Part shown: one piece after another, positions 1 through 64,000 of the stretch
Layout: the number at the start of each line of letters is the position of its first letter
How positions within the stretch are numbered: position 1 is the first letter of the stretch
Assembly (NCBI GenBank): GCA_964566055.1
Contig: CAZMHI010000009.1
Location: 19,447 to 83,446 of the forward strand
DNA from: an uncultured Rhodospirillaceae bacterium
Lineage (GTDB): Bacteria; Pseudomonadota; Alphaproteobacteria; Rhodospirillales; UBA2165
DNA: 64,000 nt
Direction: 5' to 3'
The notes under the pieces: generated by a model
Databases searched by the model: none
The model's input: the letters and a program-made list of their open reading frames with translations, nothing else
Told to the model about the DNA's origin: nothing
Translations under genes and position numbers: made by a program

Positions 1-161
1 GCGAAGGAGGATCAATCGGCATATTTTCTATATGTTAACAGATTCATGTAAAAACTGGCTAAAGCTTGGCAATCGACCTAAACTAGGTTAAATCTCGCGA
101 CCTTGCCAATTGCAATTTGGCAATTATGAGTAAAGAATTGAGCAGCAACTAGGGTTTTTCA

Positions 162-626
162 ATGATTCTCTACGATCTCAGATGTTCACAGGGCCACACC
201 TTTGAAGCTTGGTTCAAAGATAGCGGCACTTATGATCAGCAGGCCAAACGCGGCGATGTGGAATGCCCGGTTTGTTCTGATACATCTGTTGAGAAAGCCA
301 TCATGGCGCCCCGGGTGTCATCGGCCACCCGCAAAAAAGGCTTGGAACACGATCTGCCGGCAATGCCACGCTCGGGACCCGGCAAAGAACGTGCTTCGGA
401 AGTCGCCCGCGAAATTCTTGACGCTGTTGGCAAAGTTCAAAAACATGTTGAAGAAAACTGCGAAGATGTCGGCGAAAATTTTGCCGATGAAGCACGCGCC
501 ATTCATTACGGCGACGCTGAAGAACGTGGTATCTACGGCGAGGCAACCGAAACCGAAGTTGAGGATCTAGTCGAAGAAGACATCCCGGTCTCACGCATTC
601 CCTGGAAAAAGCGCAAACCGTCCTAA
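162..626 (+). CDS. DUF1178 family protein
   Basis: MILYDLRC..GHTFEAWF..CPVC..KAIMAP and EDVGENFADEARAIHYGDAEERGIYG motifs; typical position next to ubiG. Confidence 0.9.
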   Translation: MILYDLRCSQGHTFEAWFKDSGTYDQQAKRGDVECPVCSDTSVEKAIMAPRVSSATRKKGLEHDLPAMPRSGPGKERASEVAREILDAVGKVQKHVEENCEDVGENFADEARAIHYGDAEERGIYGEATETEVEDLVEEDIPVSRIPWKKRKPS

Positions 627-629
627 AAT

Positions 630-1388
630 TTATGCCGGTTTTGCCGCCGCAATAAAATAATTCACCTCCAGATTTTTAGACAGCGACCAGCCACGGGCGA
701 GATCAAACTGCAGGCCGGTTAAATCCGTCAATTCCAAGCCGCTTGCTCTCACATAGTGGCCAAACTCCGAGGGTTTAACAAATTTGCGCCAATCATGGGT
801 GCCCGGAGGCACCCAGCCAAAAATGTATTCTGCCGCCACTTTCGCCAAAGCGAGCGATTTGACCGTCCGGTTGAGCGTTGCACCTACCATCAGCCCACCT
901 GGTTTCAAGAGTGCGGCGCAAGCGCTCATAAAAGCGTCGATATCGGCCACATGCTCGATCACTTCCATGTTAATCAAAACATCAAAGGTTTTACCTGCCG
1001 CTACCAGCTCTTCGGGCAAAATGTTTTGATAGGTGATTTCGAGCTCCATTTGCCCGGCATGGGTCATCGCTACTTCGATACTGTCGGGCGTCGCATCAAT
1101 ACCTGTTACTTCAGCGCCTAGCCGGGTTAACGGCTCACAAATCAAGCCACCGCCGCAGCCAATATCGACAACCGACAAGCCTTCAAGCGAACGCAGGTTT
1201 TCTGAATCACGATTAAAATGACTGCAAAGTTGATCCCGGATATAGGCCAGGCGCAGCGGATTGATCTGATGCAGCGACTTAAAATCACCCTTCGGGTCCC
1301 ACCACTCCTGAGCGAGACGTGCAAAATTTGCGACTTCCTTAGCCGAAGCAGTGCCACTAGGTCTAAAATTTTCAGCCGATACTGTCAT
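630..1388 (-). CDS. ubiG: Ubiquinone biosynthesis O-methyltransferase
   Basis: WWDPKG..LHQINPLRL, VDIGCGGG SAM motif, MEVIEHV, GTHDWRKF; start moved to ATG 1388 because the longer ORF overlaps lysC. Confidence 0.93.
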   Translation of the reverse strand: MTVSAENFRPSGTASAKEVANFARLAQEWWDPKGDFKSLHQINPLRLAYIRDQLCSHFNRDSENLRSLEGLSVVDIGCGGGLICEPLTRLGAEVTGIDATPDSIEVAMTHAGQMELEITYQNILPEELVAAGKTFDVLINMEVIEHVADIDAFMSACAALLKPGGLMVGATLNRTVKSLALAKVAAEYIFGWVPPGTHDWRKFVKPSEFGHYVRASGLELTDLTGLQFDLARGWSLSKNLEVNYFIAAAKPA

Positions 1389-1614
1389 CAATCTTTCATA
1401 CCTGATATCCGCCAATAACACACCACATCTCTTGCAAAACGGGCCTGAGAAAGAGTATGTATACCGCGCGCCCGGCAAACAGCAATAGAAAGCACCCGAT
1501 ATTTTGCTGATTTTCTGTTGTTTCTTGAAGTTAATCAAGGTGTTAGGTGCAACCGTCAAAGCCGGAAGACCAATTGGGGACGTTGCCGGATAATCGGTAT
1601 GGTAAGAGTAAAAA

Positions 1615-2835
1615 ATGGCACGAATTGTACAAAAATTCGGCGGCACGTCCGTCGCGGATATTGAGCGTATTAAAAACGCTGCGCTACGCGCCCAGGCGGA
1701 ACACGAGGCCGGCAATGAAGTTGTCGTCGTCGTTTCGGCAATGGCTGGCGTGACCAACCAATTGGTCGAGTATGTCGATCAAATGGGCAGTCTGTTTGAT
1801 GCCCGTGAATATGACGTCGTGGTCTCATCCGGTGAGCAATCCAACGCCGGCTTAATGGCCTTGGCATTGCAGGATTTAGGCATTCAAGCGCGCTCATGGC
1901 TGGGCTGGCAAATTGCCATCCACACCGATGAAATTCACGGCAAAGCTAGGATTACCGGCATTGATTCTGCCGAGCTTGAGAAGCGTCTGGCCGGAGGCGA
2001 GATTGCTGTGGTGCCTGGCTTTCAAGGTATTAGCCCCTCCAATCGGGTCACCACGCTCGGACGCGGCGGCTCTGATTTGACGGCGGTGGCGCTCGCCGGC
2101 GCCCTCAACGCCGACCGTTGTGATATCTACACGGATGTTGATGGCATCTATACCACGGATCCCCGGATCGTCAGTAAAGCCAAAAAACTCGATAGAATAA
2201 CCTATGAAGAAATGCTGGAGATGGCATCACTTGGTTCGAAGGTCTTGCAGACCCGCTCTGTTGAGCTAGCTATGAATCACCAGGTTCGGGTGCAGGTGCG
2301 CTCGAGCTTTGAGACAACTCCCGGCACTATTGTCGTAAGCGAGGATGAAATTGTGGAACAGCAAGTTGTAAGCGGTATATCGCAAAGCAAAGATGAAGCG
2401 AAAATTACTTTGCTCAAAGTCGCCGACCGGCCGGGTGTGGCTGCTGCCATATTCGGCCCTCTGGCTGATGCGGCGATTAATGTTGATATGATCGTGCAAA
2501 ATATTTCTGAAGACGGCAAAACCACCGATTTAACATTTACGGTTGGTACTGCTGACTTGGATACTGCGGTAGCGGTTTTAGAAAAAAATCAGGCAGATAT
2601 CGGCATTGGCGAGATCCTAGCTGATTCGGATGTGGTTAAAATATCCGTGGTTGGCGTTGGTATGCGTTCACATGCCGGGGTGGCGCAGAAAATGTTCCTG
2701 ACCCTCGCCGAAGCAGGTATCAATATCAAAGTGATCTCGACCTCTGAGATCAAAGTGAGTGTGCTGGTTGCCGAAGAATATGGCGAGACCGCAATCCAGG
2801 CACTCCACACTGCCTATGGTTTGGACAGCGACTAG
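1615..2835 (+). CDS. lysC: Aspartate kinase
   Basis: VQKFGGTSV, TLGRGGSD, YTDVDG, two C-terminal ACT domains. Confidence 0.96.
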   Translation: MARIVQKFGGTSVADIERIKNAALRAQAEHEAGNEVVVVVSAMAGVTNQLVEYVDQMGSLFDAREYDVVVSSGEQSNAGLMALALQDLGIQARSWLGWQIAIHTDEIHGKARITGIDSAELEKRLAGGEIAVVPGFQGISPSNRVTTLGRGGSDLTAVALAGALNADRCDIYTDVDGIYTTDPRIVSKAKKLDRITYEEMLEMASLGSKVLQTRSVELAMNHQVRVQVRSSFETTPGTIVVSEDEIVEQQVVSGISQSKDEAKITLLKVADRPGVAAAIFGPLADAAINVDMIVQNISEDGKTTDLTFTVGTADLDTAVAVLEKNQADIGIGEILADSDVVKISVVGVGMRSHAGVAQKMFLTLAEAGINIKVISTSEIKVSVLVAEEYGETAIQALHTAYGLDSD

Positions 2836-2863
2836 GTCAAAACAAAGCGGAGCCTGACTAAAT

Positions 2864-5134
2864 ATGGCGCGAATACCTACCATGACGGGACCGAGGCGCC
2901 TTTTGGCGCGCCTGCGCGATGTGATGGCGGAGGCCGGCACCGCTCAGGAACGTCTTGATCATATCGCTTCGATTATTGCCGCTGATTTCGTGGCTGAAGT
3001 GTGTTCCGTCTATGTGCTGAGAGCGGGTGAAGTCCTGGAATTGTTTGCCGCTACTGGCTTAGCCGCCGAGGCTATTCACAATACCCGGCTAAGCATTGGT
3101 GAAGGCTTGATTGGCCGCATTGCGGTGCAGGCCCGGCCCCTCGCTTTGGCTGATGCGCAAAGCCATCCGGATTTTGCCTATCGCCCCGAAACCGGTGAGG
3201 AAATATATCAGAGCCTGGCAGGTGTACCAATTCTCCGGGGCGGCCGCGTTACCGGCGTGCTGGCGGTACAGAACAAAACCGGGCGGTCCTACACCGAAGA
3301 GGAAATTGAGACCCTGGAAACCATCGCCATGGTGATTGCTGAGCTGATCGCCAGCAGCAATTTATTGAGCGAAGAAGAGCTGCATGCAGTGGACGGCGTT
3401 TCGCTCATGCCGGTTGCCATGGAAGGTGTCCGGCTGAATGGCGGTTTGGCGATCGGAGAGGCAGTACGCCACGAACGGCGCATTCAAATACTAAAATTGG
3501 TGGCGGATGATCCGGAAACAGAACATCAACGGTTAGACCGGGCGGTGGCCGAAATGCACGGCGCCATTGATGAAATGCTCGAAGCCAAGGATGTAGCCGA
3601 AGGCGGGGAACATCGCGACATCCTGGAAACCTACAAAATGTTTGCTGAAGATGCCGGCTGGCTGGCGCGCATTAACGAAGCCATCACTAATGGTCTCACG
3701 GCGGAAGCTGCGGTCGAAAAAGTCCGCAATGACACCCGCGCCCGGTTCAGAAGCCAAACCGACCGGTACTTTCGCGAACGTCTGCACGATTTTGATGATC
3801 TTGCTCATCGCTTGCTGCAGCATTTGGTTGGCGTCACCGAAACAACCGAAACCAATAATTTGCCGGAAAATATTATTTTGGTGGCACGCAATATGGGTCC
3901 AGCGGAGTTACTGGATTATGACCGCTCACGTCTGCGTGGCTTGGTACTGGAGGAAGGTTCGGCAACCACCCATGTCGCTATTGTCGCCCGGGCGCTGGAT
4001 ATACCTGTGGTCGGGAAAATGCCGGAAATTCTGGATAAAGTCGAACGTGGTGACACGGTCATCGTCGACGGCGATAACGCCGAAGTCCACATCCGGCCTG
4101 CCGATGATATCCGCCAAGCCTTTGTCGATACGTTAACCGCGCGCGCGCAACGCATCGCCACCTATGCCAGTTTACGGGACGTCCCAGCTGAAACCAAAGA
4201 CGGTTTGCGGGTGGCCCTCCACATCAATGCCGGCCTGCTTGCGGATATGCAGAACATGTCCGAGACCGGCGCCGACGGTATTGGCCTTTACCGGACGGAA
4301 ATTCCTTTTATGGACAGCCATGATTTTCCGGATGTTGACCGCCAGGCGCAGATTTATGAGCGGGTGATCGAGCAATCTGAAGGCAAGCCAGTGGTTTTCC
4401 GCACGCTTGATATTGGCGGTGATAAAGGTCTGCCCTATTGGGATACAGCTGGTGACGAGAATCCGGCAATGGGCTGGCGGGCTGTCCGGGTCTCCCTCGA
4501 CCGGCCAGTGTTGATGCGTCATCAGTTACGCGCCCTTATCCGCGCCGCCCAAGGGCACGATCTATCAGTGATGTTCCCGATGATCACCGAGATTGCTGAG
4601 TTCGATGCCGCCAAAAAACTCCTCGATCTCGAATTAGCGCGGGCCGAAAAGAAAGGCCGCACGCCGATCAGAAACTTAAAAGTCGGCACCATGCTGGAAG
4701 TGCCCGCCCTCGCCTATCAAATGCCGGCCTTATTGCAACGGGTCGATTTTTTATCTGTTGGCAGCAATGATCTTTTTCAGTTTCTGTTTGCCAGTGATCG
4801 CGGCAGTCCCCGGATAGCTGACCGTTATGACCCCCTGTCACCGGCAGCCTTAAACTTTCTTGGCAGTTTGGTTGAACAATGTGACGCCGCCCAAACACCG
4901 ATCAGTCTCTGCGGTGAAATGGCGGGCCGGCCCCTTGATGCCATGGCCTTGGTCGGGCTCGGCTTTCGCACGCTCTCCATGGCGCCATCATCAATCGGGC
5001 CAGTGAAGACCATGATCCGGAGCCTCTCAGCAGGGGATTTAAAGCGCTACCTCGATAGTTTACAGGATGTCGCCGAGCACAGTTTGCGGGAAAAGTTGCG
5101 CGAATTTGCCGTTGATCATGGGGTTATGATTTAA
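2864..5134 (+). CDS. ptsP: Phosphoenolpyruvate-protein phosphotransferase EI(Ntr) with N-terminal GAF domain
   Basis: GAF domain, phospho-His in THVAIVARAL, GIGLYRTE, RTLDIGGDK, SVGSNDL, CGEMA. Confidence 0.95.
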   Translation: MARIPTMTGPRRLLARLRDVMAEAGTAQERLDHIASIIAADFVAEVCSVYVLRAGEVLELFAATGLAAEAIHNTRLSIGEGLIGRIAVQARPLALADAQSHPDFAYRPETGEEIYQSLAGVPILRGGRVTGVLAVQNKTGRSYTEEEIETLETIAMVIAELIASSNLLSEEELHAVDGVSLMPVAMEGVRLNGGLAIGEAVRHERRIQILKLVADDPETEHQRLDRAVAEMHGAIDEMLEAKDVAEGGEHRDILETYKMFAEDAGWLARINEAITNGLTAEAAVEKVRNDTRARFRSQTDRYFRERLHDFDDLAHRLLQHLVGVTETTETNNLPENIILVARNMGPAELLDYDRSRLRGLVLEEGSATTHVAIVARALDIPVVGKMPEILDKVERGDTVIVDGDNAEVHIRPADDIRQAFVDTLTARAQRIATYASLRDVPAETKDGLRVALHINAGLLADMQNMSETGADGIGLYRTEIPFMDSHDFPDVDRQAQIYERVIEQSEGKPVVFRTLDIGGDKGLPYWDTAGDENPAMGWRAVRVSLDRPVLMRHQLRALIRAAQGHDLSVMFPMITEIAEFDAAKKLLDLELARAEKKGRTPIRNLKVGTMLEVPALAYQMPALLQRVDFLSVGSNDLFQFLFASDRGSPRIADRYDPLSPAALNFLGSLVEQCDAAQTPISLCGEMAGRPLDAMALVGLGFRTLSMAPSSIGPVKTMIRSLSAGDLKRYLDSLQDVAEHSLREKLREFAVDHGVMI

Positions 5135-5267
5135 CCGATACGCCAAATTCAAGCCTATAAATTTTTAACCATTGCCAAATTTCCAACTATCTCTAGAATA
5201 ATTAAAAATATCTTCGCCTGACACGGGGGGAAATCGATCCTGTGCAATCGGGTGACAGGGTGGATGC

Positions 5268-6773
5268 GTGTTAGAAAATCGAACAGATACAGTCGAAGGT
5301 CCAACCTCGGCACAATATGCCGTTAGGCGATTGTGGGCACCTGTATTGCTGACAGTTATTGCCTCTCTGCTGGTGCTGTTTTCAGAGCCGATATTCCACC
5401 TCATAGCCATGCCTTCTCCTTGGCGATTGTCAGTTGGGCAGGGGTTTGAAATAGCCATCTGGCTGACGGGTGCCTTATTGTTTAATCGCCTTTTTGGTAT
5501 CGCGGTTTGGGATGGCCTCTTTACCTACACCTATGGCCGGAAGCCACCGCGCCTGATTGTTCAACTGGGTGGCGTGGTTATATTTCTGCTCGCTCTTTCC
5601 GGGATTATTGGCGTGGTTTTTGGTCAATCAATTACCGCGCTCTGGGCAACCTCTGGGGCCATCGGAGTCGTGGTCGGTTTTGCCCTGCAGAACCTTATTC
5701 TCGATACCTTTTCCGGCCTCGCCATCAACGTTGAGCGGCCCTTTAAAGTTGGTGATTGGATCACCGTACATACCCGGTTTGGCGAGTATATAGGCCGGGT
5801 TGAAGAAACCAATTGGCGGACCACGCGGCTTTGGACCACCGGCAGAAGCACGATAATTGTGCCCAACAGCTTCATGACCACGACGCTTGTCACCAATTTC
5901 TCCAAGCCGGAGGGCGAAAACCGTTTTGAACTTGATTTCGTGTTGGATTTTTCGGTCGATAGTGCGCGCGCTATCCGTATCATCTATGCTGGGATTCGTG
6001 CCTCAATCGGTGATCGTGGACCGCTCAGTGAGCCACCGCCCAAAGTCCGCGCCAGTGGAGTGACCGAGTATGGCGTCTTATATAAAGCCCGCTATTACCT
6101 GAACACAGTCGATGTCTCGCCGAGCAAGGCGCGTAACACTATTATTGGAAATGTCTTAGACCATATCCGGCACGCCGGGCTTACACTTTCTTACCCGAAA
6201 ACCGATGTGTTTAACGCGCCAATGCCATGGCGCCAGCAAGACTGGTCATCGCCCAAAGATCAGGCCCGGCAGTTGGGCAAAATGTCGCTTTTCTCGGCAT
6301 TGAGCCAGGACGATGTTGAGTTCATTGTCGCCCGAATGCTGGTTCACGCTCATACCAAGAATGATCAAGTTGTCGAACAGGGCACGGCGGGTGATTCGAT
6401 GTTTATTCTTGCCGAAGGATTGCTCGAAGTTTTTGTTGAAAACAGCGAAGGTAAGAATTTTAAGGTTGCTGATCTGGCGCCGGGTACGTTTTTTGGCGAG
6501 AAATCAATGCTGACTGGAGAACGGAGGTCGGCGACCATCACCTGCGCGACCGATGCCGTCATCTGCGAGATCACCAAGGACGTCATGATGGAATTGTTTC
6601 AGACCAACACCGCTGTTGCCGAATTATTGAGCCGCGCCATCGCCATTCGTGAAGTTCAGAATAACGAAACCATTCAAAATATGGAACGCGATGAGATCAG
6701 TGATGAGATCGACCAGGAAACCAACCGCTTTCTTTCCCGTATTCGCGGTTTCTTCGGCATGGCTCGAGCATAG
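5268..6773 (+). CDS. MscS-family mechanosensitive channel with C-terminal cyclic-nucleotide-binding domain
   Basis: TM helices, GFALQ..ERPFKVGDWI MscS motif, FFGEKSMLTGERRSAT CNBD cassette; start uncertain. Confidence 0.88.
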   Translation: MLENRTDTVEGPTSAQYAVRRLWAPVLLTVIASLLVLFSEPIFHLIAMPSPWRLSVGQGFEIAIWLTGALLFNRLFGIAVWDGLFTYTYGRKPPRLIVQLGGVVIFLLALSGIIGVVFGQSITALWATSGAIGVVVGFALQNLILDTFSGLAINVERPFKVGDWITVHTRFGEYIGRVEETNWRTTRLWTTGRSTIIVPNSFMTTTLVTNFSKPEGENRFELDFVLDFSVDSARAIRIIYAGIRASIGDRGPLSEPPPKVRASGVTEYGVLYKARYYLNTVDVSPSKARNTIIGNVLDHIRHAGLTLSYPKTDVFNAPMPWRQQDWSSPKDQARQLGKMSLFSALSQDDVEFIVARMLVHAHTKNDQVVEQGTAGDSMFILAEGLLEVFVENSEGKNFKVADLAPGTFFGEKSMLTGERRSATITCATDAVICEITKDVMMELFQTNTAVAELLSRAIAIREVQNNETIQNMERDEISDEIDQETNRFLSRIRGFFGMARA

Positions 6774-6795
6774 AGAAAAATACAAATAACTTAGC

Positions 6796-7299
6796 TTAAC
6801 CACTCATATTCAAGAGCTGCGGAGCCCGGTCGATGATGGTTTCGAGAATCCGCTCGGCTTTATCCCGCTTATCAAGCACGGCTTCGTTGAGGTGATCCTG
6901 GTATTTTTCCTGCTTTAGAACATTTTCCGCATCGTAGAGCGTTTTCAACTCCTGAATAAAAACATAGCGGGTGCCAATCGGCAAAAATTCCTTTTCACTA
7001 ATAACGGAAAGGTAATTCAAAGAGCCATCGAGCAGGACAGACCAAATTAACACCGTAAGCGTTTCATACTGTTCCTCCAGTTTTTCTTTTTTGGAGGACT
7101 CGTTAAGGTGGATGCGGCGCTCAATAATAATCAGAAATGACAGGCACTCGCCCATCATGTTGCGAAACTCCTGATAATCTTCGAAATTGATGTTTTCTTT
7201 TTGTTGCTTGGGGATTTCTGACAGCGCAGCCAGTTCAGCCACCCGTTCACTGAGCAATTGCAGAAAAGTCTCGGCGTCTTTTTCTTCAAATTCAGCCAT
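6796..7299 (-). CDS. Hypothetical alpha-helical protein
   Basis: 167-codon ORF from ATG 7299 filling the intergenic gap; no recognised motif. Confidence 0.7.
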   Translation of the reverse strand: MAEFEEKDAETFLQLLSERVAELAALSEIPKQQKENINFEDYQEFRNMMGECLSFLIIIERRIHLNESSKKEKLEEQYETLTVLIWSVLLDGSLNYLSVISEKEFLPIGTRYVFIQELKTLYDAENVLKQEKYQDHLNEAVLDKRDKAERILETIIDRAPQLLNMSG

Positions 7300-7459
7300 A
7301 ATTTGTCTCGCGTGCGGCTTGATTTCAATTCGCCAGTGATAATCCAATGTAAAGCAGGTGCATATAGGTGTTTACCAGGATATCTATTAATATTCAGATA
7401 ATTGCCATCATTAGATACTTCTGGCAGACTTCGTTGCAGAAAAACTGGGGAGCGGGAAA

Positions 7460-7702
7460 GTGAATTCAAGCGAAACACAAACCGAAACACGTCAAGCAAC
7501 GACCAGCGAGAAACAGTTCCGGATCAAGGAAGACAGTTTTTGGCTCCGCCGCAAACGGGATATTTTTGTCTTTCGCTATTTAGCCCGCATTGTCTGGATG
7601 TGGCTGACCGTCGGTGGCCGCATCAGACGGGCTCATCAAGAGGCCAAACAATCGGGAAAAACCTATTATATCGATAATATCATGGGCGGAGGCAACGTCT
7701 GA
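7460..7702 (+). CDS. Small basic hypothetical protein coupled to the downstream Fe-S gene
   Basis: GGAG upstream of GTG; its stop overlaps the next ATG (TGATG). Confidence 0.7.
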   Translation: MNSSETQTETRQATTSEKQFRIKEDSFWLRRKRDIFVFRYLARIVWMWLTVGGRIRRAHQEAKQSGKTYYIDNIMGGGNV

Positions 7703-8679
7703 TGAAACCGAATGCACCACCCGCTGAATATGCCTTCGCCTATAAGGAAATGCCCTATTCCGGGAACAAGATTAACGGCCTCGGCTCAACGGAAAAATTC
7801 CGGCCCCACCCGCCTTTTCACAATACAGGCCGCGGTTCAGACCGCGAGGAAATTCCCTGGGCGGCTTTAGACACTTTTTTCAATATGTCCAATCCGTGGA
7901 CAGTATTTTGGGAAAATATCCGGGGATTATGGGAGCGGCGCAATGCGGCGGGTCCGGTGACGACTGAACCCATTGAAGTCACCGACCCGCAAGCCATATC
8001 GGATCAAGTTAAAGCTAAAGCCAAGGAAATCGGAGTAGAGTTGATCGGCATCTCGCTTTACGATGATGACAGTCAATATGTTGAAAATGCTTTCCCCTAT
8101 AAATACGCCATCATGCTAGGCATCGTCATGGACCGGGAAGCCATGGTGCAGGCGCCTCATACTCCAGCCGCCAAAGAAGTCATGCGGGGCTACCGCCTCG
8201 GCTCAAGACGCGCCAACCAACTGGCCGCCTATATTCGCTCGCTAGGCTGGCAGGCTGAAGGCTATGGCATCGGCGAAGATTTAATGCAGCATCCAATGGC
8301 GATTGCTTCGGGTATCGGCACCCTTGGTAAACACGGCTCATTGATCAGCCGTGAATATGGCTCCAATTTTAGGATCACTTCAGTCCTGACGGATTTACCG
8401 ATGGCCGTCGACGAACCGGTTGATTTTGGCGCAGAGGATTTTTGCCGCTCATGTAAGAAATGCGTTACCGAATGTCCGCCAGGCGCAATTTTCGACACCA
8501 AGCAAATGGTCCGGGGCGTCGAAAAATGGTATGTCGATTTCGATAAATGTATTTTTTATTTTTCGGACCACATGGGATGTTCGATTTGTATTGAAGTCTG
8601 CCCCTGGTCGGAACCGGGACGTGGCCCAAAATTATCTGAAAAGTTACTGAAACGGCGAGCGGAAGCGAAAGTCAGTTAG
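7702..8679 (+). CDS. Short reductive-dehalogenase-like protein (putative cobalamin and 2x[4Fe-4S]); no TAT signal
   Basis: GIGTLGKHGSLI..YGSNFRITSVLTDLP, CRSCKKCVTECP, Cx9CSICIEVCPW. Confidence 0.8.
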   Translation: MKPNAPPAEYAFAYKEMPYSGNKINGLGSTEKFRPHPPFHNTGRGSDREEIPWAALDTFFNMSNPWTVFWENIRGLWERRNAAGPVTTEPIEVTDPQAISDQVKAKAKEIGVELIGISLYDDDSQYVENAFPYKYAIMLGIVMDREAMVQAPHTPAAKEVMRGYRLGSRRANQLAAYIRSLGWQAEGYGIGEDLMQHPMAIASGIGTLGKHGSLISREYGSNFRITSVLTDLPMAVDEPVDFGAEDFCRSCKKCVTECPPGAIFDTKQMVRGVEKWYVDFDKCIFYFSDHMGCSICIEVCPWSEPGRGPKLSEKLLKRRAEAKVS

Positions 8680-9006
8680 TCAGATTTATAATCTAGCGCC
8701 TTTTCTGGTTTTTTTAACTTGGGCACTCATTGTGCCTGGATAAATTATTGATTTTCCCCCATAAAGCGCGTCCCCGTTGCAGATTGAATTAGCAATTTCT
8801 GCCTTCTCATTGAATCTATTCAATTTTAAAAGATCGTTGAGAGAAAACTAATTTAAGTGTAAATTTACGATTCTAGTGGAAATATTTGATTTCTGGAGCT
8901 AATTTCGCTTCGTTCTGTTCAAATTATTTTTTGACAAGAATGATTTTTACGGATGCGTTGATGATTCCAGAAACAATTGGGATTAATCACTAGAAGAAGA
9001 GAACAC

Positions 9007-10488
9007 ATGAACGCGAAATTACCGCCCTCGATGGAAATCGAAGAAATCAGCCCCGATGGCACCAGCATTGGTGATTTGTTGCGCGCATCCCGCAATCGCC
9101 GTGACGAAGAACTCCGCGAAGTTTCTGAGGCTTTGCGAATTCGTCAGGTTTATCTGGAAGCCATAGAAAACAATAAATTTGAAGAACTTCCGGGCGCTAT
9201 TTACGCGATTGGTTTCATTCGCACCTATGCCGAATATCTTGGTTTGGATGGAGAAGAAGTTGTCCGCCGCTACAAATCCGAAGAAATATCGCCAGAAAGC
9301 AAACAGGATCTGACTTTCCCCTCTTTGGTTCCGGAACATGGGATTCCCGGAGGTGCGATTGTTATGCTTGGCTTGGTATTGGCTGCCCTCGGTTATGGCA
9401 GCTGGTATTTTGTTTCAACAAAAAATCTCTTTGTCACTGAGCAGGTACCTCCGGTGCCCGAAAAATTGGCGGCAATCGTTGGCGAAAAACCGGTGGCGAC
9501 GGAACCGGTTGATAAGCCCGAAGAACCTACGAGTGCGGCAAATGCTGCGCCGGTTGAAAATTCTGCCGAAAAAGCAGAAGAACCGGTAGCCGCGAAAACA
9601 GAAGATAAACCGGTTGAGACATCTGAATCCGGACAAAGCGGTGCGCCGATAGACGCTGATACTAAGGAAATAGTGAAGGAAGTCACGGAACCCGTTGAAA
9701 AAGTGGCCGAAAAAATTGCCGAGCCCGTTAATGTTAAAGTTGAGGATAAAGTTGAAGAGGTAAAAAAGGTTGTTGCCGCAGCACCGGTGGAACCCAAACC
9801 CGAGCCCGTCCAGGAACCAGCCAAAATAGAATCTAGCGAACCTGCTCAGCCTGTTTCCCCTGAAGCGGCAACAACGGCACCAGCGACCGAACTGCTTCAA
9901 GAACCGGTTCAACAAGAAATCGCAAAAACACCGGAAACGCCAGCTCCTACGCCACCTGCCGAAGCGAAGCCAGAAACAAACATTGAGCCGAAAGTTCCAG
10001 AGAAAATTAATGAGAACGTTCCGGAAAAAGTTGCCGAGAAACCACCAGCACCTGAACCAGTTGCTGAGAAAAAGGTTGAACCGGCGCCAGAGCCTAAACC
10101 ATCACCAGAGCCAGCTGTAGAAACCAAACCAACGCCAACGCCGGCACCGGAAGTTGCCGCGCTGCCCGAAAGCAAACCTGAAGCTGATCCGGCACCCGTC
10201 GCAGCAAACGAAGAGTCACGTATTACCTTACGCGCTGTTACCGACAGCTATATCCAAGTGCGCGACAATAAGGCTGATCAGCTGCTCATCACGCGTCTGC
10301 TTAAAAAGGGTGACAGTTACAATGTACCCAATCGAAGCGGCTTGAGCCTGATCACCGGCAATGCGGGTGCTTTGGAAATTCTCGTTGACGGCACGGCAGT
10401 GCCCTCGATTGGCCCTGTTGGAGCAGTCCGCCGCAATGTCGTGCTGGAAGCCGAAAAACTCAAAGACGGCTCGGCGGTTATCGAATAA
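9007..10488 (+). CDS. rodZ: RodZ-family protein (HTH, TM helix, Pro/Glu-rich linker, DUF4115)
   Basis: IGDLLRASR..LPGAIYAIGFIRTYAEYLGLD, one TM helix, C-terminal GNAGALEILVDG. Confidence 0.88.
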   Translation: MNAKLPPSMEIEEISPDGTSIGDLLRASRNRRDEELREVSEALRIRQVYLEAIENNKFEELPGAIYAIGFIRTYAEYLGLDGEEVVRRYKSEEISPESKQDLTFPSLVPEHGIPGGAIVMLGLVLAALGYGSWYFVSTKNLFVTEQVPPVPEKLAAIVGEKPVATEPVDKPEEPTSAANAAPVENSAEKAEEPVAAKTEDKPVETSESGQSGAPIDADTKEIVKEVTEPVEKVAEKIAEPVNVKVEDKVEEVKKVVAAAPVEPKPEPVQEPAKIESSEPAQPVSPEAATTAPATELLQEPVQQEIAKTPETPAPTPPAEAKPETNIEPKVPEKINENVPEKVAEKPPAPEPVAEKKVEPAPEPKPSPEPAVETKPTPTPAPEVAALPESKPEADPAPVAANEESRITLRAVTDSYIQVRDNKADQLLITRLLKKGDSYNVPNRSGLSLITGNAGALEILVDGTAVPSIGPVGAVRRNVVLEAEKLKDGSAVIE

Positions 10489-10629
10489 TGAGCACCGTCA
10501 AGTTTCAAAAAAACCTGTTAAACACCAACCATTTATAGCAATTTAGTCCCTTCGTCTGATGAGCGCGATGAAATTGTCGTGGCTGATCAGCGTGGTGGAT
10601 CAGCAACTAACTACCGGAATTTTTTCTAA

Positions 10630-11874
10630 ATGGCGTCATTAAATCCAGTTCGCGGCACGCAAGATATACTGCCTGAGGAAAGCCGTCTTTACCGGCGGGT
10701 CGAAGAGACCGCCTTTAACGTTGCCGAGCGTTACGGCTTTGGTGAAATCACCACGCCTATTTTCGAGTTTACCGAAGTTTTCAGCCGCACCCTCGGCGAC
10801 ACTTCCGATATCGTGACCAAGGAAATGTATACCTTTGAAGATAAAGGCGGTGATCAGATTACACTCCGGCCCGAAGGCACTGCCGGAGTTGCACGCGCCT
10901 TTATATCCAATGGATTACAGCAGGATTTACCGCTCAAACTATTCTATCGCGGACCTATGTTCCGCTATGAGCGCCCGCAAAAGGGCCGCCGCCGCCAGTT
11001 TCGACAAGTCGGCGTTGAAATTTTAGGTGTCGCCACGCCGCAAGCCGATATTGAGACCATTTCAATTGCCCAGACTTTTCTGGAAGAACTTGGCCTTAAA
11101 GACAACATCACGCTTGAGCTCAACAGCCTTGGTGACAGTAAAAGCCGCACCGCCTATCGCGATGAACTGGTAAAGTATCTTTCAGGTCACAAAGATAAAT
11201 TGTCAAAAGACAGTTTGGAACGGCTGGATCGCAATCCCTTGCGCATTCTCGATTCCAAAAATGAGGGCGACCAGGCGATTGTTGTTGATGCTCCCAAGCT
11301 CCAAGACAGCCTCAACGACGCCTCTCGAGATTTTTTTAACGAGCTTTGCGAGGGCCTAACCAAGCTGGGTATCGCCTTTGAGCACAACACCAAGCTAGTG
11401 CGGGGTCTTGATTATTACTGCCATACCGCCTTTGAGTTTACGACCACTGATCTCGGCGCCCAAGGTACCGTACTCGCAGGTGGGCGTTATGACGGACTGG
11501 TTGGCCAGATGGGAGGACCGGAAACGCCGGGAATCGGCTGGGCTGCGGGTGTCGAGCGTTTATCCTTGCTGTTGGATGAAGGTGCTGAAGCGAAGCGGCC
11601 CATTGTCGTCATTCCGGTAGGTGGTGAGGCCGAGAGCGAAGCCATGGTGGTCACTGAAATGCTGCGCAAAAAGGGCTACCGGGTTGATCTTGGCTATTCC
11701 GGCAATCTCAAAAAACGTATGAAACGCGCTAATCAATTAAATGCTGCAGCAGCCATCCTTTTGGGCGAGGATGAATTAACGCGAAATGTCGGCACCTTGA
11801 GAGATATGGATTCCGGTGAGCAAAAAGAAGTATCATTGGAAACATTGGAAGATCACTTGGCACCTTATAAGTAA
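10630..11874 (+). CDS. hisS: Histidine--tRNA ligase
   Basis: LRPEGTA, FRYERPQKGR, LVRGLDYY, AGGRYDGL. Confidence 0.97.
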   Translation: MASLNPVRGTQDILPEESRLYRRVEETAFNVAERYGFGEITTPIFEFTEVFSRTLGDTSDIVTKEMYTFEDKGGDQITLRPEGTAGVARAFISNGLQQDLPLKLFYRGPMFRYERPQKGRRRQFRQVGVEILGVATPQADIETISIAQTFLEELGLKDNITLELNSLGDSKSRTAYRDELVKYLSGHKDKLSKDSLERLDRNPLRILDSKNEGDQAIVVDAPKLQDSLNDASRDFFNELCEGLTKLGIAFEHNTKLVRGLDYYCHTAFEFTTTDLGAQGTVLAGGRYDGLVGQMGGPETPGIGWAAGVERLSLLLDEGAEAKRPIVVIPVGGEAESEAMVVTEMLRKKGYRVDLGYSGNLKKRMKRANQLNAAAAILLGEDELTRNVGTLRDMDSGEQKEVSLETLEDHLAPYK

Positions 11875-11893
11875 GGTAAAGATTAGAAATACT

Positions 11894-13096
11894 ATGATCG
11901 ATCAGAAAATCAGACCGGATCAGTTAGCAGGATCACTTGTCATCGTCGGCGCCAATCACCGGTCGTCGACCATGCTGCTGCGTGATCGCTTGTTTATTTC
12001 TGAGACCGTCCTGCCGTCTTTTTACACCCGCTTGCGCGACGCCGGAATTAGTGAAGCCATTATTTTTTCGACCACTGATATCACCGAGATTATTATTACC
12101 ACGCCAGCAAACGCGCCAGCTGCCGCCGCCGAAGTGGTTAAACTGCTGGCCGCCCATGCCGGGGAGAGCCGCAGCGAGATTGAAGGTCAGACCTATACTT
12201 TAAGCGGTCCGGAAGCGATTAAACACCTGTTTGCCGTCGCAGCTGCGCTGGATAGTTTGGTTGTCGGCGACACCCAATTACTTGGCCAATTGCGCTCTGC
12301 CCATCGCCATGCCCGCAGCAACAATATGGCTGGTGTTTATCTGGATAGTTTGATTGCCGCCGCGCAACAGGCGGCCGAGCGTGTCAGCATAGAAACCGAA
12401 ATTGATCAACGACCGGTGTCGATTGCTGCTGCCGCCGTACAGGTTGCACGTGATCTACATGGCGATCTGGCGCGCTCAACCGGCTTGCTGATCGGAGCCG
12501 GTGAAATGGGGGAAATGCTGGCGTCAAGCATGCGCTCGGCGGGGCTTGGCAATTTGATTGTCACCCATCCCTCGGATCAGCGCGCCGATACTTTGGGCCA
12601 GCATCTCAATTGCCATATTGGCGCTTTTGAGGACTTGGCACAGCTCCTAACCCAAGCTGATATCGTCCTGACATCAATGAATACCCGACGTTTTGTCCTC
12701 GATGCCGATAGCTTAAAAGTGGCGACCAAAGCACGGCGGCGGAAACCGATCTTTGTCATTGATACCGGCGTACCGGGAGATGTTGATCCAGCCGTCGAGG
12801 CTCTTGAAGATGTATTTCTCTATACCCTTGATGATTTAGAGCGGGTAACCCGGGAAGGCCGCGCCTCACGCGCCGAGGAAGCTGAAACGGCGTGGGATAT
12901 AATCGAAGACGAAGCAACTCATTTTGATAGCTCCCAATCAACAGAAGCTGGTGGAACGGTTCAGCACGATGCCTCAGATGATATTGAAAGCCTGCGCCGG
13001 GCGGCACTGGATGAAGCAGGCGGCGATGCCGAAAAAGCCACGCGTATATTGCTGGATCGCCTCAAAAACTTACCGAAAAATTCAAGAGACACTTAA
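11894..13096 (+). CDS. hemA: Glutamyl-tRNA reductase homologue with degenerate active site
   Basis: GANHRS, HLFAVAAALDSLVVG, VSIAAAAV, LIGAGEMG, LYTLDDL; position upstream of prfA-prmC; STCNRTE replaced by STTDITE. Confidence 0.8.
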   Translation: MIDQKIRPDQLAGSLVIVGANHRSSTMLLRDRLFISETVLPSFYTRLRDAGISEAIIFSTTDITEIIITTPANAPAAAAEVVKLLAAHAGESRSEIEGQTYTLSGPEAIKHLFAVAAALDSLVVGDTQLLGQLRSAHRHARSNNMAGVYLDSLIAAAQQAAERVSIETEIDQRPVSIAAAAVQVARDLHGDLARSTGLLIGAGEMGEMLASSMRSAGLGNLIVTHPSDQRADTLGQHLNCHIGAFEDLAQLLTQADIVLTSMNTRRFVLDADSLKVATKARRRKPIFVIDTGVPGDVDPAVEALEDVFLYTLDDLERVTREGRASRAEEAETAWDIIEDEATHFDSSQSTEAGGTVQHDASDDIESLRRAALDEAGGDAEKATRILLDRLKNLPKNSRDT

Positions 13097-13099
13097 CCG

Positions 13100-14173
13100 A
13101 TGAGCATTGCGGAAAAACTCAATCGCGTGGTCGCGCGGCATGATGAATTGCGCGACACCATGGCTACCCAAACTGATATGGATAGCCAGGAACTGCAGCG
13201 AATTGCCAAGGAATTCGCCGAACTGACAGAAATCGTCAAGGCAGTTGAAGAATTCCGTGCCATGGAAGCCGAAATTCATGATCTTGCGGAACTCGTCGCT
13301 GATCCTGATACCGATGGTGAAATGCGCAGCATGGCGGAAGAGGAGTTCAACGAACTAAAACAGCAAATACCCCTAAAAGAGCGGGAAATTCAGCTGCTGC
13401 TTTTACCCAAAGACGCAGCAGATGAAAAAAATGCCATTCTCGAAGTCCGCGCCGGCACCGGCGGTGACGAGGCGGCTTTGTTTGCCGCTGATTTATTCCG
13501 CATGTATCAACGTTATGCCGAGCAGCATAAATGGAAGTTCGAACCCATCGACATCAATGAAACCGGTATCGGCGGCTTTAAAGAGGCGTCTGCTAACATC
13601 ACTGGCAAGGGGGTTTTCGCCAAGCTAAAGTTTGAATCTGGCGTTCACCGGGTCCAGCGCGTGCCAGAAACTGAATCGCAAGGCCGTGTTCACACCTCAG
13701 CGGCTACGGTCGCAGTGCTGCCCGAAGCCGAAGAAGTCGACGTGCATATTGATCAGAAAGACTTACGTGTCGACACCTATCGCGCCCAGGGCGCCGGTGG
13801 CCAGCATGTTAATAAAACCGATAGCGCCATTCGCATCACCCATTTGCCAACCAATATTGTGGTGCAATGCCAGGATGGTAAATCGCAGCATAAAAACCGC
13901 GCCCAGGCGATGAAAATGCTGCGCGCCAAGCTGTATGAAACAGAACGCGCTGAAAAAGACGCTGCCCGGGCCGCCGACCGCAAGAACCAGGTTGGCTCCG
14001 GTGACCGCTCAGAACGCATCCGCACCTATAATTACCCCCAAGGCCGCATTACGGATCACCGCATCAATTTGACCCTGTATAAATTGGATAGGGCGATGGA
14101 AGGCGATCTCGACGAAGTGTTTGATGCGCTGGCGACAGAAGACCAGGCAGCCCGTCTCGCTGAAATAACGTGA
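13100..14173 (+). CDS. prfA: Peptide chain release factor 1
   Basis: PET (PxT) motif, [20 protein letters not shown]. Confidence 0.97.
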
Positions 14174-15033
14174 CCTCTACTCGATCGATTGGCGCCCTCT
14201 ATCAAGAATTAGCCGAAGAATTGGCCGCTGCCGGAATTGAAGAACCCCGGCTGGAAGCGCGCATGTTGCTGAGCTTCGCCGCGGGTATCGAGCAATCCCG
14301 CATTATCGGTTATCCGGAAGATGAAATAGCTGCAAACACAGCCACCCAACTGAACAGCTTCGCTCAGCGCCGGAAGACCGGCGAGCCGATTGCCTATATC
14401 ACCGGTCAAAAAGAGTTTTGGAGTCTTAATTTTAAAGTCACTCCGGATACCTTAATTCCCCGGCCCGACAGCGAAACGCTGATCGAAGCTGTATTGGGTG
14501 AAATCCCTGACAGGTCCGCCAGTCTCAGAATATTGGATCTCGGCACCGGCACCGGCTGCCTTTTATTGGCATTGCTGTCAGAATTGCCGAACGCCACCGG
14601 ACTAGGCGTCGATATCAATCCCAGGGCCTGCGAAATTGCGGAGGAGAATGCTGCTCGGATTGGCCTGACTTCCAGAGTAAAAATCAAAACCAACGACTGG
14701 ATGACGGGATTAGACGGTGAATTCGACATCATTATCAGCAATCCGCCCTACATCATCGAATCAGATATTGCAGCGCTGGATTTGGATGTAAATCAGTTTG
14801 AGCCCCATCTTGCTTTGTCAGGAGGTCCGGATGGACTTGCTGCATACCATATTATTGCAGCCCAATGTTTGCAGCATTTACCACCAAAAGGGCTCTTGGC
14901 GGTTGAATGTGGTATGGGACAAGCTACTGATATCAAAGGAATATTTGAAAATAACAACTTAAAAGTAAAAAATATCCTTCGTGATATCGCAAACGTTGAG
15001 CGTTGCATCTTAGCAACAGTGCAAAAATCATAG
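14170..15033 (+). CDS. prmC: Release factor glutamine methyltransferase
   Basis: [21 protein letters not shown]; overlaps the prfA stop (GTGA). Confidence 0.95.
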
Positions 15034-15272
15034 AAAAATTGTGAAAATAGAGTTTGAAAACCTCGCCCAGATCATTAGTTTAAGTGGAACGGTTGTGCCG
15101 TAAACGCCATTTAATTGGTTTGAGTTTAGCGGCCACCATAAATCCCCAAACGTGGAAAAGAACTGATAACGTCGCCCGTGATCATAAGATCAAAAAATTA
15201 ATGGGTATTAAATTGAAGCAGTTCATGTGGGTGGGGGCCTATTCAGCGAAAAAGCAGTGAAGTTATGACACA

Positions 15273-15848
15273 ATGAAACAAGCTTCCAATTCCCGGCGCT
15301 CACGCGGGCGTGGTAACGGTAAGAGACAAAACAACAGAAATAGTAATTTCGATAGTGGTGGTCCAGATGGCAGAATTCGTGGCAACGCCAGTCAAGTCCA
15401 TGAAAAATATCTCGCCTTAGCGCGCGATGCACTGGCTGCCGATGATCGCATTGCCTCAGAAAATTACTTTCAGCACGCCGAGCATTTTTACCGTATTTTG
15501 CACGCCAATTCCGACGGCCAGAAAGACAGCGCTAAAGACGGCGATTCCAATCAAAAAGATCGCAACCGCAGCCGCCGTAACCGTAACCGGGGCAATGGCC
15601 GGGACAATACGAGAGACAGGAACAATAATCAGCAGCAAACTGCTGAGGCGGAAAACAAACCGGTGGAAGAAAATACGGACAAACAACCTGAAACAGTTGA
15701 AGTGGAAGCAGCTGCCGAGACAGTCGAAAATCCGGGAAATTCAATTGAGGATGTCCCAGAAGCTCAGGAACCCCAGGAGCCGCAAGTACCGCAAGAAAGC
15801 GAAGAGCCTGAGGAACCTCAGGAACCCCAAGAACCAATTTCTGCTTGA
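15273..15848 (+). CDS. DUF4167 domain protein
   Basis: RRSRGR..FDSGGPDGRIRGNASQVHEKYLALARDA..ENYFQHAEHFYR. Confidence 0.9.
   Translation: MKQASNSRRSRGRGNGKRQNNRNSNFDSGGPDGRIRGNASQVHEKYLALARDALAADDRIASENYFQHAEHFYRILHANSDGQKDSAKDGDSNQKDRNRSRRNRNRGNGRDNTRDRNNNQQQTAEAENKPVEENTDKQPETVEVEAAAETVENPGNSIEDVPEAQEPQEPQVPQESEEPEEPQEPQEPISA
15759..15837 (+). repeat. Degenerate 9-bp tandem repeat encoding (EPQ)n at the DUF4167 C-terminus
   Basis: EAQEPQEPQVPQESEEPEEPQEPQEP; repeated caggaaccc-like units. Confidence 0.65.
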
Positions 15849-15854
15849 ATTAAG

Positions 15855-16622
15855 TTACATTAGCTCGATTTCATCGCCGCACTTAATTTCACCGCCCTTA
15901 ATGACTTCGGTGTAGATGCCCATGTCCATATGGGCATAATTTTCATAGAGTTGCTTCGGCACATTGATATCACGCACCGCCGTTACCGGATTAACCATGG
16001 TTGCCGCACAGCGTTGGGTGCGCTTAAAGGCACGTAAAATTACTTCGCCAATTCTTAATTCCCGGTCAATCCAATCAAATTCCTGCCACGCTTCGCCGCC
16101 CTCAATATTGATATTGCCACGAAAGCGGACGGGATTAATCTCGGCGCCAATTTGCTCACCAAAATCCCGCACTGATGTCAGATTTATCAATGAAATTGCT
16201 TTGTCCGGCACATCGGAGAAGGAATGCCCCACTGTGCCTCCCGTCGCGCGTACAAGGCGGGGGCAATTGTCTGGTGATATATCCAAATAGCTTCTGAAAA
16301 GTTCCGCCGCTTCCACGCAATCGGCAGGATCGGCCAAATCTGCCTCCATTAACAGTTTGCTATTCTGAAAAATTGACAATGTCTTAGATACTGGATCGAG
16401 CCGGGTCTCAAATTCGGCCAATTTTTCATCCCTCACCAGGGCCAAAAAATTTGTTTTCTGCAGATACTCCGGATTGTCAGGATCAAACTGCACGCCTGCC
16501 CGGGCAAAAGCATATTCTCGGTCCCCGGGTATCACCTCACCCGCCTCAAGAACCACGCTGGTCATACTTTCGCCTGATAAGCCTTTAACTGGGTAACGGT
16601 AAATGCTTTTAATTTTGTTCAT
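15855..16622 (-). CDS. MOSC domain-containing protein
   Basis: IYRYPVKG, GDREYA, RFRGNI, RCAAT with conserved Cys. Confidence 0.92.
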   Translation of the reverse strand: MNKIKSIYRYPVKGLSGESMTSVVLEAGEVIPGDREYAFARAGVQFDPDNPEYLQKTNFLALVRDEKLAEFETRLDPVSKTLSIFQNSKLLMEADLADPADCVEAAELFRSYLDISPDNCPRLVRATGGTVGHSFSDVPDKAISLINLTSVRDFGEQIGAEINPVRFRGNINIEGGEAWQEFDWIDRELRIGEVILRAFKRTQRCAATMVNPVTAVRDINVPKQLYENYAHMDMGIYTEVIKGGEIKCGDEIELM

Positions 16623-16682
16623 CTGAATTTCTTTTGTATTGCCGTTTCACTTTTGGCTAAACATTGGTATCCTTTTTAACCC

Positions 16683-16710
16683 CTTGCGGCTAGCACCATT
16701 TGGCCCATAT
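16683..16710 (+). promoter_or_regulatory. RpoH (sigma32)-type promoter of clpB
   Basis: CTTGCG-N15-CCCATAT, close to the alphaproteobacterial CTTGAA-N15/16-CCTATAT consensus, upstream of a heat-shock gene. Confidence 0.7.
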
Positions 16711-16806
16711 TAGATAACGAAAACAATGACTACTCATCCTTTGAGGGGTTGACTGCGGCCACGGTTTTAGGAGCATGATACCTTGTCACCAGAAAGGTAA
16801 TTGAGC

Positions 16807-19404
16807 ATGGAATTCGAAAATTATACCGAGCGCTCCAGGGGCTTTATTCAGTCGGCGCAAAGCTTAGCCGCCCGTTCCGGGCATCAGCAGCTCTCGCCCG
16901 AACATATCTTAAAAGTCCTGTTGGAGGACAAGGAAGGTATGGCGGCGGGTTTAATCCAGGCTGCCGGCGGCAATGCCAAACAGGCTTTCGAAGATGTTTT
17001 AGCCGAACTCAAACGCGTGCCGGAAGTTCAAGGTTCAGGCGCCGGCCAGGTTTATATTTCGACCGAGCTTTCAAAAGTCTTAGGCCAGGCCGAAGAAATT
17101 GCAGAAAAAGCCGGTGACAGCTACGTCACAGCGGAACGCTTGCTGCTCGCCTTGGCGCTCACGCCTGACACACCGTCCCATAAAATCTTAGCCACCAATG
17201 GTGTGACGCCGCAAAATCTCAATACCGCGATAGAAGATATGCGAAAGGGCCGGAAAGCCCAGTCGGCCACCGCCGAAGATGGCTATGACGCGCTTAAGAA
17301 ATACGCTCAAGACCTGACGGCGGATGCCCGCGAAGGTAAATTAGACCCGGTGATTGGCCGGGACGAGGAAATCCGCCGTACCATTCAAGTACTGTCCCGC
17401 CGGACAAAAAACAATCCAGTGCTGATCGGTGAGCCGGGCGTGGGTAAGACCGCCATCGCCGAGGGCCTCGCTTTGCGGATCGTCAATGGTGACGTCCCTG
17501 AAGCACTGCTCAATAAACAATTGATGGTGCTTGATTTGGGCGCACTCCTGGCTGGTGCAAAATACCGCGGCGAATTTGAAGAGCGTCTCAAAGCTGTACT
17601 CACCGAAGTTACCGAAGCCGCCGGTGAAGTAATCCTGTTTATCGATGAAATGCACACACTGGTGGGCGCTGGCGCCGCCGAAGGGGCAATGGATGCCTCT
17701 AATTTACTCAAACCCGCTTTGGCCCGGGGCGAATTGCATTGCGTTGGCGCCACCACACTTAAAGAGTACCGCCAGAACGTTGAAAAAGATGCGGCCTTGG
17801 CCCGGCGATTTCAGCCCGTCTTTATTGCCGAGCCGACGGTCGAGGATACCATCTCGATCTTGCGCGGTATCAAAGAAAAATACGATCTCCATCATGGTGT
17901 ACGCATTACCGATGCCGCCCTGGTATCCGCCGCAACGTTGTCGAACCGTTATATCACCGACCGTTTTCTGCCCGATAAGGCGATTGATCTGATGGATGAG
18001 GCCGCCAGCCGCCTCCGCATGGAGGTTGATTCCAAACCTGAAGAAATTGATGAACTCGACCGCCGCATTATCCAGCTAAAAATCGAAATGGAAGCGCTCA
18101 AGAAAGAAACCGACAAAGCCTCGCAGGAACGTCTGCTGCTGTTGGACGAAGAGCTAGGCGGCCTCGAGGATAAATCGGCTACTCTTACCGAGAAATGGCA
18201 AAGTGAGAAAAGCGATATAGCTGAGACCCAAAAGCTTAAAGAGCAGTTGGATCAGGCGCGAAGCGCTTTGGACAAGGCCTTCCGTGAAGGCGAATTGGAA
18301 AACGCCGGTGAGCTGCAATACAGCCTGATCCCCGGTCTGGAAGAAAAGCTTGCTGTTGCCGAAGCTTCAGAAGGCCACAGCATGGTGCAGGAATCAGTTA
18401 CGGAAGAGGCAATCGCCTCGGTGGTTTCCCGCTGGACCGGTATTCCGGTTGATAAGATGATGCAGGGCGAGCGTGAAAAACTGGTCGAAATGGAAGAACG
18501 CCTAGGCGCCCGCGTCATTGGCCAGGACGAGGCCTTGGCTGCGGTCTCTAACGCTGTCCGGCGCGCCCGGGCCGGGCTGCAAGATGCCGCCCGCCCTTTG
18601 GGCTCGTTTCTGTTTATTGGCCCAACCGGTGTCGGTAAGACCGAGCTCACCAAAGCCTTGGCCGAATTTCTATTTGATGACGAGGCCGCTCTGTTGCGCG
18701 TCGATATGTCCGAATATATGGAAAAACATGCGGTCGCCCGCCTGATCGGCGCACCTCCCGGCTATGTCGGCTATGATGAAGGCGGGGCCTTAACCGAAGC
18801 CGTCCGCCGCCGCCCTTATCAGGTTATTTTATTTGATGAGGTCGAAAAAGCGCATCCGGATGTCTTTAATATCCTGCTGCAAGTGCTGGATGATGGCCGC
18901 CTCACCGATGGGCAAGGGCGCACGGTTGATTTCCGCAATACGCTGATTATTCTGACTTCCAATTTGGGTGCGGATATTCTGGCCAACCAGGAAGAAGGCC
19001 ATGATTCAATCGAACTTAAAGACGTCGTTATGGAAGCTGTACGCGCTGCTTTCCGGCCGGAGTTTCTTAATCGCTTGGATGAAATGGTGCTGTTCCATCG
19101 CCTCTTCCGCGAACATATGGATGGTATCGTTGATATCCAGCTGGCACGGCTTCGTGAACGCCTGGAAGACCGCAAAATAACCCTAGCGATCGACCCCGCT
19201 GCCCTCGCCTGGCTGGCCGACACCGGCTATGATCAGGTTTATGGCGCGAGGCCCCTCAAACGCGTGATCCAGCGAAGTTTGGAGAATAGTCTTGCCGGCC
19301 TCATATTGGAAGGCAAGATCAATGACGGCGAAACGGTCAATGTCAGCGCCGGCGACAAGGGTCTGGTGATCAACGGTGAAATCGTCCAGGAACAAGCCGC
19401 CTAA
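16807..19404 (+). CDS. clpB: ATP-dependent chaperone ClpB
   Basis: Two Walker A motifs ([16 protein letters not shown]), coiled-coil M domain, GYVG loop; ATG 16807 chosen on RBS spacing. Confidence 0.97.
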
Positions 19405-19436
19405 AATAATTAATCGACTGTCGATAAATATAGAGA

Positions 19437-20822
19437 TTACTTTGCGAGGATGAGTTTTTTGCCCCGCTTGGCGTTTTCTGCGACTTTCTCAGGCATAGGC
19501 AGGTCAGCCAGCTTGATTTCCGTCGCGGCTTTGACGTTCATAAATTTCGCTAATTCTTTCCCTTTGAGATGCTTACCGGACGGCATTTTGACACGCATCG
19601 GATTGGTCTGGCGGCCCCGGCGCAGGATCTCATAATGCAGATGCGGCCCGGTTGAGCGGCCGGTCGAACCGACATAGCCGATAATTTGCCCCTGGCGCAC
19701 CCTGGAGCCCCTTCTGACCGAACGGCGAAAACTTTTCATATGCCCGTAGGCAGTCGAATACTCAGAATTGTGGCGAATACGGATGTAATTACCATAGCCG
19801 CCATTGCGGGCCCGGTAGACTACGGTACCGGAACCGGCGGCAAATATCGGCGTGCCGCGGGGGGCTGCAAAATCAACGCCCCGGTGCATTTTGTTGTAGC
19901 CTAAAACCGGATGACGGCGGCGGCCATAGCCGGAAGACAAGCGCGCGCCGTTGATCGGTGTCCGCATGAGGGCTTTGCGTGCCGAGCGGCCTTTGTGATC
20001 GAAATAATCGCTGAAACCTTTTTTACCTTTAAAATGATAAAGCGGATTATCATTTTTACCCAGTTTCAGATTGGCGTAGAGAATATTGCCATAGCGCGCG
20101 AACTCGCCCTTTTCGGTAATCTTGCGCTCATACATCACCTCGAACTGATCACCAGCGCGAATGCTGCGCTGAAAATCAACATCCCAGGAATAGATTCGGA
20201 TAAGCTCCATCAATACCGGTACGGGTACCCCGGCATTGACGGCTGACAGATAGAGATTTGAGTTAATTTTGCCACTGGCTCGCGCCAGTTTGGTTTCAAT
20301 CGCCTGTTTTATATATTTTGCCGTAAATTTATCATCGTCGAGCTGATAGACCGTATATTCCCGGAGTAGATCTGGGCGCACCGTGATTTGTTTCAACTCA
20401 CCCTTAGCTGCATCGGCATCTTCAGGTTCGAGCACTGCAGCCGGCTCAAAAACAAATTCGATATCCTGGCCCGGCCGGATACGTTTGGGGTTATAGATTT
20501 TGCTTAAAGCCTGAATAGCTTTGTGAGCAGTGCCCCGCGCTAAACCTGCTTTGACAAAAATATTCATCAAAGTATCGCCCTTGCCGACTTTTATTTTTTG
20601 CACAACAGGCTGCGGCAAAGGTGCCAAATCCAGCGTATCAATAGGCGCGCTGGCTCTAAGATCAAGCGCTGCCTGGGTTAGGCCATTTGTGGCGTTGTTG
20701 TCGGGTAAGGCCGCATCAGAGGGCCCCCATTCAAAAATCCACAAAGGCAGCACCACGATGACAACTGTTAAGGCTGCCAAGGGTAAACGTCTCAAAAACA
20801 CAAACTTCTTTTTCCAGCTCAT
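19437..20822 (-). CDS. M23-family peptidoglycan DD-endopeptidase
   Basis: N-terminal TM anchor, HRGVD and HLH zinc motifs, STGPHLHYE. Confidence 0.93.
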   Translation of the reverse strand: MSWKKKFVFLRRLPLAALTVVIVVLPLWIFEWGPSDAALPDNNATNGLTQAALDLRASAPIDTLDLAPLPQPVVQKIKVGKGDTLMNIFVKAGLARGTAHKAIQALSKIYNPKRIRPGQDIEFVFEPAAVLEPEDADAAKGELKQITVRPDLLREYTVYQLDDDKFTAKYIKQAIETKLARASGKINSNLYLSAVNAGVPVPVLMELIRIYSWDVDFQRSIRAGDQFEVMYERKITEKGEFARYGNILYANLKLGKNDNPLYHFKGKKGFSDYFDHKGRSARKALMRTPINGARLSSGYGRRRHPVLGYNKMHRGVDFAAPRGTPIFAAGSGTVVYRARNGGYGNYIRIRHNSEYSTAYGHMKSFRRSVRRGSRVRQGQIIGYVGSTGRSTGPHLHYEILRRGRQTNPMRVKMPSGKHLKGKELAKFMNVKAATEIKLADLPMPEKVAENAKRGKKLILAK

Positions 20823-21094
20823 TTTTCTGCTAACTGGTTATCCAAAATTACTATTGGGATGGCAGCGGGTATGCGGGGTGAAAGGACGTCTGTCAAGATA
20901 CTCAATTAAGGCAATTTGAAGATGCCGCACTTCCTCCCACTGCCTCATTTAGTTGAGGCTTTCCCTCTTCGTCTATCCCAGACCAAGGATATATAATGGG
21001 GGGAACTTCTTAAGGATTGGTTGCCAATAATTCCTTATCGGCAAGCCGGCATCAGCAAAAACTCGTAGCGCGTCAAATTGTTAAAATTGCTCGG

Positions 21095-21451
21095 TTAAAT
21101 TCTTTGACCGATTTTCTGCGTCACGCTTTCCCAATTCCGGCCGGCGGCGACGAGGCAGGATATGCCATCTGGCCGCGTAACGATCATCGACCAAGAGCCG
21201 TCACTCGACGAAAATACTTCGACGACTGAACCACTATTGGCAAGACCGATTGAATTCCGGGATTCCTTATAATCATCGGAAAGCGAAGAAACGATGGTAT
21301 TGCGTTCATCACAGACAACGGGAGCACCGTTATTGGCGAGACCCTGAGCAGCAACTGGTGTCGGAACGAATACGGTAACGGCGGCCAGCAAAACTGAAAA
21401 GGTGCCAAAAACGGCAATAACAGAGGCGCAAATTTTCATCAGCTTTTTCAT
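21095..21451 (-). CDS. Small secreted hypothetical protein with two Cys
   Basis: Signal-like N-terminus; C..R..L..Y.E..G..EVFSS.DGSW..DGISCLVAAG.NW pattern familiar from alphaproteobacterial hypotheticals. Confidence 0.75.
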   Translation of the reverse strand: MKKLMKICASVIAVFGTFSVLLAAVTVFVPTPVAAQGLANNGAPVVCDERNTIVSSLSDDYKESRNSIGLANSGSVVEVFSSSDGSWSMIVTRPDGISCLVAAGRNWESVTQKIGQRI

Positions 21452-21877
21452 ACTTAAAAGGTAAACATTTCAGCAGCGATTTTCAGGCCATATTTTGTAA
21501 GGAATTACCACAAACGGATTCCAATTAACCTTGGGACTTAAGCTATTGCGGATAAGAGGCTGAAATAGTGTCAAAAAAACAGATTGATTAAGTTTGACAG
21601 TAATAATTAACAATAAATAAGTTAATTTTTAAATTATTATGGACAAATTCAGCATATTATAAATTAACTAAATACAGTATAATTATAATAACACTTTGTT
21701 TTATAACAATTATTTTAATTAATTTTCATCAAATACTGCCTTTTTTACAGCCCAGTCCAGCTGTCTGCGATGGTAGGCAAAGTCTTGTTTGCTCCCCAAT
21801 TCAGGCGTATATAGCTGCAAATCGGCACAATTATGTAGCTTTCGTTTTTACAAATGTAATAAAATGCGACGCTGAAA

Positions 21878-22564
21878 ATGAATAAAATAGACAAAAACCT
21901 GGCTCAACCCGCAACAGATCGGCCAAAGCTCAGCGCTCCGGGCGGTGAGACCGACATTTTGCTGCATTCCTGCTGTGCGCCCTGTGCCGGCGACCTGATG
22001 GCCGAGTTAACGCGCTCGGACATCAACTATACAATTTTGTTCTATAACCCGAATATCCATCCGCGCAAGGAATACGAAATCCGCAAAGACGAGAACAAGC
22101 GCTATGCCGATAAGCTGGGCGTGCCGTTTGTTGATCTCGACTACAACAAAGAGGATTGGTTTCACAAAGTTGAAGGCTATGAGCATGAGCCCGAACGCGG
22201 TTATCGCTGCACGCTCTGCTTTGATATGCGGTTCGAACGTTCAGCACTTTATGCCGCAGAAAACGGCTTCAAAGTATTTACCTCGTCACTCGGCACGTCG
22301 CGCTGGAAAAATCTTGAGCAAATTAACGGCTGTGGCGAGCGGGCAGCGTCACGCTATGATGATCTCATCTATTGGACTTTTAACTGGCGCAAAAAAGGTG
22401 GCGCCAACCGGATGATCGACGTCTCCAAGCAAGAAAAGTTTTACCAGCAGGAATATTGCGGCTGCGCTTATAGCCTGCGTGACACCAATCAAAGCCGGGT
22501 GGAGCGCGGCATGGAGCCGATTAAGCTCGGTGTCAAGTTCTATGGCGACGACGCGGCGGATTAA
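21878..22564 (+). CDS. queH: Epoxyqueuosine reductase QueH (DUF208)
   Basis: [35 protein letters not shown]. Confidence 0.92.
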
Positions 22565-23274
22565 TCCCCGGCAACTTCAGTCAAAATCTCCACCAATTGA
22601 TCAGGCCGGTCAACCATGACCTCATGGCCACAGCCAACGCTGTAGTACTGCCAGGCCGGATCGGCGCTGAATTTATCAGCATATTTATCGAACTGCCCAA
22701 GCTTGTTACCCGCCGCATAGATATAAGTGAGGCTATCAAAGGCGGCAAAATTGACGTCATGAATAAGCGGTTGGGTATAGGTGTTGATCGGTTGCGGCGT
22801 CAAACGCCGGTTGAGCCATTCAACGTCTGCTTCATCGACAACCGACCACATACCGGCATCCGCCGGTAAGATCATTGTATCATTGCCCTCATCATCGACG
22901 AGCTTGGCGAACATTGCGAAGCGGCTCGGGTTATTGGCTTGCATCGACATGCCGCTCTCCGGCACGAAGGCGTCAATATAGACCAGACCCCGCAGCCTGT
23001 TCGCCGCTTTGTCAGCGACGCCAGTAATGACCATACCGGCATAGCTGTGACCAACCAGCACAACGTCGGATAGCTCCTCCTTTTCCAACAGGCCAACAAT
23101 ATCCTGAATATGGGTATCGAGGTCGACATCGAGCGAGGCGAGATGGGCGCACTCACCCAAACCAGTCAGGGTCGGTGTAAAGACGCGGTGTCCCTTGGCC
23201 CGAAGCGGTCCGGCGACTTTCCGCCAAACCCAGCCGCCATGCCAAGCACCAGGCACAAAAACGAAAATTGTCAT
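22561..23274 (-). CDS. Alpha/beta-fold hydrolase (esterase-like)
   Basis: [15 protein letters not shown] nucleophile elbow, GHEVM. Confidence 0.9.
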
Positions 23275-23469
23275 AACTATTACTTAAATCTCAAAATTAA
23301 GCGTTTCTGGACGATAAAATAAGTAAATCTTCAAGCGAACTTCTTCGAGTGTGCCTAATCTACTTCCAACACGCAACGGCAGAACATATTGAGCGCCGCA
23401 TCTCAGCTAAAGGGTATGATTTAAAGTTCAGCGTGTGATACGCTAATAATCTCGGGGAATTAAAAAAAT

Positions 23470-24216
23470 ATGCTGGAAATACTGACTGAAATTCTAAATC
23501 TCAGCCTATTAGCTGCTGCGGGTGTAGCTTTCCTAAGCGCACTGATCCAGGGCTATTCGGGATTCGGCGGCGGGCTGATCATTATTCCAATCCTCGCCAT
23601 TTTGTTCAGCCCCATTGAATCCATTGCCATTACCGCCCTTGCCGCCATATTCGGCACGGCGACGCTGTTACCGCAGGCCGTCAAGAAAGCCCAATGGTCC
23701 GAAGCGGCTCCGGTTTCCATCGCCCTTGCTATTGCCATACCCATTGGACTTTCATTCCTGGTGGCGGCTGACCCAATACTTATTCGCCGCGGCATGGGCG
23801 TGTTTATCTTGGCGGCTTCTGCAGTGCTGATCTCCGGCTGGACCTATCCCGGCAAGCGCAATCTGCTGACCAGCATCACGGCCGGCGCCATAACCGGCGG
23901 TGTCACCGGCAGTTTCGGTATTCCGGGCGGCCCCTTCATGGTGATTTACTATTTATCAGCCCCAGTCGAGCCGGCCGTCCAACGGGCGAATTTAATTATT
24001 TCCGTCGGCGTGGCGATCGTTTTTCTAATTGGTGGTCTCTTTGTCGCCGGTGCCTATACGCCTGAAACCATCATGCGGGCCATTGTTATTGTACCAATAT
24101 TCGTCGCCGGCTCCCGCACGGGCCAATATCTTTTCAAAGTTGCGCCGACTGAGTGGTTTAAGAAAGTGACTTTCGCCATATTGATCGCCACTGGTATTTC
24201 GATTTTGCTGGTTTAA
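23470..24216 (+). CDS. TSUP (TauE/SafE) family membrane transporter
   Basis: GYSGFGGGLI and GSFGIPGGP repeats; about 8 hydrophobic helices. Confidence 0.87.
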   Translation: MLEILTEILNLSLLAAAGVAFLSALIQGYSGFGGGLIIIPILAILFSPIESIAITALAAIFGTATLLPQAVKKAQWSEAAPVSIALAIAIPIGLSFLVAADPILIRRGMGVFILAASAVLISGWTYPGKRNLLTSITAGAITGGVTGSFGIPGGPFMVIYYLSAPVEPAVQRANLIISVGVAIVFLIGGLFVAGAYTPETIMRAIVIVPIFVAGSRTGQYLFKVAPTEWFKKVTFAILIATGISILLV

Positions 24217-24297
24217 ATGTTGCTCCTAAGATTACGATTGATATCACCTTCCCGATAAATTAGTTTCGCGCAGATTTAGTTTAGAAGGTTTAAAATA

Positions 24298-24909
24298 TTG
24301 AAACACACGACATGGATCATGCAGGCGGCAACTACTGCCGGCCTATTGTTGCTGTACAGTTTTAATCTGTCTGCCGCCGAGCACAAAATGGGCCACGGTA
24401 AACATCATCAAATGACAAAACCGGCCATATCTGCGACTTGCACACCGAAACTGCACATCACTGCAGAAGCTGAAAGCAAACCCGGCGGCGCCCACTATAA
24501 GGGTCCGGCTGTAACGCATCACGGCAATCACCAGAAACCGATGGCCCATATGAAAGGCGCTCATATGGATCACAAACCGCGCCAGGGCGGCAGCTTTTTT
24601 ATGGCGCCGGATAAAATGCACCATATTGAAGGGGTATACTCTGCCAAATGCGGCCTGCGGGTGTTTTTCTACAACGCCTTCACCCAGCCGATCCGGGCGG
24701 ACCGCTTTAAAGCCTTTGTTCGCATCATCCCGAAAAAAGAGGATGAGCCGGAAGTCTTGCGTTTTCTTAAACCCTCGAAAGAGGGTTCAATTTTACACAG
24801 CTCCATCGGCAGTGATGTTTCCCGTCCGTTTGATATTGAGGCATTTGTAAAATTTCCTCAAAACGACGAGCCGCAGCTTTTTACCATTAAAGTTCCGGCA
24901 AAAGAATAA
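24298..24909 (+). CDS. Secreted His/Met-rich hypothetical protein (putative metal binding)
   Basis: Signal peptide; HKMGHGKHH, HHGNH, HMKGAHMDH, MHHIEG. Confidence 0.7.
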   Translation: MKHTTWIMQAATTAGLLLLYSFNLSAAEHKMGHGKHHQMTKPAISATCTPKLHITAEAESKPGGAHYKGPAVTHHGNHQKPMAHMKGAHMDHKPRQGGSFFMAPDKMHHIEGVYSAKCGLRVFFYNAFTQPIRADRFKAFVRIIPKKEDEPEVLRFLKPSKEGSILHSSIGSDVSRPFDIEAFVKFPQNDEPQLFTIKVPAKE

Positions 24910-24915
24910 AAGCAG

Positions 24916-26172
24916 CTATCTACCGCAGCATTTTTTATATTTCTTACCGCTGCCGCAGGGGCAGGGCTCGTTGCGTCCAACCGGTTGTACTGGCTTTTTC
25001 TCAGCAACACGTAAGCTTTCCATAACTTTTGCCGCCGGTTGTTTGGCTTTCCTGAGCTCTGCTATTTTTTCCAGATAGGGTTTGGCATGAAAATAGAAAT
25101 GCCGGTAACCGGCACAGAGGTAATTCAGCCCGTCTTCTCCATCCGGCGTCTGGATAAACCGGTCCTTGGGACAGCCGCCATTGCAGGAACTTAATACCTC
25201 ACAGTCCCGGCAATATTGAGGCAAGGCGTCTCTTTTATCGTCACCGAATTTTTCCAGCTCCCTGCCATTGATCATTTCGCCCAGCCGGGTCTCCCGGATA
25301 TTGCCGAGCCGGTTAGCTGGGTTAACGAAATGATCGCAGGTATAAAAATCGCCCGTATGCTCGACGACCACAACCTGGCCGCAGGTTTCGCGCAACATGC
25401 ACAACGAATGTTCCAGTCCGATATAAGGCCGGAGCGCTTCTTCGAAATTCTGGATCGTGATCTTGCCGATATCATGGTGAACCCATTCATCGAAAATAGC
25501 GCTTAAGAATTCGCCATAGGCCTTGGCCGGTACGGATTCGCCTTGAACATCATGATCACCCTGCCGGTTGACCAGAGGTAAAAACTGCAGATAGACCGTG
25601 CCGAGCTCTTTAAAGAAACGGTAGACTGTGGCGGGCTGGCGGACATTTCGCTCGTTGATGACACAAAGCAGATCGCAATGGATGCGAAACTTCTTAAATA
25701 AGCGATAGGCCTGCATCACCTGCTTGTGGGTCGCTTCGGCCTTTTTGGTCACCCGGTAATGATTGTGCAGATCACTCGGACCATCAATACTGAGCCCGAC
25801 ATGAAACTTCTCGGCGGCTAGGAAGCGGCACCAATCCTCGTCGATCAGCGTACCGTTGGTCTGGATACCGTTGAGAATTTTTTTCCCAAAGGGGCGATGC
25901 TTTTTCTGGATCTCAAGAATTTTCTGAAAATAGTCGATGCCGAGCAGGGTCGGTTCACCGCCATGCCAGGAAAATAATACATTCTCTTCGGGGCAGGCTT
26001 CGATATGTTGTTGGATATAAATCTCCAGCAGATCATCGGCCATGCGGTGGGATTTTGAGTCCGGGTAAAGCTCTTCTTTTTCAAGGTAATAACAATAGCC
26101 GCAGTCAAGGTTGCAGATCGCGCCAACCGGCTTGACCATGACCTGAAATTCCCGTCCCGCCGTACTTTCCAC
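24916..26172 (-). CDS. Anaerobic sulfatase maturase (radical SAM/SPASM) with C-terminal SEC-C motif
   Basis: KPVGAICNLDCGYCYY, WHGGEP, QTNG, SPASM cysteines, GRNEPCPCGSGKKYKKCC; GTG 26172 after GGGGA. Confidence 0.92.
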   Translation of the reverse strand: MESTAGREFQVMVKPVGAICNLDCGYCYYLEKEELYPDSKSHRMADDLLEIYIQQHIEACPEENVLFSWHGGEPTLLGIDYFQKILEIQKKHRPFGKKILNGIQTNGTLIDEDWCRFLAAEKFHVGLSIDGPSDLHNHYRVTKKAEATHKQVMQAYRLFKKFRIHCDLLCVINERNVRQPATVYRFFKELGTVYLQFLPLVNRQGDHDVQGESVPAKAYGEFLSAIFDEWVHHDIGKITIQNFEEALRPYIGLEHSLCMLRETCGQVVVVEHTGDFYTCDHFVNPANRLGNIRETRLGEMINGRELEKFGDDKRDALPQYCRDCEVLSSCNGGCPKDRFIQTPDGEDGLNYLCAGYRHFYFHAKPYLEKIAELRKAKQPAAKVMESLRVAEKKPVQPVGRNEPCPCGSGKKYKKCCGR

Positions 26173-26268
26173 TAAATCCCCCACTGGTGCGAATGGCTGA
26201 TGCCAATTATTCCGGCCTTTCCCAGATAACCACAAATATCCATTCGGGCAACGCAAATTATAAACTGG

Positions 26269-27765
26269 CTAATTTTGCCGCGGCAAGCAGATGCTGAACA
26301 TAGCACCACCCTGTTCACTATCTGAAATCCTGATATCGCCGCCGTGGGAACGAACAATGGTGCGGGCGATGGCGAGACCGAGACCGATGCCGCCTGTCTC
26401 CCGGTTGCGCGATTCTTCCAGGCGGAAAAACGGCTCAAAGATTTGCTCACGCTCCTCTTCGGGGATTCCCGGACCTTTGTCACTGACGTTTATGCAGACT
26501 TCTTGATCGGTCAGTGAAATATCGACCTCGGCCTGCCCGCCATAGCGAACAGCATTTTCAATCACATTCCGCAGCGCCCGTTTGAGCGCCAAGGGATGAC
26601 AGGCATAGGGCAGACGTTCCGGTTCATTGTTTTTGAACTCAACTGCTTGTCCGAGGTCAGCCAGATCGGCACAGAGACTGTCAAAAAGCGCCACCAAATC
26701 GACGGACCGGGTTTCCTCATCGGAAGCTTCCTGGCGGGCAAAATCGAGGGCAGCTTCGGTCAGGTTCTGCATCTCCGCCAAAGTTTCCAGAATTTTTTCC
26801 CGCGCTTCCTCATCTTCGATCATCTCGGCCCGGATACGCAAGGAAGTAATCGGCGTTCTGAGATCATGGGTGATCGCAGCCAGCATGCGCGTACGGTCTT
26901 TGACAAATCGGGACAGGCGCTCCTGCATCTCATTGAAGGCTCGGGTAGCTTTACGGATATCTGCCGGGCCCATTTCCGGCAACAACCCAACATCTTCACC
27001 GCGGCCAAAGCGCTCGGCGCTATCGGCCAGTTTAGCGACCGGGCGGGTGGCGCGCCGCACCATAAAGATGACAATGATCACCAGCAGTACAGCCATAATG
27101 CCGATGGTGATCAATGACGAAATGGCAATGGCGGGATTGGTTGGCGGCACCAATGAATAGACATTGAGCCAGGACTTAGCGCCTGACTTGGTGGCGATGG
27201 CAATCGTCATGCCAAGGCGGGAGCGGCGATGACGTGGACCGAAATGCCGCCGGCCTTTTCTATCGCCAAAAAATTTACCACCCCGGCCATCCCGCCACTC
27301 GCGAAAGCGTTTTTCGTCGTTGGGCACCCAAAATGGATTATGACCATCGTTTATATCGGCATTCTCTGCGCGATCATCATCCTCATCATCGTCTTCGTCA
27401 TGAACTGCGACGCGCACCTCGCCGGCATCCTCCTCTAATTCCCAGGCCAGACGCTTCTCCAGAAAGTGGTCAAATCCTTCATGCTCATCATCCTTGCCGA
27501 CGGCGCTCCTATCGGCCAGTTGAAAACGCAGACGGCGGCTTGACGCTGCAGCGACGATGGTTTTGTGCAAAGCCGGTTCCGTCTCATTAAGCAGGCGCAC
27601 CACAGAAACTGTACGAGACATCACTTCCTGCTGGGAAACAAAAATAAAAGCGAGACGGCGGTCATCCCGCAAAATATGAAAACTCGCAAGCTGCGCCACC
27701 ACCAGCGCCAGCAATAGAACGGCGATGAGTTGTCCAGCCAGGCTTTTGGGCAGAAATTTCTTCAT
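26269..27765 (-). CDS. Sensor histidine kinase (2 TM, HAMP, HisKA, HATPase)
   Basis: THDLRTP, ENAVRYG, DKGPG, GIGLGL. Confidence 0.94.
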   Translation of the reverse strand: MKKFLPKSLAGQLIAVLLLALVVAQLASFHILRDDRRLAFIFVSQQEVMSRTVSVVRLLNETEPALHKTIVAAASSRRLRFQLADRSAVGKDDEHEGFDHFLEKRLAWELEEDAGEVRVAVHDEDDDEDDDRAENADINDGHNPFWVPNDEKRFREWRDGRGGKFFGDRKGRRHFGPRHRRSRLGMTIAIATKSGAKSWLNVYSLVPPTNPAIAISSLITIGIMAVLLVIIVIFMVRRATRPVAKLADSAERFGRGEDVGLLPEMGPADIRKATRAFNEMQERLSRFVKDRTRMLAAITHDLRTPITSLRIRAEMIEDEEAREKILETLAEMQNLTEAALDFARQEASDEETRSVDLVALFDSLCADLADLGQAVEFKNNEPERLPYACHPLALKRALRNVIENAVRYGGQAEVDISLTDQEVCINVSDKGPGIPEEEREQIFEPFFRLEESRNRETGGIGLGLAIARTIVRSHGGDIRISDSEQGGAMFSICLPRQN

Positions 27766-28478
27766 CGGCTGACCTCGACGGTCAACATATAGCCGCCGCC
27801 CCAGACCGTCTTAATCAAGGTTGGATTCTTGGGATCATCTTCAAGTTTCTTGCGCAGCCGGCTGACCTGATTATCAATCGCCCGGTCAAAGACTTTGGCG
27901 CTACGGCCACTGGTAAGGTCCAGCAATTGATCCCGGCTCAGCACCATTTTGGGATGATCTAAAAAAGCGCTCAAAAGATGGAATTCTGCGGTACTCAGCG
28001 GGATCGCGACGTTGTCTTCACCAATAACCTCGCGCTGGGCGACATCGAATATCCATTTGCCAAAATGTATTTTATCGCTGTCAGTAGGCACTGAGCGGGG
28101 CGGCAGGCTATGGGTACGCCTCAGCACGGATTTTATACGCGCCAATAATTCCCGTGGATTAAAGGGCTTGGTCAAATAGTCATCGGCACCCATCTCGAGA
28201 CCGATGACCCGGTCGGTATCATCGGCAATGGCCGTCAAGAGGATAACCGGCAGCTCGGTGGTTTGGCGGATATGGCGGCAGAGCGACAAGCCGTCTTCAC
28301 CCGGCATCATAATGTCGAGGACGACCAGATCAATCGCACTTTGATCGATTAATTTCCGGGCTTCAGCAGCATCAGCGGCAACCGACGTGCGATATTCGTG
28401 CTGCGCCAAATATTTGCTGAGACTATCCCGGATGTCGCGATGATCATCGACCACCAAAATGTGGTTTGAGCTTTCCAT
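27762..28478 (-). CDS. OmpR-family response regulator
   Basis: ILVVDD, LDIMMPGEDG, KPF, winged-helix RAIDNQVSRLRKK..TVWGGGY. Confidence 0.95.
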   Translation of the reverse strand: MESSNHILVVDDHRDIRDSLSKYLAQHEYRTSVAADAAEARKLIDQSAIDLVVLDIMMPGEDGLSLCRHIRQTTELPVILLTAIADDTDRVIGLEMGADDYLTKPFNPRELLARIKSVLRRTHSLPPRSVPTDSDKIHFGKWIFDVAQREVIGEDNVAIPLSTAEFHLLSAFLDHPKMVLSRDQLLDLTSGRSAKVFDRAIDNQVSRLRKKLEDDPKNPTLIKTVWGGGYMLTVEVSR

Positions 28479-28521
28479 TACCCTACTATGCCAATTAATC
28501 CCGGCCTTTCGGCAAAAAAGA

Positions 28522-28566
28522 TGTATCAAATTGTCGCAAATGAAAACCCCGCGACACATTGCGACA
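28522..28566. promoter_or_regulatory. Two oppositely oriented tandem-repeat boxes, putative OmpR-type regulator sites
   Basis: TGTATC-N4-TGTCGC (28522-28537) and GCGACA-N4-GCGACA (28551-28566), 10-bp period, in the divergent promoter region. Confidence 0.7.
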
Positions 28567-28661
28567 ATAAGGCTGGAGCGATGACAAACTTCTGCGACGT
28601 TTAGATCGTTTAATGCCTCTCGTAAACAGACATTCATTCATCTCAACGAAAGAGGCATATC

Positions 28662-29234
28662 ATGCAAAAACGGACAAAAATTATTATAGCCAGCACAGCC
28701 GCAGTGGTTGTTCTGGCCGGTGCGATTGGCGTTAGCAAGGCGCGCGAAGGCTTCCATAAAGGCTATTATGGTGGGCCCAGCTATATGCAACATGCCCGCT
28801 TCGGCGGACACCGTGGCGGATTTGGCCACGGAAATAACATGGCCGAAAACATCTTCGATAAATTTGATGTCGACAAAAACGGCACCATCACCAAAACTGA
28901 AATTGACGGTGTGCGCAAAAACGAACTGGCCAAAGCCGACACCAATAATGATGGCAAGCTAAGCCTGAACGAATTTCAATCGCTCTGGACCGGATTAATG
29001 CGGGAACGCATGGTCGATCATTTCCAGCGCCTTGATAATGACGGCGATGCAGTGGTGACCGAAGAAGAGATCGCCAAGCCAATGGATCGCATGATGTCCT
29101 TCATGGACCGGAACGGTGACAATGCCATCACCAAAGACGAACTGCAGCGCAGGCATCGCGGCTGGGGCGGCAAACATCGTGGCCGCCATCATGATGACGA
29201 TGATCGGGATGACGACGACAAAAAATCCAAATAG
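28662..29234 (+). CDS. Secreted protein with four EF-hands
   Basis: Signal peptide; DVDKNGTITKTE, DTNNDGKLSLNE, DNDGDAVVTEEE, DRNGDNAITKDE. Confidence 0.9.
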   Translation: MQKRTKIIIASTAAVVVLAGAIGVSKAREGFHKGYYGGPSYMQHARFGGHRGGFGHGNNMAENIFDKFDVDKNGTITKTEIDGVRKNELAKADTNNDGKLSLNEFQSLWTGLMRERMVDHFQRLDNDGDAVVTEEEIAKPMDRMMSFMDRNGDNAITKDELQRRHRGWGGKHRGRHHDDDDRDDDDKKSK

Positions 29235-29254
29235 AAATTAACGCGCCTGAAAGG

Positions 29255-29304
29255 AATTCCGGTGTTGGATAAATCAGCAACATTCAGCGCCGGAATTTTC
29301 CTTT
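29255..29304 (+). terminator. Stem-loop after the EF-hand gene (intrinsic terminator or stabilising hairpin)
   Basis: AATTCCGGTGTTGGA pairs with TTCAGCGCCGGAATT (G-U allowed), followed by TTCCTTT. Confidence 0.55.
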
Positions 29305-29351
29305 GCTCACGTTTACTGCTAGAACGTTCTAAATATTAGGGGGATATCTAA

Positions 29352-29897
29352 ATGCAACTTAAAGACACCACGAACACTTTTGGCCTTTCTTCGATCCTGC
29401 TCCATTGGGTTACAGCACTTCTGATCATCGGTCTCTTTATCATGGGGCAGGTGATGGAGGGTATGCCACGGGGTTTCGAAAAACGTGAATTGATGGATTT
29501 GCATAAATCTCTCGGCATGCTGCTGTTATTCTTGGTCTTTATCCGCTTGGCATGGCGGCTCTTCCAGGGTTTCCCTGAGGCTGCCAATCCGTCAGCGACT
29601 TTTCTGAATAAGGTATCAAGGCTGTGGCATTGGGCTTTACTTATTATGATCGTTGCCATTCCGGTTACCGGGTTTATCGCTTCCGATACGGGATTTAGCG
29701 ATATAACATTCTTCGGCTTATTCACCTTTCCTGACATCTTTGGTTTTGATCACGAACTGCATGAGCAGTTTGAAGATATCCATGGCGCCTTAACCAAAAT
29801 TATCATACCTCTCGTGCTTATCCATGTCTTGGCGGCGTTAAAGCATCATTTCTGGGACAAGGATGCGACCTTGAAACGCATGATTGGTATGAACTAA
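29352..29897 (+). CDS. Cytochrome b561 (CybB/YceJ-like)
   Basis: LHW, LHKSLG, IH..IHVLAALKHH heme-ligand histidines; 4 TM helices. Confidence 0.92.
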   Translation: MQLKDTTNTFGLSSILLHWVTALLIIGLFIMGQVMEGMPRGFEKRELMDLHKSLGMLLLFLVFIRLAWRLFQGFPEAANPSATFLNKVSRLWHWALLIMIVAIPVTGFIASDTGFSDITFFGLFTFPDIFGFDHELHEQFEDIHGALTKIIIPLVLIHVLAALKHHFWDKDATLKRMIGMN

Positions 29898-29972
29898 ACC
29901 AGCCAAATAAACTTCCCCGAACTAAGCTAAAATAATTTAGACTGGCAGCAAAATACCAGACGGGGAAACTAT

Positions 29973-30875
29973 ATGAAAATTCATCCAACGGGAAAATTTG
30001 ACAATAGCGCTGAGGACTATAACCACATTGCAGCGCTGCCTCTGGCCGCCGCCATGGGAGCGGAAATCACCGGCGTTCAAATTAGCGACCTTACGGATGA
30101 GGCTTTCGCGGAAATTGAAGCTGCTCTTTATCGCCACAAGATGGTCTTTTTCCGCGACCAGGAGATCAGCCATACTGATCAGGAGAATTTTACTCTGCGT
30201 TTTGGCGAGTTCGGCACCGATGCCTATAATGCCGGCACGGAAGGCCACCCTGATATTCAAAAAGTCACCAAAGAGGCTGATACCCGCACCCATATGATTT
30301 TTGGCGGAACCTGGCATACGGATTCGCCATTTCTGGATCGCCCACCCGCCATCAGTATGCTCTACGCCGTTGATATTCCGCCTTACGGCGGCGATACGAT
30401 GTGGGCTAATAGCGCACTGGCGTATGAATTTCTGAGCGATACCATGAAAAATATTGTGACGCCGCTGAAAGTGCACATGTCAGCAGGCAATGTTGTCGCC
30501 GAAGTCATCAAGGATGGCGGCCGACAGCCGAAAAAGCTCGGGGCGACCAAGCTTAGCATTGATGTTGAACCGATGATCGAAGGAAATTTTCATCCGCTGG
30601 TGCGCAGCCATCCGGTGACGCACGAAAAGGCGCTTTATGTCGATGAAAGTTACACCATGGGCATCAAGGGTATGACTGAGTTCGAGGCAGCAGCGTTGTT
30701 GAACTTCCTTCAGTCGCATGTGACGCAGGATGCCTTTACCTGCCGGCTGCGCTGGCAAAAGAAAACGCTGGCGCTCTGGGACAACCGGATATGCCTGCAC
30801 CACGCCTTTAACGATCATGACGGCTTTCGCCGCGAGATGTACCGGACAACCGTGATGGGTGAAGTGCCGCAATAA
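29973..30875 (+). CDS. TauD/TfdA family 2-oxoglutarate-dependent dioxygenase
   Basis: WHTD, GGDT, HPLVRSHP, WDNRICLH..R. Confidence 0.93.
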   Translation: MKIHPTGKFDNSAEDYNHIAALPLAAAMGAEITGVQISDLTDEAFAEIEAALYRHKMVFFRDQEISHTDQENFTLRFGEFGTDAYNAGTEGHPDIQKVTKEADTRTHMIFGGTWHTDSPFLDRPPAISMLYAVDIPPYGGDTMWANSALAYEFLSDTMKNIVTPLKVHMSAGNVVAEVIKDGGRQPKKLGATKLSIDVEPMIEGNFHPLVRSHPVTHEKALYVDESYTMGIKGMTEFEAAALLNFLQSHVTQDAFTCRLRWQKKTLALWDNRICLHHAFNDHDGFRREMYRTTVMGEVPQ

Positions 30876-30906
30876 CGCAAAGCGGATAATTTTCTCAATA
30901 ATTCAT

Positions 30907-30963
30907 TTGACTCAAAAACCGTACCCGGCTTAAACTTCACTTACCGACCGGCTGGCCGGTCGG
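30907..30963 (+). promoter_or_regulatory. Sigma70-like promoter followed by a perfect palindrome (putative TetR operator)
   Basis: TTGACT-N18-TAAACT, then CCGACCGGC-TG-GCCGGTCGG (30944-30963) upstream of the TetR gene. Confidence 0.65.
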
Positions 30964-30996
30964 AGATAAGAAAAACCTAAAAAAAGCAGGTGAGGC

Positions 30997-31605
30997 GTGG
31001 ATAAACAAACACCAAAGAACTCGGTTGTTGACCGGTTCGATGAAATTTACCGGGTTACCGTGAAGCTGTTTCTTGAACGCGGCTATGACAACACGCCCCT
31101 GTCGCTCATCGCCCAGGAACTCGGATTAAGTAAGGCCGGCCTCTATCATCATTTTGAGAGCAAGGAACAATTGCTCTTTCATATTCACAAATACTCTATT
31201 GAGGCGACGCTTGTTCCCGTAATTGAGCGCGCCGAAGCTGAAACAGATCCTTTGAAAAGGCTGGAACAATATATCCGTGAATTTGCCGAAGTGATGGTTC
31301 ATGACCCGGCGATTCGGGTACTGATCGAGGAATCGAAGAGACTGTCACCGGAAAACCTAAAAGTAATACAAGCCAGCTGGCGCCGAGGCTTTGAGATAAT
31401 GCGTTCAACTATTGCGGAACTGCAGGCAGCCGGCAAAGGAAAAAACGATTTAAATCCCACAATTGCCGCTTTTGCCGCCATCGGTATGTGCAGCTCAACG
31501 CCTTACTGGTTCAGCCATACAGGCGCCGAAAAGATCAGCGATGTGGGAAATCATTTTGCACAGATTTTTTGCCAAGGGGCACTTGAAGAGCCACCGGCAG
31601 ACTAA
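30997..31605 (+). CDS. TetR/AcrR family transcriptional regulator
   Basis: LFLERGY..IAQELGLSKAGLYHHFESKEQL HTH. Confidence 0.93.
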   Translation: MDKQTPKNSVVDRFDEIYRVTVKLFLERGYDNTPLSLIAQELGLSKAGLYHHFESKEQLLFHIHKYSIEATLVPVIERAEAETDPLKRLEQYIREFAEVMVHDPAIRVLIEESKRLSPENLKVIQASWRRGFEIMRSTIAELQAAGKGKNDLNPTIAAFAAIGMCSSTPYWFSHTGAEKISDVGNHFAQIFCQGALEEPPAD

Positions 31606-31637
31606 GATTAGAAGTTAGACATTGGGAGGGGATGAAA

Positions 31638-32522
31638 ATGGTTGTTTTTTACCGGCGGATGCCGCGGTTTGAGTATCTAAAACCGGACAGTTTCCAAGAC
31701 GTCTTAAATTTATTGCAGGACGGCGGGCCTGAGCGCTACCGGGTATTCGCAGGCGGCACCGATCTGATGGATCAGCTTAAGCAAAGAAAAATCGAGGTGC
31801 CGGAAACGGTGATTGATCTGAAAGGTCTGGCTGAGCTCGAATTTATCGACTTCGATAATTCATCGGGATTGCGCATCGGTGCCTTAACAACCGTCACCGA
31901 TGTTGCCAAATCTCCGGAGATTGAGCAGCACTATCCTGCTCTCGCCCAAGGTGCCCGCGAAATTGCTTCCATTCAAATCCAAAACCGGGCGACGATCACC
32001 GGCAATATTTGTAATGCCGTCTCTTCCGCTGATTCAGCGCCGCCCCTATTGGCGCTGGGTGCTGAGGTCGTCTGCGCCAGCGGTCAAAGCGAACGCAGGA
32101 TCAAAATCGAAGACTTCTTTGCCGGCCCCGGCAAAACCGTCTTGCAAGCGGATGAATTGGTGAAAGAAATCACCTTACCGCCGCCGGTTGAGGGCAGCGA
32201 TAGCGTCTATCTCAAATTGGCGCCAAGGGGCCGCATGGACCTGGCCTGGATCGGCGTCGCTGTCTGGGCCAGTATTTCGGATGGCAAATTCAACGATGTC
32301 CGCATTGGCTTAGGCGCTGCGGCGCCGACACCGATCCGCACACCTAAGGCTGAAGAATTCTTGCGCGGGGCGGATGTAACGGCAGAAAACATTGAAGCCG
32401 CCGGCGCAATTGCCTCTAGCGAAGCGAACCCCCGCGAAAACAGTTTCCGCGCTGGTGGCGAGTACCGCCACATGATGGTCGAGGTGCTGGTTAAGCGCGC
32501 GCTCACGCAGATCGCCGGATAA
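31638..32522 (+). CDS. Xanthine-oxidase-family molybdoenzyme, FAD-binding subunit
   Basis: AGGTDL, LRIGAL, IQNRATITGNICNA..ADSAP; ATG 31638 chosen on GGAGG spacing. Confidence 0.92.
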   Translation: MVVFYRRMPRFEYLKPDSFQDVLNLLQDGGPERYRVFAGGTDLMDQLKQRKIEVPETVIDLKGLAELEFIDFDNSSGLRIGALTTVTDVAKSPEIEQHYPALAQGAREIASIQIQNRATITGNICNAVSSADSAPPLLALGAEVVCASGQSERRIKIEDFFAGPGKTVLQADELVKEITLPPPVEGSDSVYLKLAPRGRMDLAWIGVAVWASISDGKFNDVRIGLGAAAPTPIRTPKAEEFLRGADVTAENIEAAGAIASSEANPRENSFRAGGEYRHMMVEVLVKRALTQIAG

Positions 32523-32534
32523 GGGAGAGATAAA

Positions 32535-33032
32535 ATGGAAAAAATCACCTGCAATTTTACGGTAAACGGCAAGGCTGAAGAGGTTTCTCTAAACCCCAAC
32601 CGGACCCTGCTGCACATGCTGCGCGAAGACCTGCTCTTTCACGGCGTCCGCGAAGGCTGCAGCCATGGTGAATGCGGCTCCTGCAACGTTATTCTCGACG
32701 GCAAGCTGGTGAATGCTTGCCTGATCCTGGCGGTTGAAGCCGATGGCATGGAAATCCTCACCGTCGAAGGCATGGCCGAGGGCGAAGACCTGCACCCCAT
32801 CCAGCAAGCTTTTGTCGATGAAAGCGGCATGCAATGCGGCGCCTGCACCACTGGCATGATTTTGTCGACGAAAAATCTCCTTGATGCTAATCCTGATCCC
32901 AGCCGCGAAGAGATCAAGGACGCGCTGGCTGGCAATTTCTGCCGCTGCACCGGCTATGCCAAGATATTTGAATCCGTTGAAGCCGCAGCTGAGACCATGA
33001 AGGGGCGGTATGAAAAAGGGAGTGTGGCATGA
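32535..33032 (+). CDS. Xanthine-oxidase-family molybdoenzyme, 2x[2Fe-2S] subunit
   Basis: GCSHGECGSC..NAC, QCGAC..CRCTGY. Confidence 0.95.
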   Translation: MEKITCNFTVNGKAEEVSLNPNRTLLHMLREDLLFHGVREGCSHGECGSCNVILDGKLVNACLILAVEADGMEILTVEGMAEGEDLHPIQQAFVDESGMQCGACTTGMILSTKNLLDANPDPSREEIKDALAGNFCRCTGYAKIFESVEAAAETMKGRYEKGSVA

Positions 33033-35368
33033 GCGATCAACCCGCAAAAATCGGTGATAACTGGCCAAATTTGATCGGCAAACGCCTGCCCCGGGTCGAT
33101 GCGGTCGAGAAAGTCAACGGCGACGCTAAATATGCCGGTGACTTTAATATGGCGGGGCAGCTCTGGATGAAAATCCTGAGGAGCCCTTACCCCCACGCCA
33201 AAATCATCAGCATCGACGCCAGCAAAGCGCTGGCCCTGCCGGGTGTCAAAGAAGTCGTGACCGGCAAGGATTTCAATGGCTGGTCCTGGGGCTGGGGGCC
33301 GACGACGCGGGATGAAACGCCCTTGGCTGATGAGAAAGTCCGCTATTTCGCCGAAGCCGTCGCTGCAGTCGCCGCCGAAGATGAAGAAACCGCCGAGGAA
33401 GCTTGTGCTCTTATTGATGTCGTCTACGAGGAGTTGCCGGGCATTTTTGATGCGGAAGAAGCGATGAAAGACGGCGCGCCGCAAGTGCACGACTATGTCG
33501 ACAACAATATCAGCTGGGATTTTCACATGGATTACGGCGATGTCGAGGAAGGCTTCGCCGAGGCTGATCTGGTGCGGGAAGACCGCTTCGAAACCGGCCG
33601 TACGTTGACCGGCTTTTTGGAGCCACCAGCTGCGGTCGCTCAGTACGACACCTCCGGCATTACCATCCATGCCGCCAAACAAAGCCCGTATTTTATTTAC
33701 CGCCAACTGGCGTCTTGTTTTAAATTGCCACTTAGCAAAGTCCGCGTTATCCAGCCCTATGTCGGGGGCGGTTTCGGCGGCACCAAAAACGATTCTACTG
33801 CCGGTGATTTTTGCGCCGTCATGTTGGCCAAGAAGACCAAACGGCCGGTTAAGTTCGTCTATAACATGGAAGAAGTGCTGACGACCTGCCGCCGCCGTCA
33901 CAATATGATTGTCGACTGTAAAATGGGCATGAAAAAGGACGGCACCATCACAGCAGTGCAGACCAAAGTGATTGCTGATGGCGGCGCTTTTACAGCGATC
34001 GGTCCGCTGACCATGTATCTCACCGGTATCATGACGACCCTGCCCTATAAGCTGAAGCATTATAAACATGATGCCTACCGCATCTTCACCAATCATCCGG
34101 TTAGCGCCGCCATGCGTGGCCACGGCGTCACCCATACGCGCTTTGCCGCTGAAATCCAGATGGAGAAAATGGCCGATGAGTTGGGCATCGATCCGGTCGA
34201 AGTGCGGATGATTAATGCCATCGAAGCGCCCCATGAGACCATCAACGGCATCACGGTAGACACCTGCGGCCTCAAGGAAGGTCTGGAGATTGTTTCCTCA
34301 TCCTCGGCCTGGAAAGACAAAGATCAAAACAAAAAGGATGGCCCGGTGGTCCGGGGCGTCGGCATTTCCGGCACCTCGCATTTGGGCGGCGCCCGCCAGC
34401 GAGGTCATCAGTCCTGTGCTGCTATCGTCCGGCTCTGTGAAGACGGCACGGTCAATTACCTGACCGGCGCCAGCGATGCCGGTCAAGGATCAGATACGGT
34501 GCTGGTTCAACTGGTCGCTGAAGAGCTCGGTTTGACCATGGAAGATGTCTCCATCCAGCGGGTGGATACGGCGGTGACACCGGTCGATAACGGCAGCTAC
34601 GGCAGCCGGGTGACGATATTAGCCGGCCAGGCCGCGCAAAAAGCTGCTCAGGAAGTAAAACGCCAGCTGGCCGAGGCCGCCGCCAAAATCTGGCAGGTTG
34701 AGGCGGACAAAATCCTCTTTAACGACCGCACTGTCTTTGTCGATGGCGATCCGGATAAGTCCATGCCCTTTAAGAAACTCACTCAGATTGCCTGCTATTC
34801 CGAAACCGGGGCGGTGATTATGGGCAAAGGCTATTCAGAATACGGTCTGGAAAAAATGGATTTCGAAAAAGGCTATGGTAATCCCGGGGTCAATTACAGT
34901 TTTACCTCTCAGCTTTCCGCCGTCGATGTCGATATTGAAACCGGCATGGTCAGCGCCAAAGATTTTCTCATCGCCCATGATTGTGGCCGGCCCTTGCATC
35001 CAGTGAACGTTGAAGCTCAAACTCAGGGTGCCGCTTCGCAAGGCTTAGGCCAGGCGCTTTACGAGCACTTCCAAATGCGCAACGGCCACACCATGAACTC
35101 GACCATGGTTAACTACATGATGCCGCTTTCGACTGAACACCCGGATTTTGAACTGCATGACATCATTACCGATGATCCGCACGGTCCCTTTGGCGCCAAG
35201 GAAGCCTCAGAAGGCTCGATCATTTCAACCCCGCCTTCGATCGTCAGTGCCATCCACGATGCCACCGGTATCTGGTTCACCAAGCTGCCGGTAACGCCGG
35301 AAAAAATTGTGCTCGCCCTCAAAGAGAAAAAAGAACGCGAGGCCGCTCTACAGAAGGAAAATGAGTAA
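33029..35368 (+). CDS. Molybdopterin-binding subunit, 4-hydroxybenzoyl-CoA reductase alpha (HcrA/HbaC)-like
   Basis: VGGGFGG, AMRGHG, GQGSDT, GSYGSRVT, GPFGAKEASEG. Confidence 0.88.
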   Translation: MSDQPAKIGDNWPNLIGKRLPRVDAVEKVNGDAKYAGDFNMAGQLWMKILRSPYPHAKIISIDASKALALPGVKEVVTGKDFNGWSWGWGPTTRDETPLADEKVRYFAEAVAAVAAEDEETAEEACALIDVVYEELPGIFDAEEAMKDGAPQVHDYVDNNISWDFHMDYGDVEEGFAEADLVREDRFETGRTLTGFLEPPAAVAQYDTSGITIHAAKQSPYFIYRQLASCFKLPLSKVRVIQPYVGGGFGGTKNDSTAGDFCAVMLAKKTKRPVKFVYNMEEVLTTCRRRHNMIVDCKMGMKKDGTITAVQTKVIADGGAFTAIGPLTMYLTGIMTTLPYKLKHYKHDAYRIFTNHPVSAAMRGHGVTHTRFAAEIQMEKMADELGIDPVEVRMINAIEAPHETINGITVDTCGLKEGLEIVSSSSAWKDKDQNKKDGPVVRGVGISGTSHLGGARQRGHQSCAAIVRLCEDGTVNYLTGASDAGQGSDTVLVQLVAEELGLTMEDVSIQRVDTAVTPVDNGSYGSRVTILAGQAAQKAAQEVKRQLAEAAAKIWQVEADKILFNDRTVFVDGDPDKSMPFKKLTQIACYSETGAVIMGKGYSEYGLEKMDFEKGYGNPGVNYSFTSQLSAVDVDIETGMVSAKDFLIAHDCGRPLHPVNVEAQTQGAASQGLGQALYEHFQMRNGHTMNSTMVNYMMPLSTEHPDFELHDIITDDPHGPFGAKEASEGSIISTPPSIVSAIHDATGIWFTKLPVTPEKIVLALKEKKEREAALQKENE

Positions 35369-36513
35369 TGGAATATCCCTTTGACGACGACCAAAAGACT
35401 TTTAGAGAACATCTTTCCCGCTGGGTTGATGAACGATTAATCCCCCGTGCCGAAGAATTGGATGAAAGCGGTGACTTTGCCCGGGATCTGTTCAAAGAAC
35501 TCGGTGAGCTCGGCTATCTTGGTATCAAATACCCGGAAGAATATGGCGGTGCTGGGTTGGACCAGCGCTATGTCTATTACACCATGATGTGTGAAGAACT
35601 GGCACGGGGCTCGATGGGCTTTGCCGCCACGGTCGCCATGCATGGCTCGGCTGCCTCGCACATGTTGTTCGAGGACGGTACGGAAGAACAAAAACAAAAA
35701 TATCTGGTACCGGCGCTCAAAGGCGACATGGTCTGCGCCTTTGCCATCACCGAACCGCAAGCCGGCTCAGATGCCGCCGCCATCCGCACCCGCGCCGAAC
35801 GTACCGACGATGGCTGGGTAATCAATGGCAGCAAAATATTTACCTCGAACGGCGTCCATGCGGATTTTATTACGGTCGTTGCCAAAGTCGATGGCGTCGC
35901 CGGAGCAAAAGGCATGGCGTTATTTTTAGTCGACACCAAGACCCCAGGCTTTAGTGTGGGCCGCCAAATTGAAAAATTCACAACGCATTGTTCGGACACG
36001 GCGGAGCTGTTTTTTGAAGACATGAAGCTGCCGCTCGATTGCCGCTTGGGCGGCGAAGATAGCGACTTTAAAGGCGCTTACCGGATGCTGACCGTCGACC
36101 GGATCATTACCGCAGCGATTGCTTTAGGTAATGCCAAGGCGGCTTATCAAGCCGCGCTGGCCTATGCCCACGAACGCGAGCAGTTTGACCAAACTATTTT
36201 TAACTTCCAGGCGGTGCAGTTTAAACTGGTTGATATGTTGGCAACCTTGGAGCAAGCGCATCTCTATACCTATCACTGCGCGGCCATGGCGGATCGCGGT
36301 GAGGATGTCACCAAAGAAGCGGCGATTGCCAAAATTGTCGCTGGTGACGGCGGTAATGAAATTTGCCAGAAAGCACTTAATATTTTCGGCGGCTATGGGC
36401 TGACGATGGAATATCCGGCGCAGCGCTATTTGCGGGATTCTTACTTTCCATTGATCGGCGGCGGCACCAGTGACATCATGCGTCTGCTAGCTGCCAGGAA
36501 ATTGGGGATTTAG
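35368..36513 (+). CDS. Acyl-CoA dehydrogenase family protein
   Basis: FAITEPQAGSD, INGSKIFTSNG, REQF, IFGGYG; its ATG overlaps the upstream stop. Confidence 0.93.
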   Translation: MEYPFDDDQKTFREHLSRWVDERLIPRAEELDESGDFARDLFKELGELGYLGIKYPEEYGGAGLDQRYVYYTMMCEELARGSMGFAATVAMHGSAASHMLFEDGTEEQKQKYLVPALKGDMVCAFAITEPQAGSDAAAIRTRAERTDDGWVINGSKIFTSNGVHADFITVVAKVDGVAGAKGMALFLVDTKTPGFSVGRQIEKFTTHCSDTAELFFEDMKLPLDCRLGGEDSDFKGAYRMLTVDRIITAAIALGNAKAAYQAALAYAHEREQFDQTIFNFQAVQFKLVDMLATLEQAHLYTYHCAAMADRGEDVTKEAAIAKIVAGDGGNEICQKALNIFGGYGLTMEYPAQRYLRDSYFPLIGGGTSDIMRLLAARKLGI

Positions 36514-36530
36514 AAGGGGAAATAGTTACA

Positions 36531-37472
36531 ATGTCAAAAGAACGCATCACGGGATCATTTGTCGCCCTAATCACGCCGTTTAACGAAGATGGCTCGATTG
36601 ATTTCGAAGGCTTCCGGACACTGCTGGATTTTCATGAAAATAACGGCACCAGCGCCGTGCTGATCATGGGGTCAACCGGCGAAGTTTCGATGCTGAGCCC
36701 CGAAGAACGTCATCAAATTGTGACAGAGACCCTGAAACATAAATCTGGAAAGATGCTGTTTTACTATGGCTGCACCGGACCTCATACCCAGGCAACCATT
36801 GACTACGTAGCCCACGCCGCCAAGGAAGGCGCTGACGGCGCCATTATCGCGGCGCCGGCTTATATCTGCGCCTCGAACGAAGATATTGTTCAGTATTTCC
36901 TCGAGGTTGCCGATGCCAGCGATATTCCCATTGGTATTTACAACAATCCGCCGCGGGTGAAAACCGATCTGACGACGGCTGATATTGTCCGTCTGGCCGA
37001 TCATCCCAACATTGTCGTCAACAAGGAATCAACCACCCGGGTCGGTCAGGTCGCTCAGCTGTGCGCGGCCAAGCCGGATCTGTCGCTGATGTGCTGCTGT
37101 TCTCCCAATCTGGGTCTGGTTGTGCCTTTGATGGCTCTCGGCGGACACGGTACGGCGAATATGACCGGCAATCTTATCCCGCAGGAAATGGCCATTATAT
37201 CCACACCCTGGCAGGATGACGGTGACGCTTTTAACTGCCGCGAAGCTTGGCTCAAAAACCTGCCGATGTTGCATTTCGCTTATTCGGAAACAAATCCAGT
37301 GGCTGTAAAATCCCTAATGCAGGCAATCGGCATGCCGGCCGGGCCCTTAAGACGCCCCCTCAGGCCTTTAAATCCCCAAGCCCTGCAAGTGGGCTTGGAT
37401 ATCGTGCGCGATCTGGAACTGGATAAAAAGTATGGCTATTCGCTGAAATCGGCGCTGGCAGCTGCAGAATAG
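36531..37472 (+). CDS. DapA/NAL-family class I aldolase
   Basis: ALITPF, GSTGE, IYNNP, Schiff-base Lys in NKES. Confidence 0.88.
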   Translation: MSKERITGSFVALITPFNEDGSIDFEGFRTLLDFHENNGTSAVLIMGSTGEVSMLSPEERHQIVTETLKHKSGKMLFYYGCTGPHTQATIDYVAHAAKEGADGAIIAAPAYICASNEDIVQYFLEVADASDIPIGIYNNPPRVKTDLTTADIVRLADHPNIVVNKESTTRVGQVAQLCAAKPDLSLMCCCSPNLGLVVPLMALGGHGTANMTGNLIPQEMAIISTPWQDDGDAFNCREAWLKNLPMLHFAYSETNPVAVKSLMQAIGMPAGPLRRPLRPLNPQALQVGLDIVRDLELDKKYGYSLKSALAAAE

Positions 37473-37794
37473 ACGCCACCATCACCTTTTAAGCCACATC
37501 TCCATACCATCTGGCTGCCGGTTTGGGTAATCACTTTGCTCACCACGTAACTGTCGTTAATTTCAACCAAAGCGGATTTAAATTATCTTCCTTAGGAGAG
37601 TCAATTATTGGCTAAAACAATGTGTTTTGCCGAGGCTTGAGGGCTGCTGCATACCCTAATATTCTAATTCTAAGTTGATGAAAATGTTGAGATATGCCAT
37701 CTTCGATTGAAATCTATTAATATATTGTCAGATTTTTAACTACATAATGAATGCGTTAAAGCGAGGTCCAATTTAGTAAGGAAAGAGTTTAAAA

Positions 37795-38316
37795 TTGTCC
37801 GTAGCTTATAACTTTTCTGAAATAACAATTTTTATTGTCGAGGAAAATCCGTTTCTTCGCGAATTGCTATCGGATTTGTTAAAACAATTTAAGCCCAAAA
37901 AAATTTACACTGAATCCAAATGTGACATTGCCTTAGAGCGCATAACTGAAATTATGCCAGACATCATTTTTGCCAGCTGGACCCCGATGTCTGAAATCAT
38001 TCACCTCTTCAAAAATGTGCGCCACAGTCCTAACGATAATCTAAGCGAAATACCGATTATCGCCATCACGTCGTATACCGAAAAGAAATACGTGATTGCG
38101 GCCAGGGATCTGGGTATGAGCGAATATCTCGCCTTGCCGCTATCGGCGAAATCGGTTTACGCCCGCATCTGTAAGCTCATTGAGAAACCAAGAAATTTTG
38201 TCCGCTCGGCCGTCTATTGCGGACCTGATCGGCGCGTTAAAAAAATTGTCTATCCGGGTGAAGAGCGCCGCAAAGAAAGCGCAGAATCGGAAGACGCAGA
38301 GCAAGTCAGCGCCTGA
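37795..38316 (+). CDS. Atypical (pseudo-)receiver domain protein with GPDRR tail
   Basis: Receiver fold pattern with IPIIAIT, ARDLG and YCGPDRR; lacks the phospho-Asp and conserved Lys. Confidence 0.8.
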   Translation: MSVAYNFSEITIFIVEENPFLRELLSDLLKQFKPKKIYTESKCDIALERITEIMPDIIFASWTPMSEIIHLFKNVRHSPNDNLSEIPIIAITSYTEKKYVIAARDLGMSEYLALPLSAKSVYARICKLIEKPRNFVRSAVYCGPDRRVKKIVYPGEERRKESAESEDAEQVSA

Positions 38317-38425
38317 CATAATTTTTAATACCCGCCCATTCTCTATTTCTTAAAAACTCAAAGACACTTTAGGTGTGGGATTAGTTATGTATACTTATTG
38401 CTCTTAAATGGGGGAGGTATTGATT

Positions 38426-39046
38426 ATGGGTCTTACTGTGATTGGGGCCGGTTTCGGCCGCACCGGAACGGAATCGATGAAAACCGCCTTGGAAATGCTG
38501 GGGCTCGGTCCCTGTCAGCATATGAAAGTCCTGCTGGCGGATCCAAAGCAGGAAGCCTATTGGCGCCAAGTCCTCAAAGATGAGCAGCAGGGCAATCTAC
38601 CGGATTGGGATGAGGCCTATGCCGGCTATAATTCCGGTGTTGATTGGCCGACCGCCTATTATTGGCGCGAACTTGCTGACTTTTATCCGGAGGCAAAAAT
38701 CCTGCTGACCGTCCGGGATGCCGAGGCTTGGTACAAAAGTATCGCCAACACCATTTTAAAAGTTGTCCAGAAACTGTCAGATCCGGACTCCATCGGCCTC
38801 AAAATGATCAATGAAGGGGTCTTCCATAACCGTCTCGAAGACCGCGATTACACCATCGCGCTTTATGAAAAACATAACGCCGAGGTGCGAGCTGCCTTTC
38901 CGCCGGAGCGATTATTAGAGTATAATCTGGGTGATGGCTGGGAGCCGCTCTGTGAGTTCCTGGAGATACCGGTGCCGGATGAGCCCTACCCGCAAAGCAA
39001 TGCCGGTGATGAGTTTCATGAGTTTTTTGACAAACGAGTTAGTTAA
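38426..39046 (+). CDS. Sulfotransferase-family P-loop protein (Sulfotransfer_4-like)
   Basis: VIGAGFGRTGTESMK.ALE.LG, DWP, AKILLTVRD..W..S, GDGWEPLCEFL; GGAGG RBS. Confidence 0.88.
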   Translation: MGLTVIGAGFGRTGTESMKTALEMLGLGPCQHMKVLLADPKQEAYWRQVLKDEQQGNLPDWDEAYAGYNSGVDWPTAYYWRELADFYPEAKILLTVRDAEAWYKSIANTILKVVQKLSDPDSIGLKMINEGVFHNRLEDRDYTIALYEKHNAEVRAAFPPERLLEYNLGDGWEPLCEFLEIPVPDEPYPQSNAGDEFHEFFDKRVS

Positions 39047-39058
39047 TGGAGCACAGTT

Positions 39059-40324
39059 TTGAGTAATTACCCGCGCAATGAGCCGGAACGGCTGACTGTG
39101 GAAAACCAGCCGAGCAGTGAAGGTAAATATAGCGAGATTGGTGAATTGCACCGCGATGACGATGAATTTTGCGGTTTTGAAATTCTCGATAATTTTGAGC
39201 GCTTTAATCAAACCAACGATATCTATACGCGCGGCCAATGGGATGAACGCATCAGATCGGAAAAAGTTCTCAATTGGTTCAAGGGCATGTTCCGGCCCGG
39301 CATCGGCGTTAAAAAAAGCGAAGGCTATCAGGCCCGAGATTTTGCCATGAAGAACGCCGGCTGGATGGCTACCAATCTTATCATCGAACGCAATCTCAAA
39401 GGTGACCGGGTTGATGGCTTCCTGGATTACATTCAGGAATTCTGCCCGCCTCATACCGAAAAAATGGAAATCGAGTCAGTCGAACAAATGACCGCCGAGG
39501 TTAAACATGCCTGTCTGACATTCGGCGCCAGCGATGCCGGTATCACGGCTTACGATCCGCGCTGGCATTACACCAAGAATTTCTCGACCAAAACCCTGTC
39601 GGAAAAGGAATATGGCATTCCGGAAGATTTGCCGAACGTGATCGTGGTGCTGACCGAAATGGACCATGAGGTCATTCGCACCTACCCCTCGGCAACCGCA
39701 GGTGTCACCGTCGGCAATGGCTATTCCCATGATTGCGCCATGACGCTCTCGATCGCCACCTATATTCAGAACATGGGCTACCGCGCGGTGGCGACTGTAA
39801 ACGACACCTCTCAATGTATTCCCTATGCCATCCAGGCCGGGCTCGGTGAATACGGGCGCAATGGTATGCTGATCCATCCGAAGTTTGGCCCACGCATGAG
39901 GATTGGCCGCATTCATACTGATTTGCCGCTCAATCACGATAAGCCGATACGGTTTGGCGTGCGTGAATTCTGCGAGGTTTGCCGCCGCTGCTCTGATGGC
40001 TGTCCGCCGAGCGCGATCCCGGACGGCCCACCTCAGGACGAGATCATCAATCAGTCAAACATTGTCGGTATTAAAAAGTGGACCGTCGATGCGGAGAAGT
40101 GTTTCAAATTCTGGGTCAACCAGGGCACCGAATGCGGCGTTTGCATGCGGGATTGTCCCTATAATAAAGACACCTCCAGCTGGCTCGTTCAGAAGTACCA
40201 TCAGATGTGGCTAAAGCTGGCGGCCTCGCCGTTCAAAAAGCTCGCCTTGTGGCTGGATATCAAGCTTGGCTTCGGTGGCCGCTTGCGCCCCAATGACTAT
40301 TGGTCAAAGATACTGAAAAAGTAA
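39059..40324 (+). CDS. Reductive dehalogenase (RdhA family), no TAT signal
   Basis: FGASDAGI, AIQAGLGEYGRNGMLIHPKFGPRMRIGRIHTDLPL, FCEVCRRCSDGCP, Cx10CGVCMRDCPY. Confidence 0.88.
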   Translation: MSNYPRNEPERLTVENQPSSEGKYSEIGELHRDDDEFCGFEILDNFERFNQTNDIYTRGQWDERIRSEKVLNWFKGMFRPGIGVKKSEGYQARDFAMKNAGWMATNLIIERNLKGDRVDGFLDYIQEFCPPHTEKMEIESVEQMTAEVKHACLTFGASDAGITAYDPRWHYTKNFSTKTLSEKEYGIPEDLPNVIVVLTEMDHEVIRTYPSATAGVTVGNGYSHDCAMTLSIATYIQNMGYRAVATVNDTSQCIPYAIQAGLGEYGRNGMLIHPKFGPRMRIGRIHTDLPLNHDKPIRFGVREFCEVCRRCSDGCPPSAIPDGPPQDEIINQSNIVGIKKWTVDAEKCFKFWVNQGTECGVCMRDCPYNKDTSSWLVQKYHQMWLKLAASPFKKLALWLDIKLGFGGRLRPNDYWSKILKK

Positions 40325-40344
40325 ATACTAGTTAGCGGGGGATC

Positions 40345-41877
40345 ATGGATAAGCGCACATTCGGCCAGGTTCTGAACGCCAATATGACTCACCATGGCAA
40401 TCGAATTGCGATTATCGATGGGGCTGCCAGCTGGACTTACGCTGAATTTGGCGCCCGCGTTTTCAAGCTGGCGAACATTCTGGACGAGCTTGGTTTGAAA
40501 CGGGGTGACCGCTTTGCCATTCAGGCCAAGAACGGCCGGGCTTTTGAAGAATTACGCTGGGCCGGATATGTCAGTGGTATCGTGCCAGTAGCGATCAACT
40601 GGCGGCTGGCCCCGCCTGAGATTAAGCATGTGCTCGAAGATTCCAGCTCGAAAATCATTTTTATCGATGAAGAATTTGTCGCCGTCTATGACAGTGCTGA
40701 GTTAGACCAATGGCAGGCCGGGCTGCAGCCCATCGGCCCTGGTTTAGAAGCGCAAATTGAGCAGGCATCAACGGCTGAAACCAATCCCGGCGTCAGCCCC
40801 GATGATGACGCCCTGTTGCTGTATACCGGCGGCACCACCGGGCGCAGCAAAGGTGTGCGGCTGAGCCATTGGAATATTATTTCCTGCGGCCTGGCTTTCG
40901 GTCTCGGCGTCGGTGCCCGGCCGGATGGGGTTTTTCTCCATGTCGCGCCGATGTTTCACTCAGCTGATTTACTCTCAACCGGGTGGTTTTTGACCGCTGG
41001 CGCGCATTGTTATATGCCGGCTTTTTCCCCCGCCGGTTTTCTGGAGATTGTCCAGGATAGCAAAGTCAGCGCCACGGTGACCGTACCGGCCATGCTGATG
41101 GCCATCGTGAGTGGAGCCGGTGGTGCCAACGTCACGGATTTTAATTTGTCATCGCTCAAAACGCTTATTTTTGGTGCCTCACCGATGTCCTTTGAATGGA
41201 CCGAGCGTGTCGCCAAGGCCTTCCCCGATGCCGGTTTCCTCAACTGCTATGGGCTCACCGAAACCTCACCGGACTTAACGATTTTTAACGCGGCTGAGTT
41301 CCGGGCCGCCATTGAAAGCGGCGAGCGCGACGGTATTGTCAACTCGGTCGGCAAACCCAACATGCTGGTGGATTTGCGCGTGGTCGGCAGCGATGGTCAG
41401 GATGTCGCCCCGGGCGAAGTCGGCGAGCTGTGGGCACGCGGGCCGAACATCATGCAGGGCTATCTCAATTTGCCCGAAGAAACCGCAGCCGCCCTCACCG
41501 ATGGCTGGCTGCATACCGGTGATATGGCGCGCATCGATGAGCAGGGCTTTGTCTATCTTTTGGACCGGCTGAAGGATTTGGTCATCACCGGCGGCGAAAA
41601 TGTTTATTCATCAGAGGTCGAAGCTGCCTTGCACCGCCATCCTGCTGTCAGCGAGGCCGCCATTATCGGTATCCCCGATGAAAAACTCGGCGAAGCCCTG
41701 TTTGCCGTCATTGTCTTACGCCCCGAAGAAGAGGTCAGCGACGAAGACCTCATTGCTCACTGCCGGGATTTGATCGGCGGCTACAAAATCCCCCGCCAAT
41801 ACGCCTTCGTCGAGGCCCTCCCCAAAAGCGCTTTGGGTAAAGTTCTCAAAGCGGAGTTGAGGGCGGCGTACGGTTAG
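40345..41877 (+). CDS. Acyl/aryl-CoA ligase (AMP-binding, long-chain-fatty-acid-CoA ligase-like)
   Basis: YTGGTTGRSKG, YGLTE, GWLHTGD, DRLKD..GGENVY, PKSALGK. Confidence 0.93.
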   Translation: MDKRTFGQVLNANMTHHGNRIAIIDGAASWTYAEFGARVFKLANILDELGLKRGDRFAIQAKNGRAFEELRWAGYVSGIVPVAINWRLAPPEIKHVLEDSSSKIIFIDEEFVAVYDSAELDQWQAGLQPIGPGLEAQIEQASTAETNPGVSPDDDALLLYTGGTTGRSKGVRLSHWNIISCGLAFGLGVGARPDGVFLHVAPMFHSADLLSTGWFLTAGAHCYMPAFSPAGFLEIVQDSKVSATVTVPAMLMAIVSGAGGANVTDFNLSSLKTLIFGASPMSFEWTERVAKAFPDAGFLNCYGLTETSPDLTIFNAAEFRAAIESGERDGIVNSVGKPNMLVDLRVVGSDGQDVAPGEVGELWARGPNIMQGYLNLPEETAAALTDGWLHTGDMARIDEQGFVYLLDRLKDLVITGGENVYSSEVEAALHRHPAVSEAAIIGIPDEKLGEALFAVIVLRPEEEVSDEDLIAHCRDLIGGYKIPRQYAFVEALPKSALGKVLKAELRAAYG

Positions 41878-41913
41878 GCTATTCCGTCTACCCATCTCTG
41901 GCTATACTGACTT

Positions 41914-43044
41914 ATGCCTCCCGCCTCCGACATATCCCGGCGTGCGTTTTTAGCTGGCAGCGCATGCTTGGCTCTGACCAGCTGCGTAACCACCGCCAAT
42001 CGTGATCCAGCCGTTATCGGCACGGCCCCTCTGAAAGACCGGGCGGCGAAGAAAGGCCTGCTCTATGGCGCTGAAGTCGTGCCCCGCCTTTTGACCAATC
42101 CGGATTACGCCGCCCTGCTGATCCGGGATGCTGGGATATTGGTGCCGGGCAACGCCCTTAAATGGGGACCGCTGGAGCGCCGGCGGCATCGAACCCGATT
42201 TGACGCTGCCGATGCGGTAGCTGATTTTGCCGCCACGCACGGCATGGCGATGCGGGGCCATACGCTGTTGTGGCACAACCAGATTCCGCGCTGGCTTCCG
42301 GGCGCCCTAAAAGGCAGCAAAAGCAGCGCCGCCAAAGTCATTACTGACCACATCGAAACTGTCGCCGGACATTATCGCGGACGCATGTATAGCTGGGATG
42401 TCATCAACGAAGCAATCGAGCCCAATCATGGACGCAGTGATGGACTTAGAAAAAGTCTCTTTTTCGATGCTCTTGGTCCCGACTATATTGAGATCGCTTT
42501 CCGCGCCGCCGCTGCTGCCGACCCCAAGGCCAAACTGGTTTTTAACGAATACGGACATGAATGGGGCTGGGATGTCGGCTGGCAGCGCCGCCGGCATACG
42601 CTGAGATTGCTAGAAAATCTGCTTAAAAAAGGCGTGCCGGTCCACACCCTTGGCATCCAGGGCCATCTTGACCCGGGTGTTGAAGGTGCGATGGACATGA
42701 ACGCGCTTGGCGGTTTTTTAGATGAAGTGGCGGATTTGGGCCTCAACATTGAGGTCACCGAACTTGATGCCCGCGACACCTCGATCAATGGCAGTATCAT
42801 TGCCCGCGACAACAGTGTGGCGGACGCCTATGCGCGTTTTTTAGACGTTGTTTTGGCCCGCCCCGCCACCAAAACAGTACTGACCTGGGGCATCACGGAT
42901 CGTTATTCCTGGCTGACCCGTCACTTTCCTCGCTCCGATGGCGACCGGGTGCGGGGGCTCCCCTACAGCGCAGACTATAAACGCAAACCCGCCTGGTACG
43001 CGCTGGCGGCCGCTTTTGATGCCGCACCGGGAAGGGCGGGATAA
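41914..43044 (+). CDS. GH10 glycoside hydrolase (endo-1,4-beta-xylanase-like), Tat-exported lipoprotein
   Basis: SRRAFL, LTSC lipobox, RGHTLLWH, WDVINE, GIQGH, VTELD. Confidence 0.9.
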   Translation: MPPASDISRRAFLAGSACLALTSCVTTANRDPAVIGTAPLKDRAAKKGLLYGAEVVPRLLTNPDYAALLIRDAGILVPGNALKWGPLERRRHRTRFDAADAVADFAATHGMAMRGHTLLWHNQIPRWLPGALKGSKSSAAKVITDHIETVAGHYRGRMYSWDVINEAIEPNHGRSDGLRKSLFFDALGPDYIEIAFRAAAAADPKAKLVFNEYGHEWGWDVGWQRRRHTLRLLENLLKKGVPVHTLGIQGHLDPGVEGAMDMNALGGFLDEVADLGLNIEVTELDARDTSINGSIIARDNSVADAYARFLDVVLARPATKTVLTWGITDRYSWLTRHFPRSDGDRVRGLPYSADYKRKPAWYALAAAFDAAPGRAG

Positions 43045-43065
43045 AGCTCTGGCCATGGCAAAGGC

Positions 43066-43166
43066 TGGTGACCCCGAGAGGATTGGCTACGCTGCGCTCC
43101 GCCGCGTCTGCGTCGCCGGACTGTGTGTCCGTCTCCTGGGCGTCGAACGGGTGCGAACCTCACTGA
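43066..43166 (-). repeat. Duplicate of the tRNA-Arg 3' end with the T-arm split by a 69-nt insert
   Basis: TGGTGACCCCGAGAGGATT at 43066-43084 is identical to 43212-43230; CGAACCTCACTGA at 43154-43166 resembles CGAACCTCTGA at 43231-43241. Confidence 0.8.
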
Positions 43167-43173
43167 GGCGCCC

Positions 43174-43211
43174 AATTGCAAAAAACCCACTTGAAGGTGG
43201 GTTTTTGTAAT
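43174..43211 (-). terminator. Intrinsic terminator directly after tRNA-Arg (possibly bidirectional)
   Basis: AAAAACCCAC-TTGAAG-GTGGGTTTTT inverted repeat with T-runs on both strands. Confidence 0.85.
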
Positions 43212-43288
43212 TGGTGACCCCGAGAGGATTCGAACCTCTGACCTACAGATTAGGAATCTGTCGCTCTATCCGACTGAGCTACGGGGCC
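43212..43288 (-). tRNA. tRNA-Arg (anticodon CCT)
   Basis: GGCCCCGTAGCTCAGTCGGATAGAGCGACAGATTCCTAATCTGTAGGTCAGAGGTTCGAATCCTCTCGGGGTCACCA; 77-nt cloverleaf with encoded CCA. Confidence 0.97.
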
Positions 43289-43350
43289 GTGCGATAATTC
43301 TAAGTGAAGGGAGGCCCGGCGTCATTAGCCAATTCAGGCGGGCCGGAAAC

Positions 43351-43872
43351 TTACTGCAGCGGCAGGGAGTAATAGATCGTGGCTGTTTCGGTGCCGGGAT
43401 TTTTATCACCCAGGCTGGCGTTGGAATAATGCGAGATGGCCAGGCCCAGCCTTGCCCTATTGTCAAACCGGTAGGCAATTTCCAGCTGCGACCTGAACTC
43501 AACCTTATGACCAAGATCGAGCTTTGAGTTGCCGCCCCAGTAATAATGCGGGGCAAAAGACGGGGTCATAACAAAGCGGCGGCCCAAAAACAGATCGATC
43601 AGCACACCGGCGCCGACAAAACCCTGCTGGGTGCTGGTATAAGCACCGGCGGCAAAGGGCTTAAAAATGCCGAATTTTTTATCCGAGCGGTATTCAATAC
43701 GAAACTCCGCCCCTTTTTCTTTTTTGCGGTTAAAATCGTAAAAGCCCGCACCAAAAGACAAAAACGCCGGATCATCTTTCTTGGCATCCTGCGCCCACAC
43801 GGGTGCCAGCGGCATTACAGCCAATGCCACCAACAAACTGATAAATATTTTAAACAATGTAAGCGTTTTCAC
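43351..43872 (-). CDS. Lipid A 3-O-deacylase (PagL)-like outer-membrane beta-barrel
   Basis: Signal peptide; EFRSQLEIAYRF, SHYSNASLGDKNPG. Confidence 0.85.
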   Translation of the reverse strand: MKTLTLFKIFISLLVALAVMPLAPVWAQDAKKDDPAFLSFGAGFYDFNRKKEKGAEFRIEYRSDKKFGIFKPFAAGAYTSTQQGFVGAGVLIDLFLGRRFVMTPSFAPHYYWGGNSKLDLGHKVEFRSQLEIAYRFDNRARLGLAISHYSNASLGDKNPGTETATIYYSLPLQ

Positions 43873-43971
43873 GGCTGTATCTCACCCAGCTCAATTAAGT
43901 CCTGAATTTGGGGCATCTTACGGCTGATTGGGCCAATTGCAAGAAAATAGCGCGTGATCTGAATGGTTTAG

Positions 43972-44937
43972 CTAATTTTGGCTCATTTTAAAGCGCTCGG
44001 TGGCAGCGACCAAAGCAGAGCGCACCGCCGGTTCCATCGCCGAATGACCGGCATCCGGCACCACCACATAGCTCAATTCCGGCAATTCCTGGGCCAGCGC
44101 ATCAGCTGTGCCGATGGGGCAGACCATATCGTAGCGGCCTTGCACAATGGTGCCGGGCAAATGGCGAATACGCTCTAGATTGTCAAAGAAATAGTTTTCC
44201 GGCAAATAGAGGTCGTTGACAAAATAATGCGCCTCAATGCGGGCCAGAGCGAGCGAAACCCGGCCGGAATCCATACCGGAGACGCTTCGCGGCGAAGGCA
44301 ATAGCGTCGAGCAAGTCCCTTCAAAGCGCGCCCAGACCCGAGCCGCCGGCTCATGAATTTGGCGATCTGGATCGGTTAGCCGTTTGTGGTAGGCATTAAG
44401 TAAATCTGCCCGCTCATCGACTGGTAAAAATTCATTAAATTCCCGCCAGTTTTCAGGAAACACCGCCTTAATGCCATCCAGGAACCAATCGAGCTCCTTT
44501 TGACTGCAGAGAAAAATCCCCCGCAGGATAAAACCTAATACCCGCTCACTATGTTCGATGCCATACGCGAGCGCCAGAGATGATCCCCAGGAGCCGCCAA
44601 AGACCAGCCATTTATTTATATTCAAGTGTTCCCGCAGAACTTCCATATCGCTGAGCAAATGCTGGGTGGTGTTATCCGTGACATCGGCAAAGGGCTTGGA
44701 GCGCCCGCTGCCTCGCTGATCGAATATCACAATGCGGTAATGTTCGGGATCGAAAAACCGCCGGTGCGAGGGTGCGGCGCCCGCCCCCGGGCCGCCATGC
44801 AGAAAAACCACCGGCACACCATCCGGATTGCCCGAGACCTCCCAGTACATTTTGTGGTGGCCATCAAGATCGAGCATGCCTTTTTCATAGGCTTCAATAT
44901 CGGGATAAAGCTGATATGTTGTCGAGGATACATCCAT
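43972..44937 (-). CDS. pip: Prolyl aminopeptidase
   Basis: LHGGPG, FDQRGSGRS, FGGSWGS, LRGIF, QGRYD, AGHS; start uncertain. Confidence 0.93.
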   Translation of the reverse strand: MDVSSTTYQLYPDIEAYEKGMLDLDGHHKMYWEVSGNPDGVPVVFLHGGPGAGAAPSHRRFFDPEHYRIVIFDQRGSGRSKPFADVTDNTTQHLLSDMEVLREHLNINKWLVFGGSWGSSLALAYGIEHSERVLGFILRGIFLCSQKELDWFLDGIKAVFPENWREFNEFLPVDERADLLNAYHKRLTDPDRQIHEPAARVWARFEGTCSTLLPSPRSVSGMDSGRVSLALARIEAHYFVNDLYLPENYFFDNLERIRHLPGTIVQGRYDMVCPIGTADALAQELPELSYVVVPDAGHSAMEPAVRSALVAATERFKMSQN

Positions 44938-45006
44938 AATTATAGGTCTAGGCGGTTGCGCGTATTCTGTCAAAAAATAGCTCACTCGAAAGCCGGTAAC
45001 TTTATT

Positions 45007-45819
45007 GTGCTTATTGGCGCGGTGATCGCCTTGGTGCTGCTGTTTGCACCCATTGCCCAGGCCAAAGAGATCAAGCTGGCTAAAGGCGAGAGCGCCAAAG
45101 TCGTTGTCGTTGTTGATGGTGATACGGTGAAACTCAGCCGCGCTATCGGCAAAGGTAATCTGGTTTCAGATGAAGTCAGGCTGGTTGGTATCCAGGCCCC
45201 GAAACTGCCACTCGGCCGCAAAAACTTTAAATCCTGGCCCCTGGCTGGAGCAGCAAAGCGGGCGCTCGAAAAGCTGTCCCTCGGGAAAAAAGTGACGCTA
45301 TCCTATGGCGGGCGGCGGATGGACCGTCACGGGAGGTTGCTGGCTCATCTGCATTTAGCCGACGGCGCCTGGCTGCAAGGGGCACTGCTGGCGCAAGGCA
45401 TGGCGCGGGTTTATTCCTTCCCCGATAACCGGGCGGTGATTACTGAAATGCTGGCCAAGGAGAAATCTGCCCGAGCCCAGAACCTCGGTATCTGGCGGCA
45501 CCCTTTTTACCGTATCCAGGAGCAAGCGGAATTGGTCGCTGACCTCAAGCAGCTTAAAAACTCCTTCCAGCTGATCGAAGGCCGCGTGCATGATGTCACC
45601 CAAGTACGCAAGAAAGTTTTCATTAATTTCGGCGTCAATTGGCGGACAGATTTTACCGTCTCGCTCAACGCGCGGGCAGCAAAATTATTTGCCCGGGCAG
45701 GCTTTGATCCTCTATTGTTAAAAGGCCGGCGCGTCCGGGTGCGGGGCTGGATCAAGTCGTATAATGGCCCAATGATAAACGCCACGCACCCTGAGCAAAT
45801 TGAGATGTTGGATAAATGA
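45007..45819 (+). CDS. Secreted thermonuclease (SNase)-family protein
   Basis: VVDGDT, VRLVGIQAP, DRHGRLLAH, E..AR..GIW; start uncertain. Confidence 0.85.
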   Translation: MLIGAVIALVLLFAPIAQAKEIKLAKGESAKVVVVVDGDTVKLSRAIGKGNLVSDEVRLVGIQAPKLPLGRKNFKSWPLAGAAKRALEKLSLGKKVTLSYGGRRMDRHGRLLAHLHLADGAWLQGALLAQGMARVYSFPDNRAVITEMLAKEKSARAQNLGIWRHPFYRIQEQAELVADLKQLKNSFQLIEGRVHDVTQVRKKVFINFGVNWRTDFTVSLNARAAKLFARAGFDPLLLKGRRVRVRGWIKSYNGPMINATHPEQIEMLDK

Positions 45820-47300
45820 GTATGGGTAAGATTAAGAATTTAATTGGTGTCCTACTGGTCTTGCTGGCAACAGCCGGGCTCAGTGGCTGTTCGGTCAACC
45901 CGGCAACCGGCGATCAAAACTTCACTGGTTTTATGTCGCTTGAAGATGAGCAGCGTATCGGTGCTGCGGAACATCCGAAAATTCTTAAAACTTTCGGCGG
46001 CGCTTATAAGGATCAGGCCGTGATCAGCTACGTTAATAATATTGGCAATCAGCTGGCGGCTAAGTCCGAGCTGCCGAACATCAAGTGGACTTTTACGGTG
46101 CTCAACTCGCCGCAGATTAACGCCTTTGCGCTCCCCGGCGGCTACGTCTATGTCACCCGCGGTCTGATGGCATTGGCCAGCAGTGAGGCCGAATTGGCTG
46201 GTGTGATGGCGCATGAGATCGGTCATGTTACCGGCCGCCATTCAGCGCAACGCTACAGCCAGGCCACCGGCGCATCGGTATTGGGCGCCATTCTCGGCAT
46301 TGCCGTCGGCTCCAGCGCGGTCAGTGAGTTATTTAATGTCGGCGCCGGCCTTTATCTGAAATCCTTCTCCCGGGAGCAGGAATTTGAGGCTGACACCTTG
46401 GGTGTGCGCTATTTGGCGCGGAGTAACTATGACACCAAATCGATGGCGAGCTTTTTGGCCAAGCTGCGCTCGCACAGCCAATTGGAAGCCAAGCGCCACG
46501 AAAAAGACCCGTCCAGTGTCGATCAGGGCGATATGTTTGCGACCCACCCCCGCACCATCGACCGGGTCCAGCGCGCCATTAAAAACGCCAAGGTGGCAAA
46601 ATCCGGCAGCCGGCTCGGCACCGTCGATTATATGGAGCGCCTGCATAAAATGCTCTATGGCGATGATCCCAAGGAAGGCTTTATCAAAGGCCGCATTTTC
46701 ATTCATCCTGAATTGCAATTTCGTTTTGAGGTGCCGGAGGGCTTTCGCTTGTTTAACAGCCCCCGGGCTGTGGTCGCTAAAGGACCGGGCGGCTCGATCA
46801 TTCAGTTTGATATGGCGGGCAAGGCCTATAACGGCGCCATGACCTCTTATATCCCCAACGTTTGGGCCAGGCGGGGCAGTTTCCAGCGCGTCGAGCGGCT
46901 GAACGTTAACGGCCTGGAGGGAGCAACGGCGACCATGAGAACACGGCAACGGAGCGGCACCTTCGATCTTCGCTTTGTCGCCATTCGCCAACGCATGAAC
47001 AGAGGTGACGACCGTATCTACCGCTTTATGTTTTTAACGCCGGTGAATTTAACCGAGCGCCTGTCGCTGGGTTTGCGCCGGACGACATTTAGTCTGCGCT
47101 CCATATCTTTCGGTGAGGCACAAAAATTCAGACCCTCCCGGATTTTGGTCAAACCGGTCAAGGCCAATGATGGGGTTCAGACTTTCGTCCGCCAGATGAG
47201 TATTGCGGATTTTAAAGAAGAGACTTTCCGGGTGATCAATGGCTTGAGCGCTAATGACGGCTTGCGCCGTGGCAAACTGGTCAAAATCATCTCGGAATAG
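45816..47300 (+). CDS. M48-family metalloprotease lipoprotein
   Basis: LSGC lipobox, NAFALPGG, HEIGH, SREQEFEAD, THP. Confidence 0.92.
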   Translation: MSMGKIKNLIGVLLVLLATAGLSGCSVNPATGDQNFTGFMSLEDEQRIGAAEHPKILKTFGGAYKDQAVISYVNNIGNQLAAKSELPNIKWTFTVLNSPQINAFALPGGYVYVTRGLMALASSEAELAGVMAHEIGHVTGRHSAQRYSQATGASVLGAILGIAVGSSAVSELFNVGAGLYLKSFSREQEFEADTLGVRYLARSNYDTKSMASFLAKLRSHSQLEAKRHEKDPSSVDQGDMFATHPRTIDRVQRAIKNAKVAKSGSRLGTVDYMERLHKMLYGDDPKEGFIKGRIFIHPELQFRFEVPEGFRLFNSPRAVVAKGPGGSIIQFDMAGKAYNGAMTSYIPNVWARRGSFQRVERLNVNGLEGATATMRTRQRSGTFDLRFVAIRQRMNRGDDRIYRFMFLTPVNLTERLSLGLRRTTFSLRSISFGEAQKFRPSRILVKPVKANDGVQTFVRQMSIADFKEETFRVINGLSANDGLRRGKLVKIISE

Positions 47301-47306
47301 AAAAAA

Positions 47307-47783
47307 TTAACTTTTGAGGCTGCCGAACAGCTCGGTCAAAAACCCGATCGAGAGTTCATAAATCCCGGGCGAGATGCTTTCACGCCCGCCGGCGACATTG
47401 AGGATTTTAACTTCGTCCCGGACGATCCAATCCCGGACATCACTGACATGACCTTTGCCCTGAAAATCAAAAATCAGGCAGGATTTGCCAAGTTTTTGGG
47501 CAAGCTCGACGGTCAGCATGGAACCCTCATCGAGCCCCTCATCGGCCAGCACCAGGGTGCCGTCGCTATCCGAGACGTTCAGCGAGGTGCGCTCCGCCGG
47601 GTCCGGGCTTTCAGTTTCCTTGAGCGGATAGAGATCGGCAATCTCGCCATCTTCCGCCCAGCGCCCCAAGGGGCACCAGCCGCCGCATTCAATACCCAGC
47701 CTAAGCGCCGCATCAAGGGCCGCCCGATCAACTCCGGTCTGGCCGCCGGAGATAATTTTATCGATGACGTAAGAATCAGACAT
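47307..47783 (-). CDS. Putative molybdenum-carrier / YpsA-like SLOG family protein
   Basis: KIISGGQTGVDRAALD, GGWCPLGRWAEDG, RT..NV.DSDGTL, LNVAG. Confidence 0.85.
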   Translation of the reverse strand: MSDSYVIDKIISGGQTGVDRAALDAALRLGIECGGWCPLGRWAEDGEIADLYPLKETESPDPAERTSLNVSDSDGTLVLADEGLDEGSMLTVELAQKLGKSCLIFDFQGKGHVSDVRDWIVRDEVKILNVAGGRESISPGIYELSIGFLTELFGSLKS

Positions 47784-47796
47784 ACAGGATACTATC

Positions 47797-47832
47797 AAAA
47801 AAAAGGGCGCTCAGATAATTTTCTGAACGCCC
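47797..47832 (-). terminator. Intrinsic terminator of carD
   Basis: Minus strand GGGCGTTCAGA-AAATTA-TCTGAGCGCCC followed by 8 T. Confidence 0.85.
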
Positions 47833-47853
47833 GGCCTTTAAAACTTTAACTTA

Positions 47854-48375
47854 TTAAGCCGCCTGCAAAACCGCTTCGAGTTTTTCGGTGGCTTTTTCCT
47901 TGTCGATGCTTTCAACGGCAGCAAATTCACCGGCTAAGCGTTCGAGAGCAGCCTCATAGATTTGGCGCTCACTGAAAGATTGATCAGGCTGGCCGACATT
48001 GCGGTGAAGATCACGGACAACTTCGGCAATCTGCACCGGATCACCCGAATTGATCTTGGCTTCATATTCCTGGGCGCGGCGGCTCCACATGGTGCGCTTC
48101 ACCCGGGCCCGGCCTTTTAAGGTGGTTACCGCATTATCCATAATTTTGCGCGAGCTTACTTTGCGCAAGCCCGAAGTTTCCATTTTATTGGTTGGCACCC
48201 GGAGCGTCATCCGGTCATTATCAAAGGTCACGACGACCAATTTTAAATCGGTGCCGCCGATGTTTTCTTTTTCAATGCCTTGCACCTGACCTACACCATG
48301 GGTCGGATAGACGACAAAATCGCCGGCTTTGAAGGCCAATTTATCTTTCTTTTTAGTCGTTTTTGCTTTCGCCAT
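47854..48375 (-). CDS. carD: CarD-family transcriptional regulator
   Basis: VVYPTHGVG, LRVP, MWSRRAQEYEAKINSGD. Confidence 0.95.
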   Translation of the reverse strand: MAKAKTTKKKDKLAFKAGDFVVYPTHGVGQVQGIEKENIGGTDLKLVVVTFDNDRMTLRVPTNKMETSGLRKVSSRKIMDNAVTTLKGRARVKRTMWSRRAQEYEAKINSGDPVQIAEVVRDLHRNVGQPDQSFSERQIYEAALERLAGEFAAVESIDKEKATEKLEAVLQAA

Positions 48376-48692
48376 AGTTTTCTATTTCTCCAACAATTTG
48401 CCAATAAGCGTTAGAAATTCGTCTCGCCCGTTCGGATTAGTTCAGCCGCCTCGGGCGCGCCTATTTACATAAATTTTTCTGATAATACTGTCTTGCCAGC
48501 GAATTCTTTGTATTCCTATCTTACCAGCTCTAAATCGAGCCCAATGAGCCGCTCACACAACAATGCCGACCCAGCCCGCCATGTTACCGGCTTACTTGAT
48601 CGGCAGAGTGGTTATACCACAAAAATAGGCCCAAATACAGACCCATTTGTTAACATGTGTAATAATGCGTGGAAATACGTATAAAAGCTAAG

Positions 48693-48718
48693 AAAAATGG
48701 CCCGCAAAACCGAGCCAT
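48693..48718 (-). terminator. Intrinsic terminator after fdxA
   Basis: Minus strand ATGGCTCG-GTTTTG-CGGGCCAT-TTTT. Confidence 0.65.
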
Positions 48719-48756
48719 AATCCTTAAATTTCAACAGGTTACTTTAAATGCAGCCT

Positions 48757-49092
48757 TTAGCTGCCAGCACCCGGGCTTTCACTCAATTCAGCACGTTTGC
48801 CTTCTTTATCTTTCCATTCATCGGCATCGGCGGGACTTTCACCTTTAACCGTAATATTCGGCCAAGTAGCTGATAGGCGGGTGTTGATTTCCAGCCATTC
48901 ATCCAAGCCATCTTCGGTATCCGGCAAAATAGCTTCCGCTGGACATTCCGGCTCACACACTCCGCAGTCGATGCATTCGTCGGGGTGAATTACCAAAAAG
49001 TTTTCACCTTCATAGAAGCAATCGACGGGGCAAACCTCGACGCAATCCATATATTTACATTTAATACAATTTTCGGTGACGATGTAGGTCAT
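48757..49092 (-). CDS. fdxA: 7Fe ferredoxin FdxA
   Basis: [38 protein letters not shown]. Confidence 0.95.
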
Positions 49093-49156
49093 GTTGGTCT
49101 CCGTTTAAACCCTATATTTTTGTTCGCCGTACTAACAGGCGCATTCTTTATTACAC

Positions 49157-49618
49157 TTATGATGCCGCAATGCCAAGTCTTGCAACCACTCTTTTTCGCG
49201 CATCTCCCCGGTCACGGTCATTGACGTAAATCAAGCCCGCAACCCGGCTAATCAGATTTGCCTCAAAGTGATCAACATTGCCGTCGGCATAAGCGACTTC
49301 CCACAGCATTTCAATCATCTCGATCCGCTGTTCGGCCTCGTAGCGGTCCTTGATCACTCGGGTAAAGGCATAAAGCTCACCCGATTCCTGAATGACGATT
49401 TCGGCTTCCGCAATGAGTGTCTCGGTTTCTTCGTCATTGAGATCAAAATGAGATTTCATCAAGCTCGTGATACTGGCGCGTTCGTCCTCGTCAAAATGGC
49501 CATCCATAGAGGCGGCCTCAACCAGCAAAGCAGCAGCGGCGGCTTGAAGTTCGTCTTTTTCCGGCGGGCCGGCTTTCGCGGCGCCCTCGGCAAATAATGC
49601 TTTAATTCGATTTATCAT
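49157..49618 (-). CDS. TerB-family protein
   Basis: AAALLVEAASMDGHFDEDE, LWEVAYADG. Confidence 0.88.
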   Translation of the reverse strand: MINRIKALFAEGAAKAGPPEKDELQAAAAALLVEAASMDGHFDEDERASITSLMKSHFDLNDEETETLIAEAEIVIQESGELYAFTRVIKDRYEAEQRIEMIEMLWEVAYADGNVDHFEANLISRVAGLIYVNDRDRGDARKRVVARLGIAAS

Positions 49619-49673
49619 AAGGCGCTATCTAGCATGGAGAAAATCATAGGAAAAGCCGTGATGCAGTGAATAA

Positions 49674-50057
49674 TCAACCCCGCCCCATCAATTTATCGAT
49701 AGCCCGCCGTTCGGTTTTGGTTGGCCGGCCGGCACCCATTTCGCGTTTGCCGGTCGTGGCGACGGGCGTTTTATCGCTGCTTTTCCTCGCCACGGGTGGC
49801 GCCAGATCTTCATAGAGCGCTTGAGCTTCCGGGGCCGGTCCACGTCTTGTGCCGAGGGCGACAATCTTGATCACTCTAATATGCGGGCCTTTCGGAAATG
49901 TCAGCACATCACCGGGGCGAACCAATTGATGAGCTTTGGAGGTTACCTCGCCATTGAGGCGCACTTTGCTGGCTTGGCAGAGCTTGGTAGCAAGTGAGCG
50001 GCTTTTCAAAAAGCGCGCCTGCCACAGCCATTTATCCAAACGTAAGCCTTCACTCAT
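49674..50057 (-). CDS. S4-domain RNA-binding protein (Hsp15-like)
   Basis: RLDKWLWQARFLKSRSLA, RRGPAPEAQALY, GRPTK. Confidence 0.92.
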   Translation of the reverse strand: MSEGLRLDKWLWQARFLKSRSLATKLCQASKVRLNGEVTSKAHQLVRPGDVLTFPKGPHIRVIKIVALGTRRGPAPEAQALYEDLAPPVARKSSDKTPVATTGKREMGAGRPTKTERRAIDKLMGRG

Positions 50058-52582
50058 GAAACCTTGAGTTCCTTTAATTTTGCGAAGGGCGAGTCTTCCG
50101 GCGGCGGTTTTGACACCGCAGCTTTTTTCGTACTCCCAGATTTTTTGTTTTTGCGGTAGGGCTTCTTATTGGCTTTGGCGGCAAAAGCGAATAGCACTGT
50201 TTCATCACCTTCTTTGGGTTTTTGCTTTTCATAGCCGAGCGACTTAAAAACACCAACCACATCCTCCGCCGAACAGCCCAGCAAATTCAGCAGTTCCGGA
50301 TCGGCGGCGAAAGGACCTTTGAGACTTCGCGACTTCAACATTCCCAGCACCCGCTCCAGGATATCAATGCGGATATAGAGATCACCAGCCTGCCGGAAAC
50401 CGGCGGCCTGCATGAAATCAAGGGGTACATCCGCGTCATAGGGCACCGAGACCCGGCCCGGCGGCGGCACTTCCGGCAAAGGTTTAATCTCGTTCTTCAC
50501 CGCCCACAGCAACGCACTGAGGCCGGCCGGCTTGGGTCGCAATAGCGGCGGGAAGAACACTTCGCGGCGGCCAAGCTTGATGTCGAGATGATGCAGCGCG
50601 CCGTAATCTTTTTTCTCCAAAGCTTTTAATTGCTTGGCGGCCTGGCGCTTATTCATGACGCCACCGCATTCTACCAGCTGAAAAACCAAGCCCCGCACCG
50701 CGCCGCTTAAGTTGCGGTCCCTGGCTTTCAGCAATGGTTTTAGATTTCGGCCAATATACTCATCAAGCCAGTTTTGCAGGCGCTGTTCTATTTTGTCCCG
50801 GATCGGCCCCTCCAGCAAATCACTCGACAGCAATTTGAACTTTGGCTTGAAGGCATCCGCTCCGGCGGTAAGGCGCGCCACCGGTTGCTGCCGCCAAGCC
50901 AGCTTACCATCACCCCTGAGCTCTATGGTTTCATCCTCGGCACTGATTAAAGCACTGGCCCGGCGCTCCACTTCACCCGCCAAAGCCCGGTAAGCCGCCG
51001 CCGTCACTGTGCGTCCCGCGACATCGCTATCGGTGGTATCGGGGACAAACTTAAAACCCTCAAGGCGACCGACAAAATGGCCTTCGACCATGACATCACC
51101 TTCAGCATTGACCGCCGACTGCAGATATTCCTTGTCTTTAAGTTTTCTCACCAGCACTGCTGTGCGTTGATCGACGAAGCGTTGGGTCAATCTTTCATGC
51201 AGCGCATCGGAAAGCCGGTCTTCGATCTCACGGGTCCGGCCCTGCCAGCTTTCGGGATCATCAAGCCAATCGGCCCGGTGGGAAATATAGGTCCAGATGC
51301 GGATATTGGCGATGCGATCCACCAGCGATTCAATACCGCCGTCGACCTGATCAATCCGGGTTACTTCCTTGGCGACCCAGTCATTATCGAGTTTCCCGGC
51401 TGTGCTTAAAGATTGATAGATATGAGATAACAGACGTTGATGACCACCCGTGACCTGTTTCCGGAAATCAGGGATTTGGCAGACGTCCCACAAGAGATGC
51501 ACGCTGTCCGGATTGATCAGCCGGTCCCGTATCTCAGGCTCGCGGGCGAGCTTAACCAAGTTCTGCTCGTCGCTGGGCCGGCGCACTTTGACCAGCCCCT
51601 CCTCGTCCGGAAGCTCGCTTAAGCTTTGCAATAACTTATCGATGGATCGAAAGTCCAGGCGGCTGTTGCGCCACTGAATGTGGCGGATCGGATCAAAGCG
51701 GTGGTTTTCAATTTGCTCGACAAGGTCAGGCTCAATCTCCGGCGCCTCACCGGTGACACCAAAAGTACCGTCACTCATATGACGCCCAGCCCGACCGGCA
51801 ATTTGCGCCAGCTCCTCGGCCCTCAAATTTCGTCTAAAAGTGCCATCGAATTTGTTGAGGGCAGCGAAGGCGACGTGATCGACATCCATATTGAGGCCCA
51901 TGCCGATAGCATCGGTCGCCACCAGATAATCGACATCGCCGTTTTGGAACATCTCAACCTGCGCGTTGCGGGTGCGGGGGCTGAGCGCGCCCATAACAAT
52001 CGCCGCACCGCCCCGCTGACGCCTGATCAGTTCGGCAATGGCATAAACATCGGCAGCGGAAAAGCCGACCACGGCACTGCGTGGTGGCAGGCGAACGATC
52101 TTGCGACTGCCGGCAAAAGTCAAAGTTGAAAAGCGGGGCCGGGTGATAAACTCGATGCCGGGCACAAGTTTTTCCAAGACGCCCCGAATGCTTTCGGAGC
52201 CCATAAACATGGTTTCCTGCTCACCGCGGGCGTTAAGCAAACGATCGGTAAAAACATGACCGCGATCGGCATCGGCGCAAAGCTGAATCTCATCCACGGC
52301 CAGGAAATCAACCGGCTTGGTAATGGGCATAGACTCGACCGTGCAGAAAATATATTTGGCATGAGAGGGGATGATTTTTTCTTCGCCGGTGATCAAGGCA
52401 ACTTGCCGCGCTCCTTTGAGCGCTACCGCCCGGTCGTAGTTTTCGCGGGCGAGCAAGCGAAGCGGGAAGCCGATCATACCGCTGCCATGGGCCAGCAGGC
52501 GCTCCATGGCGAGGTAGGTTTTGCCGGTATTGGTCGGCCCGAGAACAGCCGTCACCCGGGCGTCAGAGGTTGATATCTGCAT
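50054..52582 (-). CDS. Suv3-like SF2 helicase
   Basis: GPTNTGKT, PLRLLA, DEIQ, ATDAIGMGLN, QIAGRAGR. Confidence 0.93.
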   Translation of the reverse strand: MQISTSDARVTAVLGPTNTGKTYLAMERLLAHGSGMIGFPLRLLARENYDRAVALKGARQVALITGEEKIIPSHAKYIFCTVESMPITKPVDFLAVDEIQLCADADRGHVFTDRLLNARGEQETMFMGSESIRGVLEKLVPGIEFITRPRFSTLTFAGSRKIVRLPPRSAVVGFSAADVYAIAELIRRQRGGAAIVMGALSPRTRNAQVEMFQNGDVDYLVATDAIGMGLNMDVDHVAFAALNKFDGTFRRNLRAEELAQIAGRAGRHMSDGTFGVTGEAPEIEPDLVEQIENHRFDPIRHIQWRNSRLDFRSIDKLLQSLSELPDEEGLVKVRRPSDEQNLVKLAREPEIRDRLINPDSVHLLWDVCQIPDFRKQVTGGHQRLLSHIYQSLSTAGKLDNDWVAKEVTRIDQVDGGIESLVDRIANIRIWTYISHRADWLDDPESWQGRTREIEDRLSDALHERLTQRFVDQRTAVLVRKLKDKEYLQSAVNAEGDVMVEGHFVGRLEGFKFVPDTTDSDVAGRTVTAAAYRALAGEVERRASALISAEDETIELRGDGKLAWRQQPVARLTAGADAFKPKFKLLSSDLLEGPIRDKIEQRLQNWLDEYIGRNLKPLLKARDRNLSGAVRGLVFQLVECGGVMNKRQAAKQLKALEKKDYGALHHLDIKLGRREVFFPPLLRPKPAGLSALLWAVKNEIKPLPEVPPPGRVSVPYDADVPLDFMQAAGFRQAGDLYIRIDILERVLGMLKSRSLKGPFAADPELLNLLGCSAEDVVGVFKSLGYEKQKPKEGDETVLFAFAAKANKKPYRKNKKSGSTKKAAVSKPPPEDSPFAKLKELKVS

Positions 52583-52694
52583 AGCTCAAAGATCGGTCTT
52601 TCGCCGCCAAGATGCAAGCGGGGAAAAAGGGGACATGTTTTTGGCACTTCCCATCGGCCTTTCAATCGGTTGCCTAACGTGTCCCCAGTATTTT

Positions 52695-53072
52695 TTAAAC
52701 TTCGGCGTCGGCCTGTTCCATCATGGAATGCTTTTTCGCTTTGGTATGCTTTTCGCGTCTTTTGCGCAGGGTTTTCTTCAACTGGCGACGCACCGCTTCG
52801 AAGGCATCGCGGATCGCAATATAAACATCCTCATGGGCATGGTCGTCGGGATCGCGGGCCACCACGATTTCCTCTCCCGGCAAGGTGATGTCCACCCGGA
52901 TATGATAAAGCTTTCCTTTGGTATGCTGGCGATGAGGCGCCTCAACCACAACCCGGCAGGAGGTGATCCGGTCGGTATAGGTCTCGAGCTTTTCGACTTT
53001 CTCTCGAATTTTCTCTTCAACAGCATCTGAATGGGAAATATCGCGGAAGGAAACTTGTAATGGGATTTTCAT
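52695..53072 (-). CDS. HPF/RaiA-family ribosome-associated protein
   Basis: PLQVSFR..SDAVEEKIR..CRVVVEAPH..AHEDVYIAIRDAF. Confidence 0.88.
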   Translation of the reverse strand: MKIPLQVSFRDISHSDAVEEKIREKVEKLETYTDRITSCRVVVEAPHRQHTKGKLYHIRVDITLPGEEIVVARDPDDHAHEDVYIAIRDAFEAVRRQLKKTLRKRREKHTKAKKHSMMEQADAEV

Positions 53073-53215
53073 TGACCACTCTTTTCGTTATGTGACAAAG
53101 GTCGGACCCGAAAGCCGGTCCCACGGTCAACATACTGACAGATTATCGGTCGTCACCGCAATAGACGCGAGCTTTTAATCCATTTTTATTGAACATGATA
53201 TTGCGGGAAAAATCA

Positions 53216-53229
53216 TTGATTACAGTCAA
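53216..53229. promoter_or_regulatory. FNR/FixK-like box
   Basis: TTGAT-TACA-GTCAA (1 mismatch) inside the perfect inverted repeat ATCATTGA-N6-TCAATGAT. Confidence 0.55.
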
Positions 53230-53308
53230 TGATATCGTAATTTTAGTCAAGAAATCAGTGACATATGAAAAATAATCGCCGCAAATTAACATATTCAACA
53301 GAACAGGC

Positions 53309-53337
53309 CTTGCGTTACCCGCCCTATAGATACATAT
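53309..53337 (+). promoter_or_regulatory. Possible RpoH-type promoter of htpG
   Basis: CTTGCG-N16-TACATAT; same -35 hexamer as upstream of clpB. Confidence 0.5.
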
Positions 53338-53401
53338 GAGGTCGCGAAAGCGGATTATCCAGTCCCAAATGACAATTTATTTTAAGCGATATGAGTGAAA
53401 A

Positions 53402-55312
53402 ATGGCCAAAGCAAAAACTGAAACTAAACCCGAAGAGAAACTGGAATTTCAGGCCGAGGTCGCCAAAGTCCTCGATTTGGTTATTCACTCGCTTTACAGC
53501 AACAAAGAAATTTTTTTACGGGAGCTCATTTCCAACGCCTCGGATGCTTGCGATAAGCTGCGTTATTTGTCCCTCACCGAAAGCAATCTGATCGATGCCG
53601 GCACTGAGTTCGGCATTACTTTGTCGGTTAATGAAAAAGCTAAGAGCATCACCATTGCCGATAACGGCATTGGCATGAACCATGACGAGCTGATTGAAAA
53701 TCTCGGCACCATCGCGCGTTCCGGCACCACGGCCTTTTTGGAAAGTCTCTCCGGTGATGAAAAGAAAGACGCCGATCTTATCGGCCAATTCGGTGTTGGT
53801 TTTTATTCCTGCTTTAGTGTCGCCAAAAAGGTTGAAGTGATCAGCAGGCGCGTCGGTGAAGAGCAGGCCTGGTTGTGGTCATCGGAAGGCGCCGGCTCTT
53901 TCACCATTACCGAGACGGAACGTGATACTCAGGGCACGACCGTGACCGTCTATCTCGACAAGGACAATAAGGAGTATCTTGAAGACGCCCGTATTCGGAA
54001 TATTGTTAAAACCTATTCCGATCACATCTCTCTGCCGATTAATCTCGAAACCACTAAAGACAAAGAGACTACCAGCGATCAGATCAATTCCGGCTCGGCG
54101 ATCTGGACCCGGCAAAAATCCGATATCACTGAAGAGCAATATAAAGAGTTTTATCACCATGTCGGTCATGTCTTTGATGATCCCTGGCTAACCCTGCACA
54201 ACCGGGTGGAAGGTAAAATCGAATACACTAATTTGCTTTATGTGCCGTCATCGCCGCCGTTTGATTTGATGAACCCGGAACGCAAACATAAAGTGAAGCT
54301 CTATGTAAAACGCGTTTTCATCACCGATGATTGTGAAGATTTGATGCCACATTATCTGCGTTTCGTGCGTGGTATTGTTGATTCCGAAGACCTGCCTCTC
54401 AATGTCAGCCGCGAAATGCTGCAGCACAATGTGCTGGTGACGCATATCAAGAAAGCGCTGGTCAAAAAAATATTCTCTGAGCTTAAAAAGAAAGCCACCA
54501 AAAAGCCGGACGAATATGCGGCGTTTTGGAAGAATTTCGGCGCCGTTCTCAAAGAAGGTCTCTACGAAGATCATGAGAACCGGGAGAAATTGCTCGAGCT
54601 GGTACGCTTCAATTCAACTCATGGCGATGGCATTGTCAGTCTCGAAGATTATGTCGGGCGCATGAATGACGGCCAGGATGAAATTTTCTATATCTCCGGT
54701 GAAGATACCGAAACGCTTAAATCATCACCGCAAATCGAAGGCTTTAAATCCCGGGGCGTTGAAGTTCTACTGCTGACCGATCCCATCGATGAATTCTGGC
54801 TGCCGATGGTACATGTCTATAACGAGAAGACCTTTAAGTCGGTCACCGCCGGCGATATCGATCTCGGTAAGATCAAACGCAGCGATGAGGCTGATGACGA
54901 AAAGGACAAGCCCGAAGCCGCCGATGATGCTGACATCGCTAAGCTGATCATCGCCTTCAAGGAAGAGCTGGGCGAAGCGGTGAAAGATGTCCGCGCCTCC
55001 GACCGCCTGACCGATAGTGCGGTCTGCCTGGTCGCTGGGGAAGGCGATATGGATTTGCATTTGGAACGGATGCTCAAAAGCCAAGGGCATATGGATGTGC
55101 CGAACAGCACCCGTGTCCTGGAAATCAACTCGACCCATGATCTGATCAAGCAACTCTCCGGCCTGACGGATGATCTAGCCAAAAAAGAAGATCTGCAGAA
55201 CATGGCGCATTTACTGCTCGATCAAGCGCGGATTATTGAAGGGGAGGCGGTTAGCGATCCGGCAGCCTTCTCAAAACGCCTGAATTCAGCCTTGGCGAAG
55301 GGGTTGGTTTAG
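53402..55312 (+). CDS. htpG: Molecular chaperone HtpG (Hsp90)
   Basis: YSNKEIFLRELISNASDA, DNGIGM, IGQFGVGFYS, LPLNVSRE. Confidence 0.97.
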   Translation: MAKAKTETKPEEKLEFQAEVAKVLDLVIHSLYSNKEIFLRELISNASDACDKLRYLSLTESNLIDAGTEFGITLSVNEKAKSITIADNGIGMNHDELIENLGTIARSGTTAFLESLSGDEKKDADLIGQFGVGFYSCFSVAKKVEVISRRVGEEQAWLWSSEGAGSFTITETERDTQGTTVTVYLDKDNKEYLEDARIRNIVKTYSDHISLPINLETTKDKETTSDQINSGSAIWTRQKSDITEEQYKEFYHHVGHVFDDPWLTLHNRVEGKIEYTNLLYVPSSPPFDLMNPERKHKVKLYVKRVFITDDCEDLMPHYLRFVRGIVDSEDLPLNVSREMLQHNVLVTHIKKALVKKIFSELKKKATKKPDEYAAFWKNFGAVLKEGLYEDHENREKLLELVRFNSTHGDGIVSLEDYVGRMNDGQDEIFYISGEDTETLKSSPQIEGFKSRGVEVLLLTDPIDEFWLPMVHVYNEKTFKSVTAGDIDLGKIKRSDEADDEKDKPEAADDADIAKLIIAFKEELGEAVKDVRASDRLTDSAVCLVAGEGDMDLHLERMLKSQGHMDVPNSTRVLEINSTHDLIKQLSGLTDDLAKKEDLQNMAHLLLDQARIIEGEAVSDPAAFSKRLNSALAKGLV

Positions 55313-55346
55313 GGGTTGGTATAAAAGCAAGTAGGTTGGAACCAAC

Positions 55347-55766
55347 CTACTCCCCGCCGATCAAAGCACGCACCTCGTCGGGTACGGGCTCGGCGCGGAT
55401 GCCGGCAGGGGCGTCAGGATCGCGTTTCCCCCAGACGCGTTTTTCGGTGCCTTCGACATGGACCGTATCACCCATTTTGACGTCATGTCGGATGGTCCAA
55501 ACCTTATTGCCCCATTCCTCAACATAGCTTTCGATAACGATCTCGTCTTCCATGCGCAGCGGCTTGTTAAATTTGGCCGAGGCATCGACCAGCGGCAAAC
55601 CGACGATGTCATAATTTATCCAAATCTCATTCCACGGCAGCCCAACCTCAATGAACATGTTTTGAGTCGCGCGGTCGAACCATTGGAAAAAGTTGGGATA
55701 AAAAACGATTTGCGCATTATCGCAATCGCTGAACATGACAGTGTAATTATATTTAAAAATTTTCAT
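55347..55766 (-). CDS. Hotdog-fold acyl-CoA thioesterase (4-hydroxybenzoyl-CoA thioesterase type I-like)
   Basis: FSDCDNAQIVFYPNFFQWFD, GLPLVDASAKF. Confidence 0.88.
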   Translation of the reverse strand: MKIFKYNYTVMFSDCDNAQIVFYPNFFQWFDRATQNMFIEVGLPWNEIWINYDIVGLPLVDASAKFNKPLRMEDEIVIESYVEEWGNKVWTIRHDVKMGDTVHVEGTEKRVWGKRDPDAPAGIRAEPVPDEVRALIGGE

Positions 55767-55852
55767 CTGATTGGAATCTGACTACCGGTTTCTGAGGGGG
55801 CAAGAGATAGCTCTTTATAGGCGATCACATGATCTCAAGCCAAGAATTATTA

Positions 55853-56266
55853 TCAATTAAAACACTGCTTAACTTCTTCCGGCACCGGTGCCGCCTTGAT
55901 GCCGCGTGGAGAGGATTCGTCTTTAATCACCCAGGCCCGTAATTCCTGACCTTCAGCGATGACATCACCGTCCCGGGTAATCAGGTGTTTGACCAGAAAC
56001 GTCTTGTTCGTCCATTCTTCGATCCAGGTTTCAACTTCCAATACATCATTGATCCGGGCCGGCCGACTGAATTTCGAGGTTGCTTCAATAATTGGAATCC
56101 CATCTATGGCGTAATCGCCATACAGCTTTGGAAATCCCAGCCCGGCATCCTTGAACAAGCGCTCACAATTACGGTCAAACCACTGAAAGTAATGGGGATA
56201 GTTAACAATACATTGAGGGTCACAATCACCGGTCGAGATGACTCGGCTGTGGCGGACTTTGAGCAT
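55853..56266 (-). CDS. Hotdog-fold acyl-CoA thioesterase (4-hydroxybenzoyl-CoA thioesterase type I-like), tandem paralogue
   Basis: GDCDPQCIVNYPHYFQWFD, GIPIIEATSKF. Confidence 0.88.
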   Translation of the reverse strand: MLKVRHSRVISTGDCDPQCIVNYPHYFQWFDRNCERLFKDAGLGFPKLYGDYAIDGIPIIEATSKFSRPARINDVLEVETWIEEWTNKTFLVKHLITRDGDVIAEGQELRAWVIKDESSPRGIKAAPVPEEVKQCFN

Positions 56267-56326
56267 TTAAATACCTACCATTAAATTTATTCTGATCGGA
56301 GTGTAGATGGATAGAATATCGGCACA

Positions 56327-56340
56327 TTGATCAATATCAA
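56327..56340. promoter_or_regulatory. Perfect FNR/FixK/AadR-type box
   Basis: TTGAT-CAAT-ATCAA; minus-strand -10 candidate TACACT at 56305-56300 gives class II spacing. Confidence 0.75.
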
Positions 56341-56446
56341 GGTATTCAGTACGCCACCGCTTTAAATATCCTAACAGCACATCAGATTCCGTCAGCAATG
56401 GACGGCTAGAGAAAAGAATTTATCACCAATTATAATGAGGAAAATC

Positions 56447-57193
56447 ATGTCTTTAAGCGGAAAAACTGTTGTCGTCACGGGTGGCGCGTCAGGCATTGGC
56501 AAAGCGACCGTCGAACGCATGGCAGCCGATGGCGCCAATGTAGTATGTGCCGATATCAATAGTGAGCTCGGCGAAGCCCTGGTAGCCGAAGCCAAAGAAA
56601 GCAGTGGCAAGATTGATTTTCTCAAACTCGATTTGACTGATGATGCGGCAATCGCTGAGTTTGTCGAAACCTTCCTCGAAAAGTTCGGCACGCCGGACAT
56701 TTTGATCAATGCTGCCGGCGGCGGTGATATCGAACCTTTCATCAGAAATGATGCCGCGCGTTTTGACTGGAATGTAGCGCTCAATTATCTCGGGCCGGTT
56801 AAACTTACCCATGCCTTTTTACCGAGCATGTCCGAAGCCGGTGGTGGCAAGCTGATTTATGTCGCCAGTGATGCCGGCCGGGTCGGCAGCGGCGGTGAAA
56901 CCGTTTATGCCGGCGCCAAAGGCGGCATTATCGCTTTTGCTAAATCCCTCGCCCGTGAGGTCTCACGCTATCAAATCAACGTCAATTGCGTGTGCCCTGG
57001 CCCAACGGATACGCCTTTGTTGCAAACGCGGCCGGAAAAAATGCTGGATGCTCTTATCGCCGCTATTCCCTTGCGCCGCTTTGCCAAACCGGATGAAATC
57101 GCCCATGCCATTCAATTTTTTGCCGCCGAGGGGTCGGAATATATTACCGGCCAAGTACTCAGCGTCAGTGGCGGGCTGACCATGGTTGACTAA
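56447..57193 (+). CDS. SDR oxidoreductase, 2-hydroxycyclohexanecarboxyl-CoA dehydrogenase (BadH)-like
   Basis: TGGASGIG, ASDAGRVGSGGETVYAGAKGG, VCPGPTDTPL, VSGGLTM. Confidence 0.85.
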   Translation: MSLSGKTVVVTGGASGIGKATVERMAADGANVVCADINSELGEALVAEAKESSGKIDFLKLDLTDDAAIAEFVETFLEKFGTPDILINAAGGGDIEPFIRNDAARFDWNVALNYLGPVKLTHAFLPSMSEAGGGKLIYVASDAGRVGSGGETVYAGAKGGIIAFAKSLAREVSRYQINVNCVCPGPTDTPLLQTRPEKMLDALIAAIPLRRFAKPDEIAHAIQFFAAEGSEYITGQVLSVSGGLTMVD

Positions 57194-57333
57194 GGCATCA
57201 ACAAAATTGACCAAGGTCATCAGTTACTTTAGACTTAAACTGTTATTCATCCGAACATTAGCACCCGACACAGGCGTTGGCCTGAAAGGCTGCCGACTTT
57301 ATTCATCTCAAGAGGATTAAAAGAGGAACCACA

Positions 57334-58152
57334 ATGTACAAACTCAAAGCTGCAGACATCAAACCCGAACATTTCGCCTGGTCTGTTGAAGACGGTGTCG
57401 CCACCATTACCTTAAACCGGCCGGAGCGCAAAAATCCGCTGACCTTTGAAAGCTATGCTGAACTGCGTGATACTTTTCATAAACTGCAATGGGTTGAAGA
57501 TGTTAAAGTCGTCGTCATCACCGGCGAAGGTGGTAACTTTTGCTCCGGTGGCGATGTCCATGAAATTATCGGCCCCCTGACCAAAATGGACATGGACGGG
57601 TTGTTGACTTTTACCCACATGACCGGTGATCTGGTCAAATCCATGCGCAAATGCCCGCAGCCCATCATTTCCGCGATCGACGGAATTTGCGCCGGCGCCG
57701 GCGCGATTATCGCCATGGCCTCAGATTTGCGTTACGGCACGCCGGAAAGCATGATCGGCTTTTTGTTTACTCGGGTTGGTCTGGCCGGCTGTGATATGGG
57801 CGCCTGCGCCATGCTGCCCCGCATTATCGGCCAGGGCCGCGCCTCAGAACTGCTTTATACCGGCCGCATGATGACCAGCGAGGAAGCCGCCAATTGGGGT
57901 TTCTATAATGGCGTTGCAGAGCCCGCTGAAGTGTTGGAGGTCGCCACCACGCAGGCCAAGCGTCTCGCCAAGGGGCCAACCTTCGCTCATGCGATGACCA
58001 AAAAGACCCTCCATCAGGAATGGAACATGGGTGTCGATGAAGCCATCGAAGCAGAAGCGCAAGCCCAGGCAATTTGCATGCAGACACAGGACTTCGAACG
58101 TGCCTATCATGCATTTGTCGCCAAAGAAAAACCGGTCTTTGAAGGCAATTAA
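57334..58152 (+). CDS. Enoyl-CoA hydratase/crotonase-family protein
   Basis: [44 protein letters not shown]; subfamily often found in aminobenzoyl/salicylyl-CoA clusters. Confidence 0.9.
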
Positions 58153-58174
58153 CTAAACTAGCGGAGGGGCGCCA

Positions 58175-58936
58175 ATGACCAAATTAACTGACAAAGTCGC
58201 TATTGTAACCGGGGCGGCTCAGGGTATCGGCGCCACCTACGCCAAAGCTTTAGCAGCTGAGGGGGCGAAAGTCGTGCTCACCGATGTGTTGGACTGCGCC
58301 CCAGCCGCTGCCGAAATTGCCGCCGAATATCAAGGTGCCGAGACTCTCGTCCTAAGTACCGATGTCAGTGATGAAAAAGCCACCCAAGAGATGATCGACC
58401 AAACAATTGAGCGCTTTGACCGCGTTGATGTTTTGGTTAATAACGCGGCAATTTTCGGCACCCTTGTACCGGGCTCATTCGAAGACATAAACGTCGATGA
58501 GTGGGATAAACTCATGGCCGTGAATGTCAAAGGACCCTGGCTCTGCACCAAGGCCGCTGCACCGGTCATGCGTCAACAAGGCTACGGCAAAGTTATCAAC
58601 ATTGCCTCTGGAACCTTGTTTAAGGGCGCACCAAATTTGTTGCACTATGTTTCCTCCAAAGGCGCTATCCTGGCAATGACACGATCAATGTCGCGCGAAC
58701 TTGGTGATGACAATATTTGTGTTAATACGCTGGCGCCCGGCCTGACCATGAGCGAAAATGTCCTGAATTCCGAAAAACACATGGCATACCGGGATGCCAA
58801 TACCGCTTCCCGCGCCCTGAAACGCCATCAAACGCCGGATGATCTCATCGGCGCCTTGGTTTTTCTGGCTTCACCAGATAGTGATTTTATCACCGGACAA
58901 TGTCTGGTTGTTGATGGTGGCTCGGTAAACAACTAG
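58175..58936 (+). CDS. SDR oxidoreductase
   Basis: TGAAQGIG, NNAA, YVSSK. Confidence 0.93.
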   Translation: MTKLTDKVAIVTGAAQGIGATYAKALAAEGAKVVLTDVLDCAPAAAEIAAEYQGAETLVLSTDVSDEKATQEMIDQTIERFDRVDVLVNNAAIFGTLVPGSFEDINVDEWDKLMAVNVKGPWLCTKAAAPVMRQQGYGKVINIASGTLFKGAPNLLHYVSSKGAILAMTRSMSRELGDDNICVNTLAPGLTMSENVLNSEKHMAYRDANTASRALKRHQTPDDLIGALVFLASPDSDFITGQCLVVDGGSVNN

Positions 58937-59053
58937 ACGTTTAAATCATCGCCAAAATAGGCTGCTGTAAATAAAAAGGGGATTGACGAAATTTCCAAAT
59001 AGGGATGAACTACTCGTGGTTTCGTTCTTTTAGGCGGTATATAGGAGACAACG

Positions 59054-59386
59054 ATGTCTGAGCAGAGCGACTTTGATGAAAAACGGCAGCACAAACGCCT
59101 CAAAGCACCCAATAGCGTCAAAGCCAAAATCAATGATGAAGAAATTGACGCTACATTGCTGGATGTATCGGCAGGTGGGGCCGCACTTGATCTGCAAGGT
59201 AATGTTAAACCGGATGATCCAATTGAGTTGATGATTGATGACGTTGGTGAGTTAAGCGCCACCGTATCCCGGTCTTTAGACGATGGGGTGGCTGTTCGTT
59301 TCATGGATATCGATGATGACGAAGAAGAGATGCTGCTGGCTGATCTTGAACGCATTGATATTGATATCAGAAACGAAGATTTTTAA
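59054..59386 (+). CDS. Single-domain PilZ protein
   Basis: RQHKR (RxxxR) and DVSAGG (DxSxxG) motifs. Confidence 0.85.
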   Translation: MSEQSDFDEKRQHKRLKAPNSVKAKINDEEIDATLLDVSAGGAALDLQGNVKPDDPIELMIDDVGELSATVSRSLDDGVAVRFMDIDDDEEEMLLADLERIDIDIRNEDF

Positions 59387-59465
59387 GCTCACCAAATTAA
59401 ATAGATCATGTGACAGGCTGATCTAAATCCGATATTAGTTCCCGCCTGGAAGGGAACTAAAATTC

Positions 59466-60218
59466 ATGCTTGAGCTCTACAACACGCCCCATTCGACCTG
59501 CAGCCAGAAAGTCCGTATCTGTCTGGCCGAAAAGGACCTCGAATGGACTGATATTTATGTCAATCTGGCGACCAAAGAACACCTTTCCCCAGAATATCTC
59601 AAAATTAATCCCAATGGCGTGGTGCCGACGCTCATTCATGACGGCGCCATCATTACGGATTCAAGCGTCATCTGCGAATATATTGATGAGGTTTTTCCAA
59701 AACCGGCTTTAACTCCGGATGAGCCCGCTCAAAAGGCTGCGATGCGGGCCTGGTTGCGCTTCAGCGAAGAGGTGCCGACCGTCGCCGTGCGGGTGCCGTC
59801 TTTTAATATGGCCTTCCTACCGCGTTTTGAAGGCCTCTCTGAAGATGAGTTTCACAATCAGCAATCTGACATCAGACCCTTGCGCAAACAGTTTTACCGC
59901 CGCATGGGAACGGAAGGCTTTGACGGTGAGGACTTCACAGCAGCCCTGGAACAAATTCACAACACAGCCCAGCGTATGAACGATGCACTTTCAACTGGCC
60001 CCTGGCTGCTGGGCGAGCACTACACCCTCGCCGATATTATTTTGGCGCCGCTACTGGATCGTATGGCCGACCTTGGTTTTGCCAGCCTCTGGGACGAAGA
60101 TTTCCCCAGGGTCACCGAATGGTTTCAACACACACAAGAACGCGCCGCTTTTCAACGCGCCTTCTTTAAAGGCACGCGCCTGTCCGAATTGCACGATCTC
60201 GCCGGGCCGACCTGTTAG
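59466..60218 (+). CDS. Glutathione S-transferase family protein
   Basis: STCSQKVR, NPNGVVPTL, DSSVICEY, GPWLLG..TLADI. Confidence 0.92.
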   Translation: MLELYNTPHSTCSQKVRICLAEKDLEWTDIYVNLATKEHLSPEYLKINPNGVVPTLIHDGAIITDSSVICEYIDEVFPKPALTPDEPAQKAAMRAWLRFSEEVPTVAVRVPSFNMAFLPRFEGLSEDEFHNQQSDIRPLRKQFYRRMGTEGFDGEDFTAALEQIHNTAQRMNDALSTGPWLLGEHYTLADIILAPLLDRMADLGFASLWDEDFPRVTEWFQHTQERAAFQRAFFKGTRLSELHDLAGPTC

Positions 60219-60235
60219 CTAAATTGGAGACAACA

Positions 60236-60565
60236 ATGACCGACCTATCTTCTTTGATCGGAGACTTAAAAGAAAATTACGATGTTGAGTATTGGGGCTC
60301 CCTGTTGGACGATTACGATCAACGTCTGTCTGAGCTGCACAAAAAAATCGATGGTGCAAAATACACCGAATGGGGATTGGTGGCGCTGAAAGCCATACAA
60401 GGCGACGCCGAGGCTAAATCTTTAATGGCTGAAATTTTGGCACCCGGCAGTGACGATAAAAAAATAGTTGATGAAATGGCGCTGCTATATTTAGTACAGC
60501 CCGTGCTGCGACATTATTTATTCCGCGCCACAAACAAGGCACAGGAAATGGGGCCGCCTGCTTAA
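60236..60565 (+). CDS. Hypothetical protein
   Basis: GGAG RBS, 109 codons, starts 17 nt after the GST stop. Confidence 0.75.
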   Translation: MTDLSSLIGDLKENYDVEYWGSLLDDYDQRLSELHKKIDGAKYTEWGLVALKAIQGDAEAKSLMAEILAPGSDDKKIVDEMALLYLVQPVLRHYLFRATNKAQEMGPPA

Positions 60566-60590
60566 GTTAAAATTTGAATGGGATGTCTCT

Positions 60591-61010
60591 TTAATCAGCG
60601 AATGGGAAATCCGCATTATCATAAGGCCAGGAATAGCTCAAAACTTTCTTTTCGCCGGTTTCAATCTCACCTTGCTGATGCAATTTATAAGTGGTCTCAA
60701 TGATTTTATCGACAAATTCATTAGTGACACACTGCAGCACTGAACTATCCGTCACATATTGGCTGGAATAGATAACCGATGTAAGTTTTTGCGAATTGTC
60801 ACCGACAAAACCAAACAGCATATTGATAAATTCGTTCGCCGGCAGATAAGGCGGCACAACGGTCATGACTTCTTTCAAGACGGCATAAACGAGATTGGGC
60901 ACCAATTGAGTACGGGAATCATGTTCTAAGGAGGAGAGAACAACACCGAAATATTTAGTGCGCTCATCATCTAGATTATTAATGACGTCTTGGATTATTT
61001 TTTGATGCAT
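60591..61010 (-). CDS. Hypothetical protein
   Basis: 139-codon ATG-initiated ORF filling the gap; no motif recognised. Confidence 0.65.
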   Translation of the reverse strand: MHQKIIQDVINNLDDERTKYFGVVLSSLEHDSRTQLVPNLVYAVLKEVMTVVPPYLPANEFINMLFGFVGDNSQKLTSVIYSSQYVTDSSVLQCVTNEFVDKIIETTYKLHQQGEIETGEKKVLSYSWPYDNADFPFAD

Positions 61011-61111
61011 CTTTTAGTACCGTTAAATTAGTCACGCGTACTTTTGTAGATGGCTATCAAAAGTAATTTTTCCACCACTAAAATACTTCAATTTGTAACA
61101 TTTATTATGAG

Positions 61112-61903
61112 CTATTTGGAAAAATTGGCGGAAATCTGCCCCAATTCGGAATTTTGCATGACAATTTGATCCCCCGGCGACAGCCACTGGCATTCAACCA
61201 TGCTGCCCAAGAGAATAAACTCCCCGGATTTCAATTGATATCCGAGCTCGTTCAGATTATTGGCGAGCCACGCCAGGGCATTCAAAGGATGACCCATGAT
61301 ATCAACTCCCTGTCCGCTGCCAACTTCCGCGCCATTAACCAGGGTGCGCCCAACCATCAGAGCTAAGTCAAGTTTTTGCCAATCGGTAATCTCCGGGCCT
61401 AGAACACAGGCGCTTTGGAAAAAATCATCAACAATCATTGATGCCGTGGTCAACTTTCTAAAATCGGCATACCGGTCATCAACGATTTCCATGGCCACGC
61501 GGCAATTTCGAATGGCGAAACGAATGTTTTCTTTATCGTAAGACTGAGATTGCGGCGGCAAATCCGCTCCAAGGGTCACGGCAATTTCACATTCCACACC
61601 GACATGATTGAAATTAGCATAGGGCACTTCGAAATGATCAAAATGCACCGAGCCCGCCATAACTCCGCCAGAGCAGGGGTGATCAATCGACATAAATTTT
61701 TGCATAATTGGCGTGGTGCAACCGATTTTCCAGCCGACGCGTTCACCAAGTCCGGCCGCTGTCAGGCCGGTATGCAGTTCAAATTGTTGCTGATAGGCAT
61801 CGGCTTCGTCTTGCGGCTGCTCGTCCGGCGCAAAGCCCGGCCATGGCCCAGGACGTAATCGATTGTCGACGAGACTGCGAAGACTATCCCGCACTTTCAA
61901 CAA
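61112..61903 (-). CDS. Fumarylacetoacetate hydrolase family, 2-keto-4-pentenoate hydratase-like
   Basis: VGWKIGCT, VECEIA, MEIVDDRY, MGHPLNALAWLAN; start uncertain. Confidence 0.88.
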   Translation of the reverse strand: MLKVRDSLRSLVDNRLRPGPWPGFAPDEQPQDEADAYQQQFELHTGLTAAGLGERVGWKIGCTTPIMQKFMSIDHPCSGGVMAGSVHFDHFEVPYANFNHVGVECEIAVTLGADLPPQSQSYDKENIRFAIRNCRVAMEIVDDRYADFRKLTTASMIVDDFFQSACVLGPEITDWQKLDLALMVGRTLVNGAEVGSGQGVDIMGHPLNALAWLANNLNELGYQLKSGEFILLGSMVECQWLSPGDQIVMQNSELGQISANFSK

Positions 61904-62252
61904 TCGCCACTAACTGATCGGTAAAAGTCGCTGGGTCTATCGGTTTGGTCATATATCCTGCAGCGCCCCGAGCTGCTGCTTTTTCTTTCCAATGATCAGC
62001 GTCTCGGGCTGAAACCATGATAATTTTCGTCGCATCCAATTCTTTTTGCTGGCGAATTTCATCACATAATTCGAGACCATCAAGAGCCGCCATCATCAAA
62101 TCCGTTAAAACGCAATCGGGCCGCATAGCCCTGATGTCAGATATTGCTCTGGCGCCGGATACATTGGATCCAACTTCATGACCATTACTCTCTAACACCG
62201 CTGTCATGACTTCGATTACTTCATGGTCATCATCAACAATGAATATTTTCAC
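61884..62252 (-). CDS. Single-domain response regulator
   Basis: IVDDD, LTDLMM, VSA, KPI. Confidence 0.9.
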   Translation of the reverse strand: MKIFIVDDDHEVIEVMTAVLESNGHEVGSNVSGARAISDIRAMRPDCVLTDLMMAALDGLELCDEIRQQKELDATKIIMVSARDADHWKEKAAARGAAGYMTKPIDPATFTDQLVAIVESAG

Positions 62253-62339
62253 CTGTCGCTCCTTGTTTAAAGGTCAGCGAATTGAGATTTATTTAGGCGT
62301 AATATAAATTATCTTAGTGTGAAGGGTAGTCGGCAGCAA

Positions 62340-64000
62340 TCAATTCATATGTTTATTTAACGCCGATAATACCTCAGGAACATTGATCGGTTTGATGATA
62401 TAATCCTCAAATCCGGCCGCCTTCCCGGCCGCAATTTCCGATGGCATGGCAGCAGCGGTCAAAGCGATAACAGGTATCTCAGAAGTGTTGCTATGAGTCC
62501 GAAGCACCTTCAAAGCGTCAATACCGCTCATCCCAGGCAGATTTATATCCATCAATATTATATCTGTTTTGTTTTCACGCGCCACCGCCAGACCTATTTC
62601 GGCATTATGGGCTGACAACATTTGCATGTCAGGAATTTGACGAATTACCTCCTGCATCAGCCGTAAATTTGTCGGATTATCCTCAATGTAGAGAATTGTT
62701 TTTTGCCCCATATCAAAATTTCCAGCCAAGGTATGGGCATGCGGAAGCAAATCGGAGTCTTGGAGAATTTGACTAGTTGCAGCCAAGGGAAAGGTAACCC
62801 AAAAGTTACTGCCTTCTCCAACTTTACTATCAAAACCAACGTGCCCGTCGAGAAGTTCGACGATCTGCTTGGTAATTGTTAAGCCAATTCCTGTGCCTTC
62901 AATTTCACCTGCTTCCCGCCCCAACCGATTAAATGGTTCAAAAAGATGAGCCTGTTTATTTTCCGGTATGCCGTAACCGGTGTCGCTAATCGAAATTTTA
63001 ATTTCCGAAGTATCGAGCACTTCGGCGTCCAACGTAACGGTGCCATTTTTACTATTATATTTTATCGCGTTGGATAGTAAATTCAGCAGCACCTGTCGAA
63101 CCCTGCTGCGATCTGCCCACACCAGCAACTTATCATGGCTATCTTTTAAATTCTTAAACTTTATGCCATTTTCCGCCGCCGATTTCGCCACCATCGCTGA
63201 AGCTTCCTCCATAACATCAATAACGTCGAACGCTTCCAGAGAATAGGTCAAATTACCAGATTCAATTTTTGATAATTCTAATACCTGGTCAATAAGTTCC
63301 AATAAATGCTCGCCTCCTCTAAGGATTTGACCAACATAATCCAATTGACGGGGTGATAGTTCTTCAACCGGATCACCCTCCATTAATTGTCCAAACCCGA
63401 GAATTGCATTCATCGGAGTGCGTAATTCGTGGCTCATTGAAGATAAAAATTCGGATTTTGCCAGATTGGCGGCTTCGGCGGCATCACGCGCTGATATAAG
63501 TTCCAGCTCCTGAAGCTTGCGCTTGCTGACATCACGCATAATGCCGACAAATTTATTGTTTGTGCCCACTTCCATCGGAGCGATATTTAACTCCAATGGA
63601 AAAAGTTCGCCATTTTTTCGCTGACCCTGCAGATCACGGGAGCGATTGATGATGCGTGGGGCGTGAATTTCAGATTGTTTGACAAAGCGGTCATGTTCCA
63701 GCCGCTCAGCTTCCGGAACCAACACGGCAACGTTCGATCCAATCACCTCGGATGCCGCATAGCCAAATATTTTTTCCGCCCCTTGATTAAAAAGTTCAAT
63801 TTCTCCGCTTGAATTGATCGTTACAATTCCTTCACCGGTATTCTCGACAATGGCACTTAATTTGTCTTCCGCTAATCGGCGTTCTGTTAATTGGTTCTCG
63901 ATAGCGGTTAAAAAACGATTTCCCGAAATCGCTAACTGACCCAATTCATTTGGCCGGGCAGTTGATGAAGTTGGCAATCTGGTACCATCAATTGTTTCCG
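62340..64000 (-). CDS. Hybrid sensor histidine kinase (HAMP-like, PAS, HisKA, HATPase, receiver); 5' end lies outside the window
   Basis: SHELRTP, NAIKY, DTGYG, GTGIGL, LMDINLP; frame stays open to the window edge. Confidence 0.93.
   Translation of the reverse strand, partial: ETIDGTRLPTSSTARPNELGQLAISGNRFLTAIENQLTERRLAEDKLSAIVENTGEGIVTINSSGEIELFNQGAEKIFGYAASEVIGSNVAVLVPEAERLEHDRFVKQSEIHAPRIINRSRDLQGQRKNGELFPLELNIAPMEVGTNNKFVGIMRDVSKRKLQELELISARDAAEAANLAKSEFLSSMSHELRTPMNAILGFGQLMEGDPVEELSPRQLDYVGQILRGGEHLLELIDQVLELSKIESGNLTYSLEAFDVIDVMEEASAMVAKSAAENGIKFKNLKDSHDKLLVWADRSRVRQVLLNLLSNAIKYNSKNGTVTLDAEVLDTSEIKISISDTGYGIPENKQAHLFEPFNRLGREAGEIEGTGIGLTITKQIVELLDGHVGFDSKVGEGSNFWVTFPLAATSQILQDSDLLPHAHTLAGNFDMGQKTILYIEDNPTNLRLMQEVIRQIPDMQMLSAHNAEIGLAVARENKTDIILMDINLPGMSGIDALKVLRTHSNTSEIPVIALTAAAMPSEIAAGKAAGFEDYIIKPINVPEVLSALNKHMN

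Follow-up and report, generated by a model that had tools for sequence, protein, structure and literature searches.

A leaderless reductive dehalogenase-family gene beside a conserved CoA ligase gene and a lineage-restricted sulfotransferase gene in a marine Rhodospirillaceae bacterium

The window (the whole stretch of DNA analysed, 64,000 nucleotides) derives from an uncultured Rhodospirillaceae bacterium that is marine and comes from low-oxygen water. It carries three genes, all on the + strand, that encode in 5' to 3' order a Sulfotransfer_4 protein, a 421-aa reductive dehalogenase-family protein (RdhA) and an acyl-CoA ligase:

38317..38425, + strand: 109-nt spacer 5' of the first gene, with putative promoter and ribosome-binding site
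38426..39046 (alternative ATG 38408), + strand: sulfotransferase ORF, 206 aa (212 aa from 38408)
39059..40324, + strand: RdhA ORF, 421 aa, TTG start
40345..41877, + strand: ligase ORF, 510 aa

The ORF coordinates bear out the original prediction of a co-oriented trio with gaps of 12 and 20 nt, taking the ATG at 38426 as the start of the sulfotransferase gene; a GGAGG lies 7 nt 5' of this ATG and the starts of the orthologues agree with it. The spacer probably holds the promoter and ribosome-binding site of the unit, and a weak hairpin and T-run (38305-38317) closes the response-regulator gene upstream. A scan for promoters and terminators gave counts that were not above chance (6 vs 5.2 and 7 vs 7.3 in shuffles), so it is the spacing only that suggests co-transcription of the trio.

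The first gene product belongs to Sulfotransfer_4 (PF17784; 2.5e-63, 214.2 bits vs a Pfam cut-off of 22.8). Its best solved relative is 9kf1_A (1.9e-53), and it also matches SgdX2 (8y9p; 2.9e-45) and, at about 1e-26 to 1e-31, the schistosome oxamniquine sulfotransferases. The GxGRTGT and RD..WY.S loops, which we take to be PAPS sites, are kept in 9kf1 in a pairwise alignment, and the protein is probably a PAPS-dependent small-molecule sulfotransferase. The third gene encodes, to judge from its domains (Pfam AMP-binding 2.6e-72; AMP-binding_C 6.1e-21), an acyl/aryl-CoA ligase of the ANL family. Its YTGGTTGRSKG, YGLTE and TGD motifs and C-terminal GK are intact and invariant in 23 orthologues, and represent the ANL core motifs with the C-terminal catalytic lysine. 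The best NCBIfam model (NF004837) scored 430.8 bits vs a cut-off of 476 and every listed equivalog fell far under its cut-off, so that no named specificity can be given to the ligase or read from its sequence. Among solved structures, the ligase is closest to a feruloyl-CoA synthetase (8wev, 1.5e-81), a 4-chlorobenzoyl-CoA ligase matches at 2.6e-44, and the closest paralogue (46% identity) lies between genes for a CoxL-type molybdenum enzyme and UbiD.

The RdhA passes NCBIfam TIGR02486 (190.3 bits vs a cut-off of 160.35) and lies below the threshold of the Pfam Dehalogenase model (PF13486; 20.5 bits vs 24.3). Its sequence matches include the PceA chains 8q4h_A (4.1e-51) and 4uqu_A (4.5e-45), NpRdhA (1.1e-25) and QueG (1.2e-10). 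All the motifs originally claimed for it were found, namely the core GLGEYGR...GPRMRIGRIHTDLP (261-290), the GYS motif with its tyrosine at Y222, and both Fe-S motifs (CEVCRRCSDGCP at 305-316; C348...CGVCMRDCP at 359-367), and the cysteines C305, C308, C311 and C315 together with C348, C359, C362 and C366 are invariant in 56 and in 41 aligned relatives. Y222, N248 and R281 are likewise invariant throughout the family alignments and correspond, in an ungapped alignment of query 182-284 with 4uqu chain 206-308, to chain positions 246, 272 and 305; N272 and R305 are, like Y246, active-site residues of PceA. The role of PceA Y246 is given in the available portion of PMC10008544. An AF2 model of the RdhA (pLDDT 89.4, pTM 0.90) was matched by Foldseek to 8q4h_A (TMq 0.73, E 8.8e-28), 4uqu_B (TMq 0.64) and NpRdhA (0.64-0.67), which places the modelled protein in the dehalogenase fold with a predicted corrinoid pocket. 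Identity with QueG was rejected (TIGR00276, 46.3 bits vs a cut-off of 200), as was the self-sufficient NpRdhA/BhbA type, given the length of 421 aa and an alignment confined to the C-terminal half of NpRdhA (query 222-372, chain 426-574). The window also encodes a QueH, at 21878-22564 (2.8e-63).

No RR (TAT) motif occurs in the first 60 residues of the RdhA, its highest 19-residue hydropathy is 0.82 and hence no membrane helix is indicated, Pfam and NCBIfam models detected no extra or reductase domain within its 421 aa, and the 12-, 20- and 37-nt gaps of the unit leave no room for rdhB. The original description of an RdhA lacking a TAT leader, an rdhB and a fused reductase is therefore upheld, and these absences support its reading of the enzyme as cytoplasmic and non-respiratory. 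The prototypical respiratory type was rejected on the missing TAT motif and on neighbours that are a sulfotransferase and a ligase, not rdhB. That the protein nevertheless serves as a terminal reductase for organohalide respiration is extremely unlikely: the solved structures nearest to it are those of respiratory PceA enzymes and the host comes from low-oxygen water, but leader, membrane helix and rdhB are all missing, and none of the 21 RdhA-family genes of the host genome has a convincing TAT leader.

For counting the RdhA-ligase pair, RdhA sequences were clustered at 90% identity and a same-strand ligase gene within 700 bp was scored as paired. By this measure the pair occurs in 23 of the 27 informative clusters having at least 55% RdhA identity to the query, with two more clusters carrying a ligase at 2.1-2.2 kb and 4/27 having no adjacent ligase, so the link between RdhA and CoA ligase drawn originally is real and widely kept. 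The ligase orthologues (46-79% identity) come after the RdhA orthologues, and the identities of the two proteins drop together, from 100/100 down to 59/51-57% (RdhA/ligase). A FastTree phylogeny gathered all 24 ligase-linked rows into a single subtree with 31 rows (support 93), and none of the 10 rows outside it was linked. From 100% to 55% RdhA identity the pair spans Alphaproteobacteria, Burkholderiales-labelled and other metagenome contigs. A word-based search returned 1559 proteins at E <=1e-20 to the RdhA, and by sequence the clade is a large, uncharacterised, stand-alone and leaderless one, co-inherited with a dedicated CoA ligase in bacteria from pelagic waters, soil and mats. In sister clades at 44-51% identity, RdhAs of this same architecture have permeases as partners in its place, and RdhA function as such thus does not depend on the ligase. 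Among the 31 in-clade loci, a TRAP DctP binding protein (4/31) and a TetR regulator (9/31) recur, hinting at an acid substrate, and Amidohydro_2 genes adjoin 2 clade members; no downstream CoA-processing enzyme is kept with the pair (ECH 1/31, CoA-transferase 1/31) and no thioesterase is conserved with it. Within the host genome, 3 of the 4 class-A RdhA paralogues are followed after 21-34 nt by a ligase gene, the genome holding 33 ligase genes in all, and these paired ligases fall on two separate branches of the host's ligase tree, which argues for selection on the pairing.

The full trio, by contrast with the pair, was found in a single one of the 46 RdhA clusters left after de-replication, made up of four close genomes (window, L009, L011 and L012), so the recurrence in other genomes that the original prediction had put forward as a check did not emerge beyond close relatives and the trio is not a conserved three-gene unit. 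The Sulfotransfer_4 gene, present in one copy in the host genome, adjoins an RdhA only in these four genomes, none of 8 more distant homologues (54-78% identity) does so, and no sulfotransferase gene adjoins the RdhA orthologues at 80-86% identity. In sister lineages the slot 5' of RdhA holds a formyltransferase, a racemase-like gene, a transposase (of the DDE type in L036) or a divergent gene. The Sulfotransfer_4 gene is a local, lineage-specific and recent addition in the window's species group. This variable slot, the four clusters without an adjacent ligase and the confinement of the trio to one species group would all suit an explanation in which the genes are neighbours by chance or shared regulation only, share no substrate, and have received the sulfotransferase gene as an unrelated insertion. 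We consider this unlikely for the unit, since the pair is kept down to 55% RdhA identity across the groups named above, ligases of different lineages turn up repeatedly next to RdhA paralogues, and, with 33 ligases in roughly 4,200 genes (an estimate), adjacency in 3 of 4 cases is very unlikely by chance. In a literature search, no publication came up on an RdhA partnered by a sulfotransferase and a CoA ligase, in line with the original statement that no characterised dehalogenase operon has both.

Other genes of the window had been said to fit a sulfate-related pathway:

29973-30875: TauD
23470-24216: TSUP
24916-26256: radical-SAM/SPASM gene (the supposed sulfatase maturase)

TauD, TSUP and the radical-SAM gene lend this idea no support, as they lie among unrelated genes 8-15 kb 5' of the trio, the stretch in between holding a two-component system, genes for an EF-hand protein and cytochrome b561, and a molybdenum-enzyme cluster, and no Pfam Sulfatase match was found in the window ORFs scanned. 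The molybdenum enzyme, 4-7 kb upstream, has 4-hydroxybenzoyl-CoA reductase alpha as its best model (712 bits, under the cut-off of 994), and the Mo-enzyme/ACAD/DHDPS cluster is common only to the window and L012. The host genome does offer the sulfate idea something: a second RdhA-ligase pair is preceded by an arylsulfotransferase-like gene that is non-homologous to Sulfotransfer_4, and another arylsulfotransferase-like gene comes after a small RdhA-like one. These sulfotransferase-like genes at further RdhA loci are a new finding; two such families adjoin 3 of its 21 RdhA-family genes, and a sulfo-transfer link is thus possible but lineage-restricted. Among solved structures, the arylsulfotransferase-like P0124 is best matched by 9kf4/9kf6, and weakly so (9kf6 8.6e-13). 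For cofactor supply the genome has cobN (1639 bits) and an APS kinase (for PAPS; 248 bits). It also holds separate RdhA paralogues of 724 and 733 aa, whose N-termini and weak similarity suggest the NpRdhA/BhbA type.

These loci bear on two readings that depart from simple dehalogenation. Firstly, the RdhA fold could serve a reductase that removes no halogen, for example one that reductively cleaves a sulfate ester made by the sulfotransferase; QueG has the same fold and reduces other groups, and sulfotransferase-type genes stand beside three host RdhA-family genes, but the dehalogenase Tyr/Asn/Arg triad is intact and orthologues at 80-86% identity do without a sulfotransferase neighbour, making this very unlikely. 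Secondly, and still improbable, sulfo-transfer and RdhA reduction might be coupled in the host lineage, with a phenolic sulfate ester either as the form in which the enzyme recognises its halogenated substrate or as a pseudohalide leaving group that the Co(I) corrinoid takes off reductively. This coupling counts a PAPS-dependent Sulfotransfer_4 at one locus and arylsulfotransferase-like genes at two others. If its leaving-group version were true, some 'dehalogenases' would be B12-dependent reductive de-oxygenases acting at the acid or CoA-ester level.

On balance, we lean towards a reading in which the cytoplasmic, catabolic RdhA and the ligase work on a single carboxylic acid that is halogenated and probably phenolic. 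The RdhA would be a corrinoid enzyme with two [4Fe-4S] clusters, supplied with electrons by a soluble low-potential donor encoded outside the unit, and would reductively strip the halogen from a halogenated carboxylic acid, the likeliest candidate being an ortho-halogenated phenolic acid (halo-hydroxybenzoate, -phenylacetate or -cinnamate). Phenolic or aromatic chemistry is hinted at by the feruloyl-CoA synthetase match, the CoxL/UbiD context of the ligase paralogue, Amidohydro_2 and the upstream molybdenum enzyme. The co-inherited ligase would turn the same carbon skeleton into a CoA thioester that is then broken down further. We rate an order in which the free acid is dehalogenated first and its product is then activated with CoA as slightly likelier than the reverse, and the Sulfotransfer_4 protein would probably sulfate the phenolic hydroxyl of the same compound class, using PAPS. 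A further phenolic hint is the use of 2,6-dibromophenol and 2,4,6-triiodophenol by characterised leaderless marine RDases, as set out in the accessible part of PMC13101508.

In the reverse order, a possible but more doubtful route, the halogenated acid would go to the ligase first and the resulting acyl-CoA would be dehalogenated by the RdhA, the thioester being both handle and electron-withdrawing activator. Each of three class-A RdhA paralogues has a dedicated ligase despite the 33 in the genome, which suggests that these ligases see unusual, still halogenated acids; they were recruited from two lineages, no thioesterase is kept with the pair, and the ligase is related to 4-chlorobenzoyl-CoA ligase. 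A precedent is given by 4-chlorobenzoate and 3-chlorobenzoate, which lose their halogen as CoA esters, although through enzymes other than RdhA. R111 of the RdhA, present in 100% of the ligase-linked clade and hydrophobic outside it, and H170, also specific to that clade, could bind CoA phosphates. The dedicated ligases and R111/H170 suit this CoA-ester order as well as they do the free-acid order. Against it, the gene order is RdhA and then ligase, and only 20 positions distinguish the ligase-linked from the ligase-less RdhA clades. RdhAs of known substrate, as far as PMC13101508 and PMC12219181 could be consulted, all take small free molecules. If dehalogenation on the thioester were true, it would be the first case of a corrinoid dehalogenase acting on an acyl-CoA.

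Work on reductive dehalogenases has, to our knowledge, dealt almost wholly with the respiratory enzymes found in specialist anaerobes and with a few NADPH-linked catabolic ones. The conserved RdhA-ligase pair points to an unstudied route for the breakdown of halogenated organic acids. If the pair works as we propose, ordinary heterotrophs would dehalogenate natural halogenated acids and pass the carbon to CoA-dependent catabolism, with a bearing on marine bromine and iodine cycling. With 21 RdhA-family genes, none having a convincing leader and 3 lying beside sulfotransferase-like genes, the host would be a good test bed.

Among known systems, PceA (Desulfitobacterium 8q4h; Sulfurospirillum multivorans 4uqu) shares with the window RdhA the fold, the best sequence matches, the Fe-S motifs and the Tyr/Asn/Arg residues, whereas the window protein has no TAT leader, RdhB anchor or membrane complex, is partnered by a CoA ligase, and has 180 N-terminal residues that are not alignable by sequence. 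The 4-chlorobenzoate pathway (CoA ligase, then 4-chlorobenzoyl-CoA dehalogenase, then thioesterase) couples an ANL ligase to the dehalogenation of an aromatic acid, but its dehalogenase is a hydrolytic crotonase-fold enzyme and not a corrinoid reductase, and no thioesterase is linked to the window pair. Two-step caprazamycin sulfation, by a PAPS-dependent sulfotransferase and the arylsulfate sulfotransferase Cpz4, employs both enzyme types seen beside host RdhA-ligase pairs; the Sulfotransfer_4 protein matches 9kf1, which we presume to be the PAPS-dependent partner, and P0124 matches 9kf4/9kf6, the PDB codes falling in one numeric run. Caprazamycin sulfation belongs to a biosynthetic system that lacks a dehalogenase, and the P0124 match to 9kf6 is weak. 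According to the portion available of the source, 9KF6 is an ASST from Streptomyces that acts on derivatives of caprazamycin (bioRxiv 10.64898/2026.10.08.757629).

NpRdhA (4ras/6zy1) and BhbA of Comamonas 7D-2 are described, in the consulted sections of PMC12219181 and PMC13101508, as cytoplasmic, non-respiratory enzymes acting on halogenated hydroxybenzoates. They have the core fold in common with the window RdhA, but their chains run to about 700 aa and begin with a cobalamin domain that is vestigial, some of them also ending in an NADPH reductase; the window RdhA has neither. T7RdhA/A6RdhA (Acidimicrobiaceae), which according to the available text of PMC10008544 binds a corrinoid and two Fe-S clusters when produced in E. 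coli, resembles the window RdhA in being leaderless, PceA-like, stand-alone and of similar size. Judged from published residue numbering and not from a full-sequence comparison, the nine pocket residues of T7RdhA correspond with identical spacing to Y56, W73, F74, M77, K98, W102, Y222, F349 and W352 of the window RdhA. The published pattern is matched at 4/9 positions here and at 9/9 in a ligase-less marine group at 46-51% identity, so the pocket of the window RdhA differs. The same portion of PMC10008544 reports no ligase and proposes PFOA as substrate from docking. The leaderless marine alphaproteobacterial RDases Ros_A3X954 (Roseobacter) and A0A2T7UTL8 (Pararhodobacter aggregans), for which the sections of PMC13101508 at hand describe no ligase partner, are the enzymes active on the two halophenols above. 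Neither organism name appears among the best 120 RdhA matches (at least 50% identity), most of which are nameless. Likened by the published description, they have Fe-S motif starts 54 residues apart, as in the window RdhA.

The genes for the Sulfotransfer_4 protein, the reductive dehalogenase homologue (RdhA) and the acyl-CoA ligase (AMP-ligase) are co-oriented and stand 12 and 20 nt apart, the ORF coordinates bearing out the arrangement originally described:

38426-39046, + strand: Sulfotransfer_4 gene (Pfam, 2.5e-63)
39059-40324, + strand: RdhA gene (TIGR02486)
40345-41877, + strand: AMP-ligase gene (Pfam AMP-binding, 2.6e-72; AMP-binding_C, 6.1e-21)

An alternative in-frame ATG for the Sulfotransfer_4 gene lies at 38408; the ATG at 38426 has a GGAGG 7 nt before it and agrees with the start sites of the orthologues. 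A promoter and terminator scan returned counts equal to those from shuffled sequence, so it is from the gene spacing that we infer co-transcription of the three genes. A co-oriented GH10 gene 37 nt downstream was dropped from the unit, being missing in the related loci L011 and L012. The host genome (G000; assembly of 4.48 Mb, 93% complete) encodes cobN (1639 bits) and an APS kinase (248 bits), which makes a supply of cobalamin and PAPS plausible.

The product of the middle gene classifies as an RdhA on every sequence and fold test run. It scores 20.5 bits on Pfam Dehalogenase, below the 24.3-bit threshold, clears the cut-off of TIGR02486, the NCBIfam model for reductive dehalogenases (190.3 vs 160.35 bits), and is not an epoxyqueuosine reductase (QueG) by the NCBIfam model (46.3 bits vs a cut-off of 200). 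Its best solved match is PceA, a respiratory RdhA, from the Desulfitobacterium membrane complex (8q4h_A, 4.1e-51); S. multivorans PceA (4uqu_A) matches at 4.5e-45, the self-sufficient catabolic NpRdhA at 1.1e-25 and QueG at 1.2e-10. Residues Y222, N248 and R281 correspond to PceA positions 246, 272 and 305 in an ungapped stretch of the alignment, and both predicted Fe-S cysteine motifs are present and invariant across 56 relatives. An AlphaFold2 model made from the alignment of these relatives (pLDDT 89.4, pTM 0.90) superposes on 8q4h_A with a TMq of 0.73, on 4uqu_B with 0.64, on NpRdhA with 0.64-0.67 and on QueG with 0.35. In sequence and predicted structure, the protein has the complete active-site and cofactor scaffold of an RdhA. 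The original prediction had also described it as lacking a TAT leader, a fused reductase and an rdhB partner, and this was confirmed: there is no RR motif, the top 19-residue hydropathy is 0.82 with no hydrophobic stretch, no extra domain is present and the gaps are too small for rdhB. The sequence thus marks the protein as cytoplasmic.

RdhA and ligase have been co-inherited over the long term. We collected 108 loci (24 from species genomes, 80 from metagenomes and the four class-A RdhA paralogues of G000, which form the clade of the window RdhA and include it), in which RdhA, ligase and sulfotransferase were located by tblastn, the tblastn coordinates being used for counts. The 101 loci with at least 330 aa of RdhA formed 46 clusters at 90% identity; seven fragments were left out of the clustering (L030, L032, L063, L069, L087, L094, L110), two of which (L063, L069) also have an adjacent ligase. 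The Pfam neighbour scan excluded six GC-rich loci with spurious antisense ORFs (L045, L046, L064, L067, L068, L091). At least 55% identity to the window RdhA was found in 31 clusters, four of them uninformative because of a contig end, and 23 of the 27 informative ones carry a same-strand ligase within 700 bp of RdhA (21 downstream, two upstream). The ligase lies 2.1-2.2 kb downstream in L050 and L077, and neither L041 nor the L058 cluster has a same-strand ligase by RdhA. Below 52% RdhA identity, a ligase occurs in two of 14 informative clusters (Chitinophagales L016/L017 and the G000 paralogue on contig C12). The tblastn identities of RdhA and ligase to those of the window fall in step (92/78, 85/74, 82/71-73, 75/64, 64/56 and 59/51-57%), and ligase identity jumps down to 28-31% where RdhA identity is 55-57%. 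A FastTree phylogeny of 41 RdhA representatives and four outgroup paralogues placed all 24 ligase-linked rows together in a 31-row subtree with a support of 93, and none of the 10 rows outside that subtree has a ligase.

The recurrence expected of the whole trio therefore holds for the RdhA-ligase pair, which is widespread, and fails for the full trio, which is found in a single cluster: the Sulfotransfer_4 gene adjoins RdhA in 1/46 clusters, formed by the window, L009, L011 and L012 (genomes G000, G011, G007 and G005). In sister lineages with 80-86% RdhA identity, the slot upstream of RdhA holds a formyltransferase (L013), an Asp/Glu-racemase-like gene (L014), a DDE transposase (L036) or a divergent gene without family match (L010), and none of eight Sulfotransfer_4 homologues from other genomes (54-78% identity) lies within 1.5 kb of an RdhA gene. 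The conserved entity is a leaderless RdhA with a dedicated CoA ligase, and the three-gene operon is confined to one species group. The transposase of L036 (DDE_3, 3757-4851) lies directly upstream of an RdhA-ligase pair that is 82% identical, which suggests that the pair, or the slot upstream of it, is prone to rearrangement.

A tblastn search with the window RdhA revealed 21 RdhA-superfamily places in G000, a pelagic alphaproteobacterium with a genome of ~4.5 Mb (examples are C94:5614-6891, C53:32305-33546, C12:67506-68774, C6:7344-9518 and C53:33625-35826):

four genes, 413-425 aa: clade of the window RdhA
three genes, 447-449 aa
two genes, 724-733 aa: possibly NpRdhA-like, as N-termini and weak similarity suggest
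one gene, 502 aa
eleven small genes, 318-437 aa

None of the 21 has a convincing TAT leader. An AMP-ligase gene follows RdhA after 21-34 nt in three of the four class-A cases, G000 having 33 such ligases in total. In a quick maximum-likelihood tree of all 33, the window ligase groups with C26_52209 (46% identity; SH-aLRT 100), and the C12 and C94 ligases group with that of C67 in a separate region (99). At least two ligase lineages have thus been joined to the class-A RdhA clade, a point in favour of the pairing being under selection. The window also encodes a second, small RdhA-like Fe-S protein of 325 aa (7702-8679, + strand; Fer4_7, 6e-8), which shares 29-32% identity with the stretch 129-370 of the window RdhA and is neighboured by a RodZ-like HTH protein (8977-10488). 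On C94 (L126, G000:C94:2992-8484) an extended module comprises, in this order, a TetR gene, a 335-aa protein without assigned family, a 331-aa small Fe-S RdhA-like protein whose gene overlaps the next one by 8 nt, the 425-aa RdhA paralogue encoded by that next gene, and a 519-aa ligase; a DDE transposase adjoins it, and the same type of module is seen in L070. A QueH gene (21878-22564, + strand; 2.8e-63) is present in the window, so epoxyqueuosine reduction need not fall to the QueG-like small RdhA relatives.

Upstream of the trio, the window contains the following features:

23470-24216: TSUP (TauE/SafE)
24916-26256, - strand: radical-SAM/SPASM protein
29973-30875: TauD (Pfam, 5.9e-54)
30997-31605: TetR gene, preceding the Mo hydroxylase
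31632-35368, + strand: three-subunit Mo hydroxylase (NCBIfam models)
31632-37472, + strand: whole Mo-enzyme/acyl-CoA dehydrogenase/DHDPS cluster

TauD, TSUP and a sulfatase maturase had been assigned to the same block as the trio. The genes exist, but they lie 8-15 kb upstream, with a two-component system, an EF-hand protein, cytochrome b561, TetR and the Mo-enzyme cluster in between. We did not count them as parts of the system. No Pfam Sulfatase match was found among the window ORFs scanned. At its end the radical-SAM/SPASM protein carries a SEC-C metal-binding motif (2.3e-10), an unusual combination among sulfatase-maturase-like enzymes. The large subunit of the Mo hydroxylase has 4-hydroxybenzoyl-CoA reductase (4-HBCR) alpha as its best model (712.5 bits, below the cut-off of 994.55; XdhA 522.6), and the FAD subunit, which does not fully match the 4-HBCR beta model, looks XdhB-like. 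The next genes encode an acyl-CoA dehydrogenase, whose best model is acryloyl-CoA reductase with a score below cut-off, and a DHDPS-family protein. Such a cluster would fit aromatic acyl-CoA metabolism; as a part of the conserved unit it was rejected, being common to L012 only.

Among the 31 in-clade representatives, a divergent TetR gene occurs in nine and a TRAP DctP binding protein in four, a recurrence that points to carboxylate uptake and ligand-responsive control. A census of the same number of loci revealed no conserved CoA-processing neighbour (ECH 1/31; CoA-transferase 1/31; ACAD, 4HBT and GST 0/31). The ligase-less sister groups have an amino-acid permease and an AAA_21 ATPase beside RdhA (Gemmatimonadota, four loci), a Trp/Tyr permease (Halieaceae), or a PLP enzyme and a phenol hydroxylase. 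Genes of Amidohydro_2, a family that includes hydroxybenzoate decarboxylases, flank L013 and the C53 paralogue. The best solved relative of the window ligase is a feruloyl-CoA synthetase (1.5e-81), and its closest paralogue, at 46% identity, stands in the order FGE-sulfatase/DinB_2, ligase, CoxL-type Mo enzyme, UbiD (L129, G000:C26:50766-57602), the Mo enzyme being 27% identical to that of the window. Taken together, the neighbouring genes and the ligase relative are hints that favour halogenated phenolic or aromatic acids as the putative substrates.

By sequence, the ligase is an intact adenylating enzyme. RdhA would take the halogen off a halogenated carboxylic acid, while the CoA ester of the same carbon skeleton would be formed by the ligase, a scheme that we consider probable. 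With regard to the order of these steps, dehalogenation of the free acid followed by CoA ligation is tentatively put forward: the RdhA gene precedes the ligase gene, the substrates known for RdhAs are all small and free, for example 3-bromo-4-hydroxybenzoate for NpRdhA (6zy1) and 2,6-dibromophenol for Ros_A3X954 (PMC13101508), and the window would offer a coherent route from RdhA via the ligase to the 4-HBCR-like reductase. The reverse order, in which the ligase acts first and RdhA dehalogenates the CoA ester, seems slightly less likely to us. In its favour, each RdhA paralogue has its own ligase although G000 has 33 of them, and the residues R111 (100% in the clade, with mainly hydrophobic residues elsewhere) and H170 are peculiar to the clade. 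No ferredoxin or reductase that could serve as electron donor is encoded in the unit.

A second sulfotransferase-RdhA-ligase order is found at the C12 paralogue, with a sulfotransferase type non-homologous to Sulfotransfer_4:

L127 (G000:C12:61000-73000), 9064 down to 4052, - strand: arylsulfotransferase-like protein (401 aa), RdhA (422 aa), AMP-ligase (513 aa), GST (203 aa)

The 401-aa protein (P0124) has no signal peptide, is encoded 87 nt upstream of RdhA and matches Arylsulfotrans (PF05935, 1.3e-19) and Arylsulfotran_2 (PF14269, 3e-17). Among solved structures it matches 9kf6 and 9kf4 best (about 9e-13); the former is described as an arylsulfate sulfotransferase from Streptomyces that is active on derivatives of caprazamycin (bioRxiv 10.64898/2026.10.08.757629). 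The P0124 orthologue adjoins a class-A RdhA in only three of 17 orthologue loci (G000, G007, G005). On C84 (L153/L154, G000:C84:13190-15220) a 318-aa small RdhA-like gene is followed after 19 nt by one of the 11 arylsulfotransferase-like genes of G000, an adjacency retained in G007, G011 and G003; in G013, ~1 kb separates a related small RdhA-like gene from a P0124-type copy. This type of adjacency was seen in five of the 30 loci examined in total (L155-L158 among them). For 21 and 11 genes among ~4,200, chance adjacencies have a rough expectation of 0.1 per genome; two were seen, plus the single-copy Sulfotransfer_4. Arylsulfotransferase-like genes occur in all 36 same-family genomes searched (G001-G036), with up to 17 per genome, and in five of 24 searched genomes from other families of the order; the strongly expanded family is that of cytoplasmic arylsulfotransferase-like beta-propeller proteins. 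Since related genomes are non-independent and both gene families are expanded, we treat the excess of sulfotransferase-RdhA adjacency over chance as suggestive. Whether the Sulfotransfer_4 protein and RdhA share their target compounds is close to an even call, if slightly less than even. On SgdX2 and on PDB 9KF1/9KF2, among the closest solved relatives of the Sulfotransfer_4 protein, the literature yielded nothing relevant. The Sulfotransfer_4 homologues of five genomes of genus g12 (L123, L124, L125 and two more) each contain a single in-frame TGA, perhaps a codon for selenocysteine or else a defect that they have in common. It is a new observation that, in this lineage, genes of the RdhA family repeatedly have sulfotransferases of two unrelated types next to them.

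The finding stands and goes beyond an oddity of annotation, its centre having shifted from the trio to the RdhA-ligase pair. In the main texts of the literature we found no RdhA paired with a CoA ligase or with a sulfotransferase. A cold-seep survey describes a 'simplified cytosolic type' of RdhA, about 395 aa long, and reports that genes for beta-oxidation lie close to cytosolic rdhA genes (PMC12219181); the terms 'CoA' and 'ligase' are absent from its main text. Respiratory RdhAs have a TAT signal and an RdhB, and NpRdhA and BhbA have extra domains, whereas the window RdhA has neither and belongs to neither type. T7RdhA is a leaderless, PceA-like protein reported to bind corrinoid and Fe-S clusters (PMC10008544). 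The ligase-less marine group (46-51% identity) has all nine published pocket residues of T7RdhA at identical spacing; the corresponding sites of the window RdhA are Y56, W73, F74, M77, K98, W102, Y222, F349 and W352, four of the nine being identical. Twenty positions set the ligase-linked clade apart from the rest, pocket sites 73 and 77 among them. The mapping, made from published residue numbering, thus suggests that the window RdhA and the T7RdhA type are sisters that differ in their pockets.
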